Positions 1 to 64,000 of a stretch of 64,000 nt of DNA are shown here, piece after piece; the stretch's first letter is position 1; the number at the start of each line of letters is the position of its first letter. This DNA comes from Bdellovibrionota bacterium. Its GTDB lineage: Bacteria > Bdellovibrionota_C > UBA2361. Made by a program: the position numbers and the translations under genes. Location: contig JBILDU010000001.1 of the NCBI GenBank assembly GCA_044352465.1, positions 84,211-148,210 on the forward strand, read 5' to 3'. The notes below the pieces were generated by a model. It saw nothing but the letters and a program-made list of their open reading frames with translations. It had not been told where the DNA came from and searched no databases.

Positions 1-6
1 AGGATT

Positions 7-663
7 ATGAGTAGCTCTCACGCTCACGAAGTCACGAGTGGACCTCCACACGTGCACCACATGGACGCGCCAACGGCCTATTCGTCGGCGAAGCTCGGCA
101 TGTGGCTCTTCCTCGCAACTGAGGTCCTCCTCTTCGGTGGTCTTTTCGCCGCGTTCGCCCTATATCGGTGGATGTATCTCGAGGAGTTTCACCATGCGAG
201 TAAGCAGCTCAACTGGATGCTCGGTATGCTCAATACCGGAGTCCTCATCTTCTCAAGTTATACCGCGGCGCTCGCTGTGGATGCGGCGCAACGTAACGAC
301 AACAAGCGAGTCTCAAAGCTTCTCCTGACGACCATCATCTGCGGTGGCATCTTCTTGGTGGTGAAGTTCTTCGAGTACAAGGCGAAATACGAGCACGGGT
401 ACTTCCCAGGCCTCGAGACCTTTAATAGCCCTGAGTTCAACTCAAGCTACAAGATGTTCTTCGGGCTCTATTACTGCATGACGGCTCTCCACGGCCTTCA
501 CGTCATCCTCGGTATTGGTGTTCTCTACTGGGCGTATCGAATGGCCAAACGCAACCGCTTCTCGAGGGAGTATTACACTCCGGTGGAGATGGGCGCGCTC
601 TATTGGCACTTGGTCGACCTTATCTGGATCTATCTCTTCCCGCTTCTTTACCTCGTTGGGTAG
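7..663 (+). CDS. ctaE: cytochrome c oxidase subunit III
   Basis: 218 aa polytopic membrane protein with the conserved C-terminal HLVDLIWIYLFPLLYLVG-type motif of subunit III. AGGA RBS lies before the ATG at position 7. Confidence 0.85.
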   Translation: MSSSHAHEVTSGPPHVHHMDAPTAYSSAKLGMWLFLATEVLLFGGLFAAFALYRWMYLEEFHHASKQLNWMLGMLNTGVLIFSSYTAALAVDAAQRNDNKRVSKLLLTTIICGGIFLVVKFFEYKAKYEHGYFPGLETFNSPEFNSSYKMFFGLYYCMTALHGLHVILGIGVLYWAYRMAKRNRFSREYYTPVEMGALYWHLVDLIWIYLFPLLYLVG

Positions 664-694
664 TCGGACGAAGAAAATTTTTTAGGAGCAGATC

Positions 695-1117
695 ATGAGT
701 TCTCACAGCCACTCCCACGCAGGACACGATGGCCATCACGACGGACCGGGGCACGTGCTTGACCGAAAGATTTATAACCGAGTCTTCGGTGCTCTGCTTA
801 TATTGACGGTGATCACCGTTGCGGCGTCGCGAGTCGATTTCGGAATGTTGAACCTTGTCGTAGCGATGATCATCGCTTCAATCAAGGCCGGAATCGTGGC
901 GCTCTTCTTCATGCATTTAAAGTATGAGGATAAGCTTACCTGGTTGTTCGTCTTTTTTCCGATACTGCTCCTCTTCACCCTCATCGGTGGTGTCTTCACC
1001 GACAACCCCCTCCGCGCAAAGCCAGAGCCGGTAAAGGTCGTGGATACCTTGAAGCAAGGTGGGGAAGTGAAGGCCCCAATGGCTCCGCCCGCGCCAGAGA
1101 GCTCGATGGCGCACTAA
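695..1117 (+). CDS. cytochrome c oxidase subunit IV (bacterial CoxD/CtaF-like small membrane subunit)
   Basis: 140 aa, His-rich N-terminus, two or three TM helices, FFMHLKYE motif typical of prokaryotic oxidase subunit IV. Sits immediately downstream of subunit III. Confidence 0.7.
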   Translation: MSSHSHSHAGHDGHHDGPGHVLDRKIYNRVFGALLILTVITVAASRVDFGMLNLVVAMIIASIKAGIVALFFMHLKYEDKLTWLFVFFPILLLFTLIGGVFTDNPLRAKPEPVKVVDTLKQGGEVKAPMAPPAPESSMAH

Positions 1118-1141
1118 CAGTGCATGCCGGCGGATTAAAAT

Positions 1142-1168
1142 GGGGCCCTTGAGGCCCCGTTTTTTTGT
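1142..1168. terminator. bidirectional Rho-independent terminator between the cox operon (+) and glyQS (-)
   Basis: Perfect hairpin GGGGCCCTTGAGGCCCC followed by a T7 run on the + strand. The reverse strand has TTTTAAT after the stem. Confidence 0.7.
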
Positions 1169-1271
1169 CTTTTGGGCGGTTTACAAACGCGGAGGCTCGG
1201 CGTGCTCGTGCGCACCGATTCTGCAGACGGTAAGAGGAAAATTATTGCAACGGAGATTCGTTACCGCCTCT

Positions 1272-2786
1272 TTAAGCGTTTTCGACCCGTTGCTTCACCG
1301 TCTCAAGGGCGGCAGCGATCTTGATACGTTCTTGTTTTGTTGTGTTCCGATCGCGGATCGTCACGCACTCGTCTTTTAAGGTTTCCCCATCAACGGTGAG
1401 GCAATACGGGGTTCCGATCTCGTCGTGGCGGGCGTAGCGCTTGCCGATGCTCTGCTGTTCATCGTAGCTCGCGTTGAGGCCAGCTTTGTGGAAATCGGCG
1501 ACGATTTTACGGGCCGCCTCGGGCATCCCATCTTTCTTCGTCAGTGGTAGCACCGCCGCTTTATACGGCGCGAGCTTCGGGTTGAGCTTCAAGACTACCC
1601 GCGTCTTTTCTTGCCCGTCGGCGTCGATACCTTTCTCTTCGGCGTAGGCATCGATAAGGAAGACGAGCACTCCGCGGGTAAGGCCCGCCGCGGGCTCAAT
1701 CACGTACGGGGTGTAACGCCACCCCGGCTTGCCGGTCGCCGGGTCGTTCTTTTGTTGATCGAAGTAGCTGAGTTTTACTCCTGAAGCTTCGGCATGCTTC
1801 GCCAGATCGTAATCGGTGCGTGAAGCTACTCCTTCCAGCTCTCCCCAGCCCCACGGATAGGCGTATTCGATGTCGTAGCAGTTGTCGGCATAATGAGCGA
1901 GCTCATCAGCGGCGTGTTGCCGTAATCGGAAGCCGTCCTTGCTGTTCGCCAGGCTTTGCCACCAATTCATACGAGCGTCCTTCCAGTAGTCGAGCCACTG
2001 AGCTTGAGTGCCCGGCTCGCAGAAGAACTCCATCTCCATCTGCTCAAATTCGCACGAGCGAAAGATAAAGTGTTCGGTCGTAATTTCGTTACGGAAGGAT
2101 TTGCCGATCTGGGCGATACCAAACGGTACCTTCATCGACATCGATTGCTGTACGTTATTAAACTGCACGAACATCGCCTGAGCAGTTTCAGGTCGTAGGT
2201 ACACGGCCGACGGCTGAATCGCCGCCTCAAGCTTGGCTCGAAGCTCCCCTCGGGGAATCGCCTTGTCCGCGATCTGATCCAAGATGCTATCGAGCGGGTC
2301 GACCGGCCCTAAGGCAGTGCGGAACATGAGGTTAAACTGCCGCTCATCGGAGAGCTCTCCGGCGCCGCAATGGGGGCATACATATCCTCGCGCCGGCACC
2401 GTGCCAGCGACGAGCTGCCCGCCTTTCTTGCCCCCCTTGGGAAAGGATATCTTCGTTCCTGGCTCTGCTTTCGGAGCCTTGTCAGCGCGGAAGCGCTCCT
2501 TACAGTTTAAACAATCAACGAGTGGGTCGGAGAAACCTGCAAGGTGACCGCTCGTTTTCCAGACGGTGGGGTGCATAATGATTGAGCCGTCCATTCCCAC
2601 GATGTCTTCCCGCTCGTGGACCATGGCGCGCCACCATTGGGCGGCGATGTTACGCTTAAGCTCCGCCCCAAGGGGACCGTAGTCGAAGGAGCTCTTTAAT
2701 CCCCCGTAGATCTCACTACTCTGAAAAACGAAGCCGCGTCGTTTACAGAGGGAGATTACTTTGGTCATCAGATCGAGTTCGGACAT
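1272..2786 (-). CDS. glyQS: glycyl-tRNA synthetase, class II homodimeric GlyQS type
   Basis: ORF 1272..3179. The true start is the internal ATG (MSELDLMTKV...) at 2786. The N-terminus (SSEIYGGLKSSFDYGPLGAELKRNI) and Zn-finger-like CxxC...CPHCG insertion are typical of bacterial GlyQS. Confidence 0.88.
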   Translation of the reverse strand: MSELDLMTKVISLCKRRGFVFQSSEIYGGLKSSFDYGPLGAELKRNIAAQWWRAMVHEREDIVGMDGSIIMHPTVWKTSGHLAGFSDPLVDCLNCKERFRADKAPKAEPGTKISFPKGGKKGGQLVAGTVPARGYVCPHCGAGELSDERQFNLMFRTALGPVDPLDSILDQIADKAIPRGELRAKLEAAIQPSAVYLRPETAQAMFVQFNNVQQSMSMKVPFGIAQIGKSFRNEITTEHFIFRSCEFEQMEMEFFCEPGTQAQWLDYWKDARMNWWQSLANSKDGFRLRQHAADELAHYADNCYDIEYAYPWGWGELEGVASRTDYDLAKHAEASGVKLSYFDQQKNDPATGKPGWRYTPYVIEPAAGLTRGVLVFLIDAYAEEKGIDADGQEKTRVVLKLNPKLAPYKAAVLPLTKKDGMPEAARKIVADFHKAGLNASYDEQQSIGKRYARHDEIGTPYCLTVDGETLKDECVTIRDRNTTKQERIKIAAALETVKQRVENA

Positions 2787-2929
2787 AGGGCACCGTGAGG
2801 AAGGTAGTTGTAAGGCCCTCGTAAAATTGCACAAAAAGGCGAAAAAGGGAAGAAAACGAGGTGGTTGGGCGCTAGAAGGTGGTTTCGGAATAGGCTGCTG
2901 TGCAGGGAAGATTTGAGGGACAGCGCCAC

Positions 2930-4453
2930 TCATGGTGGGCTGACGACGTTGCGACCGAAGTGGTCCCGTTCGCACGCAGTGCGGTGCAGGTATCGCAGAA
3001 CCGCTTCGACCGACCGCTCGAGATCCCCCGAGGTGTCGAGCGTATACCAATGCTCCGGCTGCGGCGGAGCTGTGTACTGCCGTTCGACCACCCCACGGTG
3101 AGCGTTTGAAGCATCGTTGGTGCGGTGACACACCCTTTGTAGCGCCACTTCTTTGGGCACAACACACCAGATTCCGCAAAAGGGGAGACCGTAATCCAAC
3201 GCTACCTGCGCGCTCATTTCACGTTGATACCGTTCTCGATGCACCCCATCGAGCACGATCACCCCACCTCGCGGTAACGCATGGCGGGCTCGTTCACTGA
3301 GCCCCCGGTAGACCGCCTGTGAAACAGCCTCGGTATAGGCCGATTCGGGCGCGGTTTCGAGTGGTCTTAAGCCGAGAATATGCTTCCGCACCACATCCGT
3401 GCGCACGACGATCCCACCGAGTCGGGTAGCGATCGCCCGAGCGAGGGTCGTTTTGCCGCTCCCCGAGAGCCCCCCGATAGCGATAATTCGTGACGGGGGG
3501 TGGGTAAGGGATTCGCTCGCTGTGTCGAGGTATCGATCGACTAACGTATGATCCTCGGCGTCAGCTCCCGCGATAAGATGTATCTTTGCCCGAATGAGGG
3601 CTCGATGTGCGCTGTAGAGGGAGAGCAGGGGAAGGCCGGCGAAATCGTCGCTCTCCTCAAGGTAGAGATTGATCGCCAGGGTCGCAAGCTCACGGAGGCC
3701 GTGCGCGCTCAGGTCCATCGTGAGAAATCCGATATCCGACCAGACATCTCCGCTTCCGAGTTCGGTGCTAAACTCGATACCGTCGAACGGCGTCGGTTCC
3801 TTATCGAGAAAGGTAATATTGTTGAGGTGAAGGTCGCCATGAATCGCCCGGACATGGGTCGTGCGGCGTGACTCGATGAGTGCGTGGTGGCGCTCGAGCT
3901 CGTATTCGAGTCGACCGGTAAGATCTTCGATGAGACGAGCGCGGTGGTGTCTCGGAATCTCCGCGATATTTTGGAGGATCTGTTGCCGAATCGTGGCGAA
4001 ATTACCCCATTCGGGGCGAATATCGGCGAGACGGTGGAAAGCTGCGACCCGGCATATGAGGGCGCCGATATCGTTGGGGGTGAGCGCTCGCCGAATGGCG
4101 CGCTTACTCCAAAGATCCTCATCGGAAAAGCGGCGCATCTTGAGTCCGTATTCGACGATCTCACCTCGCCCTTCGATATTATACTCGCCGCCCTCGAGTC
4201 CGATCGCGATGATACCACCGTAGAGCGTTGGAGCGTAACGTCGATTCAGCTCTAGTTCCCGTTCGCACATCGCCTGACGGACGGAGCGGGAGCGGAAATC
4301 GAGAAAGGGAAGGCGGACCGCTTTTTTGAACTTATAAGCGGTGTCGGCGGCTAAAAATATGTCTGAGATGTGGGTTTCGATATGGCGGACCCCCGTTACT
4401 CCCGGCCCATAGCTGTGGGGGGTAAGAAGAAAGCGTTTAACCTCCGAATCCAT
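2930..4453 (-). CDS. bifunctional aminoglycoside-phosphotransferase-like kinase fused to a P-loop (AAA_33-type) kinase domain
   Basis: N-terminal APH/choline-kinase-like motifs (IHGDLHLNNI...D). C-terminal Walker A GLSGSGKTTLA followed by a kinase-like domain. Confidence 0.7.
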   Translation of the reverse strand: MDSEVKRFLLTPHSYGPGVTGVRHIETHISDIFLAADTAYKFKKAVRLPFLDFRSRSVRQAMCERELELNRRYAPTLYGGIIAIGLEGGEYNIEGRGEIVEYGLKMRRFSDEDLWSKRAIRRALTPNDIGALICRVAAFHRLADIRPEWGNFATIRQQILQNIAEIPRHHRARLIEDLTGRLEYELERHHALIESRRTTHVRAIHGDLHLNNITFLDKEPTPFDGIEFSTELGSGDVWSDIGFLTMDLSAHGLRELATLAINLYLEESDDFAGLPLLSLYSAHRALIRAKIHLIAGADAEDHTLVDRYLDTASESLTHPPSRIIAIGGLSGSGKTTLARAIATRLGGIVVRTDVVRKHILGLRPLETAPESAYTEAVSQAVYRGLSERARHALPRGGVIVLDGVHRERYQREMSAQVALDYGLPFCGIWCVVPKEVALQRVCHRTNDASNAHRGVVERQYTAPPQPEHWYTLDTSGDLERSVEAVLRYLHRTACERDHFGRNVVSPP

Positions 4454-4769
4454 CGCTAAAATATCGCAGTCGTTCGTCTTTTACGGTACCGGGACGATCA
4501 TACCCCTACAGCAAACTGAACCGAGTGCCCCAACCGAAGGGGGGCTTCCCCCAAGAGTAGGTTTGGGGGGGCGGAGTAGTCGTGCAATGAAAAATTTCAG
4601 CGGTTGTGTTATGATTCGGGGATGGCGAAGTGCGGGGGGATTTCAAAAATGCCTTCGCGACGCTCCATAAACAGGCAGCACAAACGCCGCTGGTGTTTGG
4701 AGCGATTCATACCGAGGCCCAGGTAGGCGGTTCGGGTGACCACTGGAGCATCAACAAGAGATAATCCGT

Positions 4770-5510
4770 ATGCACGTTCTTTGCCTCCACGGAAATTTCG
4801 GTGCCCCGGAGGATTGGGATGCTCTCACGGCTACATTGGCGCGGGGGGTTAAAGGAGCCACGTTCGAGGCGCCCAATCTATGGGCGCTTGACCCGGCTGA
4901 GCCAATTGAAGAGCTTGCTCACCGCATCGTGACCGCAAAGGGGGCTGGAAGGCAGGTCTTCGTGATGGGGTATTCGCTTGGGGGCCGCTTGGCGCTGGAG
5001 CTTTTAGCCCGGCGGGAAACGCCGCTCGATGGAGCGATACTCTGCTCAGTCAATCCTGGGCTTAGTGAACCCGCTGTCAGACGCGATCGACTTGCGAGCG
5101 ATGCGCGCTGGGCCGATAAAGTGGCGGATCTCGCGAACCCGTGGCGAAATGTTGTTACTGAGTGGAATGGACAAGCCGTCTTCGCTGGCTCAGCTCCCCG
5201 TCCCAGTGTTTCCTTTGCCTCCGCCGAGCAAGAACGAAAGGTGCGGAGTGCTATCGCGCGAGGCTTTCGAGAGTGGTCGCTCGGTGCCTTGCCCTCTCGG
5301 TGGTCAACCCTTGAGAAAGTGCGATGTCCGGTACTTTGTCTTGCGGGTGAGCATGATACAAAGTTTCGGTTGCTCCTCGATACTATCGAACGTTTTCCCA
5401 ACCCCCGAATCGTTTGTGGTGTTGTCCCAGGGGCGGGACATCGGGTAATACTCGACAATCCCGAGGCTTGTGCCCTCCGCGCCGCGGTTTTTTTGACGCG
5501 CCATGAATAG
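4770..5510 (+). CDS. alpha/beta-hydrolase, possible MenH (SHCHC synthase)
   Basis: 246 aa. The nucleophile elbow GYSLGGR matches the MenH-type motif. A catalytic His lies near the C-terminus (GAGHRV). It sits about 6 kb from menF/menD, so the MenH assignment is an inference. Confidence 0.5.
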   Translation: MHVLCLHGNFGAPEDWDALTATLARGVKGATFEAPNLWALDPAEPIEELAHRIVTAKGAGRQVFVMGYSLGGRLALELLARRETPLDGAILCSVNPGLSEPAVRRDRLASDARWADKVADLANPWRNVVTEWNGQAVFAGSAPRPSVSFASAEQERKVRSAIARGFREWSLGALPSRWSTLEKVRCPVLCLAGEHDTKFRLLLDTIERFPNPRIVCGVVPGAGHRVILDNPEACALRAAVFLTRHE

Positions 5511-5561
5511 AGCATGAGAAAATCTTTGCTCTTTTGATTAAAAGCGCTCTAAACATAGCCC

Positions 5562-5963
5562 ATGATACGTAAAGCATCGACCGACGATATCCCCGCCATC
5601 GTGGCGCTGGTGAGCGCCCATTTAGGCACCCTTTTGCCTCGAACATATGAGGATTACATTGAGCTGCTCCCGCTCACCTGGGTAGCGACCGACGGTGGAC
5701 GAGTGGTCGGAAGTTGTGTTCTCGAGGTCTATAGCTCAAAGATCGCCGAGATTCGGTCCTTCGTTGTCGATAAGGAATATCGTAGCCAAGGATTTGGTAA
5801 GGGGCTCATAGAGGCGGCGGTCGCGGAGGCACGAAGTCGCCATATCCACGAGATTATGGTTGTCACTTCGAGTCCTCAGTATTTTGAAAAATTAAATTTT
5901 GGAGCGTGCCTCGGGGAGAAATACGCTCTTTTTTGGAACGGCCAGAAGAAGGTCGAGTCGTGA
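5562..5963 (+). CDS. GNAT family N-acetyltransferase, candidate short-form N-acetylglutamate synthase
   Basis: 133 aa with an acetyl-CoA binding motif (RSQGFGKGLIEAA). Its stop overlaps the argC GTG start (GTGA). Confidence 0.55.
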   Translation: MIRKASTDDIPAIVALVSAHLGTLLPRTYEDYIELLPLTWVATDGGRVVGSCVLEVYSSKIAEIRSFVVDKEYRSQGFGKGLIEAAVAEARSRHIHEIMVVTSSPQYFEKLNFGACLGEKYALFWNGQKKVES

Positions 5964-7000
5964 AGCCGTGCGGGGTTATCATCATTGGAGGGAGCGGCTA
6001 CGGAGCTGGTGAGCTCCTCCGTTTATTATCTCTCCACCCCTCGATAGAAGTGTGCGGAGTGGTTTCCCGCTCGCATGCGGGTGCCGCGGTCGATTCGGTC
6101 CATACTCACCTCACCGGCATAACGAAACTTTCTTTTCAAAGCGATCCGCCACTTCAAGATCTGCGCCGATTCAAGAAGAGTGCGGTGATTTTAGCGATGC
6201 CGAGTGGCCAGGCAGTTGGAGCTATCGCGCAGCTCCGCCGTGCGGGATTGGCTGAGGAGGTAACGATTCTTGATCTGTCGGGGGACCTCCGTCTGAGAGA
6301 TGAAGCTACCCATTCGCGCTTTTACCCAGAGGCGCCGTTTGCGCCCGATATTCGGCGTACCTTTTGCTACGGACTTCCCGAACTCTCTGATGAGCGTCGA
6401 TCGCAGATCGCAAATCCAGGATGTCTCGCGACCGCTGCGATCCTCGCGCTCGCCCCGTTTGCTTCAGGGGCGTTCGTCGGTTCGATCGTCATCGATGCCA
6501 AGACGGGCACATCGGGGGCTGGGCGGGAGCCGCAAGCTTCGATGCACCATCCCGCCCGAGCGAGCGATTTCACCGCATACAAGGCGCTCCAGCACCGGCA
6601 TGAGCCCGAGATAGTTCAGGCGTTCGGCGGCGATTTTCAGCGGCGGCATCCCCTGATGTTTGTGCCGCACCTCATCCCGGTACCGCGAGGGATCTTTGTA
6701 ACGGTCTATGGAGAGCTTTCCGAGCTGTCGACAGCTGAGGAGGTTTCGGCTCGGGTACGAGAGTTCTATCGTTCGTCCCGATTTATCCGGGTACGCCCGA
6801 CACCCCCTCGGCTCGTTGATGTCGTCGGGACGAATTTCTGTGATATCGCGGTGTCGGTTCGCGGGCGTCAGATAGTGGTGATGACGGCGATAGATAACCT
6901 GGGGAAAGGTATGGCCGGCCAAGCCATTCAGAATCTCAATCGGGCATTCGATCTGCCGGAGGACCTCGGTCTGCTCGGGACGGCTCTTGGCCCGGTATAG
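5960..7000 (+). CDS. argC: N-acetyl-gamma-glutamyl-phosphate reductase
   Basis: Rossmann motif IIGGSGYGAGELLRLL near the N-terminus. Active-site Cys lies in the NPGCLATAAILAL motif. The GTG start at 5960 is inferred; the ORF track opens at 5906. Confidence 0.85.
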   Translation: MKPCGVIIIGGSGYGAGELLRLLSLHPSIEVCGVVSRSHAGAAVDSVHTHLTGITKLSFQSDPPLQDLRRFKKSAVILAMPSGQAVGAIAQLRRAGLAEEVTILDLSGDLRLRDEATHSRFYPEAPFAPDIRRTFCYGLPELSDERRSQIANPGCLATAAILALAPFASGAFVGSIVIDAKTGTSGAGREPQASMHHPARASDFTAYKALQHRHEPEIVQAFGGDFQRRHPLMFVPHLIPVPRGIFVTVYGELSELSTAEEVSARVREFYRSSRFIRVRPTPPRLVDVVGTNFCDIAVSVRGRQIVVMTAIDNLGKGMAGQAIQNLNRAFDLPEDLGLLGTALGPV

Positions 7001-7022
7001 GCGCACGGTCACCGAGGGCTTC

Positions 7023-7922
7023 CTAACGGATCGTCGCCCTCTCGAGGCCAACACTAAAGAGCGGATCGACGATCTCTCCTGTCTGGAACTGCGGAGCGGA
7101 CGACTGAGTTATTCGAACGGTGATATCGACCTCGGCATCTCGACCGGTCGGTAATCCGCTCACCACGAAGCTCCCACGGTTTTTGCCGAAACGAACCGCG
7201 ACCCGTATCCTCGCCGAGCTCGTTCGGACGAGTAGCGAAAACCGACCGTTCCCCCCAGAAACTACCGATCCACTTCCAGCAACCGAGAGACGGACGTTCG
7301 GTACCGGCGAGCCGATTTGATTTACCACTCTTCCTCGAATCGAGTGCTCTCGTTCCCCCGACACACCGTTCGGTGTTCCGATCGGCCGGGGGGTTGGGCC
7401 CGCCGTTGGATGTGGCGTCGGGCGTGGACCGGAGTCGTCCACCGTCACATCGGTGACGATACCGGAGACGAGATCGATCGTAATCGAAAACTCGATCGGT
7501 GTCGTTTGGTCTCCAGGAGAGAGGCCGGTGAGGGTAGCGGAACCCTCAAATCCCTCCCGCTCGATAAGCAGTCGTGCCGCGCCGTCTTCCACAACCACCT
7601 CAAGGGCGAACCTCCCCTGGTCGTCGGTAGTAGTCGAATCTCCCGTCTCAAGCTGTGTTACCGTGGCGCCGGGGACCGTTCCTCCCGATGTATCGACCAC
7701 CGTTCCGACGACGAGCGTCTTTAACTGGTCGCCGGTGCCGCGGGTGCCACCACCGCAGCCAACGAGACCACAAGTGAGGATGAAAGTCGCGAGGATCGCG
7801 GTAAGAAAACCCCAAAACTGATGCCACGACGATCGCTGGAGCGAAGAGCGAACCAGCATTCGATCAATAAAACTATCGCGGCCTTCGCCGGGCACAGTGT
7901 TCCTGAACGTTCCTCGGTTCAA
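7023..7922 (-). CDS. lipoprotein with carboxypeptidase-regulatory-like (transthyretin-fold) domains
   Basis: Signal peptide with lipobox LTCGLVGC. Two GxVxDxxGxPVxxA...GxFxL modules and a Pro/Thr linker. Its start overlaps the upstream gene stop (ATGA). An alternative start is at 7859. Confidence 0.55.
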   Translation of the reverse strand: MNRGTFRNTVPGEGRDSFIDRMLVRSSLQRSSWHQFWGFLTAILATFILTCGLVGCGGGTRGTGDQLKTLVVGTVVDTSGGTVPGATVTQLETGDSTTTDDQGRFALEVVVEDGAARLLIEREGFEGSATLTGLSPGDQTTPIEFSITIDLVSGIVTDVTVDDSGPRPTPHPTAGPTPRPIGTPNGVSGEREHSIRGRVVNQIGSPVPNVRLSVAGSGSVVSGGNGRFSLLVRTSSARIRVAVRFGKNRGSFVVSGLPTGRDAEVDITVRITQSSAPQFQTGEIVDPLFSVGLERATIR

Positions 7923-8740
7923 TGCTCCTCCGTTTCGCTTTTCGGCGAGTGTATGGCGTTAAAGCTTGAAAATGATACTCGAGCGGTTTCGCCTTTGAAA
8001 CTCGGATCTGGATTCACGTCTTGGTCGAACTTAGCGAGCTCCGCTCGAGCACGGAGATGGAAGGCGTGACCCTCTCGCAAAAACCAGCTCTGGAGGTACT
8101 CAACCCCTTCGGGTCGAATCTTGTCGTACTCGGTGCGAAGGTGGTGTCGTGGGGGATTCGTTTCTTCGAAGACGTTCGCTTCGACGGTATCGGTTAGATC
8201 GCTCAAGTCTGCGGAGAGGATATCGGCCCCTTCGTCGATCTTCTGTGCTCCCCGTGGGATAAAGTTCTCGACGAGGAGGCGAACTCCACGGGGAGTTTGC
8301 TCAACAAACTTCATGCGTATCATCTCAAAGAGCACCGTCGCGGGGCCGATATCGCTACTTACCGAAGCGACCAGTTTCGCAAAGTCTCCCGTCTCCGACG
8401 TGAGCGACAAAACTTTGGGCACCCCGGGTTTCGTTGAGAAGCGACGATCCATTCGCCACTGATTGATTATCCGAAATATAAGATTCGATTGCTCACGCTT
8501 CGGTGGGGTTCCTTGCAGGAGCCGATCGATATCGCGTCGCTGTAGACCGGTGATAACGCTGAGGCGGCTGCGGGTTACCTTCGCATTCTGTTTTTGGAGC
8601 TCTTCTTCCGCTACCGACAAGAACTCCGCTTTGAAGCAATCGATAACGTCCTGCACTTTGAGAGCGTGCCGCGCGCAGAACCGCGCCGCCGGGCGAAGTA
8701 ACGCCCGAAGGAGGGGACGAATGGTGCTCTCAGCGTTCAT
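7919..8740 (-). CDS. hypothetical cytoplasmic protein, possible HTH regulator
   Basis: 273 aa with no signal peptide. The N-terminal segment TRSRLSVITGLQRRDIDRLL resembles a helix-turn-helix. It is translationally coupled to the downstream lipoprotein gene. Confidence 0.4.
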   Translation of the reverse strand: MNAESTIRPLLRALLRPAARFCARHALKVQDVIDCFKAEFLSVAEEELQKQNAKVTRSRLSVITGLQRRDIDRLLQGTPPKREQSNLIFRIINQWRMDRRFSTKPGVPKVLSLTSETGDFAKLVASVSSDIGPATVLFEMIRMKFVEQTPRGVRLLVENFIPRGAQKIDEGADILSADLSDLTDTVEANVFEETNPPRHHLRTEYDKIRPEGVEYLQSWFLREGHAFHLRARAELAKFDQDVNPDPSFKGETARVSFSSFNAIHSPKSETEEH

Positions 8741-8775
8741 ACGTGGCTTTTACACTAGTATAGCATCATCCGATG

Positions 8776-8808
8776 TTAATTCAAATATTTGAATTAATTA
8801 TTAATTAA
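8776..8808. promoter_or_regulatory. AT-rich divergent promoter region containing a 22-bp perfect palindrome TTAATTCAAATATTTGAATTAA followed by TTATTAATTAA
   Basis: Read directly from the sequence. The region is strongly AT-rich relative to the genome. It lies between the divergent genes starting at 8740 (-) and 8926 (+). Confidence 0.5.
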
Positions 8809-8925
8809 ATTGAGAAAGACGTTGCATGAAAAAAGTATGTCACATTTTGGGCAAAAAGCCCAAAACTATGGTATGGTATCTGGAGTAGAAAGAAAAACCT
8901 AAACATGAGTAGAGGAGGAATCACT

Positions 8926-9336
8926 ATGAAGTTTTATCGAACGATTGCTGCAGCCCTAGCCGTAGCGATCTTTGGGGTGAACCCCGTCCGGGCCGCCCCG
9001 CTCATCTCGGTTTCAGGAGCGGTGTGCGATACAACGCGCGAGCGCTTATACGTAACTCCCCCGGATCCCGGCGTGGATCGGTGCACGCCGTCGGACCGTC
9101 GTTCTCGGGGGGTTAAGGTAACGGCGCGGAGCGAGAAAACGGGGCGAATCCTTGCTCAAACGAGGACGAGCAAAAACGGCGCTTTCGTGCTGAAGCTCCG
9201 CCCCGGAAGGTACGTCATCTTCGTCGAGAACGGAGGGTACTCTCTGACCGTTACACTCGGAAACAAGAGGATTCGGAACATCGACTTTATAAGGAACATC
9301 GTCTTCATCGCGGAAGATTCCGGCCGGACGTCTTGA
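8926..9336 (+). CDS. small secreted protein with a carboxypeptidase-regulatory-like domain
   Basis: Strong AGGAGG RBS before the ATG at 8926 (ORF track starts at 8905). Signal peptide MKFYRTIAAALAVAIFGVNPVRA. CarbopepD_reg-like motif VKVTARSEKTGRILA...NGAFVLKLRPGRYVIFV. Confidence 0.55.
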   Translation: MKFYRTIAAALAVAIFGVNPVRAAPLISVSGAVCDTTRERLYVTPPDPGVDRCTPSDRRSRGVKVTARSEKTGRILAQTRTSKNGAFVLKLRPGRYVIFVENGGYSLTVTLGNKRIRNIDFIRNIVFIAEDSGRTS

Positions 9337-9337
9337 T

Positions 9338-9940
9338 GTGAAGACGCCGGATAGAGGCGGGGAGAGAGAAATGACTAAAAAACGAGAGAGGCAGATGGAG
9401 ATGAAAGCCGTCGGAAACAACGTGAGGCGGGTCTTGATTGCGGCGTTCGTTATACCGCTCTTTATCGCGAGCGGAGCAAGAGCGGAGCAAAAATACCTGG
9501 TTAAGGTCGGTGTCTTTGAGGACATCAGAGTGTGCCCTTTATATCTACCCAACCCGTGCGAGGCTGCACCGGTTGGCCCGATTAAGGGGGTGCGGGTAAC
9601 GTTTCGAACGAGCACCGGAAAGCTTCAAGGTCGGGTGCGCACCGCTCGAGACGGGATCGCCAGATTCCGTCTTCCAAACGGTGAGTATGTAGCCTCGATC
9701 AATCTACCCGGATATCGGCAGAGATTCATCGTCGATAACCGTAAGCCCGAGATGGTTGTGATGTCGATCGGGAAAGCGAAGGTTAAGGACTACGGACTGA
9801 TAGGGCATCGCGGAAGAAGCTCGGTACCAATAAGCCCGGTGCCAATAAGCCCGGTGCGGGTGCAAAGTATCCCCGTTTTCGCTACCATAGATGGGTTATT
9901 GAGGCTCAATCGTGGTCGCGAAGATGGAGATTTTTATTGA
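9338..9940 (+). CDS. small secreted protein with a carboxypeptidase-regulatory-like domain
   Basis: Signal peptide ...VRRVLIAAFVIPLFIASGARA. The likely start is an internal Met near 9395-9401. Motif VRVTFRTSTGKLQGRV...DGIARFRLPNGEYV. A 15-bp tandem duplication encodes VPISPVPISPV. Confidence 0.5.
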   Translation: MKTPDRGGEREMTKKRERQMEMKAVGNNVRRVLIAAFVIPLFIASGARAEQKYLVKVGVFEDIRVCPLYLPNPCEAAPVGPIKGVRVTFRTSTGKLQGRVRTARDGIARFRLPNGEYVASINLPGYRQRFIVDNRKPEMVVMSIGKAKVKDYGLIGHRGRSSVPISPVPISPVRVQSIPVFATIDGLLRLNRGREDGDFY

Positions 9941-10044
9941 TCGGTATCGACACCCGTCGCTCTTCGTTTCGCTGCCCCCGGTGGCGGAGCGGCCGCGGCG
10001 GCTGATCGGTGGTTACGGCGCCGGACGAGCGATGACCGAAAAGA

Positions 10045-11058
10045 TCACACACGGTACCTTTTAAAAAACCGAGAAGCGATCTCCGGCTTCTGGCATAGGG
10101 CTGAAGAGAAAGAGAGTAACGCGATGCCGGAAAGACCGAGCACGAGGTTGATATCAGGCGCGGGGAAAACGGCTTGTATTATAATGACCGAGAGGACGGG
10201 GAGGAGGTAGATTATCGAGGTCACCTTTTCAATCGGAATCGCTTGGCGTCTCGCTTCGGCGACAGCTCTTGTCCACACAAAATAGCCAACGCCATCCATG
10301 ACGATGCCAAAGAGGATAGTGATCGCGAGCGAGAGCGGTGGGACCTCGTGAAGGGAGCCCAACTCCGGTAGTGAAAACGGGAGGAGGACGAGCATCCCGG
10401 AGATCGAGGAGAGCACCAGAAACCGAAATTGCTGGTCCGCGCTGATGGTGCTACTGAACGCTGAGTAGAACCCATACGCAGCACCGGCGGCGAGACCCAA
10501 CGCGACCGCGATCCACGGTAGGTCACCGAGCGAGGTCGGTGAGACCGAGAATAGAACGAGAGCAACAGCGACCGCGCCGAGAGCCATGCCGATAAGAAGA
10601 ACGGCTCGCTCAAGCCGCGTGGACGTATTCGCGGGTGGCCCATACTCCTCGCTCATCTCGGAGGGTTGGCGATCCACCGGACTACCGGTGCGCTGAGAGA
10701 AGAGGAGCGCGCTAAAGATAGCAGTAAAGAGCGGCCACGTGTAATTCAGTGCGGCGCTGAGCGCTGCGACCGGGGTATGGCGAAAGCTCCCCCCATAAAA
10801 GAGCCAGTACCACCCGTATCCGAAACTCGAGATGATTCCGATCGGGGCCAGGATCTCACGGGCTGAAACAGAGACCCAACTCCCGGTGATCAGACGCGCA
10901 CCGATCTGGAAGGTAAGAAAGGTGCAGAACGTGCTGAGAAGAAAGAGCCCAGCACCGGAGTGAAACGCCATAATCTTTCCACCGACCGCTCCAAACGCCC
11001 ACAGGAGCACCGTCGTCCAAGCGAGTGCGCGGGGGGAGGCTAGAAAAGTCGATAGCAT
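10045..11058 (-). CDS. DMT-superfamily (EamA-like) transporter
   Basis: 337 aa with about 10 predicted TM helices and two duplicated EamA-like halves. Confidence 0.5.
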   Translation of the reverse strand: MLSTFLASPRALAWTTVLLWAFGAVGGKIMAFHSGAGLFLLSTFCTFLTFQIGARLITGSWVSVSAREILAPIGIISSFGYGWYWLFYGGSFRHTPVAALSAALNYTWPLFTAIFSALLFSQRTGSPVDRQPSEMSEEYGPPANTSTRLERAVLLIGMALGAVAVALVLFSVSPTSLGDLPWIAVALGLAAGAAYGFYSAFSSTISADQQFRFLVLSSISGMLVLLPFSLPELGSLHEVPPLSLAITILFGIVMDGVGYFVWTRAVAEARRQAIPIEKVTSIIYLLPVLSVIIIQAVFPAPDINLVLGLSGIALLSFSSALCQKPEIASRFFKRYRV

Positions 11059-11340
11059 ATACCGAGCTCAGAACGAGGGTGTTCACACGTATCTCGGCCA
11101 GACCGGGATTGCAAGCGTACCTGAGAAGAGGGCAGATCCTTGGAGGTCATCATCGATAATCCACCGCTCAGATACATGCTCGCGGAGCGGTTTTTATCGG
11201 CTCCAGAGTAAGGCATGGCTGTATTTTTTTTTGAAATCGACGTATTTTTTGGGGAATCTCGGTACTCGTTCCGTAATTTTTTAGTAAGAAAAGTGAGTGC
11301 ATACGCCGAGTGCTCCTCCCCCTCACGAAGCAGCTTCAAT

Positions 11341-12417
11341 ATGAGAAAGATATTCGACGAGCGCTTCGAAGAGGGATGTGCCAATGAAGAGGCCAGTGTA
11401 CCGAGCGTTTTTCTTGGGGGACCCTCCACCGCCGCGGTGTTCGCCGGTTTTGGCGCGCTTACGGCGGTCGCTGCACCCCCACCTCAGAGCGTGGCGTTCT
11501 ACGCCCCCGACTTTCAACTCTCGAGTCCCGAGCCGTGGTTCGTGCCGGAGCGATATGAGTCTATCGTCGCCACGCCCCGTGGACCGGTCGCGCCCCTTAC
11601 CAGCGGAACCTCTTTTATCCCCCTTCAGCGTAACGTGGTCGAAGGCGAGGTTGAATCGTTGCTCGCTCTTCTTCGAAGCGGTGAGCTTAGGAAGATAGTC
11701 CCCGTTTGGTTCGAGCGGAGCGAGTGGGTTCCGCACGAATCGGAGAGGGGGGCGTTGTATCGAAACGTTCTCTATCACCGTGGTGATCAGAGCCCGTACG
11801 GCTTTTTTGGAACGAACGAGGGCATGATCGGTCTAACTCCGGAGGTCCTCTTTCACGTCGATAGCGCTGGTGTGATCGGGACGATGGCGCTTGCAGGAAC
11901 CCATCCGGTGCAGGGTAGGTTAACGGCGGCTGACCTGTTATCGGACGAAAAGGAACGGCGAGAGCATCGCCTCGTCGTCGAGTTTATTGAGGGAGCGCTC
12001 TGCGACCTCGGTGATGTCGCGATCGGAGAGACCATGGTGCGGGAGCTTCCGCGGCTACGCCATCTGTATACCCCGATAACGGTCTCTCCGCGTCGCCCAC
12101 CTCAGTTTGAGGAGCTGGTGCGGAGACTCCATCCCACCCCAGCGCTCGGTGCGGTGCCGCGTGAGAGTGGACTACGGCGACTTTTTGAACGTGAGGGGGT
12201 CATTCCGCGAGGTCGTCACGGAGCCCCCTTCGGAGTGGTGTTCCCGAGCGGTGAGATGTTGTGTGTCGTGGCGATTCGAAATCTTCAATGGGATCAAAGC
12301 GGTTCGATGATCGGCGCAGGGTGTGGTATCGTCGCGGGGTCCGACCCAGCGCGAGAGTTTAAAGAGGCTACCGCCAAGATCTCCTCTGTCCGGACGATAT
12401 TAGGGCTTAAAGGGTGA
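11341..12417 (+). CDS. menF: isochorismate synthase
   Basis: Chorismate-binding enzyme motifs (PTPALGAVP, GAGCGIVAGSDPAREFKE). The ORF opens at 11215, but the ATG at 11341 follows an AT-rich promoter-like stretch. Its stop overlaps the menD start (GTGA). Confidence 0.75.
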   Translation: MRKIFDERFEEGCANEEASVPSVFLGGPSTAAVFAGFGALTAVAAPPPQSVAFYAPDFQLSSPEPWFVPERYESIVATPRGPVAPLTSGTSFIPLQRNVVEGEVESLLALLRSGELRKIVPVWFERSEWVPHESERGALYRNVLYHRGDQSPYGFFGTNEGMIGLTPEVLFHVDSAGVIGTMALAGTHPVQGRLTAADLLSDEKERREHRLVVEFIEGALCDLGDVAIGETMVRELPRLRHLYTPITVSPRRPPQFEELVRRLHPTPALGAVPRESGLRRLFEREGVIPRGRHGAPFGVVFPSGEMLCVVAIRNLQWDQSGSMIGAGCGIVAGSDPAREFKEATAKISSVRTILGLKG

Positions 12418-13982
12418 AAAATCGGAGTCTGGCTACTGCAGCGCTGAATCTCCTCGCGAAGCTCGGGGTGATGGAGGTGTGTGTCTGTGCGGGGCGACGG
12501 GATGCCCCCCTCATCCAAATTCTCGAAAAGCAGCGGGGCTTCCGGGTACATTCGTTTTTTGAGGAGCGGAGCGCCGCTTTCTTTGCGCTTGGTTGCGCGA
12601 AGAGAACCGGGCGTCCGGGGGCGATCGTGACCACCTCGGGGACGGCGGTGGCGGAGCTTCTCCCAGCATTCATCGAGGCGCATTATAGCGGCTACTCACT
12701 CATCGCCGTGACGGCCGATCGTCCCCGGAGGCTCCGTGGCACCGGCGCGCCGCAAACGATCGATCAGGTGGGGATCTTTGGCTCGTACGTCGCGCAATGT
12801 ATCGATCGTGAGGTGGGAGAAGAACTCCCCCACGATATCCTCCTCGACCGAGGGTCGCTTCACCTTAACCTTGCATTCGATGAGCCTCTGAACGAAGGGG
12901 AGCCACCAACACTTGATTTCGACGTTGCTGCCGGAGAGTCGCCTCGCTCGCTCGAAACCACTGTGTTGACGGAAAAGCTTACCCGGTTCCTCGCAGGGGG
13001 TACCTCGCCCCTTGTCGTGGTAGGTCCGGTGAAAGCGACTGCGCGGGAAGGGGTGGAGCGGTTCGTTCGTGCGCTCAAAGCGCCGACCCTTGTGGAGGGA
13101 GCATCGGGGCTCCGGGGGGCGCCGTCTCTTCAAGATATAGAACTCGTCGGTGGAAACAACTTCCTCCAAAAACTTCTTTCCGCAGGCACGTTCGACCGAA
13201 TAGTTCGGGTTGGTGGGGTGCCGTCAGCGCGGGTATGGCGCGACCTCGACGAGAAATTTTCCTCTCTCCCGGTGCTGCACATCACCGACACCGTGTTCCC
13301 GGGGCTTGGCCGGGGAGATGTGGTGACGGTCGCGCTCGAAGGATTACCGGCACGACACATGCCGGAGTGGGGAGCGACGAGTGCGAACGTATCTGTACAT
13401 GACCGTAGGGCAGGTGCGGCGTTAGTCGAGTGTATCGAAAGCGAGCCTACCTCGGAGGTAGCGCTCGTGCGGGCGCTCTCGGAGCGGATTGCTGCGGAAG
13501 CCGCGGTGTATCTCGGTAACAGCCTACCGATTCGGGAATGGGATCTCGGTGCGGTACGGGAGAAGATGTGGCGCGCTGTCGAGGCGAATCGGGGTGCAAA
13601 CGGAATCGATGGTCAGCTCTCGACCTTTTTCGGGTGGAGCCTCGAAGCGACGGAGCGTTGGTGTATCCTCGGCGACCTGACAACTCTATATGATCTCAGT
13701 GCGCCGTCGTGTGCGCCCGAGAGCGGTAAGATCCGGATCGTCATCGTCAATAACGGGGGGGGCCAGATCTTTCGGCGAATGTTTTCTGAGAAGCTCTTTA
13801 GAAACGAACACTCCGTTTCGTTTGAAGGGTGGGCCTCGATGTGGGGCTTTGCATACCTCCGGGTTGATGGGGCTCCGGTCCCCGCAGATCTCCCCGATCG
13901 CGTTGTCATCGAAATTCGCCCCGACCAAGCGGCGAGCGATCGGATGTGGGCGCGATACGATTCGCTCTCGATGACTCGCTAG
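12414..13982 (+). CDS. menD: SEPHCHC synthase (ThDP-dependent)
   Basis: 522 aa with N-terminal ThDP-pyrimidine-binding region (GRPGAIVTTSGTAVAELLPAFIEA) and overall MenD architecture. GTG start. Confidence 0.8.
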   Translation: MKNRSLATAALNLLAKLGVMEVCVCAGRRDAPLIQILEKQRGFRVHSFFEERSAAFFALGCAKRTGRPGAIVTTSGTAVAELLPAFIEAHYSGYSLIAVTADRPRRLRGTGAPQTIDQVGIFGSYVAQCIDREVGEELPHDILLDRGSLHLNLAFDEPLNEGEPPTLDFDVAAGESPRSLETTVLTEKLTRFLAGGTSPLVVVGPVKATAREGVERFVRALKAPTLVEGASGLRGAPSLQDIELVGGNNFLQKLLSAGTFDRIVRVGGVPSARVWRDLDEKFSSLPVLHITDTVFPGLGRGDVVTVALEGLPARHMPEWGATSANVSVHDRRAGAALVECIESEPTSEVALVRALSERIAAEAAVYLGNSLPIREWDLGAVREKMWRAVEANRGANGIDGQLSTFFGWSLEATERWCILGDLTTLYDLSAPSCAPESGKIRIVIVNNGGGQIFRRMFSEKLFRNEHSVSFEGWASMWGFAYLRVDGAPVPADLPDRVVIEIRPDQAASDRMWARYDSLSMTR

Positions 13983-14002
13983 ACCGATGATTCCATCCTT
14001 TT

Positions 14003-14253
14003 TGAGGGCCGGATTCTATCTAGCCGAAGCGCCGCAGGTGGTTCAATCGATCTGGAGGGCCGGATTCTATCCGGCCGAGTAGCGCCATTGGTGATTCGAG
14101 CGCGGCTCGACAGAGTCGAGCCCTCCACACGGTTGCGGTGATTCGATCATATTGGAGGGCCGGACTCTGTCCGGCCGAGTAGCGCCACTGGTGATTCGAG
14201 CGCGGCTCGACGGAGTCGAGCCCTCCACAGGCCGCCTGGGGTGATTTGATCAC
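14003..14253 (+). repeat. structured ~100-bp tandem repeat (2.5 copies), REP/MITE-like
   Basis: Unit TGGAGGGCCGGATTCTATCCGGCCGAGTAGCGCCATTGGTGATTCGAGCGCGGCTCGACAGAGTCGAGCCCTCCACA. Each unit has two internal hairpins (GCCGGA...TCCGGC and GGCTCGAC...GTCGAGCC) flanked by GGAGGG/CCCTCC. Full copies at 14053-14152 and 14153-14253, plus a partial copy at 14003-14052. Confidence 0.85.
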
Positions 14254-14326
14254 GGCTGAACTGAATCTCGCTCCCCAAACAATGACGTTGCCGGTCGCGT
14301 GATAATCGAGTACTCCGGTAGTTACT

Positions 14327-15376
14327 ATGGAGCAGCACAGATCGCCTAGCGCACCGCCGAAGCTCTCTCCTGGGGATAAGGTCGCCATACTTTCCCCCTC
14401 TTTTTGCGCTCCGGCGGTGTGGCCCCATGTTCACGAGCTCGGACTAAAGAGGCTCCGTGAACGTTTCAGCCTTGAGCCGGTTGAGTATCCGACTACACGA
14501 AAATTCGGAGCCGCCCCCGCCGAGCGTGCAGCGGATCTCGTTGCGGCGTTTGAGTCCCCCGAGATTAAGGCGGTTTTTGCCACGATCGGCGGAGACGACC
14601 AGGTCGTCTGGATAAAGGATCTCCCCGCGGAGCCTTTTCGTCGAAATCCGAAGCCGTTCTTCGGCTACAGCGATAACACCCATTTCATGAACTTCTTGTG
14701 GCTAAACGGCGTGCCCTCGTTTTACGGTGGCGCGATCTTCACCGAGTTCGCGGCGTTCGGTGGCATGGACGACTTTACCGTAGAGTATCTGCGCCACGCC
14801 CTCTTTGGGGGTGGCGCGGTGGCGCTCAAGAGCAGCGCGACCTGCAACGATATCGATCGAGACTGGAGCGACCAAAGCCTTATCGAGGTAAAGCCTGAGT
14901 ACGAACCGAACTCGGGGTGGCTCTGGGACGGAGACGGCATCGCCGAGGGAACCACCTGGGGTGGCTGTCTTGAGTCGGTGGACGAGCTCTTACGCCACGG
15001 AACCGCGATTCCAAGCCTTACCGACTTTGAAGAGATCATCTTGCTCCTTGAGACATCGGAGGAGCTCCCCTCAGCACCGTATGTGAATCGAGTGATGAGA
15101 GCGCTTGGGGAGCGAGGGATCCTCGGTCGTATACGGGGTCTTCTCGTCGGCCGACCGAAAGGATGGAGCTTCGATCAACCGTTATCGGCTCCGGCGAAAG
15201 CCGCGTACCGAAAGACACAACATGAGGTATTTGTGCGTGGCGTTCGTTCCTACAACGCCGCGGCACCGATAGTTCAGAACCTCGACTTCGGGCACACAGC
15301 GCCGCAGATCTGTATTCCTTTTGGCGGCCGGTGCGTGATCGACGGCTCTTTACGAGAGATAGAAGTCCAATTTTAG
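14327..15376 (+). CDS. LD-carboxypeptidase (peptidase S66, LdcA/MccF-like)
   Basis: 349 aa. Catalytic Ser motif FFGYSDNTHF. C-terminal His region and overall S66 layout. Confidence 0.7.
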   Translation: MEQHRSPSAPPKLSPGDKVAILSPSFCAPAVWPHVHELGLKRLRERFSLEPVEYPTTRKFGAAPAERAADLVAAFESPEIKAVFATIGGDDQVVWIKDLPAEPFRRNPKPFFGYSDNTHFMNFLWLNGVPSFYGGAIFTEFAAFGGMDDFTVEYLRHALFGGGAVALKSSATCNDIDRDWSDQSLIEVKPEYEPNSGWLWDGDGIAEGTTWGGCLESVDELLRHGTAIPSLTDFEEIILLLETSEELPSAPYVNRVMRALGERGILGRIRGLLVGRPKGWSFDQPLSAPAKAAYRKTQHEVFVRGVRSYNAAAPIVQNLDFGHTAPQICIPFGGRCVIDGSLREIEVQF

Positions 15377-15499
15377 GATCCCGATCTCAAATTTGTCGTA
15401 TCGACTCTCAGCGAACAGCCACTGGCCCCGCTCGCTTGGGGCGATTACTCTGCCATAAAATAAGAATTGATGTATCGAATAATCAGTGCATTAGACCGT

Positions 15500-15871
15500 T
15501 TAATCAGCGGACACAGCTTTTGCATTTTTGAATGCCTGCTCACATCGTACGGTACATCTGAGAAAAATCGCTTCGAAATATGATCCTTCCTCAATCAGGC
15601 AATCCCTTAACTGAGCGCACCAGTATCCACACTGAACGCAGCTCAGGATGTCTTTCTGCTTTTCGCAGAGCGCGACCGCACCTTCCGCATTCGCCCTTGC
15701 GAGTGCACATTGGTCGCTTCCCCTAGAAGCGAAATCGGGATCTGCCTGCTCCAAAATTACTGTGAGCTCTGCGAGCTCGGAATCAAGCTGCTCAATCGGA
15801 GATGCGAGCACGCTTCCAGGGATACTTGAGACGAGGCAGAGGATTGTCGTAAAAATGTAAGCAAAACGCAT
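15500..15871 (-). CDS. small secreted cysteine-rich protein
   Basis: Signal peptide MRFAYIFTTILCLVSSIPGSVLA. The mature ~100 aa has 7 Cys, including CVQCGYWC. The local GC is clearly lower than in the surroundings. Confidence 0.5.
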   Translation of the reverse strand: MRFAYIFTTILCLVSSIPGSVLASPIEQLDSELAELTVILEQADPDFASRGSDQCALARANAEGAVALCEKQKDILSCVQCGYWCAQLRDCLIEEGSYFEAIFLRCTVRCEQAFKNAKAVSAD

Positions 15872-16660
15872 ATATAAACCCCACATGGTACCGTTAGCCG
15901 AAGCTGATTAAGACCTTAGCAACTGGTCAGCTTTCAGAATAAAGTTATGCGAGGCAAGACCGCTGCTGTGCGCTAATGGTGCGCGATTTTGCTTAGTGGT
16001 TTCCGCTTGGTCTGGGTCAGCTACGTCAGAGCACCTCTTTTCCCGCGTGGCTGGGCTAGTGTGGATGTATTACGAATCGGCTTATTGGAGGATGTACCAT
16101 CTCATCGGTACCGTGCAGCAGGCCCATTTCGATTACCCAGAATAAGTGATGAGCAAAAGCGGCAGCCTTATGAGATGCTATGGCGTTCCTCGCCATCGAG
16201 CTTTCATTAAAACTATTTGTAGGGAGGCGGGACAATTTTGTCCCAACCACGCGGTCGTCGGAGTCTGGTCGACCGCGAACAGATGTAACGCCTCCGCGGG
16301 GGCGTGGACGACCGGGAGCGGGGAGCGCTAAGCAGTTACAGGGGCAAATAATTGCGCGCGGGCGAAGACGTAGCGCGGAGCGAACCGAACCGTATTCAGG
16401 GAACCTCCCTTATTGACTCAGCGTTGTTCGCTTTGCTCCTATTCCCCAACGGTAAGGAGTTTACCGTTGAGGAGTCACGCCACGTGGGGCGAAGGAGTAC
16501 GCGTCGAGCTGATACTCAAGGTCAGATGTGAATTGGACAGGGGGCTCGGGGAAGGTCCCTCGGCCGATTCGATACGCGAGCCGCTTTGCTTTTGCAGTTG
16601 CCCGGCTCTCCCTGGCCAGGCTAATGATTCTTTCAGAAGATGAAGAAGTTTCCGAGAGAA

Positions 16661-18748
16661 TCACCAGAGCCCCTCCAACGGAGCTCCAGTCAAGCGATTC
16701 ACGACGCGAGGGCGGATCTTGAGCTTTGACTCAATCGAGCTTAGGAGGTGCCCAACAGGTGTCTGTGCCCAAGAGTCAACGGGACGTTGAATCACCGCGA
16801 CGACGGGGGTCACTGCATCAAATCGAGCCGCCTCGGCGTGACGATAGAGCTGGGTGCCCACGATGTTGTCTCCGAGAGAATGATGCTCCTTGTAGTTTTT
16901 ACTGACGAGGGTGTCGAGGGTACGTTTCACCTCGATTCCGAGGGTCTCCCCGGCCTTACTGCGAGCGATAATATCGTACTCAAAGCCATGCCTAATCGGT
17001 GAGCTGAGGCCGATAATCGTGTATTCACTCTTACTCAGGGCGACAGCCGTCGCCGCTTCGATGGGGAAGCCGGAGAAATGTTGAGTATCGTCTCCTTTCG
17101 CCCGTGCGCGGAGAACGACGAGGCTGTTGTCGAGAAGCTTTTCGATCCCTTTCACGTTGAGGCGGTCAAGATGTACGAGGTTTTCCAGGAAAAGAATCAC
17201 CTTCTCATCGCCAGCTGTATCGTATTGACGTGGTGCAACAAGAGCGATCTCACGTAGCTTTGCGATCGGATACCGTTCCGAACTAAGTTCGTTGAGGGCA
17301 TGCGCAAGGCGGCGAACGTGCCCCTCAATATCCGGGCATCGAGCCTGCCGGGCGAATGTGTGAAGAATCGATTGGATCTCGGGAGCGCGTATACCGTCTG
17401 TGCCTTCGAGCCCCTCCATTCCGTGGCGCACAGCCGCGCGTATTCCCTGATTCGGCTCACGGGTGAGCTCCATCGAGATCTGGAGAGAACGGCCGAGTAT
17501 CTTCTTGTATCCGGGCTCGGACTGTGGAATCGGTACCAAGGCTCCTTCGGCTGCACGGCGAATGACCTCGGCACCTTCCGCGGTGGTAACGAGGAATTGC
17601 TCGATGGGGACATCCCAGCGTGCGAGGGTGGCGAGACGTTTTAGGTGAGAGATTTTTTCGGGTCCACGTTTCAGTGGTTCCGCAAGCCGGTGTTCGATCC
17701 ATGTGGATGGATACATGAGCAATGTAAGCTCGACAACCGTCTCGTGAAGTTCGTTCATGTCACTAGCCGTGACGGTACATTTTTCGGGGATGTTGCACGC
17801 AAGATTGCGAGTTACCGTTGAGAGCCGTGGAAGGAGCTCCCTCCCGAGCTGGAGCTCCTGAGCGGCGACGGATGTGAGATATCCTCGCTCGGTGAGCTTC
17901 TCTAGCCACGACTCGGTTGTGGTAAGTCCGTATGCACGGAGGCGATCCATTTGTCCTAGGATAGCGGTGATTGAAGCGAAGGACGCTTCGGTAGCTTCGC
18001 TGAGATGTCGACACCCTTGCCGGAGTTCATTCAGGGTCTTGAGGTGGTCTCGCCCCTCGGGCCCAACAAAGTCCTGAACGAGTGGTACGATGAGTCGGTC
18101 AGCGCTGTTTTTCTCGACGTCCTCGAGGAGCTCAGAGAACTGCAGGTGTTCCTCAAGTGTCGTAAGCTCGAGACGTATAAATTGCTCGCACATACCGAGG
18201 AGCTCGGGGCCGGAGTCGCGAATGGGCTGAACGATTTGCTCACGGAGCGCAGTGACTTCAGAGCGAACCTCGGCCGCGGCAGGTCCAGATACCGCCTGAA
18301 ACGGTTGAGCCGCGATCAACTCGGGTTGTGGCGACTCGGGGCTCGATTCACGCGGGGTGAGGTTTTCATTTGAGAGGGGATTCGAGGGGAAGGCATCGAA
18401 GATCAGTTGGGTGATAACCCGGTATTCCGCGGTTCGGTCACTCGTACGAAAGGTATCCGGTAGTATCCCAGGATTTCGATTCGCGCGACGCTCGAAGATA
18501 TGAAGCTTGTGTTCTACCTCGGCGCGGAATGTAGCGCTGCCAAGCTCCGTATCGCCTCTCGCAGCCTCAAAAGCGGCGTAGACCGGGTCCGATCTCAGGA
18601 ATCGCTCGGTTTGTGCAAGGCCAACGAGAGGTGTCCGGCCCCGGAGTTCCTGATTCGGCGCCCTGGCGAGACGTTCAACGGCGTCGTACGCCGCTTCGCG
18701 CTGAGCCGGCGAAAGGCGTAGATCGATCGCTGTCTCGCTTTTGATCAT
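16661..18748 (-). CDS. large hypothetical protein with C-terminal PD-(D/E)xK nuclease-like domain
   Basis: 695 aa, mostly helical. The C-terminus carries E (PIEAATAVAL), D (FEYDIIA) and ExK (GIEVKR) with canonical restriction-endonuclease-fold spacing. No N-terminal motif was recognised. Confidence 0.55.
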   Translation of the reverse strand: MIKSETAIDLRLSPAQREAAYDAVERLARAPNQELRGRTPLVGLAQTERFLRSDPVYAAFEAARGDTELGSATFRAEVEHKLHIFERRANRNPGILPDTFRTSDRTAEYRVITQLIFDAFPSNPLSNENLTPRESSPESPQPELIAAQPFQAVSGPAAAEVRSEVTALREQIVQPIRDSGPELLGMCEQFIRLELTTLEEHLQFSELLEDVEKNSADRLIVPLVQDFVGPEGRDHLKTLNELRQGCRHLSEATEASFASITAILGQMDRLRAYGLTTTESWLEKLTERGYLTSVAAQELQLGRELLPRLSTVTRNLACNIPEKCTVTASDMNELHETVVELTLLMYPSTWIEHRLAEPLKRGPEKISHLKRLATLARWDVPIEQFLVTTAEGAEVIRRAAEGALVPIPQSEPGYKKILGRSLQISMELTREPNQGIRAAVRHGMEGLEGTDGIRAPEIQSILHTFARQARCPDIEGHVRRLAHALNELSSERYPIAKLREIALVAPRQYDTAGDEKVILFLENLVHLDRLNVKGIEKLLDNSLVVLRARAKGDDTQHFSGFPIEAATAVALSKSEYTIIGLSSPIRHGFEYDIIARSKAGETLGIEVKRTLDTLVSKNYKEHHSLGDNIVGTQLYRHAEAARFDAVTPVVAVIQRPVDSWAQTPVGHLLSSIESKLKIRPRVVNRLTGAPLEGLW

Positions 18749-19239
18749 TGCCCGACTGAGCCTGTTTGTAACCTCTTATGTTATGGAGTGTTTCAGCCCG
18801 TAGGTGCGCAGGAGCCGGAGATATGGGGTAAGGTGTTGGAACGCCTTGGCTCATTCGGAATCGTGCCATCGCACGGTGAGAGAAATCGCAACTCTCATGC
18901 GAAGTGCTCTCCGGGGAAAAGCTCTCCTGAAGAAGCACGGTCGCTTTTTGATGCATCTCGTCGCTGATGAGACCGGGGAAGGTGGAGTCGGGAGCCGTGG
19001 TTACAGACCGCTGGGGCGTAGCTTCGCTCAAGACCGGAGAGAGTTAAAAATCTTTAAAAGCTCATAGTGCGGAGTGATAGATCGGAGAAAAAGGAGGGCG
19101 AACGAGAGTGTGCCGCAAAGAGCGGAGAGGTAGAGGGATCGGTGGATCGGCGTAGCGGGAGCAAAGGCGAATGGAGGCGGAGCCTCGTTCCTAGGATGGT
19201 GAGGTCGCGCTCGTAAACCTTTCGTCGTGACCCGTCACG

Positions 19240-19926
19240 ATGATAGCCTCGAGGGGCATGTGGACGATCTACCGACACACAAAAGGGATGCATTACCTCT
19301 CGCTCGGGCAAGCAACTCACTCGGAGACGCTTGAGCCTCTTGAGGTGTACCGGGCGCTCTACGACAACGAACTCGCTTCGATGTGGGTGCGCCCGCACGG
19401 GATGTTTCACGGCCCCGCTGATGCAGGGGGGAAGCGTTTTGAGGTAGTGGGGCGGGTGCGGGTGGTGTATCCGGAAGATGAGGCGACCGTGCTCGGTTTC
19501 GGGCACGATGCGTGGGGTCATGGGCTCTCCGTGACCGAATTTGTATCCACTTACTCGACGAATCTGAACCATCTCCGCGGAACGCGGTATCTTTTTGAGC
19601 TTCCCTCCGGAGAGATCGTCGGGAACCTGAATACTATCAGGTTTTGCCGGTCCCTGGTGGGGCTCGCGTCGATGTCGGTGGCCCCGTCTGTAAGGAGGCG
19701 GGGGATAGCATCCCTTCTCCTTCGCGCGGTGATAGAGCTTTTTCGAGCCGAGGATCCAGCGACCCGATTTATACTCTATTCGGAGGTGGGGTTAACGCTG
19801 TACGAGCGAATCGGCTTTTCGGCGCTTCCCACGGAGTTACAGTTTCATCCCCCCGCGGTAGCGATGGTGACGGGGGAAGGGGGCCTTTCTGACGATGAAG
19901 CTGAGTTCTTATGGACGTATTTCTAG
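19240..19926 (+). CDS. DUF1653 domain fused to GNAT acetyltransferase
   Basis: N-terminal YRHTKG...YRALYDN...MWVRPHGMF matches the DUF1653 signature. C-terminal GNAT motif (RRRGIASLLL...LYERIGF). Confidence 0.6.
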   Translation: MIASRGMWTIYRHTKGMHYLSLGQATHSETLEPLEVYRALYDNELASMWVRPHGMFHGPADAGGKRFEVVGRVRVVYPEDEATVLGFGHDAWGHGLSVTEFVSTYSTNLNHLRGTRYLFELPSGEIVGNLNTIRFCRSLVGLASMSVAPSVRRRGIASLLLRAVIELFRAEDPATRFILYSEVGLTLYERIGFSALPTELQFHPPAVAMVTGEGGLSDDEAEFLWTYF

Positions 19927-20370
19927 GCCGGCCTTTACGGGCTGGTTGTGAGTCTGAGTCGGTGTCTGATGGCCTGAGCACTTTCCAAGCTTCAACCCAC
20001 GTGAGTTTTGGGAACTTGAATTCGGTCTGGTATGACACAAAGGGTGAGACGGCGAAGTACTCTCACTCGCCGATTCGCCTTCAGTTGAGTCGGATTAAGA
20101 GCTGTTATCTAAACGAGTAGCGCAAAGTACCCAACATCGTGTACTCGAGAGCCGACCTGGTGAAGCTCGCGGGGGCGTACGGGCATCCCGGGGCCGATCG
20201 GGATCAGACCGTAGTTTGTGGGGCTGATGGGTCAATGGCCTCTCCGTGCTTTGGCAATAAAGTCTATATCTATCAGTGGGTTGGGGCTGGTGGAGCTTTC
20301 GTCTCGGCCTAGCAGGTGAGTTCTAGTAGCGTTTTTGGTTAGAATCAGTCCCCCGGAGGAAGAGGTAGGT

Positions 20371-21183
20371 ATGTGGGAAACGATCAAAAAGTACGAAGAT
20401 ATCAAGTTCGAGAAGACGAGCGACGGAATCGCGAAGATTACGATTAACCGTCCCGAGCGGCGAAATGCTTTTCGCCCTCAGACCGTGCTTGAGATGCAAG
20501 ATGCATTTAATCTCGCGCGTGACGACGATCAGATCGGTGTCGTCATTTTAACCGGGGAGGGGCCCGAGGCTTTTTGCTCCGGTGGCGATCAAAAGATCCG
20601 TGGTCACGCGGGCTATATCGATTCTCAAGGGGTACCTCGGCTGAACGTGCTCGATCTGCAAAAGCAGATTCGTGGGCTCCCGAAGCCCGTCGTGGCGATG
20701 GTCGCGGGGTACGCGATAGGCGGTGGCCATGTTCTCCACGTGGTGTGCGATCTCACGATCGCTGCGGATAATGCCAAGTTCGGGCAGACCGGACCGAAGG
20801 TCGGCTCGTTCGATGGTGGGCTTGGCAGCTCCTACCTCGCGCGGATCGTCGGTCAAAAGAAAGCCCGGGAGATCTGGTTTTTGTGTCGGCAGTACGATGC
20901 GCAGCAAGCCCGTGAGATGGGGCTGGTGAACTGGGTGGTGCCGCTTGCTGAGCTCGAGACGGAGACCTTAAAAGTATGCCGGGAGATGCTTGAGCTTTCG
21001 CCTTTGGCGCTCCGGTGTCTGAAGGCGTCGCTTAACGCCGATTGCGACGGGCAGATGGGGCTTCTCGACCTCGCCGGCAACGCGACCCTTCTCTACTACA
21101 TGACTGAGGAAGCCAAGGAGGGAAAGCAGGCGTTCGTTGAGAAGCGGAAGCCTAACTTTAAAAAATTTCCGCGGCTGCCGTAA
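20371..21183 (+). CDS. menB: 1,4-dihydroxy-2-naphthoyl-CoA synthase
   Basis: Crotonase fold with MenB-specific motifs ([26 protein letters not shown]). GGAGG RBS before the ATG at 20371; the ORF track starts at a TTG at 20335. Confidence 0.88.
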
Positions 21184-21186
21184 CCG

Positions 21187-22089
21187 ATGTCCCTGGCCCC
21201 TTGGATAGCGGCTGCGCGGCCGAAGACCCTCACTGCGGCGCTGGTGCCGGTTGTGGCGGGTTCGGCGCTGGGAGCACGGTTGTCGTTGGCAACTGAGTTT
21301 GCGTGGTTCGTCTCGCTGGCTGCGCTCATCAGCGCAACCGCGATACAGGTTGGTACGAATCTCTTCAACGACGTCCTCGATTTCGAGAAAGGTGCCGACA
21401 CCGCGGCGCGAGTGGGGCCGACGCGGATTACCCAATCGGGGGGTGCCTCTCCTGAGCGGGTCTATCGGGTAGCGATCGGGACGTTCCTTGTTGCGATCCT
21501 CTTCGGTGCTTACTTGGTCTGGCACGGCGGTGCGCCGATTCTTATCATCGGGCTCCTTTCTCTTCTTTTTGGATATGCCTACACGGGCGGACCCTACCCG
21601 TTAGCGTATCGCGGTCTCGGTGATCTTTTCGTGCTGATATTTTTTGGGATTGTGGCGGTCACGGGGATGGTGTTTCTCCACACCGGGTTCTGGCCGTTTG
21701 CGGGATTCGTGGCAGGGCTTCAGATCGGCTCACTCGCCGTCGTCCTCATCGCGATTAATAATCTGCGGGACCGTGAAACCGATAGTCGTGTTGATAAGCG
21801 AACGCTTGCGGTTATCTTGGGCGAGCGCGGGGCAAAGATCGAGATAGTGGCGCTCTTAATCGCTCCATTTTTGTTAGGGCTTTATTGGGTTGAGACCCCT
21901 TTTAGCTGGGCCGCGGTGCTGCCACTTGTCCTCTTGCCGTTCGCAGTACGGGTAGCGCGTGAGATCTGGGCGATGAAGCCGAGCGGAGAGCTCAATCGGT
22001 ATCTCGGTCGGTGCGCGTTTGTTCACTTGGGGTTCGGTGCTCTGCTGACGATCGGCTTTCTATTGGGGGCGGTGCCTCTTGGGAACTGA
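21187..22089 (+). CDS. menA: 1,4-dihydroxy-2-naphthoate polyprenyltransferase
   Basis: UbiA-family membrane protein with NDVLDFEKGADT and NNLRDRETDSRVDKRTLAV motifs. Confidence 0.85.
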   Translation: MSLAPWIAAARPKTLTAALVPVVAGSALGARLSLATEFAWFVSLAALISATAIQVGTNLFNDVLDFEKGADTAARVGPTRITQSGGASPERVYRVAIGTFLVAILFGAYLVWHGGAPILIIGLLSLLFGYAYTGGPYPLAYRGLGDLFVLIFFGIVAVTGMVFLHTGFWPFAGFVAGLQIGSLAVVLIAINNLRDRETDSRVDKRTLAVILGERGAKIEIVALLIAPFLLGLYWVETPFSWAAVLPLVLLPFAVRVAREIWAMKPSGELNRYLGRCAFVHLGFGALLTIGFLLGAVPLGN

Positions 22090-23218
22090 CTTCGGGGCTG
22101 TGGAGTTTCGGCTCGGGTGGGGCGATTTCAAGCTCCTTCTCGATCCCCGTTTTGGTGCGGAGAGGCGGGGTGATTTTGAAGCGTTGCTCCGCCCGGTTGC
22201 CCCACCAGGCGGTGGTATCTGGGTAGCCTCATCGGGGACAACTCGAAAAGAGGGCACGGGGTATCGGTTCATTGCACTTACCGAGGCTGCGCTGGTGACC
22301 TCTGCTCAGGCGGTAAATGCCCATCTTGCAGCGACAAAAGAAGATATCTTTGTGTCGTGCCTGCCCGATTTTCATGTTGGTGGTCTCGGGCTCCAGGTGC
22401 GGGCCGCTCTCCTCGGGGCACGATTTGTTAGGAGTGCCGGCAACGCTCGTCCGTGGAGCGCTCTTGAATTTGCGAGAGATGTTGAAGCCAATCGGGGAAC
22501 GATCCTCTCGCTGGTACCGACTCAGGTAGTTGACCTGGTAAGGGCGGGTATCGCGGCGCCGAGCTGTGTGCGTGTCGTGGTCGTTGGCGGCGGCGCGCTG
22601 TCCTTTCGTGAGTACCAGGAGGGGCGGGCGCTCGGGTGGCCGCTGCTACCGAGCTACGGATGCACTGAGTGTAGCTCGCAGATCGCGACCGCATCACTGG
22701 AGAGCCTTCAAACTCATCGGGGTAGCACGCTGCCGCCGCTCAAGCTTCTCTCCCATATCGAGGCGCGAGAGGAGGAGGGTGCTCTGCTCATTCGAAGCAG
22801 GGCTTTGTTCTCGTGTGCGGCGAGCCTGATGGACGATTCGGTCACCGTGGAGCCACTCGCGCCAGGTGCCTGGTTTCAGACCTCTGATCGCGTCGCCATC
22901 GAGGGAGACACGATAGCACCGCTCGGGCGTGTCGATGATCTTATCAAGATCGGCGGGGAGGGGGTGAATCTGCACGAGCTTTCCCTCCTCGTTCGTGATA
23001 TCCGAGAGGTGATATCGATGCAGGGCGATGTTCTCTTAAGGGCGATACCAGACGAACGGTTTGGTAACGTCCTGTCGCTGCGCGTGACTAATGCCGCCCT
23101 TGGAGAGGTCATTCGCGAGAGATTTAACGAACAGGTTCTCCCTTTTGCGCAGATACGCTCGGTAGAGCTCGTAGAAGTGATTGAGCGAACGGCCCTGGGA
23201 AAGCTGAAACGAGGATAA
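22079..23218 (+). CDS. menE: o-succinylbenzoate-CoA ligase (short adenylate-forming enzyme)
   Basis: AMP-binding motifs SSGTTRKEG, SYGCTE and IKIGGEGVNLHELS. Positioned after menB-menA. Confidence 0.65.
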   Translation: MGTDFGAVEFRLGWGDFKLLLDPRFGAERRGDFEALLRPVAPPGGGIWVASSGTTRKEGTGYRFIALTEAALVTSAQAVNAHLAATKEDIFVSCLPDFHVGGLGLQVRAALLGARFVRSAGNARPWSALEFARDVEANRGTILSLVPTQVVDLVRAGIAAPSCVRVVVVGGGALSFREYQEGRALGWPLLPSYGCTECSSQIATASLESLQTHRGSTLPPLKLLSHIEAREEEGALLIRSRALFSCAASLMDDSVTVEPLAPGAWFQTSDRVAIEGDTIAPLGRVDDLIKIGGEGVNLHELSLLVRDIREVISMQGDVLLRAIPDERFGNVLSLRVTNAALGEVIRERFNEQVLPFAQIRSVELVEVIERTALGKLKRG

Positions 23219-23227
23219 GGAGGGATT

Positions 23228-23554
23228 ATGCGATGCCGGGCGGCTGTATTTTCGATCCTCCTCCTGCCGTATATCTTTGCCCCACTTGATGCAAACGCAT
23301 ATCGTGAGGACGAGAGCGAAGCTCAGGTTGAGGCCGACATAGATCGGGGTGAGAATAAGTTAATCGAGAAGCTCGTCGAAATTGAGCAAGATCTTGCCCA
23401 GAATACGAAGAAGGCGCTGAAAGCGGAGGAGCGCCGAGATGTGGAGCTATTTCGTCGAGAGCTGAGTCGAAATGAGTCGGTATCAACGGACGACGACTCT
23501 ATCGCTGAGATTAGTCGAGAGGTCGATACTCTTACGCGGACATCCGACCGGTAA
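23228..23554 (+). CDS. small secreted coiled-coil protein
   Basis: Signal peptide MRCRAAVFSILLLPYIFAPLDANA followed by a charged helical region. Confidence 0.4.
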   Translation: MRCRAAVFSILLLPYIFAPLDANAYREDESEAQVEADIDRGENKLIEKLVEIEQDLAQNTKKALKAEERRDVELFRRELSRNESVSTDDDSIAEISREVDTLTRTSDR

Positions 23555-23558
23555 TGAA

Positions 23559-25145
23559 TTACGGTGTGATCTCGATATAGCGAGTTGTAAGCGCTACCTC
23601 AGATCCCCTCGATGTGCGGGAAAGACATACGATCCCCCGTAAGCCATCAGTGAACTCCCGGCTTTCGCAGTCGCAACTCAGCCGGGTCGTCGCACCACCA
23701 AGTTTACAGCCGTAATCAGAGACATAGAGCGCTGCGTTCCAAAAATGCTCCCACGAAGGTGGTACCGCTTCATCACAGATGCGGACGAGTACAGAGTCAG
23801 GGCGTGGAGTGAGCGTTTCAGGGAGCGGGAGTGTTCGCAGGGCAGCGATGGTCTCGTGAGCAAACGGTGGAGTAAAATGGGCAGGCGGCTGCCACGCCAA
23901 GAGTAGGGGGGTGCGATAGAAGACGATCACGCCGACCATGAGGAACGTAGCAAGTATACTTCCATGGCGGAGGGTCTTGTATTCGCTTTTTAGGAGGGCG
24001 TGAACGAGAACAGCGAGAAGAAGAGCGCCACAGATATACAGTCCAAAAAGACGGTGGCCTCTGATGTAGGTGATCGATAGGAGAGGGATCGTCAGCGCTG
24101 CACCAGCAAGGACAACGACCATGAGATAAAATCGTTTGTGTTCCTCTAGAATTTCGCGTGAGCGTCGAGCGTCTGCTCCGCAGAGAGTTGATATCGTCAC
24201 GGCCGCGAAGGCCGCCAGTGCAAGCCACAGCTCAAGGCTACCTGCTTCGCTTAGGGTCTCAGAACTAAAGTAAGATGGTGACCACTCAAAGATCGCCGGT
24301 ACCTCTTTGATTCGCGCGAGGATAGTTTCCCTCCATTCTCCAAAAAGTGTTCCCGATGGAGTTACAAGGCTCTCCGTGCGCCCTTCAAAGAGAGTTTGAT
24401 CGAAGCGGATACCGGGATGGAGAAGCTTTAAAATAAAGCCGCTGAAGATCGCCGATCCAAGGAAAATAGTTGTGAATCGGAGTCGGTAGCCTCGAGTATC
24501 ATTACACCAAAGGCGATAACTACCGATAAGGGAGAGTGCTATGACCGCAAGAGGACGAGAGACGGTATAGGTCTCGTAGGAGAGAGCGATGAGGAGTGGA
24601 AAGATGAAGAGAAGCAGGGTGGCTTTGCGGATGTTTTGCCGTCGAAGCGCTGAGTCAAGTGCAGCGAGGCTCCAGAGGAGGAAGGTAAACCAAGCTGCTG
24701 ACGTGATGGTGAGCTTCGATTCATAGAGGTACGAGATAAGCTGAGTGCTGAAGCCGACCGTGGTAAGCAGGAGCATGGTCGGGAAGAAGGTGAAGCTGAG
24801 AGTGCGTGCGAGGCCCCACAGTCCCAAAAGGGTGAGAGCAAAAAAGGCAACGCCGATAATTCGGTGAAGGACGTAGGTGTCGATGGAGTGGCGCAGAAGC
24901 TTCGTGGGAACGACGTAGAGCAGGCTTAACGAGCGTTGATCGGTAACGTTTGAGGTAGGGCCCTCGAGCCCTTTGAGTGGATTCGGGTCGCACAACGCTC
25001 CCAGGCGGGGGGCGAAGTTATACGCGAGGCCGTACTGTTCTTGGAACATGAAGTTTGGGTTCACACTCATCCGGAGGCGAGAGCCAACAAGGAGGGTAAT
25101 CGCGACAATGAAGAGCAAAAGACCGACGTGAGTAGTGCGTTTCAT
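23559..25145 (-). CDS. polytopic membrane protein, possibly a GT-C-like glycosyltransferase
   Basis: About 528 aa from the internal ATG at 25145 (MKRTTHVGLLLFIV...). Many TM helices and a Cys-rich extracytoplasmic C-terminus. The function is inferred only from architecture. Confidence 0.35.
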   Translation of the reverse strand: MKRTTHVGLLLFIVAITLLVGSRLRMSVNPNFMFQEQYGLAYNFAPRLGALCDPNPLKGLEGPTSNVTDQRSLSLLYVVPTKLLRHSIDTYVLHRIIGVAFFALTLLGLWGLARTLSFTFFPTMLLLTTVGFSTQLISYLYESKLTITSAAWFTFLLWSLAALDSALRRQNIRKATLLLFIFPLLIALSYETYTVSRPLAVIALSLIGSYRLWCNDTRGYRLRFTTIFLGSAIFSGFILKLLHPGIRFDQTLFEGRTESLVTPSGTLFGEWRETILARIKEVPAIFEWSPSYFSSETLSEAGSLELWLALAAFAAVTISTLCGADARRSREILEEHKRFYLMVVVLAGAALTIPLLSITYIRGHRLFGLYICGALLLAVLVHALLKSEYKTLRHGSILATFLMVGVIVFYRTPLLLAWQPPAHFTPPFAHETIAALRTLPLPETLTPRPDSVLVRICDEAVPPSWEHFWNAALYVSDYGCKLGGATTRLSCDCESREFTDGLRGIVCLSRTSRGSEVALTTRYIEITP

Positions 25146-25488
25146 GTGAGGGATCACCTTATCAGGGGGCACGTGGAGTAAGGGGGCGTGACGCCGTATA
25201 ATGTAGGAGATATTCTCTGTAATATCGAGCCATGACAAGGGGTTATGGTATGTTGCGCCGTTAGTTCACGAGGCCATAACAGGGATAGAGAGGGGGAGAA
25301 GCTCATCCAGAGTGGCTCTTTGGCTCCCCACGCGCTTTCACATCTTCATACGGGTAGTTCACATCGATTTTAAGGTTGTAGGGGTGGTGCACTCACTTTC
25401 CGGCTTCTAGGGAAGCTCGAAGGCGAGTGTACCACTCGCCATTGTGGCGAACTGGACACTGATAGATCTCTCGAAAAGGAGCAACGTC

Positions 25489-25980
25489 ATGTCGGTTCAG
25501 TGGTTCAAGATCGTGTTCGTTTCCATCTTGGTCGTCTTCCTCGCAGCGTGTCAGACCGCGGGTGATCGCACCGTGTTCAAGGCGGAGAAGACGGCGTCCT
25601 ACCAGTCGCTTGAGCGCGAGCTCAACGACGAGGTGAAGGGGCTCACGGCTGAGTACGATGCTACCAAGGACACCGCTCTGCGCGACCAAATTCGCGCTGA
25701 TCGGACCGCGGCCGCTCGTGACTTGGACGAAGTGCGTCTGCGTGCCAACACGGAGAAGCGGGTGTACCGGGAGTCGGAACGCAATGCCGCTCGGGCTGAA
25801 CGCAACAAGTTCAACCGTCGGCAGGGCAACCAGATCCAGGTCCGCGTCGATCCTTTCGGTTGGATGGAGGACGACGAGGACGAGAAGTACATCGATCGTG
25901 ATGGAACCCTCGGTCGTGACGATGACATCCGCGCTCGCATGGCGGAACGCGCAGATCGTCGTCGTCAGCGTCAGGGGTAA
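25489..25980 (+). CDS. charged lipoprotein
   Basis: Signal peptide with lipobox VFLAAC, then a highly charged Arg/Glu/Asp-rich helical region. Confidence 0.5.
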   Translation: MSVQWFKIVFVSILVVFLAACQTAGDRTVFKAEKTASYQSLERELNDEVKGLTAEYDATKDTALRDQIRADRTAAARDLDEVRLRANTEKRVYRESERNAARAERNKFNRRQGNQIQVRVDPFGWMEDDEDEKYIDRDGTLGRDDDIRARMAERADRRRQRQG

Positions 25981-26177
25981 CACGATAGGAGGTAAAAGCG
26001 AATAACGTCAAAAGCGTTGTTTGTGGGCTTGCATCGGTCGAGCACTGTATTTGTACAGTGCCCCCGCACTGCTGCAACTACTGTTCTCGATCGATGTGAG
26101 CTCCCTCCTTTTCTCTTTTTCCCCGCTATTTTGCTGAACGTCCGAAACTTCCGTTCAAATGCGAGCTCGTTTCCCCT

Positions 26178-26330
26178 GTGGCGCTCGTCGGCCGGACAGA
26201 GTCCGGCCCTCCAATGCTTTTGAATCACCGCAATCGTGTGGAGGGCTCGACTCTGTCGAGCCGCGCTTGAATCACCTGTGGTGCTCGTCGGCTGGATAGA
26301 GTCCGGCCCGCTAATGATTGCTCGCATCAT
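26178..26330 (-). repeat. inverted-orientation copy (~1.5 units) of the 100-bp structured repeat seen at 14003-14253
   Basis: The reverse complement of 26178-26330 aligns with the repeat unit at 14053-14253. Examples: GGCCGGACAGAGTCCGGCCCTCCAAT and GGAGGGCTCGACTCTGTCGAGCCGCGCTTGAATCACC. Confidence 0.8.
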
Positions 26331-26357
26331 CGGTTGTGTCCGCCGTCCGTGTTTCGA

Positions 26358-29300
26358 TCAATACGAATAACTTTGCCCCTCCTGGGCTCGTCCCGCGATG
26401 AGGTCGTCGATCGATTCGAGGGCAAAGGTGTTGATGTAGATGACCTCACCGATCCTTTCTAAGATTCCGGTCGCGAGGAGGCACGAGCTTGAAAGAACGA
26501 TGCGACGATACTTTTCAAAAACGTCAGGGCGGATAATAAGGTTCGTAATCCCCGTTTCATCTTCAAGGGTAATAAACACTACCCCTTTCGCGGTGCCGGG
26601 GCGTTGACGGATAATCGCGACCCCCGCAACCGATACGGTGCGCTCACGGGGGAGGCGAGTGAGTTTCTTGAGCGCCCCTGCGGTAAAGACGTTTCTTTTC
26701 GTAAGCTCGTGACGAATAAATCCGATCGGGTGCCCTTTTAAGGAAAGTCCACTTGCGGCGTAGTCGGCGAACATCTCTTGTTGCGCTGTGGTGGTAGGGA
26801 GAAACGCTTTCGCCGGTGTGTTGTTTTGGTAAGGCAGGGTCGCTCTATCAACGGGAAGCGGGATCTCGGGCAGCGCTTTGATGGCCCAGAGCGCCTCTCG
26901 ACGGTTAAGCCCGAACGAGCTGAACGCATCACCCCGGGCGAGTGTCTGTAGCGTTGAGCGATAGGGGCGCTCCGAAGATTCGCTATAGTCGCTCGTTACG
27001 GCGAGCCAAAACTCTTCGATGGTTTTTGACGCTGGATGACGCTCATAAGAGCTCACCAGAAGCTCAGCCTCTCTATGAGGAAGTCCTTTAAAAAGTCTTA
27101 AACCCAATCGCACTGCGGGACGTTTCGAGGTTTCATCTTCCTCGAGCCGCGCGTCCCACCCGCTATAGGCGATATCCGCCTCTCGCACACACACCCCGTG
27201 CTCTTGGGCGTCACGCACTATTTGGGCTGGGGCATAAAAGCCCATCGGTTGGCTATTAAGGAGCGCTGCGGCGAATTCGGCAGGATAGTGATGTTTAATC
27301 CACGCCGAGGCGTAGACGAGATGAGCGAACGATGCCGCGTGTGATTCCGGAAAGCCGTATTCGCTAAACCCCTTAATCTGCTCCATACACGTTTCAGCGA
27401 ACTCAACCGAGTAGCCGTTTCGGGTCATGCCGGCTACGATCTTTTGTTTAAACGTTGTAATCACCTCTTTATTGCGTTTCCACGCCGCCATCGCGCGGCG
27501 AAGCTTCTCCGCCTCACCGGGTGAAAAGTCGGCGAGCACGATCGCAAGCCGCATCGCTTGTTCTTGAAAAAGGGGGACGCCGAGAGTTTTTCCTAAGATC
27601 GCTTTTACCTGTTCGTCGGGGAAGTGAACCTTCTCTTTGCCGCTCCGGCGCTTTAAATACGGATGCACCATATTGCCGTGAATGGGTCCGGGGCGGACGA
27701 TCGCGACCTCGATAACAAGGTCATAAAAACACCGCGGACGAAGCCGCGGAAGCATCGACATCTGGGCGCGCGACTCGATCTGAAAGACGCCAACGGTGTC
27801 GGCGCGGCAGATCATATCGTAAACCGATGAGTCGTTTTGAGGGATCGAATGAAGTTGAAGGGAAGCTTTATTCTCTTCTTGTCGCCGGTTATTGACCAAC
27901 TCAAGCGCTTTGCGGATACAGGTCAGCATCCCAAGCGCTAGAACGTCGATTTTTAACATTCCGAGGGCGTCGATATCGTCTTTATCCCATTCGATGATAG
28001 TGCGATCCGCCATGCCGGAGTTTCGGATCGGTACCGTTTCTGAGAGCGGCTCTTGAGAGATGATAAAGCCCCCCACATGTTGTGAGAGATGGCGGGGAAA
28101 CCCTAAAAGCTCGTGACTAAGCCGGATCGCGTTTTGAATCGTTGTATCGTCTGGGTCTAGTCCAAGCGCTTTAAGATCCTCCGCCGCGATAATACAATCG
28201 GTCCACCGGTGAACGAGTTTTGCAAGTTTATCGACGATCTCGAGCGAAAGGCCTAACGCTTTGCCGACTTCGCGGATAGCGCTTCGATACCGATAGGTGA
28301 TGACCGCACAGGTAAGCCCCGCCCGATTTCGCCCGTATTTTGAGTATATATATTGAATCACCTCTTCTCTACGCTCGTGCTCAAAGTCGATATCGATATC
28401 GGGTGGTTCGTTCCGTTCTTTGCTGACAAAGCGAGCGAAGAGAAGGTCGATGGTCGCGGGGTCGACCGAGGTTATCCCTAAACAGAAACAAACTACTGAG
28501 TTCGCCGCGGCTCCGCGGCCCTGGCACAAGATCCCCCGACTTCGGGCAAAGCGGACGATATCGTGGCAGGTAAGGAAATACTTTTCGTACTGAAGGTCCT
28601 TAATAAGGTGGAGCTCCTCGCGGATCGCTTGCTCGACTTTTGGAGGAATGCCGTTTGGGTATCGCTCCTCCGCCCCCCCCCAGGTCTTTGTGGTAAGGTA
28701 TGTATGGACATCGTGGCCCGCTGGGCAGATCTCGGTCGGGTATTCGTAGCGCAGCTCATCGAGCGAAAACCCGGCGGTCATCTCAGTAAGTTCGAGCGTT
28801 CTATGGAGAGCGGGGCGATCGTCTCTAAAAAGGCGCTCCATTTCTTCGACCGGTTTTAGATACCGCTCCCCGTTTGGAAAAAGTTTAAACCCGGCGGTGT
28901 GAACGGTGCAGCCTGCGCGGATAGCGGTGAGGACGTCGTGAAGGGGGCGGCGTGCTCGGGAATGGTAGTAGGGATCGTTCGTAGCGATAAGTGGAAGTGT
29001 GAGCGTCGTCGCCGTAGCGCGGGTCATCTCGAGCGCGCGGGGACAAAAAAAGTCATAATTTTTCGTGAGCGCCATCGACCACACGGCGCGATCGGTTGCT
29101 GCATTCAGAAGCGCACCGACGATCGGAACGATGTCGAGCGGTGGAGCGCTGCTATCGCGTACGGTGGGGAGAGGCGGGGGGATCACGATGACGGCGAGAC
29201 CTTGATGGTAGTTTAAAAAGTCGGTCGTGGTGAGTAAGCACCGGGCACCGGGAAGCCGTGTTTTTCCGAGTGTTAACAGGGAGCAGAGGTTCCCATATCC

Positions 29301-29672
29301 TTTGCGGTTCAATGGGAATACGGCGAGATCAAGGGTTTGAAATTGCGATTCGATGGGGGCCTCGAGATCGACCGTTACGGGGGGGGCTTCGGCTGGGATA
29401 AGGGTAAGCCGGGCCCCAGGGCGGTACGGCATGCCGATGTCACGTGCCGCGGTATGGGCGCGTACGATTCCAGCGAGGGTTGTGTGATCGGCGAGGCCGA
29501 GCGCGGCATAGCCCAATTCTGCAGCGGTGGCGACGTATTCTTCCGGGTGGCTCGCACCACGTAGGAAAGAGAAGTTCGTCGTTATCAGAAACTCGGCGTA
29601 GCTCGGTCGTTTCGGCGCGCGCCGCACGGGGAGGATCGGAGGTTTTATCTTATCGTAGGGCTTATCGGGCAT
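26358..29672 (-). CDS. dnaE2: error-prone DNA polymerase III alpha subunit
   Basis: 1104 aa. N-terminal PHP domain begins PSYAEFLITTNFSFLRGASHPEE, typical of DnaE2/ImuC. Sits downstream of imuA-imuB. Confidence 0.88.
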   Translation of the reverse strand: MPDKPYDKIKPPILPVRRAPKRPSYAEFLITTNFSFLRGASHPEEYVATAAELGYAALGLADHTTLAGIVRAHTAARDIGMPYRPGARLTLIPAEAPPVTVDLEAPIESQFQTLDLAVFPLNRKGYGNLCSLLTLGKTRLPGARCLLTTTDFLNYHQGLAVIVIPPPLPTVRDSSAPPLDIVPIVGALLNAATDRAVWSMALTKNYDFFCPRALEMTRATATTLTLPLIATNDPYYHSRARRPLHDVLTAIRAGCTVHTAGFKLFPNGERYLKPVEEMERLFRDDRPALHRTLELTEMTAGFSLDELRYEYPTEICPAGHDVHTYLTTKTWGGAEERYPNGIPPKVEQAIREELHLIKDLQYEKYFLTCHDIVRFARSRGILCQGRGAAANSVVCFCLGITSVDPATIDLLFARFVSKERNEPPDIDIDFEHERREEVIQYIYSKYGRNRAGLTCAVITYRYRSAIREVGKALGLSLEIVDKLAKLVHRWTDCIIAAEDLKALGLDPDDTTIQNAIRLSHELLGFPRHLSQHVGGFIISQEPLSETVPIRNSGMADRTIIEWDKDDIDALGMLKIDVLALGMLTCIRKALELVNNRRQEENKASLQLHSIPQNDSSVYDMICRADTVGVFQIESRAQMSMLPRLRPRCFYDLVIEVAIVRPGPIHGNMVHPYLKRRSGKEKVHFPDEQVKAILGKTLGVPLFQEQAMRLAIVLADFSPGEAEKLRRAMAAWKRNKEVITTFKQKIVAGMTRNGYSVEFAETCMEQIKGFSEYGFPESHAASFAHLVYASAWIKHHYPAEFAAALLNSQPMGFYAPAQIVRDAQEHGVCVREADIAYSGWDARLEEDETSKRPAVRLGLRLFKGLPHREAELLVSSYERHPASKTIEEFWLAVTSDYSESSERPYRSTLQTLARGDAFSSFGLNRREALWAIKALPEIPLPVDRATLPYQNNTPAKAFLPTTTAQQEMFADYAASGLSLKGHPIGFIRHELTKRNVFTAGALKKLTRLPRERTVSVAGVAIIRQRPGTAKGVVFITLEDETGITNLIIRPDVFEKYRRIVLSSSCLLATGILERIGEVIYINTFALESIDDLIAGRAQEGQSYSY

Positions 29673-29707
29673 AGGTAGTTAGCAGAGAATAGAGTGAGAA
29701 AAAATTC

Positions 29708-31363
29708 TCATACCCACACCCCGTGGACGAACCATTCGTGGGTGTGGTTATTCCGAAATACCCAGAGCCACGCTCCGTTTTCGGTCTGAACTTTAAAGTA
29801 ATCGCGCTCTTCCGCGGGGAGAGCGACATCCCCATGCCACCATTCCGGAGCGATCCGCTCTGGTCCGGTACCGTAGGTAATCTTTCCTCCACTGTGTCGC
29901 CAATCGATCCAGGAGGGCGGTTTGTCGGGGAGCATCGCGATAACTTTAGCTCGCTCAGGAGGCGAAAGAAGGTGCGGTGGTCGATCGACAATGAGGCTTT
30001 TGGTGGGGGCGCTCGGGAGCGGTTTCTTGCCGTCCGCGCGGATCGGCTCGAACGAAAAGCTGCGCTCGGGGATGTACGATGGGTGAAAAACCGCTCGCCG
30101 TACCCGCTCCTCTCCAAGTCCTACGACGAAGGTGTTCAACAGTTCGTTCCGCGCCCCTTCAATAATCGTCGTTTCGGGATCATCAAAGAAATCGTTTTGG
30201 GTATGGAGCGCCCGCTCGATATTATCGGCGGCAACGACGATGAGTTCCGCCCCCTCTTCAAACCGCATCGCTTCGATAGTCGGTGTGACGATAGAAGCGA
30301 GGTGGGAAAACTTTGTGGTGCTGCTGGTCAGGTGGATAGTTCGAAGGAGCGTCTTCTTGGTGCGCTCAAGGGAGCGTCCCTCGAGATAGACAAAAAAAGT
30401 ACGCGCTGTGTAACCACTCGTAGCGAGCCGCTTCAGAAGTTTTTCGATAAGTTTTATAATCGCGCGTGTCAGAGCGGCGTGGTGAGTCAGTGGGACATCG
30501 AAGTGTGCTGTCGTTCGAAAAATAGTCGGCAGAGGGAGTGCTCGCAGCGATTCTTCAACCCGGCCGAGTGCTTGATCGAGGCGGTTGAGAAGAAGGTGTC
30601 CGAAGCGAACGGTGAGGGTACGCGCGGGGATCTTTAAGAGTTCGCCGATTCGGGTTACTCCGACTTCATGGAGCGCTGTGCGTGTCGTGAGAGGGAGTCG
30701 TAACGCTTCAATCGGTAGAAGCGCGAGTGAGGTGCGTAGACTCGCTGTGTCGTTCACCTGCACGAGCGATTGCCCACCAAATCGTGCGAGTGCCCACGCC
30801 CCCCCGAGGGTAGGTGCGACTGCAGTGAATGCTGTGACTCCGCTGTGCGTGAAGCGATGCAGTAGTTTCCTTAAGAGCTCCTCAGTTTCGCCGTGGAGCC
30901 GCTCAGTGCCGGTAAGGTCAACGATGACTCCCCAGCGGAGGGAATCGGCGAAAAGATCGCTTTCGCGCCCCGTTTTCTTTGTTTCGAGGATCGGTGAGTG
31001 CAGTTCGGGGTCGAGCCCGACCAGGGGACTTAATCGCCCCATCCACCGGGCGATTTCAGTGAGGGCTTTGACGTCATCGCGAGGATGAAACGGGTGCACG
31101 ACGATCGCCGGGAGAAGCGCGCGCGCGAGGGCGAGATCCATCCCGGTCTGCACCCCAGCGCGGGCGCACTCCGTGCAGAACCGTTTGACGACGACGTGAT
31201 TCGCGTCGCTTGAGACGAGGGCGTATGGACCGGGGCGCTCAGGCGCGGCGCCGGTCTCGCGCGCTCTCTCCCGAAGTCGACGACGTGCTACGTCGATCGG
31301 CCACAGAGGGAGATAGATGGAGAGGTACGTTTTGGTCGTCATCGCTGCCGCACAGCTCCACAC
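29708..31363 (-). CDS. imuB: ImuB, Y-family-polymerase-like mutagenesis protein
   Basis: 551 aa. N-terminal YLSIYLPLWPIDV... matches the catalytically inactive UmuC/DinB-like fold. The likely start is the internal Met at 31342, which would reduce the imuA overlap. Confidence 0.7.
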   Translation of the reverse strand: MWSCAAAMTTKTYLSIYLPLWPIDVARRRLRERARETGAAPERPGPYALVSSDANHVVVKRFCTECARAGVQTGMDLALARALLPAIVVHPFHPRDDVKALTEIARWMGRLSPLVGLDPELHSPILETKKTGRESDLFADSLRWGVIVDLTGTERLHGETEELLRKLLHRFTHSGVTAFTAVAPTLGGAWALARFGGQSLVQVNDTASLRTSLALLPIEALRLPLTTRTALHEVGVTRIGELLKIPARTLTVRFGHLLLNRLDQALGRVEESLRALPLPTIFRTTAHFDVPLTHHAALTRAIIKLIEKLLKRLATSGYTARTFFVYLEGRSLERTKKTLLRTIHLTSSTTKFSHLASIVTPTIEAMRFEEGAELIVVAADNIERALHTQNDFFDDPETTIIEGARNELLNTFVVGLGEERVRRAVFHPSYIPERSFSFEPIRADGKKPLPSAPTKSLIVDRPPHLLSPPERAKVIAMLPDKPPSWIDWRHSGGKITYGTGPERIAPEWWHGDVALPAEERDYFKVQTENGAWLWVFRNNHTHEWFVHGVWV

Positions 31364-32246
31364 CCCACGTTGTTTTACGAGGAGCGGATCCTTTGTATTT
31401 TAAAAGCTCGATAATCCACCGAGGGTGGGAAGTCGTCGAAACCTCGGGGCGAATAAGCCATCGTGTTGTAAAAGCAGTGGCGGTGTCTTGCGGGCGTCCA
31501 CCTTGGCGTATGGGACGATAAAAAAGACCGATCGTATCTCCGGTGCGAGAAGCTAAGAGAAAACGTCGGCTGAGGGCGAATGAGATCTTTGGAAGCGATG
31601 CGATGACTACTCCAACAGCCGGAGAACGCAGTGCTGTATCGATAGTCCAAAAAGTTGCTTTCTGATTCGGCGGATCGAGAAAAAGACATCGCGAAAGGCT
31701 GCCGCTTACAGTTGAAGCGGGTTCTCGCTCGGAAAGAGCAGTAATTTGAGGCGGTATGCTATGAGCGGGTGCGTGAAAAATATGATCGAGGAAATGAGGG
31801 GTAGGCCAGGCGCTTTTACCGATCCAGGCAGCCAGCTTTGAGGTGGAGGGTGTTTCCTTCAAACCGAACCGATGAACTATCGCTCCGATCGCCGAGACTA
31901 TGGCGCTCGGAGCTTCTCTCAATCCGCTCTCAACGAAGAGCTCGTGAGCTGTGCCCGGGAGGAACCCCCCTTCGGGTAAGAGATCATCGAGTCCTGTCAC
32001 CTTGAACGGCTGGATAGCATTCGGGCGTCGGGCGCGGCCGATGCGGTTTCCGTATCCCGCTTTATTTTCGGCGAGCCAGAGAAGCCCGCGCGTACAGAGA
32101 GCCTCGATCGCAGCCGCGTTGTTTGTTGCGCTTTCGCCAACTTCTAAAGAAGGGATCGCTGGTAATAATCTTTGTGCCTCGGTTGGCATATCGTGCCGTC
32201 CCGCTAACCACTCGTTTTTATTGCTTGATATCTTTTTCTGCGTCAT
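31239..32246 (-). CDS. imuA: ImuA, RecA/SulA-like inducible mutagenesis protein
   Basis: Motif GLDDLLPEGGFLPGTAHELF matches the ImuA signature LDxxLPGGGLxxGxLHE. First gene of the cassette. Confidence 0.7.
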   Translation of the reverse strand: MTQKKISSNKNEWLAGRHDMPTEAQRLLPAIPSLEVGESATNNAAAIEALCTRGLLWLAENKAGYGNRIGRARRPNAIQPFKVTGLDDLLPEGGFLPGTAHELFVESGLREAPSAIVSAIGAIVHRFGLKETPSTSKLAAWIGKSAWPTPHFLDHIFHAPAHSIPPQITALSEREPASTVSGSLSRCLFLDPPNQKATFWTIDTALRSPAVGVVIASLPKISFALSRRFLLASRTGDTIGLFYRPIRQGGRPQDTATAFTTRWLIRPEVSTTSHPRWIIELLKYKGSAPRKTTWGVELCGSDDDQNVPLHLSPSVADRRSTSSTSGESARDRRRA

Positions 32247-32657
32247 TGAAGTGAGTCTCTGAGCGAGCGTTAATTCTATTATTATTCTATATCAAATAAA
32301 GATGCAATAGGGCAGATTCGCGATGCCAGCGTTGACCCGGCTAAGCGGCGGAGGGGGGATCTGATCATTTTTAGTGCTTTTGGGTGTTTCAATCGGGTAT
32401 ACCAGCGCGTGGAGGTGCGAAAAACACCACAAAGGTTCCGTTCGCCCGAGAGGCGATCCCCCGTTTTTACATTTCTGGGCCGTGGGTAGAGGGAGAGATT
32501 TTATACCGGCATCACGCCGTCGGCGGTGGTCTATGCAAAGCGCGCTTTGTGTACACCACCGTCAACGGTTCTAACGATCGACATACCAAATCGAGGGAGA
32601 CCTCGAATGTTGAACGTCCGTTGGTTGGTGCTGTGTCCCCATGAAGGAGCCATCATC

Positions 32658-33065
32658 ATGGCTAAGTCCCCGTGCGCCAAAGTGCGCATCCGTCGTGAAG
32701 CTGAAGACGGCCTCGTCCACCTCAGCAGTGGAGCCGAGGACGTCCCCCTCATCGACGTTCGTGCGCGGCGCTTCCAGTTCGAGTCGGGCGCTAGACTCCT
32801 CGTCAAGGTCACCCGTCGTCGTAACCGCCTCACGGCGTTCATCGATGCGGGTGATGGTGTGGAGCTCGTGGCCCCGAACGGCAACTCTTCCATGATGTGG
32901 TTCCGGGTGGAGTTCAAGCTGGAGGAGGGTCGGATGTGCGATGTCAGAATCGTGCCTGGCCCCAAGACCGAGGACTCGCGCGATCGCTACCAGCGGTTTC
33001 GTGAACTCGTCGATGAGGAGGAGGCTAACCAAGGGTTCGTCGACGCTGATACGAGCGCGGTGTGA
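32658..33065 (+). CDS. hypothetical protein divergent from imuA
   Basis: AGGAG RBS lies 8 nt upstream of the ATG at 32658 (MAKSPCAKVRIRREAEDG...). About 135 aa with no recognisable motif. The ORF track extends it to 32526. Confidence 0.4.
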   Translation: MAKSPCAKVRIRREAEDGLVHLSSGAEDVPLIDVRARRFQFESGARLLVKVTRRRNRLTAFIDAGDGVELVAPNGNSSMMWFRVEFKLEEGRMCDVRIVPGPKTEDSRDRYQRFRELVDEEEANQGFVDADTSAV

Positions 33066-33282
33066 CGAATCCTAGGTGGTGATGCATTCGTGCGCATCTC
33101 CTGATCGGATGGCGAAATCACTCCCTCGAACACACCCCTCAAAGGTGTTTTCTTGGTTGTGCTTCGCCCTCCGACATATCACGCCAGCGAACGCAGCAAG
33201 CCAGCGAGCTGTCGCCCTGCCTTCGCCCGCGAAGATCTCGCCTGCTACTAACGCGCCAAGAGCGCGCCGGCACGACAAGCTC

Positions 33283-33870
33283 CTACGTTTTATAACTTGA
33301 GGGGCTCCAGCAAGTTACAAGAACCATCCGTTCTCCGGCGGTTACCGGCTCGACTCCGTGGACGATGATCCCACGAGAGATAAAAAGGGAATAAGGCGGG
33401 ATATCGGGGTAATTGCGTGCCCCGTTTCGCTCCTCGAAGTACGCCCCACCTTCGTAGGTTCTCCCGAAATGAAATATGGCGAAGACGTCATCGTTACCGT
33501 GACGGTGCGCGGGTAGCGCCGAGCCAACAGGCATACGATGTAGCTGCGCTCCTTCAGCGAAGCGACGCTCCTCGAGGATGCCACTCATCAATGCGATCGC
33601 TTCGGGGGAGCGGAGCCTGTCGTTTATTGAGCGGGCCTCAACCCCGAAGTCCTGTAAGACCCCTCGGCTCCGAATATCTGAAATTCGAATGCCGTCTTCT
33701 TTGCTAAAAGAAGCTTCACGGAAGGACAAATTGCCGAGGACGTCCTCTATATGGCGAAGCTCAAAAATACCCCGCAGCTCCTGCTCCCGAATCGTCACCG
33801 TGTCGTTCGCGCGAATAGTCGCAGCGAGCTCCGGTACGTTTCGGATGTCGGTGTGTTGGTGTCGTTCCAT
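33283..33870 (-). CDS. cupin / Fe(II)-2OG-oxygenase-like protein
   Basis: 195 aa. HRHGNDD...IVHGVEPV looks like a metal-binding facial triad, and MVLVTCW ends a beta-rich core. Confidence 0.3.
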   Translation of the reverse strand: MERHQHTDIRNVPELAATIRANDTVTIREQELRGIFELRHIEDVLGNLSFREASFSKEDGIRISDIRSRGVLQDFGVEARSINDRLRSPEAIALMSGILEERRFAEGAQLHRMPVGSALPAHRHGNDDVFAIFHFGRTYEGGAYFEERNGARNYPDIPPYSLFISRGIIVHGVEPVTAGERMVLVTCWSPSSYKT

Positions 33871-34216
33871 GGCGCCGAAGGTTACGCTGTTAGGCGGCCG
33901 AGCTCAATAGAAATGTTTAAAAACACCACCCGTCGTGATCGCACTCATAAGCATCGATGCTCCGGTGTGGTGAGATGCTTGGACATCGGCTCTGTATGGG
34001 GGACGGCAAGCTCGATAAGCGAAGCGTCATCCAGCAGGGCCGATTTTTTTTGAGGTGTCGAGCCGCGGACATGTGGCTGGAGTGCTCTGGAGCGTCCAGA
34101 GGATTTGGCCCAACTTTAAAAATGGGTAGGTGCCGATGAGGGAGGCCGCCGCTCGTACTCTGTCCCAAAAGTCTGTTCACCTGAGAGCCGGCTCGTGGAT
34201 GGAACCCGAGGGCGGA

Positions 34217-34630
34217 TCACTCATTCGTGGGATTCGTTACTTCGGGCAGGAGCGGAATTCCGGAGAGGTCGCTCTCGAACGGCTCCGTTGTGCTCGGAGA
34301 TAGGGGGGTTGCCCGCTCGACATGGGTGCTTGGGGTCTCATAGTCCCGATCGTGGTGCAGTCCCCGAACGGTGCGACTCTCCTCGGTGATGTTGCGCGGT
34401 TCGGTTACCCGCGAGGTCTCCGGTGACTCCGTCTCCGGAAGGTTGAGACGAGCTCGTTCCGGAGCGTGTGTCGATTCGATCGTTGGTTGGGGGATAGGTG
34501 GCGTTAGATCGGTGGCGCCGAGCTTTGCGTTTGGTTGCGCTAGTCCCATAACCCCGACGGTCGCCATAAGCACGGTGAGAAACAAGTTCCCGATGCCGCT
34601 ATTGGATGTACGAAAATTTCGATACGTCAT
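34217..34630 (-). CDS. small membrane-anchored low-complexity protein
   Basis: 137 aa with an N-terminal hydrophobic segment (GNLFLTVLMATVGVMGLA), then a Pro/Thr/Glu-rich tail. Confidence 0.3.
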   Translation of the reverse strand: MTYRNFRTSNSGIGNLFLTVLMATVGVMGLAQPNAKLGATDLTPPIPQPTIESTHAPERARLNLPETESPETSRVTEPRNITEESRTVRGLHHDRDYETPSTHVERATPLSPSTTEPFESDLSGIPLLPEVTNPTNE

Positions 34631-34711
34631 TGTCCCGCCTCAGTAGTCCACTTGGAAGAATTCGCGAGAGGGACCGTATCGTGGAAGAATCGACCGCCTT
34701 TATGAGCCGAG

Positions 34712-35608
34712 TCATGACTGCGCAGCGGCGGTGATAAGTTGCGCAAGGTGGGTGATAATCGGGGTTGCAACGTCGATTCCAGTAGTTGATTCGATCCCGC
34801 TTAAGCCGGGAGAGGAGTTTACCTCAAGGATAAGTGGCCCAAGGTCGGTTTCGATGATATCGACCCCAGCGATTGAGAGTCCCATGGCGTGAGTCGCTCG
34901 GAGAGCGAGCTCTTCGAGCGCAGGATCGAGTGTAAGCCGTTCCGCCGTACCTCCGCGGTGGAGATTGCTGCGAAACTCGCCGAACCGGCCGTGGCGACAC
35001 ATCGCGGCAATAACCCTATCACCAACGACAAAGGCGCGGATATCTGATGACCGCGCTTCGGGAAAATATCTCTGAATAATAATCGGTAGTCGATTCGCCA
35101 GCATTGTTTCCGCGATCGCGCTTGCGCTGGTCGGGCTTTCGGCCAACATCACGCCGACTCCTTGAGAGCCGTGCACGGTCTTCACGATATATTGCGATCC
35201 CCCCAGGAGATGGAGGGCACCTCGAATATCGCTCGCGCGTCGCACGGCGATCGAGGGGGGGACTGGAAGGTTGAGCTGGCGCAGCCGTTGAGCGGTATGA
35301 AGCTTGTCGTGTGAGGCGCGGATCGATTCACTTACGTTTATCGCGACACACCCGGTAGCTTCGAACTGTTTGAGGACGGCGAGCCCAAACGGATCGCTCG
35401 CCGCGCTAAGCCGCGGAATGACCCCATGAAAGCGGGGGAGCCGCGTACCTTTGAAAAAAAGCGCGATCCCCGCAGGCTCGACCACCAAGGTAAGATCGGA
35501 CGCTGCGACAAGCTCCATCGAGTGGCCGCAGGCGAGAGCAGCTTCGCGCAGCCGCACTGAGCTTGGCGATGAGGTGTGCTCGACGTTTAAGGTAACAAGA
35601 TTCACCAT
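34712..35608 (-). CDS. rimK: RimK-family ATP-grasp ligase (alpha-L-glutamate ligase)
   Basis: 298 aa ATP-grasp enzyme with C-terminal motif LEVNSSPGLSGIESTTGIDVATPII. Confidence 0.7.
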   Translation of the reverse strand: MVNLVTLNVEHTSSPSSVRLREAALACGHSMELVAASDLTLVVEPAGIALFFKGTRLPRFHGVIPRLSAASDPFGLAVLKQFEATGCVAINVSESIRASHDKLHTAQRLRQLNLPVPPSIAVRRASDIRGALHLLGGSQYIVKTVHGSQGVGVMLAESPTSASAIAETMLANRLPIIIQRYFPEARSSDIRAFVVGDRVIAAMCRHGRFGEFRSNLHRGGTAERLTLDPALEELALRATHAMGLSIAGVDIIETDLGPLILEVNSSPGLSGIESTTGIDVATPIITHLAQLITAAAQS

Positions 35609-35611
35609 CGC

Positions 35612-37072
35612 TTGTCTTTAACCGGGCGAAAGCTCAAAGTGAGTAGCGTAACCATGACACACAACCACCCTCCAGACGAATCGGACCGCACCCCCTCGCT
35701 TCGCGCCGCGGTCAAAGACGGCATGGCTCATTCTGTCATGATCGGCGCCGGTGAGACTTATCTTGGGGTCTACGGCATTTTTCTTCAAGCAACGACCTTG
35801 CAGGTCGGTCTTCTCGCCACATTCCCGGCGTTTCTTGGGGCGATCTTCCAGGCTGTCGCGGTTTTCTTCATGCCTTTTTTTAAGACGCGGCGCCGCCCGA
35901 TCGTGGTGAGCGCCGTTTTAAATGGCCTCATCTGGTTTCCGATCGCGCTCATCCCTTTCGCTTTCGGAGTTGGCCCCCAAGCGGTCTGGGTATTGATATT
36001 TCTGGTAACGATTTATCATATCGCGGGGAACTTTGGCGCCCCGATCTGGAGCAGCCTTATTGGGGATCTCGTCCCAGCTCATCGCCGGGGGCGCTATTTT
36101 GGACGGCGTAATAAGCTCATCGGGCTCTCGACTTTTATCGCCGTTATCGCGGCCGGGCAGACCCTCGAGGTCAGTAAGGATCTTGCGGTTGCAGGGGTCG
36201 GATTTCTTGCCATCTTTATCGTGGCGGGATTAGCCCGTTTACTCTCCGCCCATTGGTTGTGCGGGTACGAGGATCCGGAGCACGTCGTTCGGCGTGAGGA
36301 GATGTTCTCCTTTTATCAATTCATTCGTCGGCTTCCGCACTCGAACTTTGCGCGGTTCGTACTTTTCTTCGCCACGATTAACTTCGCGGTCGCTTTCGCC
36401 GGGCCGTATTTTGCCCTGTACATGCTTCGAGACCTCAAGCTCTCGTATCTGGAGTTTACCCTTCTTTCTGCGGCCGTAACGGTCACTCAGTTTTTCACGA
36501 TGCAGCATTGGGGCCGCATCAATGACCGATTCGGGAGTAAAAAAATTCTTAATATCTGCGGAATCGCGGTCGCGCTTGCCCCGGTTTTATGGCTTTTTTC
36601 GGCTGAGTTTTGGTGGATCCTCTGTATCCAGATCTATGCGGGCTTTGTGTGGGCTGGGTTTAATCTTGCCTCAACTAATTTTATGTTCGATGCGGTGACC
36701 CCGCCAAAGCGTGCCCGTTGCGCGGCCTATCAATCGTTGGTGAATGCAGCTTTTGTTCTCTTGGGATCGTTTCTGGGGGGCTGGACTGCCGAGCTTATTC
36801 CGACCGATATCCCACTCGGCTTTACGACCCTGGAGCTCTCGTCCCCGCTCCTCGTTCTTTTTTTCCTCTCGGGGGTTCTGCGGCTTGTCGCGGCGGCCCT
36901 CCTCCTTCCACGCTTTAAGGAGGTGCGCCCGGTCGAGCAGATTGCCCATCGCCATCTTGTGTTTCAGGTCACCAATCTCCGACCTTTAAGTGGGGCTACC
37001 TTTAGTGTTATTAGTGGGTTCTTCCAGGGACGAAAGGGCAGAGAAAAAAGCCTCGACAAGGAGAAACCATGA
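35612..37072 (+). CDS. MFS transporter
   Basis: About 12 TM helices and an MFS-type loop motif (PAHRRGRYFGRRN). The start may be the internal Met at about 35654. Confidence 0.6.
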   Translation: MSLTGRKLKVSSVTMTHNHPPDESDRTPSLRAAVKDGMAHSVMIGAGETYLGVYGIFLQATTLQVGLLATFPAFLGAIFQAVAVFFMPFFKTRRRPIVVSAVLNGLIWFPIALIPFAFGVGPQAVWVLIFLVTIYHIAGNFGAPIWSSLIGDLVPAHRRGRYFGRRNKLIGLSTFIAVIAAGQTLEVSKDLAVAGVGFLAIFIVAGLARLLSAHWLCGYEDPEHVVRREEMFSFYQFIRRLPHSNFARFVLFFATINFAVAFAGPYFALYMLRDLKLSYLEFTLLSAAVTVTQFFTMQHWGRINDRFGSKKILNICGIAVALAPVLWLFSAEFWWILCIQIYAGFVWAGFNLASTNFMFDAVTPPKRARCAAYQSLVNAAFVLLGSFLGGWTAELIPTDIPLGFTTLELSSPLLVLFFLSGVLRLVAAALLLPRFKEVRPVEQIAHRHLVFQVTNLRPLSGATFSVISGFFQGRKGREKSLDKEKP

Positions 37073-38292
37073 AGCATTATACCGCCGATCAGGTGAAAGC
37101 TGCGAAGAGTTCCGACGCCGTCGGGGGCATTCTTCTCTTTCTCGCCGCAGCGCTCTCCCTTTTTGGAGCTAACTCCCCCTGGAGCGAGAGCTATTTTTCG
37201 CTGATGGGGAGCGAGTGGGCCAAGCATTTCATTCACGCGGTGAATGATGGGCTGATGGTCATCTTTTTCCTCCTCGTCGGGCTCGAGATTAAGCGGGAGT
37301 TTTTAGGGGGCGATCTCGCGACGAAAGCGGAGCGGATCTTACCTATTTCCGCCGCTGCCGGTGGAATGGTGGTACCGGCACTACTCTTTTGGGCGGTCGT
37401 TGGAGAGAGCTCCTTTGCTCACGGCTGGGCCATCCCCTGCGCGACCGATATTGCCTTCTCGCTTGGGGTGCTCGCGTTGGTTGGAAAGCACGTCCCGACA
37501 ACCCTGAAGATATTTTTGACGGCGCTCGCCATCGTTGACGATCTCGGTGCAATCCTGATTATCGCCTTTTTCTACAGCCATGAGCTTGCGCTGATACCGT
37601 TTTTTATCGCCAACTTGATTTTAGCGATTCTGGTCCTCCTTAATCTTAAGGGCGTACGGAGTCTGCCGTTATATCTCTTCCTTGGTCTTTGCATGTGGGC
37701 ATGCGTGTTTAACTCCGGCGTACACGCAACGATTGCGGGTGTGCTGCTCGCGCTTACTATCCCATTCAGGCCGAAGGGAGGTGGTCCGGTTGATGAGCAT
37801 GAGGCACCTCTCTTAAGGCTGGAACATGCCCTGAAGCCGTGGGTGACCTTTCTTATCTTGCCGATTTTTGCGTTTGTGAATTCCGGGGTGAACCTTCAGG
37901 GGGTGACCGCGGCCACTTTTATGGAGCCGCTGACCTTGGCGATAATCGTCGGACTTTTCGTTGGAAAGCAGGTGGGTGTTTTTTCATTCGCCGCACTGGC
38001 GATTAAGCTGGGGTTTGCAAAGATTCCGAACGGCTCCTCGTGGGCACAGCTCTATGGTGTGGCACTCCTTTGCGGGATCGGCTTTACGATGAGTCTCTTT
38101 ATCGGCGATCTCGCTTTTCCAGGGGGGGATGTGACCCCGCAGGTTCGTCTTGGCGTCATCTTTGGCTCGCTGTTATCGATGGTTTTTGGGGCGCTGGTCC
38201 TGAAGTTTGCATGTGCACGGGCGCAGCGGTTGACGGCGTCGGCGAATAGAGGGGCGGATGGAACTTCGTCGGGGATAGTCCAGGAGGGGTAG
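37069..38292 (+). CDS. nhaA: Na+/H+ antiporter NhaA
   Basis: NhaA signature IPCATDIAFSLGVLALVG and overall topology. Confidence 0.85.
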   Translation: MKHYTADQVKAAKSSDAVGGILLFLAAALSLFGANSPWSESYFSLMGSEWAKHFIHAVNDGLMVIFFLLVGLEIKREFLGGDLATKAERILPISAAAGGMVVPALLFWAVVGESSFAHGWAIPCATDIAFSLGVLALVGKHVPTTLKIFLTALAIVDDLGAILIIAFFYSHELALIPFFIANLILAILVLLNLKGVRSLPLYLFLGLCMWACVFNSGVHATIAGVLLALTIPFRPKGGGPVDEHEAPLLRLEHALKPWVTFLILPIFAFVNSGVNLQGVTAATFMEPLTLAIIVGLFVGKQVGVFSFAALAIKLGFAKIPNGSSWAQLYGVALLCGIGFTMSLFIGDLAFPGGDVTPQVRLGVIFGSLLSMVFGALVLKFACARAQRLTASANRGADGTSSGIVQEG

Positions 38293-38363
38293 CTCAGGCG
38301 AGGTCGTAGGGTTCTTTCTGCCTGTGCCCTACCTCAGAAGCTCGTGTACCTGAAAACCGGTCT

Positions 38364-38394
38364 AGCAAAGGGAGTCCGAGCCCTTGCTTTGTCT
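38364..38394 (+). terminator. possible terminator after nhaA
   Basis: Hairpin AGCAAAGGG..CCCTTGCT followed by TTTGTCT. The T-run is weak. Confidence 0.3.
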
Positions 38395-38599
38395 GAGACG
38401 CCTGTGGGTTTCGTTCAGCTTACTTCGACGAGCGCAGTCGACGCGAGTGTCCGGCTGAGCTTACGGCCGAAGCCCGATAATTGCACCTTGCTCCGGTCTC
38501 GATGCGGCGCTCATTGTGTCGCTGCGGCGGTATTTTGAGTAGCGATTAAAAGCGCGGTATCCTGCTTGGAGCCCGTGTGCCAAACGAGGTAATGCTTCG

Positions 38600-39532
38600 A
38601 TGGACATTCGACCTCACGTTGACCTCACCCAAGGGCCTACCACTCTCGAGAAGGAGTCCCGTATCCAATGGGTACCTCCGTTTAGTTTCAGCAAGGGGGG
38701 GAGCTCTTACGGGATCTCCGGCAATTGGAATATGGCCCCCTTCATCGACGAGGTATCGAAGATTATCCTCAATCTTCCGAATGTGGGGCCTGCCTGGTGG
38801 ATCGAGCGATGCGTTGCCCAGAGATTCGGACGAGACCTCAAGGTGGGCGAACAGATCGATCTAAAAGCCATCGACGTTATCTCGAGTGTCTATAAGATAA
38901 AAATACCGGGCGATTTATCGACCGACTTTATTCGCGTCGCCCATCACTATGGGCTTGAGCACTCTGGTGATGCGAAGTTCAAGCGTGTTTCCGAGTCTAC
39001 CCCTCCCACTGAACTAGAGGGCCGCCTACCTGGGCGTGAAGCGATTCGGAGACTTGCCATTCCCGAGATCCCTCTTCCCGACCGGTGCGACCCCCGGATC
39101 TATCGACCGAGTATCGGAACCCATATGAATTGCAGTGGCACCACGGAGCAGTGGGAGCACCTCATGGAGTGGGAAGGGCGAAGCGATGCTGACTGTGTGC
39201 TCCGCTATTTAAGGGCATACAACTCATTCATCCGCGAGCCCACCGGAGCTCGTTTAATCGAAGCGACACGTAATCCAAGAACAGGCACCGATCCGTATTT
39301 TCTGGGGATGACGTATATCGCCGATGTTTTTGCGATGCCGAAGGGCGAAAACGAAAAGTTAAGTCCGGAGCAAAAGTCGGTCTACGAATTACTCTCTCTC
39401 ATGCACGCTGCTTTCATGACGTCATTTTCGCTCGAGGCGATGATGCGTTCAGATCTTGAATTATGCGACCAGCGACTCTACGACGGACTTGCGCAGGCCT
39501 TTGTGGCAACTCACGCGTCGACGGAGTCCTGA
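38600..39532 (+). CDS. hypothetical protein
   Basis: 310 aa, cytoplasmic, no recognisable motif. Flanked by long non-coding stretches. Confidence 0.4.
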   Translation: MDIRPHVDLTQGPTTLEKESRIQWVPPFSFSKGGSSYGISGNWNMAPFIDEVSKIILNLPNVGPAWWIERCVAQRFGRDLKVGEQIDLKAIDVISSVYKIKIPGDLSTDFIRVAHHYGLEHSGDAKFKRVSESTPPTELEGRLPGREAIRRLAIPEIPLPDRCDPRIYRPSIGTHMNCSGTTEQWEHLMEWEGRSDADCVLRYLRAYNSFIREPTGARLIEATRNPRTGTDPYFLGMTYIADVFAMPKGENEKLSPEQKSVYELLSLMHAAFMTSFSLEAMMRSDLELCDQRLYDGLAQAFVATHASTES

Positions 39533-39954
39533 TTGTTTGGTAGCGAGGCGGCGAACTCCTCCTTGCCGAGCTGTCCGGTTGGATGAGCTTGATATCGCGC
39601 AGCGCGCGCATTCTATTCTCTGTAGCAGCCCTCGGAAGCTCAACGATAGCCCGTGAGGGGAAAGGGTTCCTATGTGACACCCTGCTTGCGTGTCGATAGC
39701 CGATAACAAAAATCAGCTTTCGTCGTATGGTTTCTCTTCATAGCCATTAAAGTTTGTATGTTCGCGGCGAAGGGGGGTCTGGGGCGGTGACTGGAATCCG
39801 TATCTCAAGCTCTACGGGGTCACGGGTGAATAAAGACCGTACTCTGGTCGGCTATGGGCGCATCAACGCCCCGTCTCTCTTAGGTATTAGCGAGGAATCC
39901 CTTTGTCCTCGTTTTCTGGAAAATAACTCTCCGGTGTGCTAAGGTCGGCGCAGA

Positions 39955-40050
39955 ACCTTGGGGGTGTCGGTGGGCAAGAAAGGCTCAGCCGGCTGAGATT
40001 ATACCCTTTGAACCTGACGCGGGTAATGCCGCCGCAGGAAAGAGGCGTCG
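39955..40050 (+). promoter_or_regulatory. TPP (thiamine pyrophosphate) riboswitch
   Basis: Contains the conserved THI-box elements GGGGTG..., CTGAGA, TACCCTTTGAACCTGA and GGTAATGCC...GGAA. Sits directly upstream of thiS-thiC. Confidence 0.9.
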
Positions 40051-40127
40051 CGGCGTGACTTATTCGAGTCCCTTCGCACTCATGCGTGAGTATCTGCTCA
40101 CACCCTCCCCGCAAGTTTGGGGTTTCG

Positions 40128-42254
<2,127 letters not shown>

Positions 42255-42255
<1 letters not shown>

Positions 42256-42875
42256 TGGAGCTTCCGTTTGAGATAGTTGTTATCTCTCCACCGGAGAGCG
42301 GCTCCTTTGAGGGGGAGATTGTGAACGATCTATTTCAGGCGGGGCTCACCCGTTTTTATCTTCGGAAAGGAGGGGCTTCCAAAGCCGAGCTTTCGGAATA
42401 CCTCCGCCGAATCACCCCCCGATTTTATGACCGAGTGGTGGTGGGGAGCCACTTTGAGCTCGTCGACGATTTTGGGCTCGGAGGTGCACACCTACCGACC
42501 GAGGCGCGGCTGCATCAGGAGACCTTTAGCCGATGGGCGGGGCGGCGAGCGGAGAAGGGAATGCGGCTGAGCACCTCGGTTCACTCGGTGAGTGAGCTTG
42601 AGGCGTTGGGAGCGAACTTCGATTTCACGTTTCTCTCGCCCGTTTTTGGGAGCCTTTCTAAGGATCTTCCGCGGGGAGCATTTAGCGAGGCTGAGCTTCG
42701 ACGTGCGACGACAGCGGGGCTGAATCTGGTCTACGCGCTGGGCGGCATCAATCCGGGGACGATCGCGGAGGCGCGAGTGCTTGGGTTTAAGGGGTGCGGG
42801 GTTATCGGGAGCGTTTGGAGCGCATCCGATCCGGTGGGGGCGTTTAAGGAACTACAAAAGGAGGCGGGCGTATGA
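42255..42875 (+). CDS. ThiE/TenI-family protein (second thiamine-phosphate-synthase-like paralog)
   Basis: TMP-TENI fold (HFELVDDFGLGGAHLP, LSPVFGS, ALGGINPGT). It diverges from the canonical ThiE at 43700. Confidence 0.6.
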
Positions 42876-43693
42876 GTGTGGTCTCGAAACTCGAACGTCC
42901 GGTAGCGCTGACGATCGCCGGGCTCGATCCGAGCGGTGGAGCAGGGATACTCGCCGATATCAAGACCTTCGAGCAGTGTGGAGTATACGGCTTTGGGGCG
43001 GCAAGTGCTCTGACTTACCAAAGTGATGTCGAGTTTCGGGGGCTCACCTGGCTCTCCTTCGAGGAGATTGCGCGGCAACTAACCCCCCTCTTTGCTCGGT
43101 TTCAGGTGGGTTACGCTAAAATCGGGATCGTCGAGGATCTGGCGACACTCGAACAGGTTATGGATCTCCTCCTTGACCATAAGCCGGATATGAGGATTGT
43201 GTGGGATCCGATCCTCGCCGCGAGCGCGGGGTATGCATTTCACCAAGCATGGGACTTAGCGGCCGTGAAACGGATCGCGAAGCGGTGCGCGGTTATCACC
43301 CCTAATTATGACGAGATGCTGGGGATTCTCCCCGGCAGGTCTGCGCGGGAGGGGGCTGAGCAGCTGAGCGCTCTTGTGCCGGTGCTTTTAAAAGGGGGGC
43401 ACGCGCCCGGTGAGGTAGTAGTCGATACTTTGTGTATGCAGGGGGAGTGCTACGAGTACCGGACGCCACGACTTCCTGAGGCCCTGGGCGTGTCGGGTAA
43501 GCACGGCTCGGGGTGTGTGCTTGCCGCAGCGATCACGGCAGCACTGGCGCGAAGTGAGGAGCTTCCAGCGGCGTGTGAGCACGGTCGAGTGTATACGCAG
43601 CGATTCCTACGGAGTGGCGCGACTCGGCTCGGATTTCACACCGGGATGGGCCCGACGATGAGTAGCACTTTTTTTCACGGCGCGAAGGAGTAG
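42872..43693 (+). CDS. thiD: hydroxymethylpyrimidine/phosphomethylpyrimidine kinase
   Basis: Motif LTIAGLDPSGGAGILADIKTF and the conserved C-terminal kinase region. Confidence 0.85.
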   Translation: MSVVSKLERPVALTIAGLDPSGGAGILADIKTFEQCGVYGFGAASALTYQSDVEFRGLTWLSFEEIARQLTPLFARFQVGYAKIGIVEDLATLEQVMDLLLDHKPDMRIVWDPILAASAGYAFHQAWDLAAVKRIAKRCAVITPNYDEMLGILPGRSAREGAEQLSALVPVLLKGGHAPGEVVVDTLCMQGECYEYRTPRLPEALGVSGKHGSGCVLAAAITAALARSEELPAACEHGRVYTQRFLRSGATRLGFHTGMGPTMSSTFFHGAKE

Positions 43694-43699
43694 CAGCCG

Positions 43700-44341
43700 A
43701 TGAGAACGATCGAACCGGTGCAATTTATCACCCCCGATAGACCGAGTGATTACCACGTCAGCTACGTCGAAAAGGCGTGTTGGGGCGGCGTTCGGTGGGT
43801 ACAGCTTCGGGTGAAGGGGCGGGATTTTCATGAGTGGTGCGCACTTGCCCTCGAGGTGAAGGGCGTGTGTCGAAATTACGGTGCAGTCTTTATCGTGAAC
43901 GACTCGGCTGAGGTCGCAGCGGCAGTAGATGCCGATGGGGTGCATGTGGGGGAGAACGATACGCCACCTGAAAGGGCGCGTGAGATCGTGGGGCCCGGTA
44001 AGATAATTGGAGCTACGGCGAATACGCTCGAAGTGGCCCGTCGTCACGTCGAGGCAGGGGTCGATTACCTCGGTGTGGGGCCGTATCGGTATACGGATAC
44101 CAAAGCGAACTTAAGCCCTGTGCTCGGCTGCGCAGGGGTGCGAGATCTCTGCCAGGGGCTTCGAGACCGCGGGGCTTTGACTCCGGTGGTCGTTGTCGGA
44201 GGGGTTACCCCGACCGATATTTCGGAGATTCGGGCGGCGGGGGCGCACGGTGTTGCGGTCAGCGGGGCTATCTCAGCGGCTCAGGATAAGATGGCGGCGG
44301 CTCGAAGTTTCGTCGAGCAGTTTTATGGAGTAACGGCATGA
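43700..44341 (+). CDS. thiE: thiamine-phosphate synthase
   Basis: Motifs [27 protein letters not shown] and [13 protein letters not shown]. Confidence 0.8.
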
Positions 44342-45108
44342 CGGTGGCGTTAGAGATCGGCGGAAAGAAGCTCGCCTCGAGGCTTTTTCTGGGTACCGGA
44401 AAATTCAGCTCGGCCGCAGTGATGCGTGAAGCGGTCGCGGCGTCTGCAAGCGAGCTTGTGACGGTGGCGCTCAAGCGGGTGAACGTTCGAGCGGAAATAG
44501 ACTCCATGATCGAGCACTTAAACCTTCCGGGGGTAAATCTTCTTCCGAATACCTCGGGGGTTCGTACGGCGAAGGAAGCTGTTTTGGCGGCACATCTTGC
44601 CCGCGAGGCGCTGGAGACGAATTGGCTTAAACTTGAGATCCATCCTGATCCTCAGTATCTCCTCCCCGATCCAATTGAGACGCTCCTTGCGTGTGAGGAA
44701 TTAGCAAAAGACGGCTTTATTATCTTGCCCTATGTCAACGCGGATCCGGTGCTGTGCAAGCGGCTCGAGGAGGCGGGGGCTGCAGCGGTGATGCCGCTCG
44801 GCGCTCCTATCGGGAGTAACCAAGGGCTTCAAACGAAAGCGATGCTCGAGATCATCATCGCCCAGAGTAACGTTCCGGTGGTTATCGATGCGGGGCTGGG
44901 AGCCCCCTCCCATGCGGCGGCGGCGCTTGAGATGGGAGCGGCCGCGGTGCTCGTGAACACCGCGATCGCGGTGGCGGGTGATCCGGTTGAGATGGCCCGG
45001 GCATTTCGTGAGGCGACGGTGGCGGGGCAGCGCGCACGAGAGGCCAGTCTGGCGCGGCCAGAGGTGCGGGCTGTGGCATCGAGTCCTTTGACAGCGTTCT
45101 TAGATTAG
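44338..45108 (+). CDS. thiG: thiazole synthase
   Basis: Motifs [20 protein letters not shown] and [21 protein letters not shown]. Confidence 0.9.
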
Positions 45109-45113
45109 TACGT

Positions 45114-46256
45114 ATGAGTTTTGAGAACGTTCTCGAGACATATCGGTGGGAGGAGATAACGGCACAGATAGATGCCGCCTCGTCCCGTGATGTTGAGCGT
45201 GCCCTTCAAGCGACGGGACGTCGATCGTTTGAGGATTTTCTCGCGCTGGTTTCTCCCGCAGCGCGCAACTATCTTCCCCTTATGGCGGAGGAGAGCCAGC
45301 GAGTCACCCAACGGCGATTCGGAAAAACGATTCAGCTCTATGCACCGATGTATCTCTCTAACGAGTGCCAGAATATCTGCACCTACTGTGGGTTTTCCTT
45401 TCATAACAAAATCGCCCGAAAGACCCTGATAGATGAGGAGATCCTCCGCGAAGTCGGAGTGATAAAGTCATACGGGTATGACCATATCCTGCTCGTCTCG
45501 GGCGAAGCCCAAAAAACGGTGGGGAGCGATTACTTTGAAAACGCGGTTCGGCTTATACGGCCGCACTTTAGCCACATCTCGCTTGAGGTACAGCCGCTGG
45601 AGGAAGTGGAGTATCGGCGGCTTATGGAGGCGGGTGTCCAGACGGTGCTCGTCTATCAGGAGACCTACAACCGGGAGCGCTATAAGAGCTATCACCCGAA
45701 GGGTAAGAAATCGAACTTCTCGTATCGGCTTGATACGCCGGAGCGGCTCGGGCGAGCGGGGATATATAAAATAGGGCTCGGCGCGCTTTTGGGGCTTGAG
45801 GAGTGGCGGACCGATACGGCGTGTGTCGCACTCCACCTTGCATATCTCCGGAAGAAATTTTGGCGCACAAAGTTTTCGCTCTCTTTCCCGCGGCTTCGCC
45901 CCGCGGAGGGGTATCTTGAACCGAACGTCGTGATGACCGATCGGGACCTTGTGCAGCTTATCTGTGCATTTCGGCTTTTTGATGAGAACGTGGAACTTTC
46001 GCTTTCTACGCGGGAGAGCCCGAAGTTTCGGGATAATGTGGTGCAGCTTGGGGTGACCTCGATGAGCGCCGGCTCAAAGACCGAGCCCGGTGGGTATTCA
46101 CAACCCCACGCAGCGCTCTCCCAATTTGAGATAAGCGACGAGCGAACGCCCGCAGAGGTCGCTCAGATGATCGCGGCGCAAGGCTATGAGCCGGTATGGA
46201 AGGATTGGGATCCTGTGCTTGAGGGGGGAGCTTCCCCCAATAATGGGGCGCTCTGA
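45114..46256 (+). CDS. thiH: 2-iminoacetate synthase (radical SAM tyrosine lyase)
   Basis: Radical-SAM CxxxCxxC within NICTYCGFS and the ThiH-specific C-terminal domain. Confidence 0.85.
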   Translation: MSFENVLETYRWEEITAQIDAASSRDVERALQATGRRSFEDFLALVSPAARNYLPLMAEESQRVTQRRFGKTIQLYAPMYLSNECQNICTYCGFSFHNKIARKTLIDEEILREVGVIKSYGYDHILLVSGEAQKTVGSDYFENAVRLIRPHFSHISLEVQPLEEVEYRRLMEAGVQTVLVYQETYNRERYKSYHPKGKKSNFSYRLDTPERLGRAGIYKIGLGALLGLEEWRTDTACVALHLAYLRKKFWRTKFSLSFPRLRPAEGYLEPNVVMTDRDLVQLICAFRLFDENVELSLSTRESPKFRDNVVQLGVTSMSAGSKTEPGGYSQPHAALSQFEISDERTPAEVAQMIAAQGYEPVWKDWDPVLEGGASPNNGAL

Positions 46257-47377
46257 TGTCCGTTGACCGCGAACGGTTTAGCCGCCAGATAATGCTCCCC
46301 GAGTTCGGAGAGGTTGGGCAGCGCCGTCTTTTAGACGCGAGCGTCCTTGTTGTTGGCGCGGGCGGACTTGGAAGCCCGGTGCTCCTGTACCTTGCGGCAG
46401 CGGGTGTTGGACGGATCGGGATTGTTGATGGCGATACGGTGGCGGTGCATAACCTCCACCGTCAGGTGCTCTTTCATGATAACGATATTGGGAGCAAAAA
46501 GGCGGAGTGTGCCGCACGGGAGGTCTCAGCCATTTTCCCCGGTGGTCGGGTCGATATCGTTTCAGCTCCGTTAACACCAGAGAACGCGCGCGAGGTGGTT
46601 GCCCCGTACGATCTTCTGGTCGACGGGACCGATAATTTCTCCACCCGGTATCTCGTCAATGACGTCTGCGTTGAGCTTCAAAAGCCGTGGGTATCGGGAG
46701 CTGTGTTTAGATTTTCAGGGCAGGTAACGGTTTTTAACGTGCTCCAAAAAAACGGTGCACGGGGTCCCACCTATCGGTGCCTGTTTCCCGAGCCCCCGGC
46801 ACCGGAGAAGGTGCCGGGATGTGGAGAGAGCGGTGTCCTCGGCGTTGTCCCTGGTGTCGTGGGCACCGTCATGGCGTCTGAGGCTGTAAAGCTCCTCGCT
46901 GGGATCGGTGATGTTCTCTCGGGGAAGCTCTGGACCTTCGATGCGCTTACCAATGCGAGCCGAACGGTCGAGTTTGAGCGAGAGGACGCCGCTGGTGCTG
47001 CCCGAGTGAAGAGTGCTGAAGAGTATCGATATCTGTGTGGAGTAAAGACGGAGGCAACAATGAAAGAGATTACCCCGAGGGAGCTTAAAGCGAAGCTCGA
47101 TGCGAAAGAGGATTTTACCCTTATCGATGTGCGCGAACCATTTGAGCGGGATATCGCTACGATCGGTGGAGTTTCGATTCCCCTGGCTGAGGTCGTAAAT
47201 CGGGCAGGAGAGATACCCAAAGATAAACCGGTGGTGATCTATTGCCGTAGCGGCGGGCGAAGTGGCCGCGCATGCGCTGAGCTTGAACAGCGGTTTCAGT
47301 TTAAAAATCTTATTAACCTTGCAGGTGGAATCCTACGGTGGAGCGACGATGTCGATCCGGCGGTGAAAAAATATTGA
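46256..47377 (+). CDS. thiF: ThiF/MoeZ-type E1-like adenylyltransferase fused to a C-terminal rhodanese domain
   Basis: Nucleotide-binding motif VLVVGAGGLGSP. C-terminal rhodanese active-site IYCRSGGRSGRA. Start overlaps the thiH stop (TGATG). Confidence 0.8.
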   Translation: MSVDRERFSRQIMLPEFGEVGQRRLLDASVLVVGAGGLGSPVLLYLAAAGVGRIGIVDGDTVAVHNLHRQVLFHDNDIGSKKAECAAREVSAIFPGGRVDIVSAPLTPENAREVVAPYDLLVDGTDNFSTRYLVNDVCVELQKPWVSGAVFRFSGQVTVFNVLQKNGARGPTYRCLFPEPPAPEKVPGCGESGVLGVVPGVVGTVMASEAVKLLAGIGDVLSGKLWTFDALTNASRTVEFEREDAAGAARVKSAEEYRYLCGVKTEATMKEITPRELKAKLDAKEDFTLIDVREPFERDIATIGGVSIPLAEVVNRAGEIPKDKPVVIYCRSGGRSGRACAELEQRFQFKNLINLAGGILRWSDDVDPAVKKY

Positions 47378-47617
47378 GGCTTCGCCTCACAGCCGAAATC
47401 CAGCGCTCTTCGGATATTTTGCGATCGGAATGGGGATCGAGAGTCTCAGCCGCCCCAACTCTCGTCGTACGTAATCCCAATCGAACTCAATCGTGCTGAA
47501 GAGGATGTCCTTTAAGTCATCGAGATCTTGAAAGGGGAATAAACCCCACCACCGGTCGAAGACCCAACTTCCGAATAACCCGCTCAGCGGTTTTCAGTGA
47601 GTCCTTGGGTTTCTCCG

Positions 47618-47986
47618 TCACCGATGCGAAATCGACATCCCGTGTGCCCCGCGCCTGAGTGCGATAAAGACTCCCCGCGTGTCCAACCACGAGGCAGTAC
47701 CGGGCGTTGGGGCTCTCGACAACAGCAATTCATATGCTTTGAGGAATGCGGCGATAGCAGCTCGGTCGGTGTCGCCGCAGGTGAGCGCAAAACACCGTCG
47801 ATTCCCTCGCCTGGTCTCTGTGAGAAGCCCCGCTTCCAAGAGCCGGCGAAGGATGTCCGAGACCCCGGAGGGGGAGAGCTTATACTCATGAGCTAGGGCC
47901 CGTAGATGCCGGGGCTCGGGAGCGTAGGAAGTCGACAAGGGAAGCGGGCATACAAATAATGTCCGATTTATCGAACAGTATGGCAA
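47618..47986 (-). CDS. hypothetical small protein, possible winged-helix
   Basis: 122 aa. The segment SPSGVSDILRRLLEAGLLTETRRG looks HTH-like. The assignment is weak, and the long minus-strand ORF here may be chance. Confidence 0.25.
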   Translation of the reverse strand: MPYCSINRTLFVCPLPLSTSYAPEPRHLRALAHEYKLSPSGVSDILRRLLEAGLLTETRRGNRRCFALTCGDTDRAAIAAFLKAYELLLSRAPTPGTASWLDTRGVFIALRRGAHGMSISHR

Positions 47987-48301
47987 GGATGCGAACGGCG
48001 CTCTGACCCGAGCTGGTCGTCGCTCATAGAGTCAACGGTGCAAAAAGAGCGAGCTTTGACTCGACATGAGAGAAATCACTCCGATATGGACACACGGAGT
48101 ATGGTTACTCAATGAATTGATCGCTATCTCTGCGTGGGCCGGCGTGGATGCTTTAGTGGCTGGTAGGCATGAACTGCAGACAGTCGACGCCACAACCAAA
48201 ACGAGAATGGTCGGTGAAATAGAGAGATCAAGATTTCCAGAACAAAACCTTCAACAAACGAGAGCAGTCACAACAAGAGGGATCACCACCTCTCACCGAG
48301 G

Positions 48302-48340
48302 GCACCGGGGTTCGACGTATCGCTACGTGAACCCCGGTGC
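48302..48340 (-). terminator. 39-nt near-perfect extended hairpin immediately 3' of csrA
   Basis: Sequence GCACCGGGGTTCGACGTATCGCTACGTGAACCCCGGTGC has a 12-bp GC-rich stem. The loop region is itself palindromic. Confidence 0.45.
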
Positions 48341-48366
48341 GTGGTGAGTCCTCCAGCCGGTATCGC

Positions 48367-48711
48367 TCAGTGGATACCGGGGAAGTTCGATTGACTTCCC
48401 ACGATCGCCGCACGGAGAACCGGATTGGTGGATGTGGGGGTCCTCCCAATCAGCTCGTTGCGGATGATGGGGATCTCGATGGGAGCGTTCACGAGAACCA
48501 TGACCTTCTTGGGATGAATCTCGGCGATCCCGATCGAGATTTCCGCGAACATGAACGTGTCGCCGGCGCCGACAGTTGTCTCGATGTGGAAACCCCTGGG
48601 CTCCTTCGTCTTGACGATGCTGATGCGAGCGAATCTCGTTCCGACCGATAGGATCTTCAGCGTGTACTCTCCGATGAAAATCTTCTCCCCCGTCCGACGC
48701 GTAAGCTTCAT
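48367..48711 (-). CDS. csrA: CsrA-family RNA-binding protein, atypical single-chain tandem (pseudo-dimeric) form
   Basis: GGAGG RBS then ATG (MKLTRRTGEKIFIGE...). The protein is about 114 aa. Residues 1-38 resemble CsrA strands beta1-beta4. Residues ~50-104 (FHIETTVGAGDTFMFAEISIGIAEIHPKKVMVLVNAPIEIPIIRNELI) resemble a second CsrA copy that includes the VNAP...R.E motif. Confidence 0.6.
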   Translation of the reverse strand: MKLTRRTGEKIFIGEYTLKILSVGTRFARISIVKTKEPRGFHIETTVGAGDTFMFAEISIGIAEIHPKKVMVLVNAPIEIPIIRNELIGRTPTSTNPVLRAAIVGSQSNFPGIH

Positions 48712-49086
48712 ACGAACCTCCATGTCTGAACCACCTTCGCCTCTGTCACATCGTGTGGCAGAATCCATGCGAAAGTTCGCTCGGCGCTGAGGCCCTCTCG
48801 ACCTTAACAGCGAACGAACTCCCCCATGGAGCGAAACCCTTCTACCCAGAAATCTTGACCATGCAATTTTAAGCGTAATGATTCCGCTAAGCAAATCGGG
48901 TGGATGGGTGATTTTATTCGAGCTATTTGACTAAGTTTACCTCAGCTCGTACTCTCGTTTCCGTTGGACTGAAATGGGTAGCGTAGGTCCACGTTTGATT
49001 CCTCTCGGCGAGTGGGTTGCCCCCCACCCAAGCCTTGGTGAAATCGTTGAAACCGAAGGTAACTTCGGCTCGATTCGTCATGTGTT

Positions 49087-52000
49087 TTGGAGTGGTGCAT
49101 GTTCGGCAACGCGTTCGGCAGTCAGAGCTCTCCGGTAAATCTCCACGGTATCGAATTATCTTTCTTGAAAGGTGCGTGGTGCTCCAGCTTCGCTGTGTTT
49201 TTCGGTCTCTTTTTTAGTGGGGCTGTCGAGGCCTCCCCCCCCATCTCTGGTACCCCAACAGCGCCGAGCTGCAGCAGTGCTGGGTTTGATCTCGCGCGGC
49301 GATATTGCTGTTGTAAGCCCCGTCATATCGGGTTTGCGGTAGCTGAAAATCTCCTAGCGGAAGGGGTTTTTTCAGAGGCGACTACGCTCGCACCTCCGAG
49401 AGGTGTGTCGAAACCGATCGCGTTTCTATGCCGGAATGCCAATCCGTGGGAGAGCCCCACAGCGCCGCTCAATCCAGCGACAAGCGCGTCATCGTTGAAT
49501 GCTGCCGGAGCGCTCTGCCGTTGCGATCCAGCAACCGCTAATCGCTACTGTGATGGGCCGACTCCTACTCCCACGCCGTCGCCAACCCCAACACGAACGC
49601 CGACACCGACGCCGACAAGCACCCCGACGCCCACCCCCACACCAATAGTGACTCTCTCTCCATCGCCCGAACCGGAGGTGACCGTGACCCCACCGCCGGT
49701 GGTGACTATCGATCCTGGAAATGATCAAAGCCCCAATTGCGAGATATCGGGGCGTGTTCCGACGCCGCTCCCACGGCCGGCTCTTCGCCTCACGGAGCGC
49801 AGGCTCCGGGCGTGGAGCGATGTAGGAAACCGCTCGGACATCGAGTCGTCCGCAGAGCCGGAACGCTCAGCAGTCGAGGAATGGGGAGCTTGGGGGGGGC
49901 CGGGACGGGTCGTGATGGTTGGGCGGTACGATAGTAACTATAACGGGCTGCCCGACTTTTTAGACGGGATAGAGGGAATTGAGAGCCTCGATCGGATCCG
50001 ACAACAGAATGGCATTCCGCGCAGCTCGACGAGCCGTCACTTCGTGATGATCGAGGTTGAGATCGAGGGGGGAGCACCGGCAGCCTACTACGTGCCGGAT
50101 CGGATGGCGCCGGGTGGGGAGCGGATTGAGTCGCCGAGCTTACGCATCGACTACAGTGGTTCGCCCCTTCTCCCGGACCCAATCGGGTGTCCTTTTTTTC
50201 GGGGGCTTCAGGCCGCGTGGGGGTCCTCGGGTGTGACGTGGGGGGGGTACGATGAGCGTGTTGCCTCGACCCTCGCAGACTGTGGACTATCCTCCGGTGG
50301 TTGGCGGGTTTGGACTAAAAACGGACAGTATCTTCGAGATGCGCGCTCAGTCCCCGCTGGTGGAGATTACGTCCCCTCAGGGATCGAGATCCCTCTCCAC
50401 AATCTTGATACCTCGGGGAATCGGGTCCGATTTTACGTTGAAGCTACCCCGCTGGGAGAGTTAGCTCGCGATTTCGATATCACGCTTCGTTATGGGCGAG
50501 TGATATCGGGAGACACGTTACCGCGGGAGTCGGTATCACACGAGCGGGTTAGCCTTCTACCGGTGGATCTTATCTATCAGGATGCGCGGACACACGGGCC
50601 GATCTGGGTCTCGCCTGAAGACGGATCCCGCGACCCTGAGGGTGAGGTGAGACTAGCACTCGACCGAACTTTCGCGCCGCGACTCCCGGCCCTCTCACCG
50701 TCATGGAGCGCTATCGATGCCGATTCGGGTGCATTCCTCGTTCAAGGAGCGCTTACCGATGGAGCTTCGCTTATCAGTATCGCGCTGCAAGAGCGTTTGG
50801 AGGGGCGTTACCAAGGGGGGGGCAATCCACTTCGCCGTTACGCAACTTGGGCGGATGACAATGGGAACCAGCACTGTTACACCCCGTTTGAAGATAATGT
50901 TTTCCTTGGTATTCGCCGTAAGGGTGGTCCGCTTCAAGGCGAGGAGCAGCCGGCTAATCTGCCGAATGTGTACGGTGGCTTCCATCCGCCGATCGGACCA
51001 CATGGGGAGCTTAATCTCTTACCAAGGATGCCGATGCCGAGCGACTCCGCGACCGCAGAGGAGTGGGGATACTCGACGAGGATCAATCTGGGGAGTGGTA
51101 TCCGACCCCAACGGTACCCCGTTTTGAATGCGATCGGGGGATATTACCTCCCACCCAATAACTTTATCTCGGGTCTCGCGCCGGGTGATAACGACTCTCG
51201 ATACGGTGGTGGTTCGATCGTGCTTGAGCGCTCGGTCAATCAACCGGAGGAGGTTGCGCCGATGGAAGTGGTGCTCTACCGACGGGTAGGGAGCCGAGTC
51301 GTTGTATTAGAGGTTCAGCCGTTCTATCTTCGGCGGCCTCCGGTGGTGTTGGTGCACGGCATGAACGGTGATGGTCGGGATTACTGGCCGTGGGATCTGT
51401 GGGCCGAGCGTAATCCCACGCATCTAGACGGCTTACCAACCCGGATCTATCGCGCTGACTACAGTTTCTCGGCAGGGCTCGGCTATACCGAGAATTTTAC
51501 CGCGGTGCCAAAAGCGATTCAGCAAGCGCTTGTGGAGTACCGTTGGGCTTACGACAACACCTTTGTTCCACCCCCTGATGCAACCGGACCTGTTGAGCCT
51601 CCCTTCGATCCGCCGGCGGTGATGCCCCATCCTTCTTTCGGATTTTATGGGGACTCACACCGGGTCTATGCGTGGCACCGACCGGAGCGTGCGTTTAAGG
51701 GGATCAACTACGCAGCCACCCGGGTTGATGTTGTAGCCCATAGTATGGGGGGACAACTGGTTCGCACCTATGTCTCGAATCTTGGTGATAACACCGGTAT
51801 GACCGGTGTAACACGTGCCCATCCCGATACCCGCCGAAAGCCGAGAGGGGCTGTGGATTTCTCGATGCCGGCAGCGTTAATCCCAGGCACCGGAGTGCCT
51901 GGCATTCCGGCGCGGTTCCAGAACCTACGACTGCAGATCCCACCGCGGATTGACCGAAGCGGGGATAGTTGGACTTTCTGGTACGCCGCGGATCTTGAGG

Positions 52001-53013
52001 CCTCTCGGTTGCAGATACCGAAGTATCAGCGAAGTTTTAACTATGGAACCGGAGATATTCGGCGGTTTATTCCGATCGGCTCGCCTTTTAAAGGTGCTCC
52101 CGCTGCGTGGATCACTGAGCGGGCCTACTCACCATCTCAAAGAACTTTTTGGAATACTATTCTAAGCCAGTACGGTGGCTCTTCGGCAGCCGCTCAGTGG
52201 CTCAAAGATAACAATTTGGTAGATCGGAGGTCGAGTTTTCCGCTCTATCCGACCTGCCATGCCGATCTTGTGCCGGGCAGTCGGATCCAATCTCTTCTTG
52301 AGGAGGAAAACCGGTATCCAGAGGGCCGCTATAGCGTGAGTTGGTCGCCGATCGTTGGACAAGCTATGCGTCATCACGCGATCGAGTTGTCTCGACTAGG
52401 GATGTCCGCGTTTGTTGTTGAACGGTGCGATCCATTCTGTGTCCAGCCATGGGAAGTTGCGTGGCAGCAGCTCATGACGTCGATCTATGGAACTCCGGAT
52501 ATCAGCGAAAGTTGGTATCCCAACGGTACCCATGACGATATGGTCGTGCCGGGCTTTTCCCAACGCAATGCTGGGATCGGCAGCCGGCTTGTACGGACAT
52601 ATGAGTATGGGGATTACGAAGACCAAGGTGGCAGGCGGATCATCGTCGATGAATGGGATACGATCTTCCCCCAGGTTAGTGCGGATTCAGAGTGGATCAC
52701 CGGCTCGCGCGAGTACCCAAATTCCGGGCTCGGTACTACCGTTGTGGAGCTACCCCATAGTCGGTCCCGTGTCATGCAACTACGGCTGTTAAGCGATCTT
52801 CAACAGATACTTGGTCTTGAGAGCATGTTCTCTTCGGATCTCCTCGAGGCCCAAAACGGTGGGCGGTTCACCCCGAATGGGTGGGACTATCGCGAGAGTT
52901 CCCTCTTGAGGATGGTTCTCGAAACGCTCCGTGGCGCCGAGGGATTACCGACCAACGTCGCGGACTCATCTGCTGGCCCAGCCGGCATGAGTCGTAATTC
53001 ACTAGGACGGTAA
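49087..53013 (+). CDS. giant secreted protein with a Pro/Thr linker and a lipase class-2 (Lipase_2/PGAP1-like) alpha/beta-hydrolase domain
   Basis: 1308 aa. Signal peptide ...FAVFFGLFFSGAVEA. PTPTPTPSPTPT linker (residues ~155-200). Lipase_2-type motifs PVVLVHGMNGDG and VDVVAHSMGGQLVRTYV (GxSxG), then candidate Asp/His in CHADLVPGS and GTHDDMVVPG. A possible alternative TTG start lies near 49165. Confidence 0.7.
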   Translation: MEWCMFGNAFGSQSSPVNLHGIELSFLKGAWCSSFAVFFGLFFSGAVEASPPISGTPTAPSCSSAGFDLARRYCCCKPRHIGFAVAENLLAEGVFSEATTLAPPRGVSKPIAFLCRNANPWESPTAPLNPATSASSLNAAGALCRCDPATANRYCDGPTPTPTPSPTPTRTPTPTPTSTPTPTPTPIVTLSPSPEPEVTVTPPPVVTIDPGNDQSPNCEISGRVPTPLPRPALRLTERRLRAWSDVGNRSDIESSAEPERSAVEEWGAWGGPGRVVMVGRYDSNYNGLPDFLDGIEGIESLDRIRQQNGIPRSSTSRHFVMIEVEIEGGAPAAYYVPDRMAPGGERIESPSLRIDYSGSPLLPDPIGCPFFRGLQAAWGSSGVTWGGYDERVASTLADCGLSSGGWRVWTKNGQYLRDARSVPAGGDYVPSGIEIPLHNLDTSGNRVRFYVEATPLGELARDFDITLRYGRVISGDTLPRESVSHERVSLLPVDLIYQDARTHGPIWVSPEDGSRDPEGEVRLALDRTFAPRLPALSPSWSAIDADSGAFLVQGALTDGASLISIALQERLEGRYQGGGNPLRRYATWADDNGNQHCYTPFEDNVFLGIRRKGGPLQGEEQPANLPNVYGGFHPPIGPHGELNLLPRMPMPSDSATAEEWGYSTRINLGSGIRPQRYPVLNAIGGYYLPPNNFISGLAPGDNDSRYGGGSIVLERSVNQPEEVAPMEVVLYRRVGSRVVVLEVQPFYLRRPPVVLVHGMNGDGRDYWPWDLWAERNPTHLDGLPTRIYRADYSFSAGLGYTENFTAVPKAIQQALVEYRWAYDNTFVPPPDATGPVEPPFDPPAVMPHPSFGFYGDSHRVYAWHRPERAFKGINYAATRVDVVAHSMGGQLVRTYVSNLGDNTGMTGVTRAHPDTRRKPRGAVDFSMPAALIPGTGVPGIPARFQNLRLQIPPRIDRSGDSWTFWYAADLEASRLQIPKYQRSFNYGTGDIRRFIPIGSPFKGAPAAWITERAYSPSQRTFWNTILSQYGGSSAAAQWLKDNNLVDRRSSFPLYPTCHADLVPGSRIQSLLEEENRYPEGRYSVSWSPIVGQAMRHHAIELSRLGMSAFVVERCDPFCVQPWEVAWQQLMTSIYGTPDISESWYPNGTHDDMVVPGFSQRNAGIGSRLVRTYEYGDYEDQGGRRIIVDEWDTIFPQVSADSEWITGSREYPNSGLGTTVVELPHSRSRVMQLRLLSDLQQILGLESMFSSDLLEAQNGGRFTPNGWDYRESSLLRMVLETLRGAEGLPTNVADSSAGPAGMSRNSLGR

Positions 53014-53028
53014 TAAGCGAGGGGTTGT

Positions 53029-54528
53029 ATGAGGAACGACACTGTTACGAAAGCAGCTTTATTCGCCGCGGGCGGTACGACCTTGGCCTCGTTGGGATTC
53101 GGTGCGTTTCATGAACGGAGCGTCCATGGCCCAGACTTCACCGCGAATCATGAGGCCTATCCGAGGAGCGTAACAACGCACGGTGAGCCGATAGCTCGCT
53201 CCCGTACCTCGCCCGGCGCCTTGGGACTCACGATGGCGGGGGTTGCGGGTATCGAGCGACTCTACGGCGACCGGTCGGAGTTGGCTCAGGAGCTCATCGC
53301 GACGACAACCCTGCAGGGTAAGATCGGTGCGACGTTGGCGCGGCTGAAACGGGCCTACAGCGAGGGAATAGAGCGAGGGGACCGTACCGGTGTCATTGAG
53401 GAGACGCAACGACTGGAGCGATTAGTTTCGACCCTCGACCGGACCGTGCTTGCGATACCACTCGACCCCAGTGGTGATAGAGCAAAGACGGTGGGAAGTG
53501 CGTTACAAGGGGTAGTCGTGCCATCTCCGTCAACGCCGAACTGGCACGATCTGATAGTGAGCTGTGAGAAGATCGAAGCGCGGCTACTCCCCCATGGGAG
53601 TCCCGATGTGGGGCTCTCTATCGATAGCACACTGTCGAATCTGAGAGATCAGCTCGGGATGTTAACACGCCCAGACTATTTACCGAGTGATAACAAAACT
53701 GCGCCGAGTAGTATGAGTATGTATGCTGCGGTACGGCTCGGGAACTCGGTGCCCGGTATCTCGACCGTACGATGGCTTATCTTGCCCCATGCGACGGTGG
53801 CGCAAGAGCTGCAGGGGCTCATGCGCCAACTGGGTGCTGATCGCGAGCTCCTGGTGAGATGGTCTAAAGATAGTAGCCAATTTGCATCGATGTGGGGGGA
53901 GCTATCCCCGATCGGGCGAGAGTATGTGTCTGTTCAATCGCTCGCGCTCGCTGACGGAACCAAAGCGCCGACTCGCGTCACCGTGGTCTCACCCGACGAG
54001 CGGTATCTGCTTGAGGCAGGCAAGGAATACGCCCGCACTCGGGAGGACTTATTTCGAGCCTATCGAGAACTTATGAACCCGGCCGATGGAGGATTCGCCG
54101 ATAATGAATTCGATGTACAGCACGTCGTTGAGCGGGCGTCGAAGCTGCGGGATGACTTCGTCCGGTCTCTCCCGAAGACCTCAACCCGATACCTCGAACA
54201 GTTATCGATGGCCATCACCGCTCAAGATCGCGAGGCGTGTCTGACCGGAGCGAATACGTTAATGACTGAGACATTCCCCGAGGGGCCGATGGTGAGAGCT
54301 GAGATCGAATCAGCCCGTGAAACTCTCGCAGCGGTCATCACAGCGCTCGAAGGAGACACAGCGAAGGGAGCTCCTATCGCGATCGGACTGGCGAGCACCA
54401 TCACGTGGGCGAGGCAATGCCTCGATCCCGCCGCTGAGAATTCGTTTTCTGCGGTGAAGTCCGGCACAGTTGAGCGGAGTCTCGAACTCGCCCGAGATGC
54501 GACGATGCGGAGCTTCATTCGGCCGTGA
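53029..54528 (+). CDS. hypothetical helical protein encoded 16 nt downstream of the lipase-domain gene
   Basis: 499 aa. N-terminal hydrophobic anchor KAALFAAGGTTLASLGFGAF. The rest is predicted helical and Ala/Leu/Arg/Glu-rich. No motif recognised. Confidence 0.5.
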   Translation: MRNDTVTKAALFAAGGTTLASLGFGAFHERSVHGPDFTANHEAYPRSVTTHGEPIARSRTSPGALGLTMAGVAGIERLYGDRSELAQELIATTTLQGKIGATLARLKRAYSEGIERGDRTGVIEETQRLERLVSTLDRTVLAIPLDPSGDRAKTVGSALQGVVVPSPSTPNWHDLIVSCEKIEARLLPHGSPDVGLSIDSTLSNLRDQLGMLTRPDYLPSDNKTAPSSMSMYAAVRLGNSVPGISTVRWLILPHATVAQELQGLMRQLGADRELLVRWSKDSSQFASMWGELSPIGREYVSVQSLALADGTKAPTRVTVVSPDERYLLEAGKEYARTREDLFRAYRELMNPADGGFADNEFDVQHVVERASKLRDDFVRSLPKTSTRYLEQLSMAITAQDREACLTGANTLMTETFPEGPMVRAEIESARETLAAVITALEGDTAKGAPIAIGLASTITWARQCLDPAAENSFSAVKSGTVERSLELARDATMRSFIRP

Positions 54529-54633
54529 CTTCGGCGAGCTCAGTCTCACGGAGCTCGAAAGCAGAGATGCCGAAGAAGCGAGCACTCGGCCCCCCGGACC
54601 GATGTTGAGATAAAAAACTTTCCGCTCGAAGCA

Positions 54634-56727
54634 CTATCCCGGAAACTTAAAGACCGTCCAAAGGCTACTGTATCGATCGGTCCACAAGCGGGTACGCCGC
54701 TCGATCGGAGTCGTCGCAGGCGCGATTTCGGGATGATTGAGAAAACTTTGATTGCGGGTGATGATCACGGAATCGCTCGGGGATCTCAATTCAGATGGCA
54801 TGCCACCATCGGTAAGAAGCGCGCTGTGCAGTTCGGCTTTATGGGCAATCGTCGCGAGAACCGGTGCCAGGTCGATGTAGAAATTGGAGATGTGAAAAAC
54901 AAGCACTCCCTCCGGCTTCAATTTCGTGAGGTAGCTCCTTATCGCCTCATCGGTGAGAAGATGAGTTGGGATAGCGTCACCGCTAAAAGCATCAAGAAAA
55001 ATTACATCGAACGGTTCGCTGTCCCACCGTTCAAACTCGAGTCGCCCGTCCCCAATACTTACCGTCACCGTACCACGACTCTTTGAGAGAAAAGTGAACC
55101 GTTCTTGGGCGATCTGGTGGACGGTTGGATTCAATTCCACGAAATGATAGCGGTCGCCGGGGCGTGCGTAGGCGGCCACGGTGCCGATGCCGAGTCCGAC
55201 AACTCCGACTGAGATAGGTGCTCCCGAGAACGTGCGTAACACCCGCCCGATAGCACTTGTCGGGCCGTAGTAGGTGGTCGGGTCGAGCTCTTGTGATTCC
55301 TCGATTCGCTGAATGCCGTGGATGGTCGAGCCGTGACTGAATTCCCGATAGGCTGACGGTCCTTGCGTTCGTTCGGTGACTTTTAGAACTCCGTAAAAGT
55401 TGCGGGTGATGAGGTTTGATTGGCCCGGAGAGCCTTGTTGAGTCCGATCGAACGTGAGGAGACAGATCCCGAGGGCGAGGAGTACGAAAAGGGGGAGCGG
55501 CTTAACCGGTCCGGTGGATTGTTGCCGATCGAGGCTCCACCGATGAACCAGCAGTGGCGCTGCAATAGCCAAGATGAGCTCGAGGTTTTGCGAGAAGATC
55601 AGCGGGGCCCCGATGCCGACGAAAAGACCTCCCAGTGCCCCCCCGAGCGCGAGTTGACGGTAAAAACGGGGTAGGGCTTGTGGGGCGGGCCGCGAGCGGG
55701 CGAGCTCAGTGTGGCACACCAAGCAACCTAGCGTCATAGTGACGAGAAGGCTGAGCATCGAGAGCGCCGGTCGACCGAGATATGCGGCGCCGAGGTAGCT
55801 AAAAAGAGCGAGGATATAGAGCGGGAGGCACCATTTGAGGTAGTCGCTCCGGAGCGAACCGAACGCTACCGTGAAGGTCGCGAGGTAGAGGGCGAGGGGA
55901 AGCACCCACAAAAGGGGCACGGGGGCGATATCGGCCGAGAGGTGGTGAGTCGTCGAGAGGAGTAACATCACCCCGAATGCCGAGGTGGCTATCCAAAAAA
56001 GCTCGTCACCGCTCCGGACGCTCGGCTGTGCCACCTGAACCATTTGACGGACGGGCGCGGGTTCTTTTGAACGAAGAGCGGTGATGTAGATACCGATCGC
56101 ACCAAACGCCATGAGCCACAGCACGGATTGCCACAGCGACATCTGGATAGGCAGGTCAAAACGAGGTTCAATCAGAAAAGGGTAGGTAAGGAGTGCGAGG
56201 AACGAAGCACCGTTCGAGAGCGCATAGAGGTGGTAGGGGGTGCGATCCCGAAAGGTATGTAGCCAGTGCTGACAGAGCGAGCTTGTCATCGAAAGAGCGA
56301 TAAACGGTAATCCGACGGTGTGGCCGAGCAGAAAAAGAATGTGCACCGTGGGTTGAAGCGTTTGATCTGCGGTGCTTTGCAAGAGCGTGGTGAGCGGGGA
56401 GAAAAATCCCGCTGCGATGAGGAGCCCGCTGAAAACGATTATCTGATAGCGTGGGGAGATAGCGACGCTCAGTCGATCGACCGCAAGATAGCCAAGATAG
56501 AGAGCGCACTGAAAAAAGACGGCGCAGGTTACCCATACCGCCGCGGCTCCGCCAAATTTAGGCAGGAGCACCTTTGCAACCAGTGGCTGAATTTGGAAGA
56601 GGAGAAATGCTCCCAAGGTTACCTCGAGAGCGATGAGTAGGTAGAGGGGGTCTACAGCTGAGGGGCGGCTCGCCCGAGCGGGGTCAGCCGAAGTTTCGCG
56701 GGGTGCATCGGTCAAGGTACCTGACAT
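54634..56727 (-). CDS. polytopic membrane domain fused to a spermidine-synthase-like aminopropyltransferase domain
   Basis: 697 aa with about 12 TM helices. C-terminal motifs VGVVGLGIGTVAAY, FDVIFLDAFSGDAIPTHLLT and GVLVFHISN. Confidence 0.65.
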   Translation of the reverse strand: MSGTLTDAPRETSADPARASRPSAVDPLYLLIALEVTLGAFLLFQIQPLVAKVLLPKFGGAAAVWVTCAVFFQCALYLGYLAVDRLSVAISPRYQIIVFSGLLIAAGFFSPLTTLLQSTADQTLQPTVHILFLLGHTVGLPFIALSMTSSLCQHWLHTFRDRTPYHLYALSNGASFLALLTYPFLIEPRFDLPIQMSLWQSVLWLMAFGAIGIYITALRSKEPAPVRQMVQVAQPSVRSGDELFWIATSAFGVMLLLSTTHHLSADIAPVPLLWVLPLALYLATFTVAFGSLRSDYLKWCLPLYILALFSYLGAAYLGRPALSMLSLLVTMTLGCLVCHTELARSRPAPQALPRFYRQLALGGALGGLFVGIGAPLIFSQNLELILAIAAPLLVHRWSLDRQQSTGPVKPLPLFVLLALGICLLTFDRTQQGSPGQSNLITRNFYGVLKVTERTQGPSAYREFSHGSTIHGIQRIEESQELDPTTYYGPTSAIGRVLRTFSGAPISVGVVGLGIGTVAAYARPGDRYHFVELNPTVHQIAQERFTFLSKSRGTVTVSIGDGRLEFERWDSEPFDVIFLDAFSGDAIPTHLLTDEAIRSYLTKLKPEGVLVFHISNFYIDLAPVLATIAHKAELHSALLTDGGMPSELRSPSDSVIITRNQSFLNHPEIAPATTPIERRTRLWTDRYSSLWTVFKFPG

Positions 56728-56842
56728 AAGGAGATAAAAAAGAAGCGTAGACTCGTCGCGTGTCTATGTGACGGCATCTTTCGCGATCTCTCAGTCCTCG
56801 CTACGATTTCAGTCCGGCACGCCTGTTTAATGAGGATACAAT

Positions 56843-57910
56843 ATGCAGCCCGTCAGAGCTATCGGTAACGCAAGTCCGACCGCCGAATTGAAACCGATTG
56901 AGATTCCCCGGCGAGAGGTCGGTGAGCACGATGTAGAGATTGAGATCCTGTACTGTGGTATTTGTCACTCCGATCTTCATACCGCTCGAAACGAGTGGTC
57001 GATATGGCCAACGGTCTATCCCTGTGTCCCGGGGCATGAAATCATCGGACGGGTGAAGAGCGTCGGCCCGGGAGTCACTCGCCACACCGTTGGGGCGATG
57101 GTGGGAGTCGGGTGTATGGTCGATTCGTGTGGGGCCTGTGGAAGCTGCCAGGAGAGCCTCGAGCAGTACTGTGATACGGGCGGGACGATTTTCACCTACG
57201 GGACTCCTGATCCTCACGGAACAGCACCGGTTACTTACGGTGGGTACTCTGAAAAGATAGTAGTCAACGAAAAATTCGTCCTCAAAGTATCGGAAAAGTT
57301 GAATCCAGCGGCGGCCGCGCCGCTTCTCTGTGCTGGCATTACGCTGTATTCGCCCCTCCGTCATTGGAAAGCGGGACCGGGTAAAAAAGTGGGGATCGTA
57401 GGACTCGGTGGGCTTGGCCATATGGGGGTTAAATTCGCTCACGCCTTTGGGGCCGAGACGGTGCTTTTTACGACATCGCCCGGCAAAGTTGCGGATGGTA
57501 AACGTCTCGGCGCAGATACGGTTGTCATATCGAGCGATGCGGGAGCGATGGCGCAGCATACGCGCTCTTTTGATCTCATCGTCGATACCGTCTCCGCAGC
57601 CCACAACCTCGATCCGTATATCGGTCTTCTGAAGCGGGATGGCGCGCTCGTTTTGGTCGGAGCACCGGAGCATCCGCATCCCTCTCCGACGGTGTTTAAC
57701 CTCCTTCTGGCGCGGCGTTCGGTTGCAGGGTCAGGCATCGGTGGTATTCGTGAGACTCAGGAGATGCTCGATTTTTGCGCGGCCAAGGGAATCGCCTCGG
57801 ATATTGAGCTTATTGGTGCAGGAGAAATCAATCGGGCGTATGCGCGGATGTTGGAGGGCGACGTTAAGTACCGGTTTGTTCTCGATATGGAGTCGCTACG
57901 CGGAAGGTAG
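56843..57910 (+). CDS. zinc-dependent NAD(P) alcohol dehydrogenase (cinnamyl-ADH-like)
   Basis: Motifs GHEIIGRV, the structural Zn Cys cluster CGACGSCQ...C, and GLGGLGHMGVKFA. Confidence 0.8.
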   Translation: MQPVRAIGNASPTAELKPIEIPRREVGEHDVEIEILYCGICHSDLHTARNEWSIWPTVYPCVPGHEIIGRVKSVGPGVTRHTVGAMVGVGCMVDSCGACGSCQESLEQYCDTGGTIFTYGTPDPHGTAPVTYGGYSEKIVVNEKFVLKVSEKLNPAAAAPLLCAGITLYSPLRHWKAGPGKKVGIVGLGGLGHMGVKFAHAFGAETVLFTTSPGKVADGKRLGADTVVISSDAGAMAQHTRSFDLIVDTVSAAHNLDPYIGLLKRDGALVLVGAPEHPHPSPTVFNLLLARRSVAGSGIGGIRETQEMLDFCAAKGIASDIELIGAGEINRAYARMLEGDVKYRFVLDMESLRGR

Positions 57911-58108
57911 TTGGTAAGCGAGTCGCCATCGGTGCGACTCCTATGCCCTTCAAGAACGTCGGGAGTAGAGGGGCCGCGCGCGCCGTCTGGGGGGGCGAAG
58001 AGCCGTCTTTCAGATGGTCGCTCGGCCGAATTTCCCGTCATAGGGTGAATACCGATCGCCTCTCAGCTTTATCAAAGCTGCAAGGTGACTGGTCATAACA
58101 TCTTGCGC

Positions 58109-58576
58109 TTAGGAGACCCGGCGTCGCCGGATCTTCAGCAAAGAGCGCCCCTCTGGTGCGGCACTCTCTCCGTCGACGCGGAACGTTTCCCACCTTACCT
58201 GGCCGTCTTCGATGAGTTTTTTAAGCCGTTGTTGAGATTCGGAGAGACGTGCGCCCCCCGATTTCACCTCAATGAAAGTGATACCCTCCGCGGGATCGAA
58301 ATGAATGAAGTCGATCGGCTGACCGAGAAAAACGGTGCTCGTGCCGTCTTTCTTCACATCAACGGGAAAGTCCTCAAGTATCGGGGCTAGCGACTCGGCG
58401 ATCTTTCCGGTGCGAACCTCAGAGCTTTTTTTCTGCGAGAGAATCGCTGCAATACGGGCATCAAAGGAAAAGAGCCACCAGAACAAGGGCTTCGCGAGGA
58501 GGATCGCGACGATCGCCACGGTGATGAAGCTCGCGATGCGATGGGTGGAAACAAAATCGAGGATAGTCTGTCCCAT
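58109..58576 (-). CDS. membrane-anchored PD-(D/E)xK endonuclease-like protein (COG4741-like)
   Basis: 155 aa. N-terminal TM segment (IASFITVAIVAILLA). Motifs DFIHFD ... ITFIEVKSG ... QRLKKLIE fit the Hjc-like D...ExK arrangement. Confidence 0.45.
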   Translation of the reverse strand: MGQTILDFVSTHRIASFITVAIVAILLAKPLFWWLFSFDARIAAILSQKKSSEVRTGKIAESLAPILEDFPVDVKKDGTSTVFLGQPIDFIHFDPAEGITFIEVKSGGARLSESQQRLKKLIEDGQVRWETFRVDGESAAPEGRSLLKIRRRRVS

Positions 58577-58640
58577 CGAATCGCCGCGGCCCCTGCGTCC
58601 TCATCTCCTGCGCGCGCTCTATTTGTTTGAGCGCGGCCCC

Positions 58641-59159
58641 TTAGTGGTGGTGTCCCCCCGGTCCGTGAGCGTGCCCGTGCTCAAGCTCTTCCTTTGTCGC
58701 GGCACGAACGTCGATGACCTCGACATCAAAAGTGAGTGTTTTCCCGGCAAAGGGGTGATTCTGGTCGACGGTAACGGTGTCTTTGTTCACCTTCGTGATT
58801 CGCGCAACCGCGACCTCACCATCGGGCGCGGCGAATTGAAAGATCGCTCCGACTTTGAGTTCTTTTTTGTCCTTGAATTGGCTCTTTTGTAATTCCGCGA
58901 CAAGCTCTTCGTCGTAGTCGCCGTATCCGTGCTTGGGGGCGATGTCGACCGAAAATTTAGCTCCGATCTCTTTTCCCGAGAGAGCCTTTTCCAACCCGGA
59001 GATGATCTGATCATGGCCATGCAGGTACATGAGTGGCTCTTCGCCCCGCGATGACTCGACCTTTTTGCTCCCTTCTTTGACGGTGTAGTGGATCGAGACG
59101 ACCTTATTTTTGGCGACTTTGTCTTTCATGTCTTCCTTCATCGGATAGCCCGAGGTCAA
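58641..59159 (-). CDS. slyD: FKBP-type peptidyl-prolyl isomerase SlyD
   Basis: FKBP domain with an IF insertion and a His-rich C-terminal tail (HGHAHGPGGHHH). The likely start is an internal Met near 59129-59141. Confidence 0.8.
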   Translation of the reverse strand: MTSGYPMKEDMKDKVAKNKVVSIHYTVKEGSKKVESSRGEEPLMYLHGHDQIISGLEKALSGKEIGAKFSVDIAPKHGYGDYDEELVAELQKSQFKDKKELKVGAIFQFAAPDGEVAVARITKVNKDTVTVDQNHPFAGKTLTFDVEVIDVRAATKEELEHGHAHGPGGHHH

Positions 59160-59228
59160 GGATACCGGGTTATTTCATTTCCGCCAGTAGGGTGTTCGTC
59201 GAGCCGCTTTCTTCGTGCCTCGACGAGC

Positions 59229-59396
59229 CTACTCGCGGGAGGCCGTGTCGCGGGGGGATGAAGGCGTGGCCTTCTTTGAGCAGCCACATTTTTTGCCGCA
59301 GCCACGTGATGACATCGCGTGAATTCCGCCGAAAAGAAGCCAGGCGACCGCACCGAGACCAAGCATAACCAAGATGATGTTCTCTAAGGTTGGCAT
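59229..59396 (-). CDS. FeoB-associated Cys-rich small membrane protein (not in the supplied ORF track)
   Basis: My translation gives 55 aa (MPTLENIILVMLGLGAVAWLLFGGIHAMSSRGCGKKCGCSKKATPSSPRDTASRE): one TM helix followed by a CGxxCGC motif. The ATG lies 4 nt after the feoB stop. Confidence 0.55.
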   Translation of the reverse strand: MPTLENIILVMLGLGAVAWLLFGGIHAMSSRGCGKKCGCSKKATPSSPRDTASRE

Positions 59397-59400
59397 CACA

Positions 59401-61509
59401 TTATCCTATAACTCGGCTTAGCGCTTGATAGGTGAGGAAGGCTGCCAGGTACGCAAGTGTTGTCATGTAGGTAAACATGAAGATCGGCCACCGCCATGAG
59501 TTAGTTTCGCGCCGGCAGACGGCGAGAGTTGACATGCATTGGCAAGCGAAGACGTAGAAGACCATGAGGGCGAGCGCCGAGGCGAGGGTAAAAGTTCCTG
59601 CATCGCGCCGTTCCTCGAGCGCTTTGATGACCGGTCGAGACTCGTCGGACTCGTCAGCTTCAAGGTTGTATACCGTGGCCAGCGAGGCGACAAACACCTC
59701 TCGTGCCGCGAAAGAGGCGAGGATGCCGACCCCGATCTCCCAGTTAAATCCGAGCGGCCGAATCGCTGGCTCGATGGCGTGACCGATTTTTCCGGCATAG
59801 CTTTCCTCGACCTTGTCGGAGGGGAAGGCGGCGAGAAACCATAAAACGATCGAGCACGCTAAGATCATGGTGCCGGCGCTCTTTAAAAAGAGAACAACCC
59901 GATCGATGACGTCGCGCAAAACCATTTTCATCGCTGGAAGGCGAAAAGGCGGCATCTCCATAACAAAGAGGGCCGGGGTGCCCCGGAGGAGCGAGGCCTT
60001 TAATAGCCACGCAACGAGGGCCGCTCCAGCGATGCCGAGAAGGTACATTCCGAGCAGGACGAGGCCCTGAAGTGAGATAAAGCCAAGGTAAAGCTTACTC
60101 GGAATGAATGCCGCGATGAGCAGAGCGTAAACGGGGAGGCGTGCACTGCAGCTCATGAGAGGCGCGATGAGTATCGTGGTCAGGCGGTCGGCAAAAGAGG
60201 GGATGGAGCGGGCCGACATAATACCCGGAATCGCGCAGGCAAAGGAGCTGAGGAGTGGGATAAAAGAGCGCCCTTGAAGGCCGACTTTGCGCATGATTCG
60301 GTCCATGAGGAATGCGGCGCGGCAGAGGTACCCGGTTTCCTCGAGGATGCCGAGGAACAAAAAGAGGATGGCGATTTGGGGGACAAAGATAACAACGCTC
60401 CCGACCCCAGCGATGACTCCGTCAACGAGGAGACTTTCGAGCTTGCCGTCGGGCATCGATGCTTTCACAAAGGTCCCGAGCTGGGCGAACGCCGAGTCGA
60501 TGAGGTCCATCGGGGCGCTCGCCCACAAGAAGATCGCTTGAAAAATAACGGTCATCACGCCGAGGAAGATGAGACTTCCCCAAATTTTATGGGTGATGAG
60601 CGCATCGCAACGCTCAGCCCAGCGCCGTTTGTCGGAGTGAGCTTGGACACACGAATTTTTGACGACCTGGTTAATCCACTGGTAACGGGCGGTCGCCTCA
60701 AAACTCATTGCATCGAGTCCGTGGTGGGCGAGGTCGGCTCGTGCCTCGAGAACCGCGTTCCGCATCGCCTCGGAGCTTCCCTGGCTCGATTCGCTGAGGA
60801 GCGCCGTTCCGATGAGAAGGCTCGGAATCGTTGGGCGGGCGTGGCCCGCAAGTTGGGCCGCGGTACCGAGCTTCGTGGCTCTGTCGGTAAAGGGGGATTC
60901 CGGTGGAAGCCATTGAAATGTCGGGGCGGGGGTAACGTGACGTCCGTTTGCGACCCGCTCGATCTCGGCGCGCAGAACTTCGAGTCCGCTACCTTTGCTC
61001 GCCGTGAGCGGCACGACCGGCACGCCAAGGAGTCGCCCGAGGATCTCGGTGCGTATCGTGAGTCCGCGCTCGGCAGCGATATCGCTCATGTTGAGGGCGA
61101 CGATTATCGGCCGGCCAAGATCGATTAGTTGCGTTGTCAGATACAGGTTGCGTTCAAGATTGCTTGCGTCGAGGACGGCGACGATAAGGTCCGGTAATTG
61201 CTCGCCTTCGATTTGTCCGAGGAGGGCGGCCGTGGCTATTTGTTCGTCGAGGGAATTCCCGGAGAGGCTATAAATGCCCGGAAGATCGAGGAGTCGAGCG
61301 TTCTCTACTCCCGGAAGGGCGATCGCTCCGATCTTTTTCTCGACGGTAACCCCAGGGTAGTTGGCGACTTTATACCGCAGGCCGGTAAGCCCATTAAAAA
61401 TGGTTGTTTTGCCGCAATTCGGATTGCCCGCGAGTGCCACCGTATACGGCGATCCCGAAGAGTGCACTCCGCTCGGTGCGCGAGGTGTTGATGACTGCGC
61501 TGACGACAT
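59401..61509 (-). CDS. feoB: ferrous iron transporter B
   Basis: N-terminal G-protein domain (GNPNCGKTTIFN) followed by the polytopic permease domain. 702 aa. Confidence 0.9.
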   Translation of the reverse strand: MSSAQSSTPRAPSGVHSSGSPYTVALAGNPNCGKTTIFNGLTGLRYKVANYPGVTVEKKIGAIALPGVENARLLDLPGIYSLSGNSLDEQIATAALLGQIEGEQLPDLIVAVLDASNLERNLYLTTQLIDLGRPIIVALNMSDIAAERGLTIRTEILGRLLGVPVVPLTASKGSGLEVLRAEIERVANGRHVTPAPTFQWLPPESPFTDRATKLGTAAQLAGHARPTIPSLLIGTALLSESSQGSSEAMRNAVLEARADLAHHGLDAMSFEATARYQWINQVVKNSCVQAHSDKRRWAERCDALITHKIWGSLIFLGVMTVIFQAIFLWASAPMDLIDSAFAQLGTFVKASMPDGKLESLLVDGVIAGVGSVVIFVPQIAILFLFLGILEETGYLCRAAFLMDRIMRKVGLQGRSFIPLLSSFACAIPGIMSARSIPSFADRLTTILIAPLMSCSARLPVYALLIAAFIPSKLYLGFISLQGLVLLGMYLLGIAGAALVAWLLKASLLRGTPALFVMEMPPFRLPAMKMVLRDVIDRVVLFLKSAGTMILACSIVLWFLAAFPSDKVEESYAGKIGHAIEPAIRPLGFNWEIGVGILASFAAREVFVASLATVYNLEADESDESRPVIKALEERRDAGTFTLASALALMVFYVFACQCMSTLAVCRRETNSWRWPIFMFTYMTTLAYLAAFLTYQALSRVIG

Positions 61510-61576
61510 GAAACTCGTTTCACTCAGTGACTGCGACTAACTCGGCGTGAAGTCGCTGGGGCGCTCTCTTGTCGGC

Positions 61577-61861
61577 TTAGGCGAGCGCGACCTCTACGTG
61601 ACGCGCCTCCGAGCGACGCAAGGAAAGGCTGTATCCCAACGCTTGAATCTTCATCGGATCTCCCAGCGGGGCTATCGACAGGACCTCGATCTTTGTTCCA
61701 CTGACGATTCCCATCGAGAGAAGTTTGTTACAGAGCGTTTTATTCTCGTTTGAAACTCCGACGACAACCCCTTTCTTACCGCTCGGGATTGAGTCGAGGG
61801 TGGCCCGGCGCTCCGGTACCGACAAGTCGCTAGAGACATCGAGAGCCAGAGCGTTTGCCAT
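61577..61861 (-). CDS. feoA: ferrous iron transport protein A
   Basis: About 94 aa from the internal Met (MANALALD...). FeoA SH3-like motif LLSMGIVSGTKIEVL. Sits upstream of feoB. Confidence 0.7.
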   Translation of the reverse strand: MANALALDVSSDLSVPERRATLDSIPSGKKGVVVGVSNENKTLCNKLLSMGIVSGTKIEVLSIAPLGDPMKIQALGYSLSLRRSEARHVEVALA

Positions 61862-62084
61862 ATCGAGACCTCGAAAATGAGAGACTGAGAAAACGAGAAA
61901 CCTAGAAAATAGGGCTCTGTTTTTTATAAAAATCTTTGCTCGTGAGTAATTGAGAGGTTTTGGGCCGGACCTCCAATAACGAGCCAACTCTGGTAACCCT
62001 AGGGCAGATATGGGTGGTGTGTCAAGTTGTTGGTTGGGGTTGCGCTTGTTTGCTATATCAAGCGCTAATCTTGATTAGTTTAGT

Positions 62085-63095
62085 CTAGTTAGGGTGAGTC
62101 TTGGGAATGCGCGGCACCTTTGTAGGGTCGTTAATGCCCCGCTCACGGTAAGAGCGGGCATCTTGGGGGGTAAAGCCCAGGGATTGCCATTTAACCGCCT
62201 CCAGGGGATCGAGTCCGGCACGTAACCATAGGGTAGCCTCAGTAGCCGAAAAGCCGGCCTCTTTCCAGGTAACCATAACGGCTGGTAGTTCGATCCCGCC
62301 TTTGCGCCATAAGGCTGCTTCGGCTGGGTCGGTGCCGTAAGCACGCCAGTATCCTGCATCGGTCGGGGTAAAGCCCTGATTGAGCCACTTAGCTCCCTCT
62401 TGTTCAACGAATTCAACCGTGAGGAACGTAAGTCCCCCCCGAAACGGCGCGGTCAGGATGTTGATGTCGTGAACTTGAGTGAGAGCGAGCGGGGAGAGCT
62501 TGGCGCACTCCGTGCCGAATCCGGCGAGGAACGTGGGGCCAAGATCATTTTCCGGATTGGTGAGGGCTTGGGAGGCGGTGTAGGTCAATTCGACTTCGGC
62601 GAGTAGTCGGGGCTCTAAGCCGCGGTGATAGGCGGTGAATTCGGTAAGCTTCATCGCCTCACCGAACTGGATATTGCCTAGGCAATAGAAGTGGCTTGCT
62701 ACCTTCATACGGGCAAGGCACGCGCAAAGCACCTGCAGCTCGTCCCGCGGTAGTGTTGCGAGGTCGCCCCGACTTGTTGCGCGGCTACAGACATCGCTGA
62801 CCCAGCGCAACTCTGGCTTCATCGCATCAAGCATATCGAGCGCCCTTTTCGCGTCGAACGTGCCTGGAGTGGTCCAATGCGCGGCAAACAGAGGAGAGCC
62901 TTGAAAGAGTTCGTTAAGCCACTGCCCGATTCTTTGAAGCGCCTCCCCGCTCCGTTGGAGCTCTTGAGGGTCTACGCCAGGGACGCCGAAATCCGAGAGT
63001 ACTTTAAAAAAGACGTAGCGCCCCTGGTAGCTTGAGCGGAGGTAGTTGAGCACGGAGAGGGAGTACTCAATGTCAGGGGTTAGGGTCGTTTTCAC
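62085..63095 (-). CDS. hypothetical protein with C-terminal 13-14-aa tandem Trp-Gly repeats
   Basis: 336 aa. Residues ~225-320 hold 6-7 tandem units of the form W-x3-G-(F/L)-x-P-x2-A-x2 (AKWLNQGFTPTDAGY, WRAYGTDPAEAAL, WRKGGIELPAVMV, WKEAGFSATEATL, WLRAGLDPLEAVK, WQSLGFTPQDARS). Confidence 0.45.
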   Translation of the reverse strand: MKTTLTPDIEYSLSVLNYLRSSYQGRYVFFKVLSDFGVPGVDPQELQRSGEALQRIGQWLNELFQGSPLFAAHWTTPGTFDAKRALDMLDAMKPELRWVSDVCSRATSRGDLATLPRDELQVLCACLARMKVASHFYCLGNIQFGEAMKLTEFTAYHRGLEPRLLAEVELTYTASQALTNPENDLGPTFLAGFGTECAKLSPLALTQVHDINILTAPFRGGLTFLTVEFVEQEGAKWLNQGFTPTDAGYWRAYGTDPAEAALWRKGGIELPAVMVTWKEAGFSATEATLWLRAGLDPLEAVKWQSLGFTPQDARSYRERGINDPTKVPRIPKTHPN

Positions 63096-63512
63096 GTCGA
63101 GTAGTAACTTTATATGGCCTTTGTGGCGCGAGCTCCGGGTTCATTGCCACCAAAACCGCAGAGCGGGGGGCTTAGCCCTGATAAGACTATCGGCGCACCG
63201 CACGATGAGCTTCACCGGGTAGTCGGCATCCTCGACTGGCCCTTATTGACGGCGGTTCTTGGCTAAGCTCCTCGGTAAAAGCAGAGTGGTCAGATTTACG
63301 GCCCCGTCCGGTATTTTTAATGGGTGGGGCTAGTTATTTCAGCCTCTTGCGGCAGTCCGGCATCGGGTGAGTTCTCTAGGCCGCTAAAAGCGCTGAGGGC
63401 GTGAGGATTTAGAAAACGATTTGAAAAATAATCCTTATGTAATTTTGTCATGTTACACTAACGGCTGTAGGAAATTTTTAACCACCTTGAAATTAGTGTG
63501 GACACTCGATAG

Positions 63513-63567
63513 GTGCACACATATACCTAGTATGTTGGGTGGTCGAGAGACACAACATATAGTGATT
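63513..63567 (+). promoter_or_regulatory. candidate pair of NrdR-box-like palindromes upstream of the nrd gene
   Basis: ACACATATACCTAGTATGT and ACACAACATATAGTGAT lie in an AT-rich leader and resemble the NrdR operator consensus acaCwAtATaTwGtgt. The match is imperfect. Confidence 0.3.
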
Positions 63568-63773
63568 CGGTGGGTAGTTTTGGCGCCGCAGTCACTAAAG
63601 ATAACGAAAAATAGAACAAAAGTTTGGCCATCGGGTGTGGTCGCGGGCTTGTTTTGTCTTCAGTCGTGAGTGGGTGTCGCTCGGAAGCCGAGCTTACGTT
63701 GTAAACACGAAATACGGCGTAAATTAGGATAGCGAGCAAACTAGAAAAGCGCAGTTGAGGGGAGAGGCGGTTA

Positions 63774-64000
63774 TGGCTACGGAAACTATCGATGTTCAAA
63801 AAACGGCGGGCACTGTGGACGCGAAGTCTGCAATCGGAAGCTCTTCGTTGGCCCGCTCCGCAGGGGAGCGCGCGGCGGGGCAACCGCTGCCGTCGGAGCA
63901 AGAGCGGCTGAGCTGCTTTACCGTGGTGAAGCGCAACGGCATGCTCGTGCCGTTTCGGCGCGATAGAATTTTTAGCGCTATCGAAGCGGCCTTCCGTGCG
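63774..64000 (+). CDS. ribonucleotide reductase large subunit, N-terminal ATP-cone (5' partial, runs off the window)
   Basis: Translation MATETIDVQK...CFTVVKRNGMLVPFRRDRIFSAIEAAFRA contains the ATP-cone signature V.KRNG...PF...KI..AI..A. There is no stop before the window ends. Confidence 0.6.

Follow-up and report, generated by a model that had tools for sequence, protein, structure and literature searches.

A predicted exported lipase-like enzyme and its tightly linked downstream partner from an uncurated bacterial family

We describe a pair of adjacent genes, here called A and B, in a 64 kb stretch of bacterial DNA (the window, meaning the whole stretch that was analysed). A encodes a large multi-domain protein ending in an alpha/beta-hydrolase domain with a conserved catalytic triad, and B, 15 nt downstream, encodes a 499-aa protein of very narrow distribution. 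We take A to be a lipase-like enzyme that has a partner of its own, which may act as an inhibitor, as a foldase or in another role. The reading that we favour, at a probability of roughly one in three, is that A is an exported lipase-like enzyme and B its dedicated self-protection inhibitor. The linkage of the two genes is probably functional, because relatives of A nearly always have a tightly coupled exported partner and because B was never found without A.

Results

Layout and Reading Frames of the Locus

The locus comprises the following features (window coordinates; residues of A are numbered from its ATG).

48712..49098, no strand: intergenic region from the csrA-like gene to A, 97-98% identical between strains as against 83-93% in the adjacent coding DNA
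49099..53013, + strand: gene A, exported multi-domain protein of 1304 aa (1308 aa with the TTG at 49087)
49099..49233, + strand: predicted Sec signal peptide of A, residues 1-45, ending in FFSGAVEA before SPP (cleavage read from the sequence)
49234..49551, + strand: Cys-rich N-terminal stretch of A, from the translation (dN/dS 0.44)
49552..49716, + strand: Pro/Thr-rich linker of A, residues ~152-206, from the translation
49816..51198, + strand: middle region of A, residues ~240-700, with homolog blocks q240-295 and q398-466
51301..52803, + strand: C-terminal alpha/beta-hydrolase domain of A, residues ~735-1235, bearing insertions specific to its clade and of the family I lipase type
51742..51744, + strand: predicted nucleophile Ser882 in AHSMGG (Ser886 in TTG numbering), invariant in A3 and A4
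52537..52539, + strand: predicted catalytic Asp1147 in HDDMVV, nearly invariant column D423 of A3
52756..52758, + strand: predicted catalytic His1220 in ELPHS, nearly invariant column H496 of A3
53014..53028, + strand: A-B spacer of 15 nt with the Shine-Dalgarno-like GAGGGG of B
53029..54528, + strand: gene B, lineage-restricted partner protein of 499 aa (dN/dS 0.23)
53053..53109, + strand: N-terminal hydrophobic segment of B, residues 9-27 (KD 1.41), following R2 and K8

The first-pass annotation had described A as a 1308-aa protein. The open reading frame does run to 53013, but this length holds only from the TTG at 49087; the likely start is the ATG at 49099, which has a GGAG 6 nt to its 5' side, and ENA gives a length of 1304 aa in its gene call for the identical protein. 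The ~240 codons at the start are coding, because the frame is open and free of indels in three strains, which are 83-93% identical over this part, and because dN/dS is 0.26-0.44 there. A later GTG start near residue ~242, the one chosen for L002 and L001, was rejected, since the frame ahead of it stays open and is subject to purifying selection in every strain; the shorter calls for A (1065 and 924 aa in other assemblies) are gene-caller artefacts. Against L002, dN/dS of A is 0.22, and both reading frames are under purifying selection (dN/dS ~0.22); for neither gene does dN/dS point to diversifying selection.

Upstream, the divergent csrA-like gene noted earlier was confirmed at 48367-48711 on the minus strand. 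Promoters and a 5' leader presumably lie in the intergenic region between it and A; a search of this region against Rfam returned no family and a chance miRNA match only, and promoter and terminator scans stayed at background level. The divergence of A and B between strains was considered as toxin-immunity diversification and rejected: the upstream thiF is equally divergent (dS 0.42), for which reason the pattern looks like the boundary of a recombination block and not like a feature specific to the pair.

The N-Terminal and Middle Regions of A

A starts with a signal-like segment, AWCSSFAVFFGLFFSGAVEA followed by SPP, whose hydrophobic core has a KD of 1.56 over 19 aa, in keeping with the signal peptide and the PT-rich linker first proposed for this protein, the latter being evident in the translation. 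The linker matches low-complexity sequence only (in internalin and TonB) and alone accounts for the similarity of P0003 to A. A word-indexed search with full-length A returned the protein itself and near-identical sequences only; the linker probably swamped its candidate list. No homologs were found for the Cys-rich stretch. The middle region had been presented as ~450 aa rich in beta structure and of no known function. It is absent from Pfam, which was also negative on the homologs of its blocks, and the beta-rich character holds for the part that was modelled, residues 540-724. This region includes the acidic motif DSNYNGLPDFLDG and a V.GA.TDGAS module common to the family of A.

A Family I Lipase-Like Hydrolase Domain

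Motifs described as exact for Lipase_2/PGAP1 are present as strings (VVLVHGMNGDG at 749, VDVVAHSMGG at 876), but calling them exact was too strong: Lipase_2 (PF01674) reaches 15.3 bits, short of its cut-off of 20.3, and covers just 24 residues (875-898), and the Pfam search gave no PGAP1 (PF07819) match in A. Taken alone, A falls below every Pfam cut-off, and only 7-8 of 68 homologs match the Lipase_2 or PGAP1 families at E<1e-3. At the level of its own family, the alpha/beta-hydrolase assignment is supported. A has a (G/A)-H-S-x-G-G elbow, an H-G oxyanion motif and Ser, Asp and His in canonical order, the triad being conserved, and all blocks of A3, the alignment of its family, are present in it (LRRPPxVLVHG, AATRxDVVxHSxGG, GxIRRFxxxGSPFxGS, SDLxV and the C-terminal His). 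The A3 profile scores 338 bits on the window's A, which is itself among the 31 rows of A3. The hydrolase is predicted to be catalytically competent through Ser882, Asp1147 and His1220.

By a family profile built from 118 remote homologs (E<=1e-3) and by an AlphaFold model, the nearest neighbours of the domain are the bacterial family I "true" lipases, which are the best sequence-profile and Foldseek PDB matches of this enzyme family. The comparators are P. aeruginosa LipA (1EX9) and Burkholderia cepacia/glumae lipases (1HQD, 1YS1, 1TAH, 1CVL) for I.1/I.2, B. subtilis LipA (1I6W) for I.4 and a Geobacillus lipase (1KU0) for I.5. A and these lipases share an alpha/beta-hydrolase core and the Ser-Asp-His triad, and both show PxxLVHG at the oxyanion strand, (G/A)HSxGG at the nucleophile elbow and, past strand 6, a G-[ST]-P-x-x-G-S block, although the alignment is confined to three short blocks (with the family profile, E is about 1e-7). 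Unlike family I lipases, the domain of A is ~500 aa long with large clade-specific insertions and lies at the C terminus of a 1304-aa multi-domain protein. Lipid may be the substrate of A; the fold neighbours of the domain also include thioesterases and esterases.

A belongs to an uncurated family, mostly from Planctomycetota, whose hydrolase domain is always C-terminal; FG-GAP, dockerin, TSP3, fn3 and PPC are among the other domains seen in homologs. A metagenome scan with the A-clade alignment, whose patterns are too generic, gave one weak locus.

B Is a Lineage-Restricted Protein

The tight spacing first reported for B, with its start 16 nt past the end of A, was confirmed, and GAGGGG precedes the ATG. 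B had been called N-terminally anchored: a hydrophobic segment is present but weak, and residues 9-27 are predicted to form a weak signal anchor or an uncleaved signal, followed by a linker-like low-complexity stretch. As first remarked, no motif can be recognised in B; it has no match in Pfam, NCBIfam, PDB or PADLOC (the last also negative on A), and in a search of 5.8 billion proteins all its homologs fell within a single species-level cluster, its own. B had also been called highly helical; its single-sequence AF2 model mixed alpha and beta elements at a pLDDT of 36, and was unusable. Homology of B to other helical-looking partners is marginal, with an E of 0.014, a shuffle p of 0.005 and an hhalign E of 0.09. 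In hhalign, B (entered as two near-identical rows) gave no significant match to the partner at 11710-13230 of L004 (E 0.09) or to that at 8258-9277 of L021 (E 0.17).

Enzyme and Partner Are Linked across the Family

Do relatives of B occur without a lipase neighbour? On the contigs read, B was never apart from A: at 6 of 6 places shown from the 7 contigs carrying B, A lies directly upstream at a distance of 15 nt. At 14 related loci, the stop of the hydrolase gene overlaps or directly adjoins the start of a downstream gene for an exported protein, and this translationally coupled partner belongs to a beta-sandwich family unrelated to B. The beta-sandwich partner is ~350 aa long and has a cleavable-looking signal peptide and Ig-like/CarboxypepD_reg-like signals; its profile, D5, finds only weak Ig/transthyretin-like matches in PDB, plus spurious CheY matches. 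B itself compares to D5 at E 4.3, and the locus of A thus has no downstream D5 partner.

Set against these 14 loci are three with the other partner type, as helical-looking partners occur only in the clade of A itself (A, P0005, P0006). Partner type follows the hydrolase clade (bootstrap 97% for A with P0005, 64% with P0006 added) and changed only once on the hydrolase tree, and partners diverge much faster than enzymes. One locus (L007) has two tandem partner paralogs and another (L008) two tandem enzyme-partner modules. Signal peptides were found on A, on the partners and on P0006, the one homolog whose N terminus was examined. The closest parallels are uncharacterised modules from Phycisphaerales/Planctomycetota (L005, JAHBXB010000003.1 in GCA_019636655.1; L008, JAXMAE010000003.1), which share with A the C-terminal hydrolase family (profile E 1e-100 to 1e-175), the V.GA.TDGAS and FYxPP modules ahead of the hydrolase and a tightly linked downstream exported gene. 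Unlike the clade of A with its helical-looking partners, they use the ~350-aa beta-sandwich partner with a signal peptide.

Discussion

How might B serve the enzyme? We envision a scenario whereby A would be a Sec-exported multi-domain enzyme acting outside the cell or at its surface, and B would be co-transcribed with A, translated separately from its own Shine-Dalgarno site and sent to the same extracytoplasmic compartment by its N-terminal signal or anchor. There, B may bind the hydrolase domain during envelope crossing and keep it harmless to the producer's membranes until release. Conceivably, such a self-protection inhibitor would follow a logic resembling that of PhlA/PhlB or Tle/Tli, yet be Sec-dependent and unlinked to type VI secretion (T6SS). 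In Serratia (PhlA/PhlB) and Yersinia (YplA/YplB), a secreted phospholipase A1 is encoded with a downstream accessory inhibitor, and the likeness to A and B lies in the scheme by which a lipolytic enzyme is secreted while a small accessory protein, co-transcribed with it, shields the producing cell. PhlB, in contrast, stays in the cytoplasm, and the export of PhlA is flagellar.

We favour inhibition because a single enzyme family is served by two partner folds that seem unrelated, and also because of the tandem partners, the tandem modules and the faster divergence of the partner. On the other side, the FG-GAP, dockerin, TSP3, fn3 and PPC domains of the homologs suggest surface-attached degradative enzymes over toxins. 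Two further observations were counted against inhibition, namely dN/dS values free of any diversifying-selection sign and the marginal homology of B to other helical partners.

Alternatively, B may have no role directed at the enzyme and be an envelope anchor, an adaptor, a substrate-binding accessory or an unrelated passenger in the operon of A, which we consider possible, if doubtful. It would fit this that B is an orphan, seen in a single species-level cluster, that its kinship with the other helical partners is not established and that a 15-nt spacer, rather than overlapping codons, separates it from A; the adhesion and anchoring domains of the homologs make an accessory surface role plausible. 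Against it speak the recurrence of a downstream exported partner at the 14 and three loci, with overlapping start and stop codons, the single switch of partner type and the constant company of A and B.

A steric foldase analogous, but not homologous, to Lif, that is, a membrane-anchored periplasmic chaperone yielding an active and secretion-competent hydrolase, seems to us unlikely. Lif folds family I.1/I.2 lipases into their active form, and the Lif-dependent Burkholderia and Pseudomonas lipases are the best sequence-profile PDB matches of the enzyme family. Foldseek also lists LipA from the A. baumannii LipA:LipB complex; it ranks the I.5 and I.6 lipases (Geobacillus, S. hyicus), which are not known to use Lif, above I.1/I.2. 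The layout is also Lif-like (as for LipH and LipB): the gene lies directly downstream of A and encodes a weakly hydrophobic N-terminal anchor, then a linker, in a protein predicted to reside outside the cytoplasm, and translational coupling would imply stoichiometric co-production. By family, however, the proposal that B is a Lif did not hold. B is 499 aa long, Lif foldases ~340 aa, and it has no detectable similarity to them (no Lipase_chap match at E<=1 in Pfam, no Lif chain at E<=10 in PDB). The motif RxxFDY(F/C)L(S/T)A, conserved in mini-domain 1 of Lif (PMC7046727), is absent from B and from the L004 partner even with up to 4 substitutions. In most relatives of A, the partner is a beta-sandwich protein bearing a cleavable-looking signal peptide, whereas Lif is TM-anchored and alpha-helical (PMC7046727), and tandem partner paralogs as in L007 would be unusual for a chaperone.

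T6SS effectors carry their own known delivery domains and are not known to have Sec signal peptides. That A is a Tle-type effector of this system and B its Tli immunity protein is largely refuted and highly improbable: A has a Sec signal peptide and no match to Tle families, Tle4 (4R1D) is missing from the top profile and fold matches, B matches no Tli family, the N-terminal domains of A homologs are adhesion/surface-type modules, and Hcp, VgrG, PAAR and other T6SS genes are absent among the ORFs annotated in the 64 kb window and in the related loci examined. The locus does resemble Tle4/Tli4 (TplE/TplEi) and other such pairs in that a GxSxG-type hydrolase precedes a partner predicted for the periplasm, in that partner families vary between enzyme clades and in that distant relatives of A match PF07819, the Pfam family of Tle4 (PMC9846239). 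Both original proposals, lipase with foldase and toxin with immunity protein, survive as functional analogies only, and neither anticipated the beta-sandwich partners.

From an abstract perspective, and tentatively, the locus may represent an undescribed class, centred on Planctomycetota, of Sec-exported lipase-like enzymes with obligatory co-translated exported partners of at least two unrelated folds, one a beta-sandwich and the other fast-evolving and helical, with B founding a new inhibitor or foldase family that has no known sequence relative. If B is a passenger, the locus is an ordinary secreted hydrolase beside an orphan gene. If B controls the hydrolase, as in the self-protection that we favour, the pair would be a Sec-dependent lipolytic enzyme-partner system independent of T6SS and Lif, in a phylum where secretion is poorly understood, and the family would offer a case of natural partner replacement within one enzyme family. 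Expression of these lipase-like enzymes, seen only in metagenomes, in a foreign host may then be safe, or yield active protein, only together with the partner gene.

Reading frames and strain comparison

The first-pass annotation proposed two co-oriented open reading frames and a csrA-like gene diverging from them; all three are borne out, the first frame running from 49087 or 49099 to 53013.

Features of the locus
48367-48711 (-): csrA-like gene, divergent from gene A
48712-49098: intergenic stretch from which the csrA-like gene and gene A diverge
49099-53013 (+): gene A, putative exported 1304-aa protein with a C-terminal lipase-like alpha/beta-hydrolase domain
53029-54528 (+): gene B, 499-aa protein
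54634-56727 (-): convergent gene, 697 aa

The most likely start of gene A is ATG 49099; a GGAG lies 6 nt 5' of it, and an identical protein is annotated at 1304 aa in an ENA assembly. In two related strains, L002 (94% DNA identity) and L001 (88%), gene callers chose a GTG start that corresponds to residue ~242. The 237 codons 5' of that GTG are open and indel-free in all three strains and show a dN/dS of 0.26-0.44, from which we infer that the signal peptide, Cys-rich stretch and PT linker of A are translated. Against L002, dN/dS is 0.22 for the whole of A and 0.23 for B.

The intergenic region is 97-98% identical in the three strains (adjacent coding DNA 83-93%), and its final 100 nt 5' of A are 100% identical; it has no Rfam match and may be a regulatory leader. 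Of the 114 residues of the csrA-like protein, only 57-88 are covered by the Pfam CsrA model; by eye its N-terminal half (MKLTRRTGEKIFIGE...) looks like CsrA too, a hint of CsrA duplication or fusion. Between thiF and this gene, L002 (2887-5172, against window 47534-48221) carries genes absent from the window, encoding an AbiEii-like toxin, a 128-aa partner and a HEAT-repeat protein, so that this spot is variable between strains. Divergence from L002 is mosaic: dS is 0.23-0.42 for ThiF, A and B (window ~44500-54530) and 0.03-0.04 for the 697-aa gene, an ADH gene and feoB just downstream (54600-64000), pointing to recombination with a breakpoint close to where B ends. The near-identical 697-aa gene (dS 0.04) matches the PADLOC mad2 model (MADS defence system) at E 4e-10 and has a weak match to Methyltransf_24.

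The hydrolase family

On its own, A stays below all curated cut-offs (its Pfam Lipase_2 score is 15.3 bits against 20.3, over 24 residues around AHSMGG), and its NCBIfam and PDB matches are low-complexity hits to the PT linker only. An exhaustive HMMER scan with residues 216-1308 recovered 118 remote homologs of 179-2004 aa that have three blocks in common.

Blocks common to A and its homologs
Block 1: oxyanion strand, LRRPPVVLVHG
Block 2: nucleophile elbow, AATRVDVVAHSMGG
Block 3: second half of the alpha/beta-hydrolase, GDIRRFIPIGSPFKG ... SDLxV ... H

Ser882, Asp1147 and His1220 (numbered from ATG 49099) are invariant or nearly so, and the extracted segment reaches the protein C-terminus in 39 of 41 homologs with a complete domain. 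Against the PDB, the family profile finds first the Burkholderia/Pseudomonas family I.2 lipases 1hqd, 1ys1, 1tah and 1cvl (E 7e-8 to 3e-7) and next Bacillus LipA; some homologs match Abhydrolase_6, Lipase_2, Palm_thioest, DUF676 or PGAP1 weakly. Further domains in homologs are extracellular or surface modules (FG-GAP, dockerin, TSP3, fn3, Calx-beta, PPC), and carriers among named genomes are mostly Phycisphaerales and other Planctomycetota. The middle region of A (residues ~240-700) has homologs and no Pfam family. The sequence evidence shows A to be a multi-domain protein with a predicted export signal and a Ser-Asp-His hydrolase of lipase type; this hydrolase forms a new branch, so far uncurated, within a well-known superfamily.

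Gene B and partner genes at related loci

Gene B follows A after a 15-nt spacer containing GAGGGG. Its protein begins MRNDTVTK; the next 19 residues are moderately hydrophobic (KD 1.41), and this N-terminus has neither lipobox nor twin-arginine motif. B is a co-oriented, separately translated partner, predicted to be targeted for export. A single-sequence AF2 model (pLDDT 36) is too low in confidence to show helicity. B is an orphan: it matches nothing in Pfam, NCBIfam, PDB or PADLOC, and its sole relative among 5.8 billion proteins is 90% identical and from the same species-level lineage. Seven contigs carrying the exact B protein were read, and A lies directly upstream in all six places shown.

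Across 20 loci surveyed for the gene downstream of a hydrolase homolog, one ~350-aa protein family occupies that position in 14 cases (L005, L006, L007, L008 with two modules, L009, L010, L012, L014, L015, L016, L022, L024, L025). All 10 N-termini examined have a signal peptide, and most members give sub-threshold Big_1 or CarboxypepD_reg beta-sandwich signals; the family has no Pfam coverage above cut-offs. The partner's start codon and the hydrolase stop overlap or are at most about 40 nt apart, and the two genes are translationally coupled. L007 has two partner copies in tandem, L008 two tandem enzyme-partner modules.

Against this family's profile B scores E 4.3, and hence is not of the beta-sandwich type. 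The hydrolases closest to A, P0005 (locus L004) and P0006 (L021), are likewise each followed by a non-beta-sandwich protein.

Partners of the hydrolases closest to A
L004, after P0005: 506 aa, Sec/Tat-like signal
L021, after P0006: 339 aa, TM-like anchor, start directly after the stop codon

Similarity of B to the L004 partner is marginal (BLASTP E 0.014 with 26% identity across 263 gapped residues; shuffle p 0.005; hhalign E 0.09), with an FPEGP motif in both; the L004 and L021 partners have a short motif in common (p 0.01), and B and the L021 partner are not significantly similar (p 0.08). A neighbour-joining tree built on the hydrolase domain unites A with P0005 (97% bootstrap) and these two with P0006 (64%). 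This clade is nested among enzymes with beta-sandwich partners, which implies a single change of partner type, in step with the enzyme clade. Enzyme-partner linkage is family-wide and clade-specific. A DUF6502 gene (L004 5127-6020) lies about 2 kb upstream of P0005, the closest hydrolase homolog; in the window, at 7023-8740 (-), a DUF6502 gene is paired with a CarboxypepD_reg protein.

Discussion

How might the partner serve the enzyme? The first-pass annotation saw either a lipase with its foldase (Lif) or a lipase toxin with its immunity protein (Tle/Tli), and membership of neither group is supported. B matches neither Lipase_chap nor PDB Lif chains, and it lacks the Lif motif RxxFDY(F/C)L(S/T)A (PMC7046727), also at a tolerance of four substitutions; the fit is limited to its place in the gene order and its N-terminal anchor. 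As for Tle/Tli, A has a predicted signal peptide, the 64 kb window holds no T6SS, T2SS or T9SS genes, and Tle4 (4R1D), which contains a PGAP1-like domain (PMC9846239), is not among the structures nearest to the hydrolase. Gene content in the window is housekeeping (thiamine and menaquinone biosynthesis, proS, asd, imuB-dnaE2, feoAB, an MFS transporter, nhaA). An apparent imuA'-imuB-dnaE2 mutagenesis cassette spans 26358-32246 (-), with Pfam matches for the DnaE2-like and Y-family polymerase genes only and none for the third ORF (31239-32246). Surface-type domains in homologs and no sign of diversifying selection argue against a toxin role. Lif-like or Tle/Tli-like roles may nevertheless hold as functional analogies.

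We envision that the partner would act on the enzyme in the cell envelope. Passage of a lipolytic enzyme through the producer's envelope is a known hazard, which accessory proteins counter in PhlA/PhlB and Tle/Tli. That hazard, the tandem duplication of partners, their divergence far faster than that of the enzyme, and the service of one enzyme family by two apparently unrelated partner folds lead us to favour, at a probability of about 0.35, B as a self-protection inhibitor of A. A partner without a direct role on the enzyme is a serious rival, tenable if doubtful. A foldase non-homologous to Lif, with which gene order and anchor would agree, is likewise a serious rival, although we consider it unlikely. 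The enzyme-plus-partner layout itself is a known theme; the unusual part is the swap of partner type within one enzyme family.
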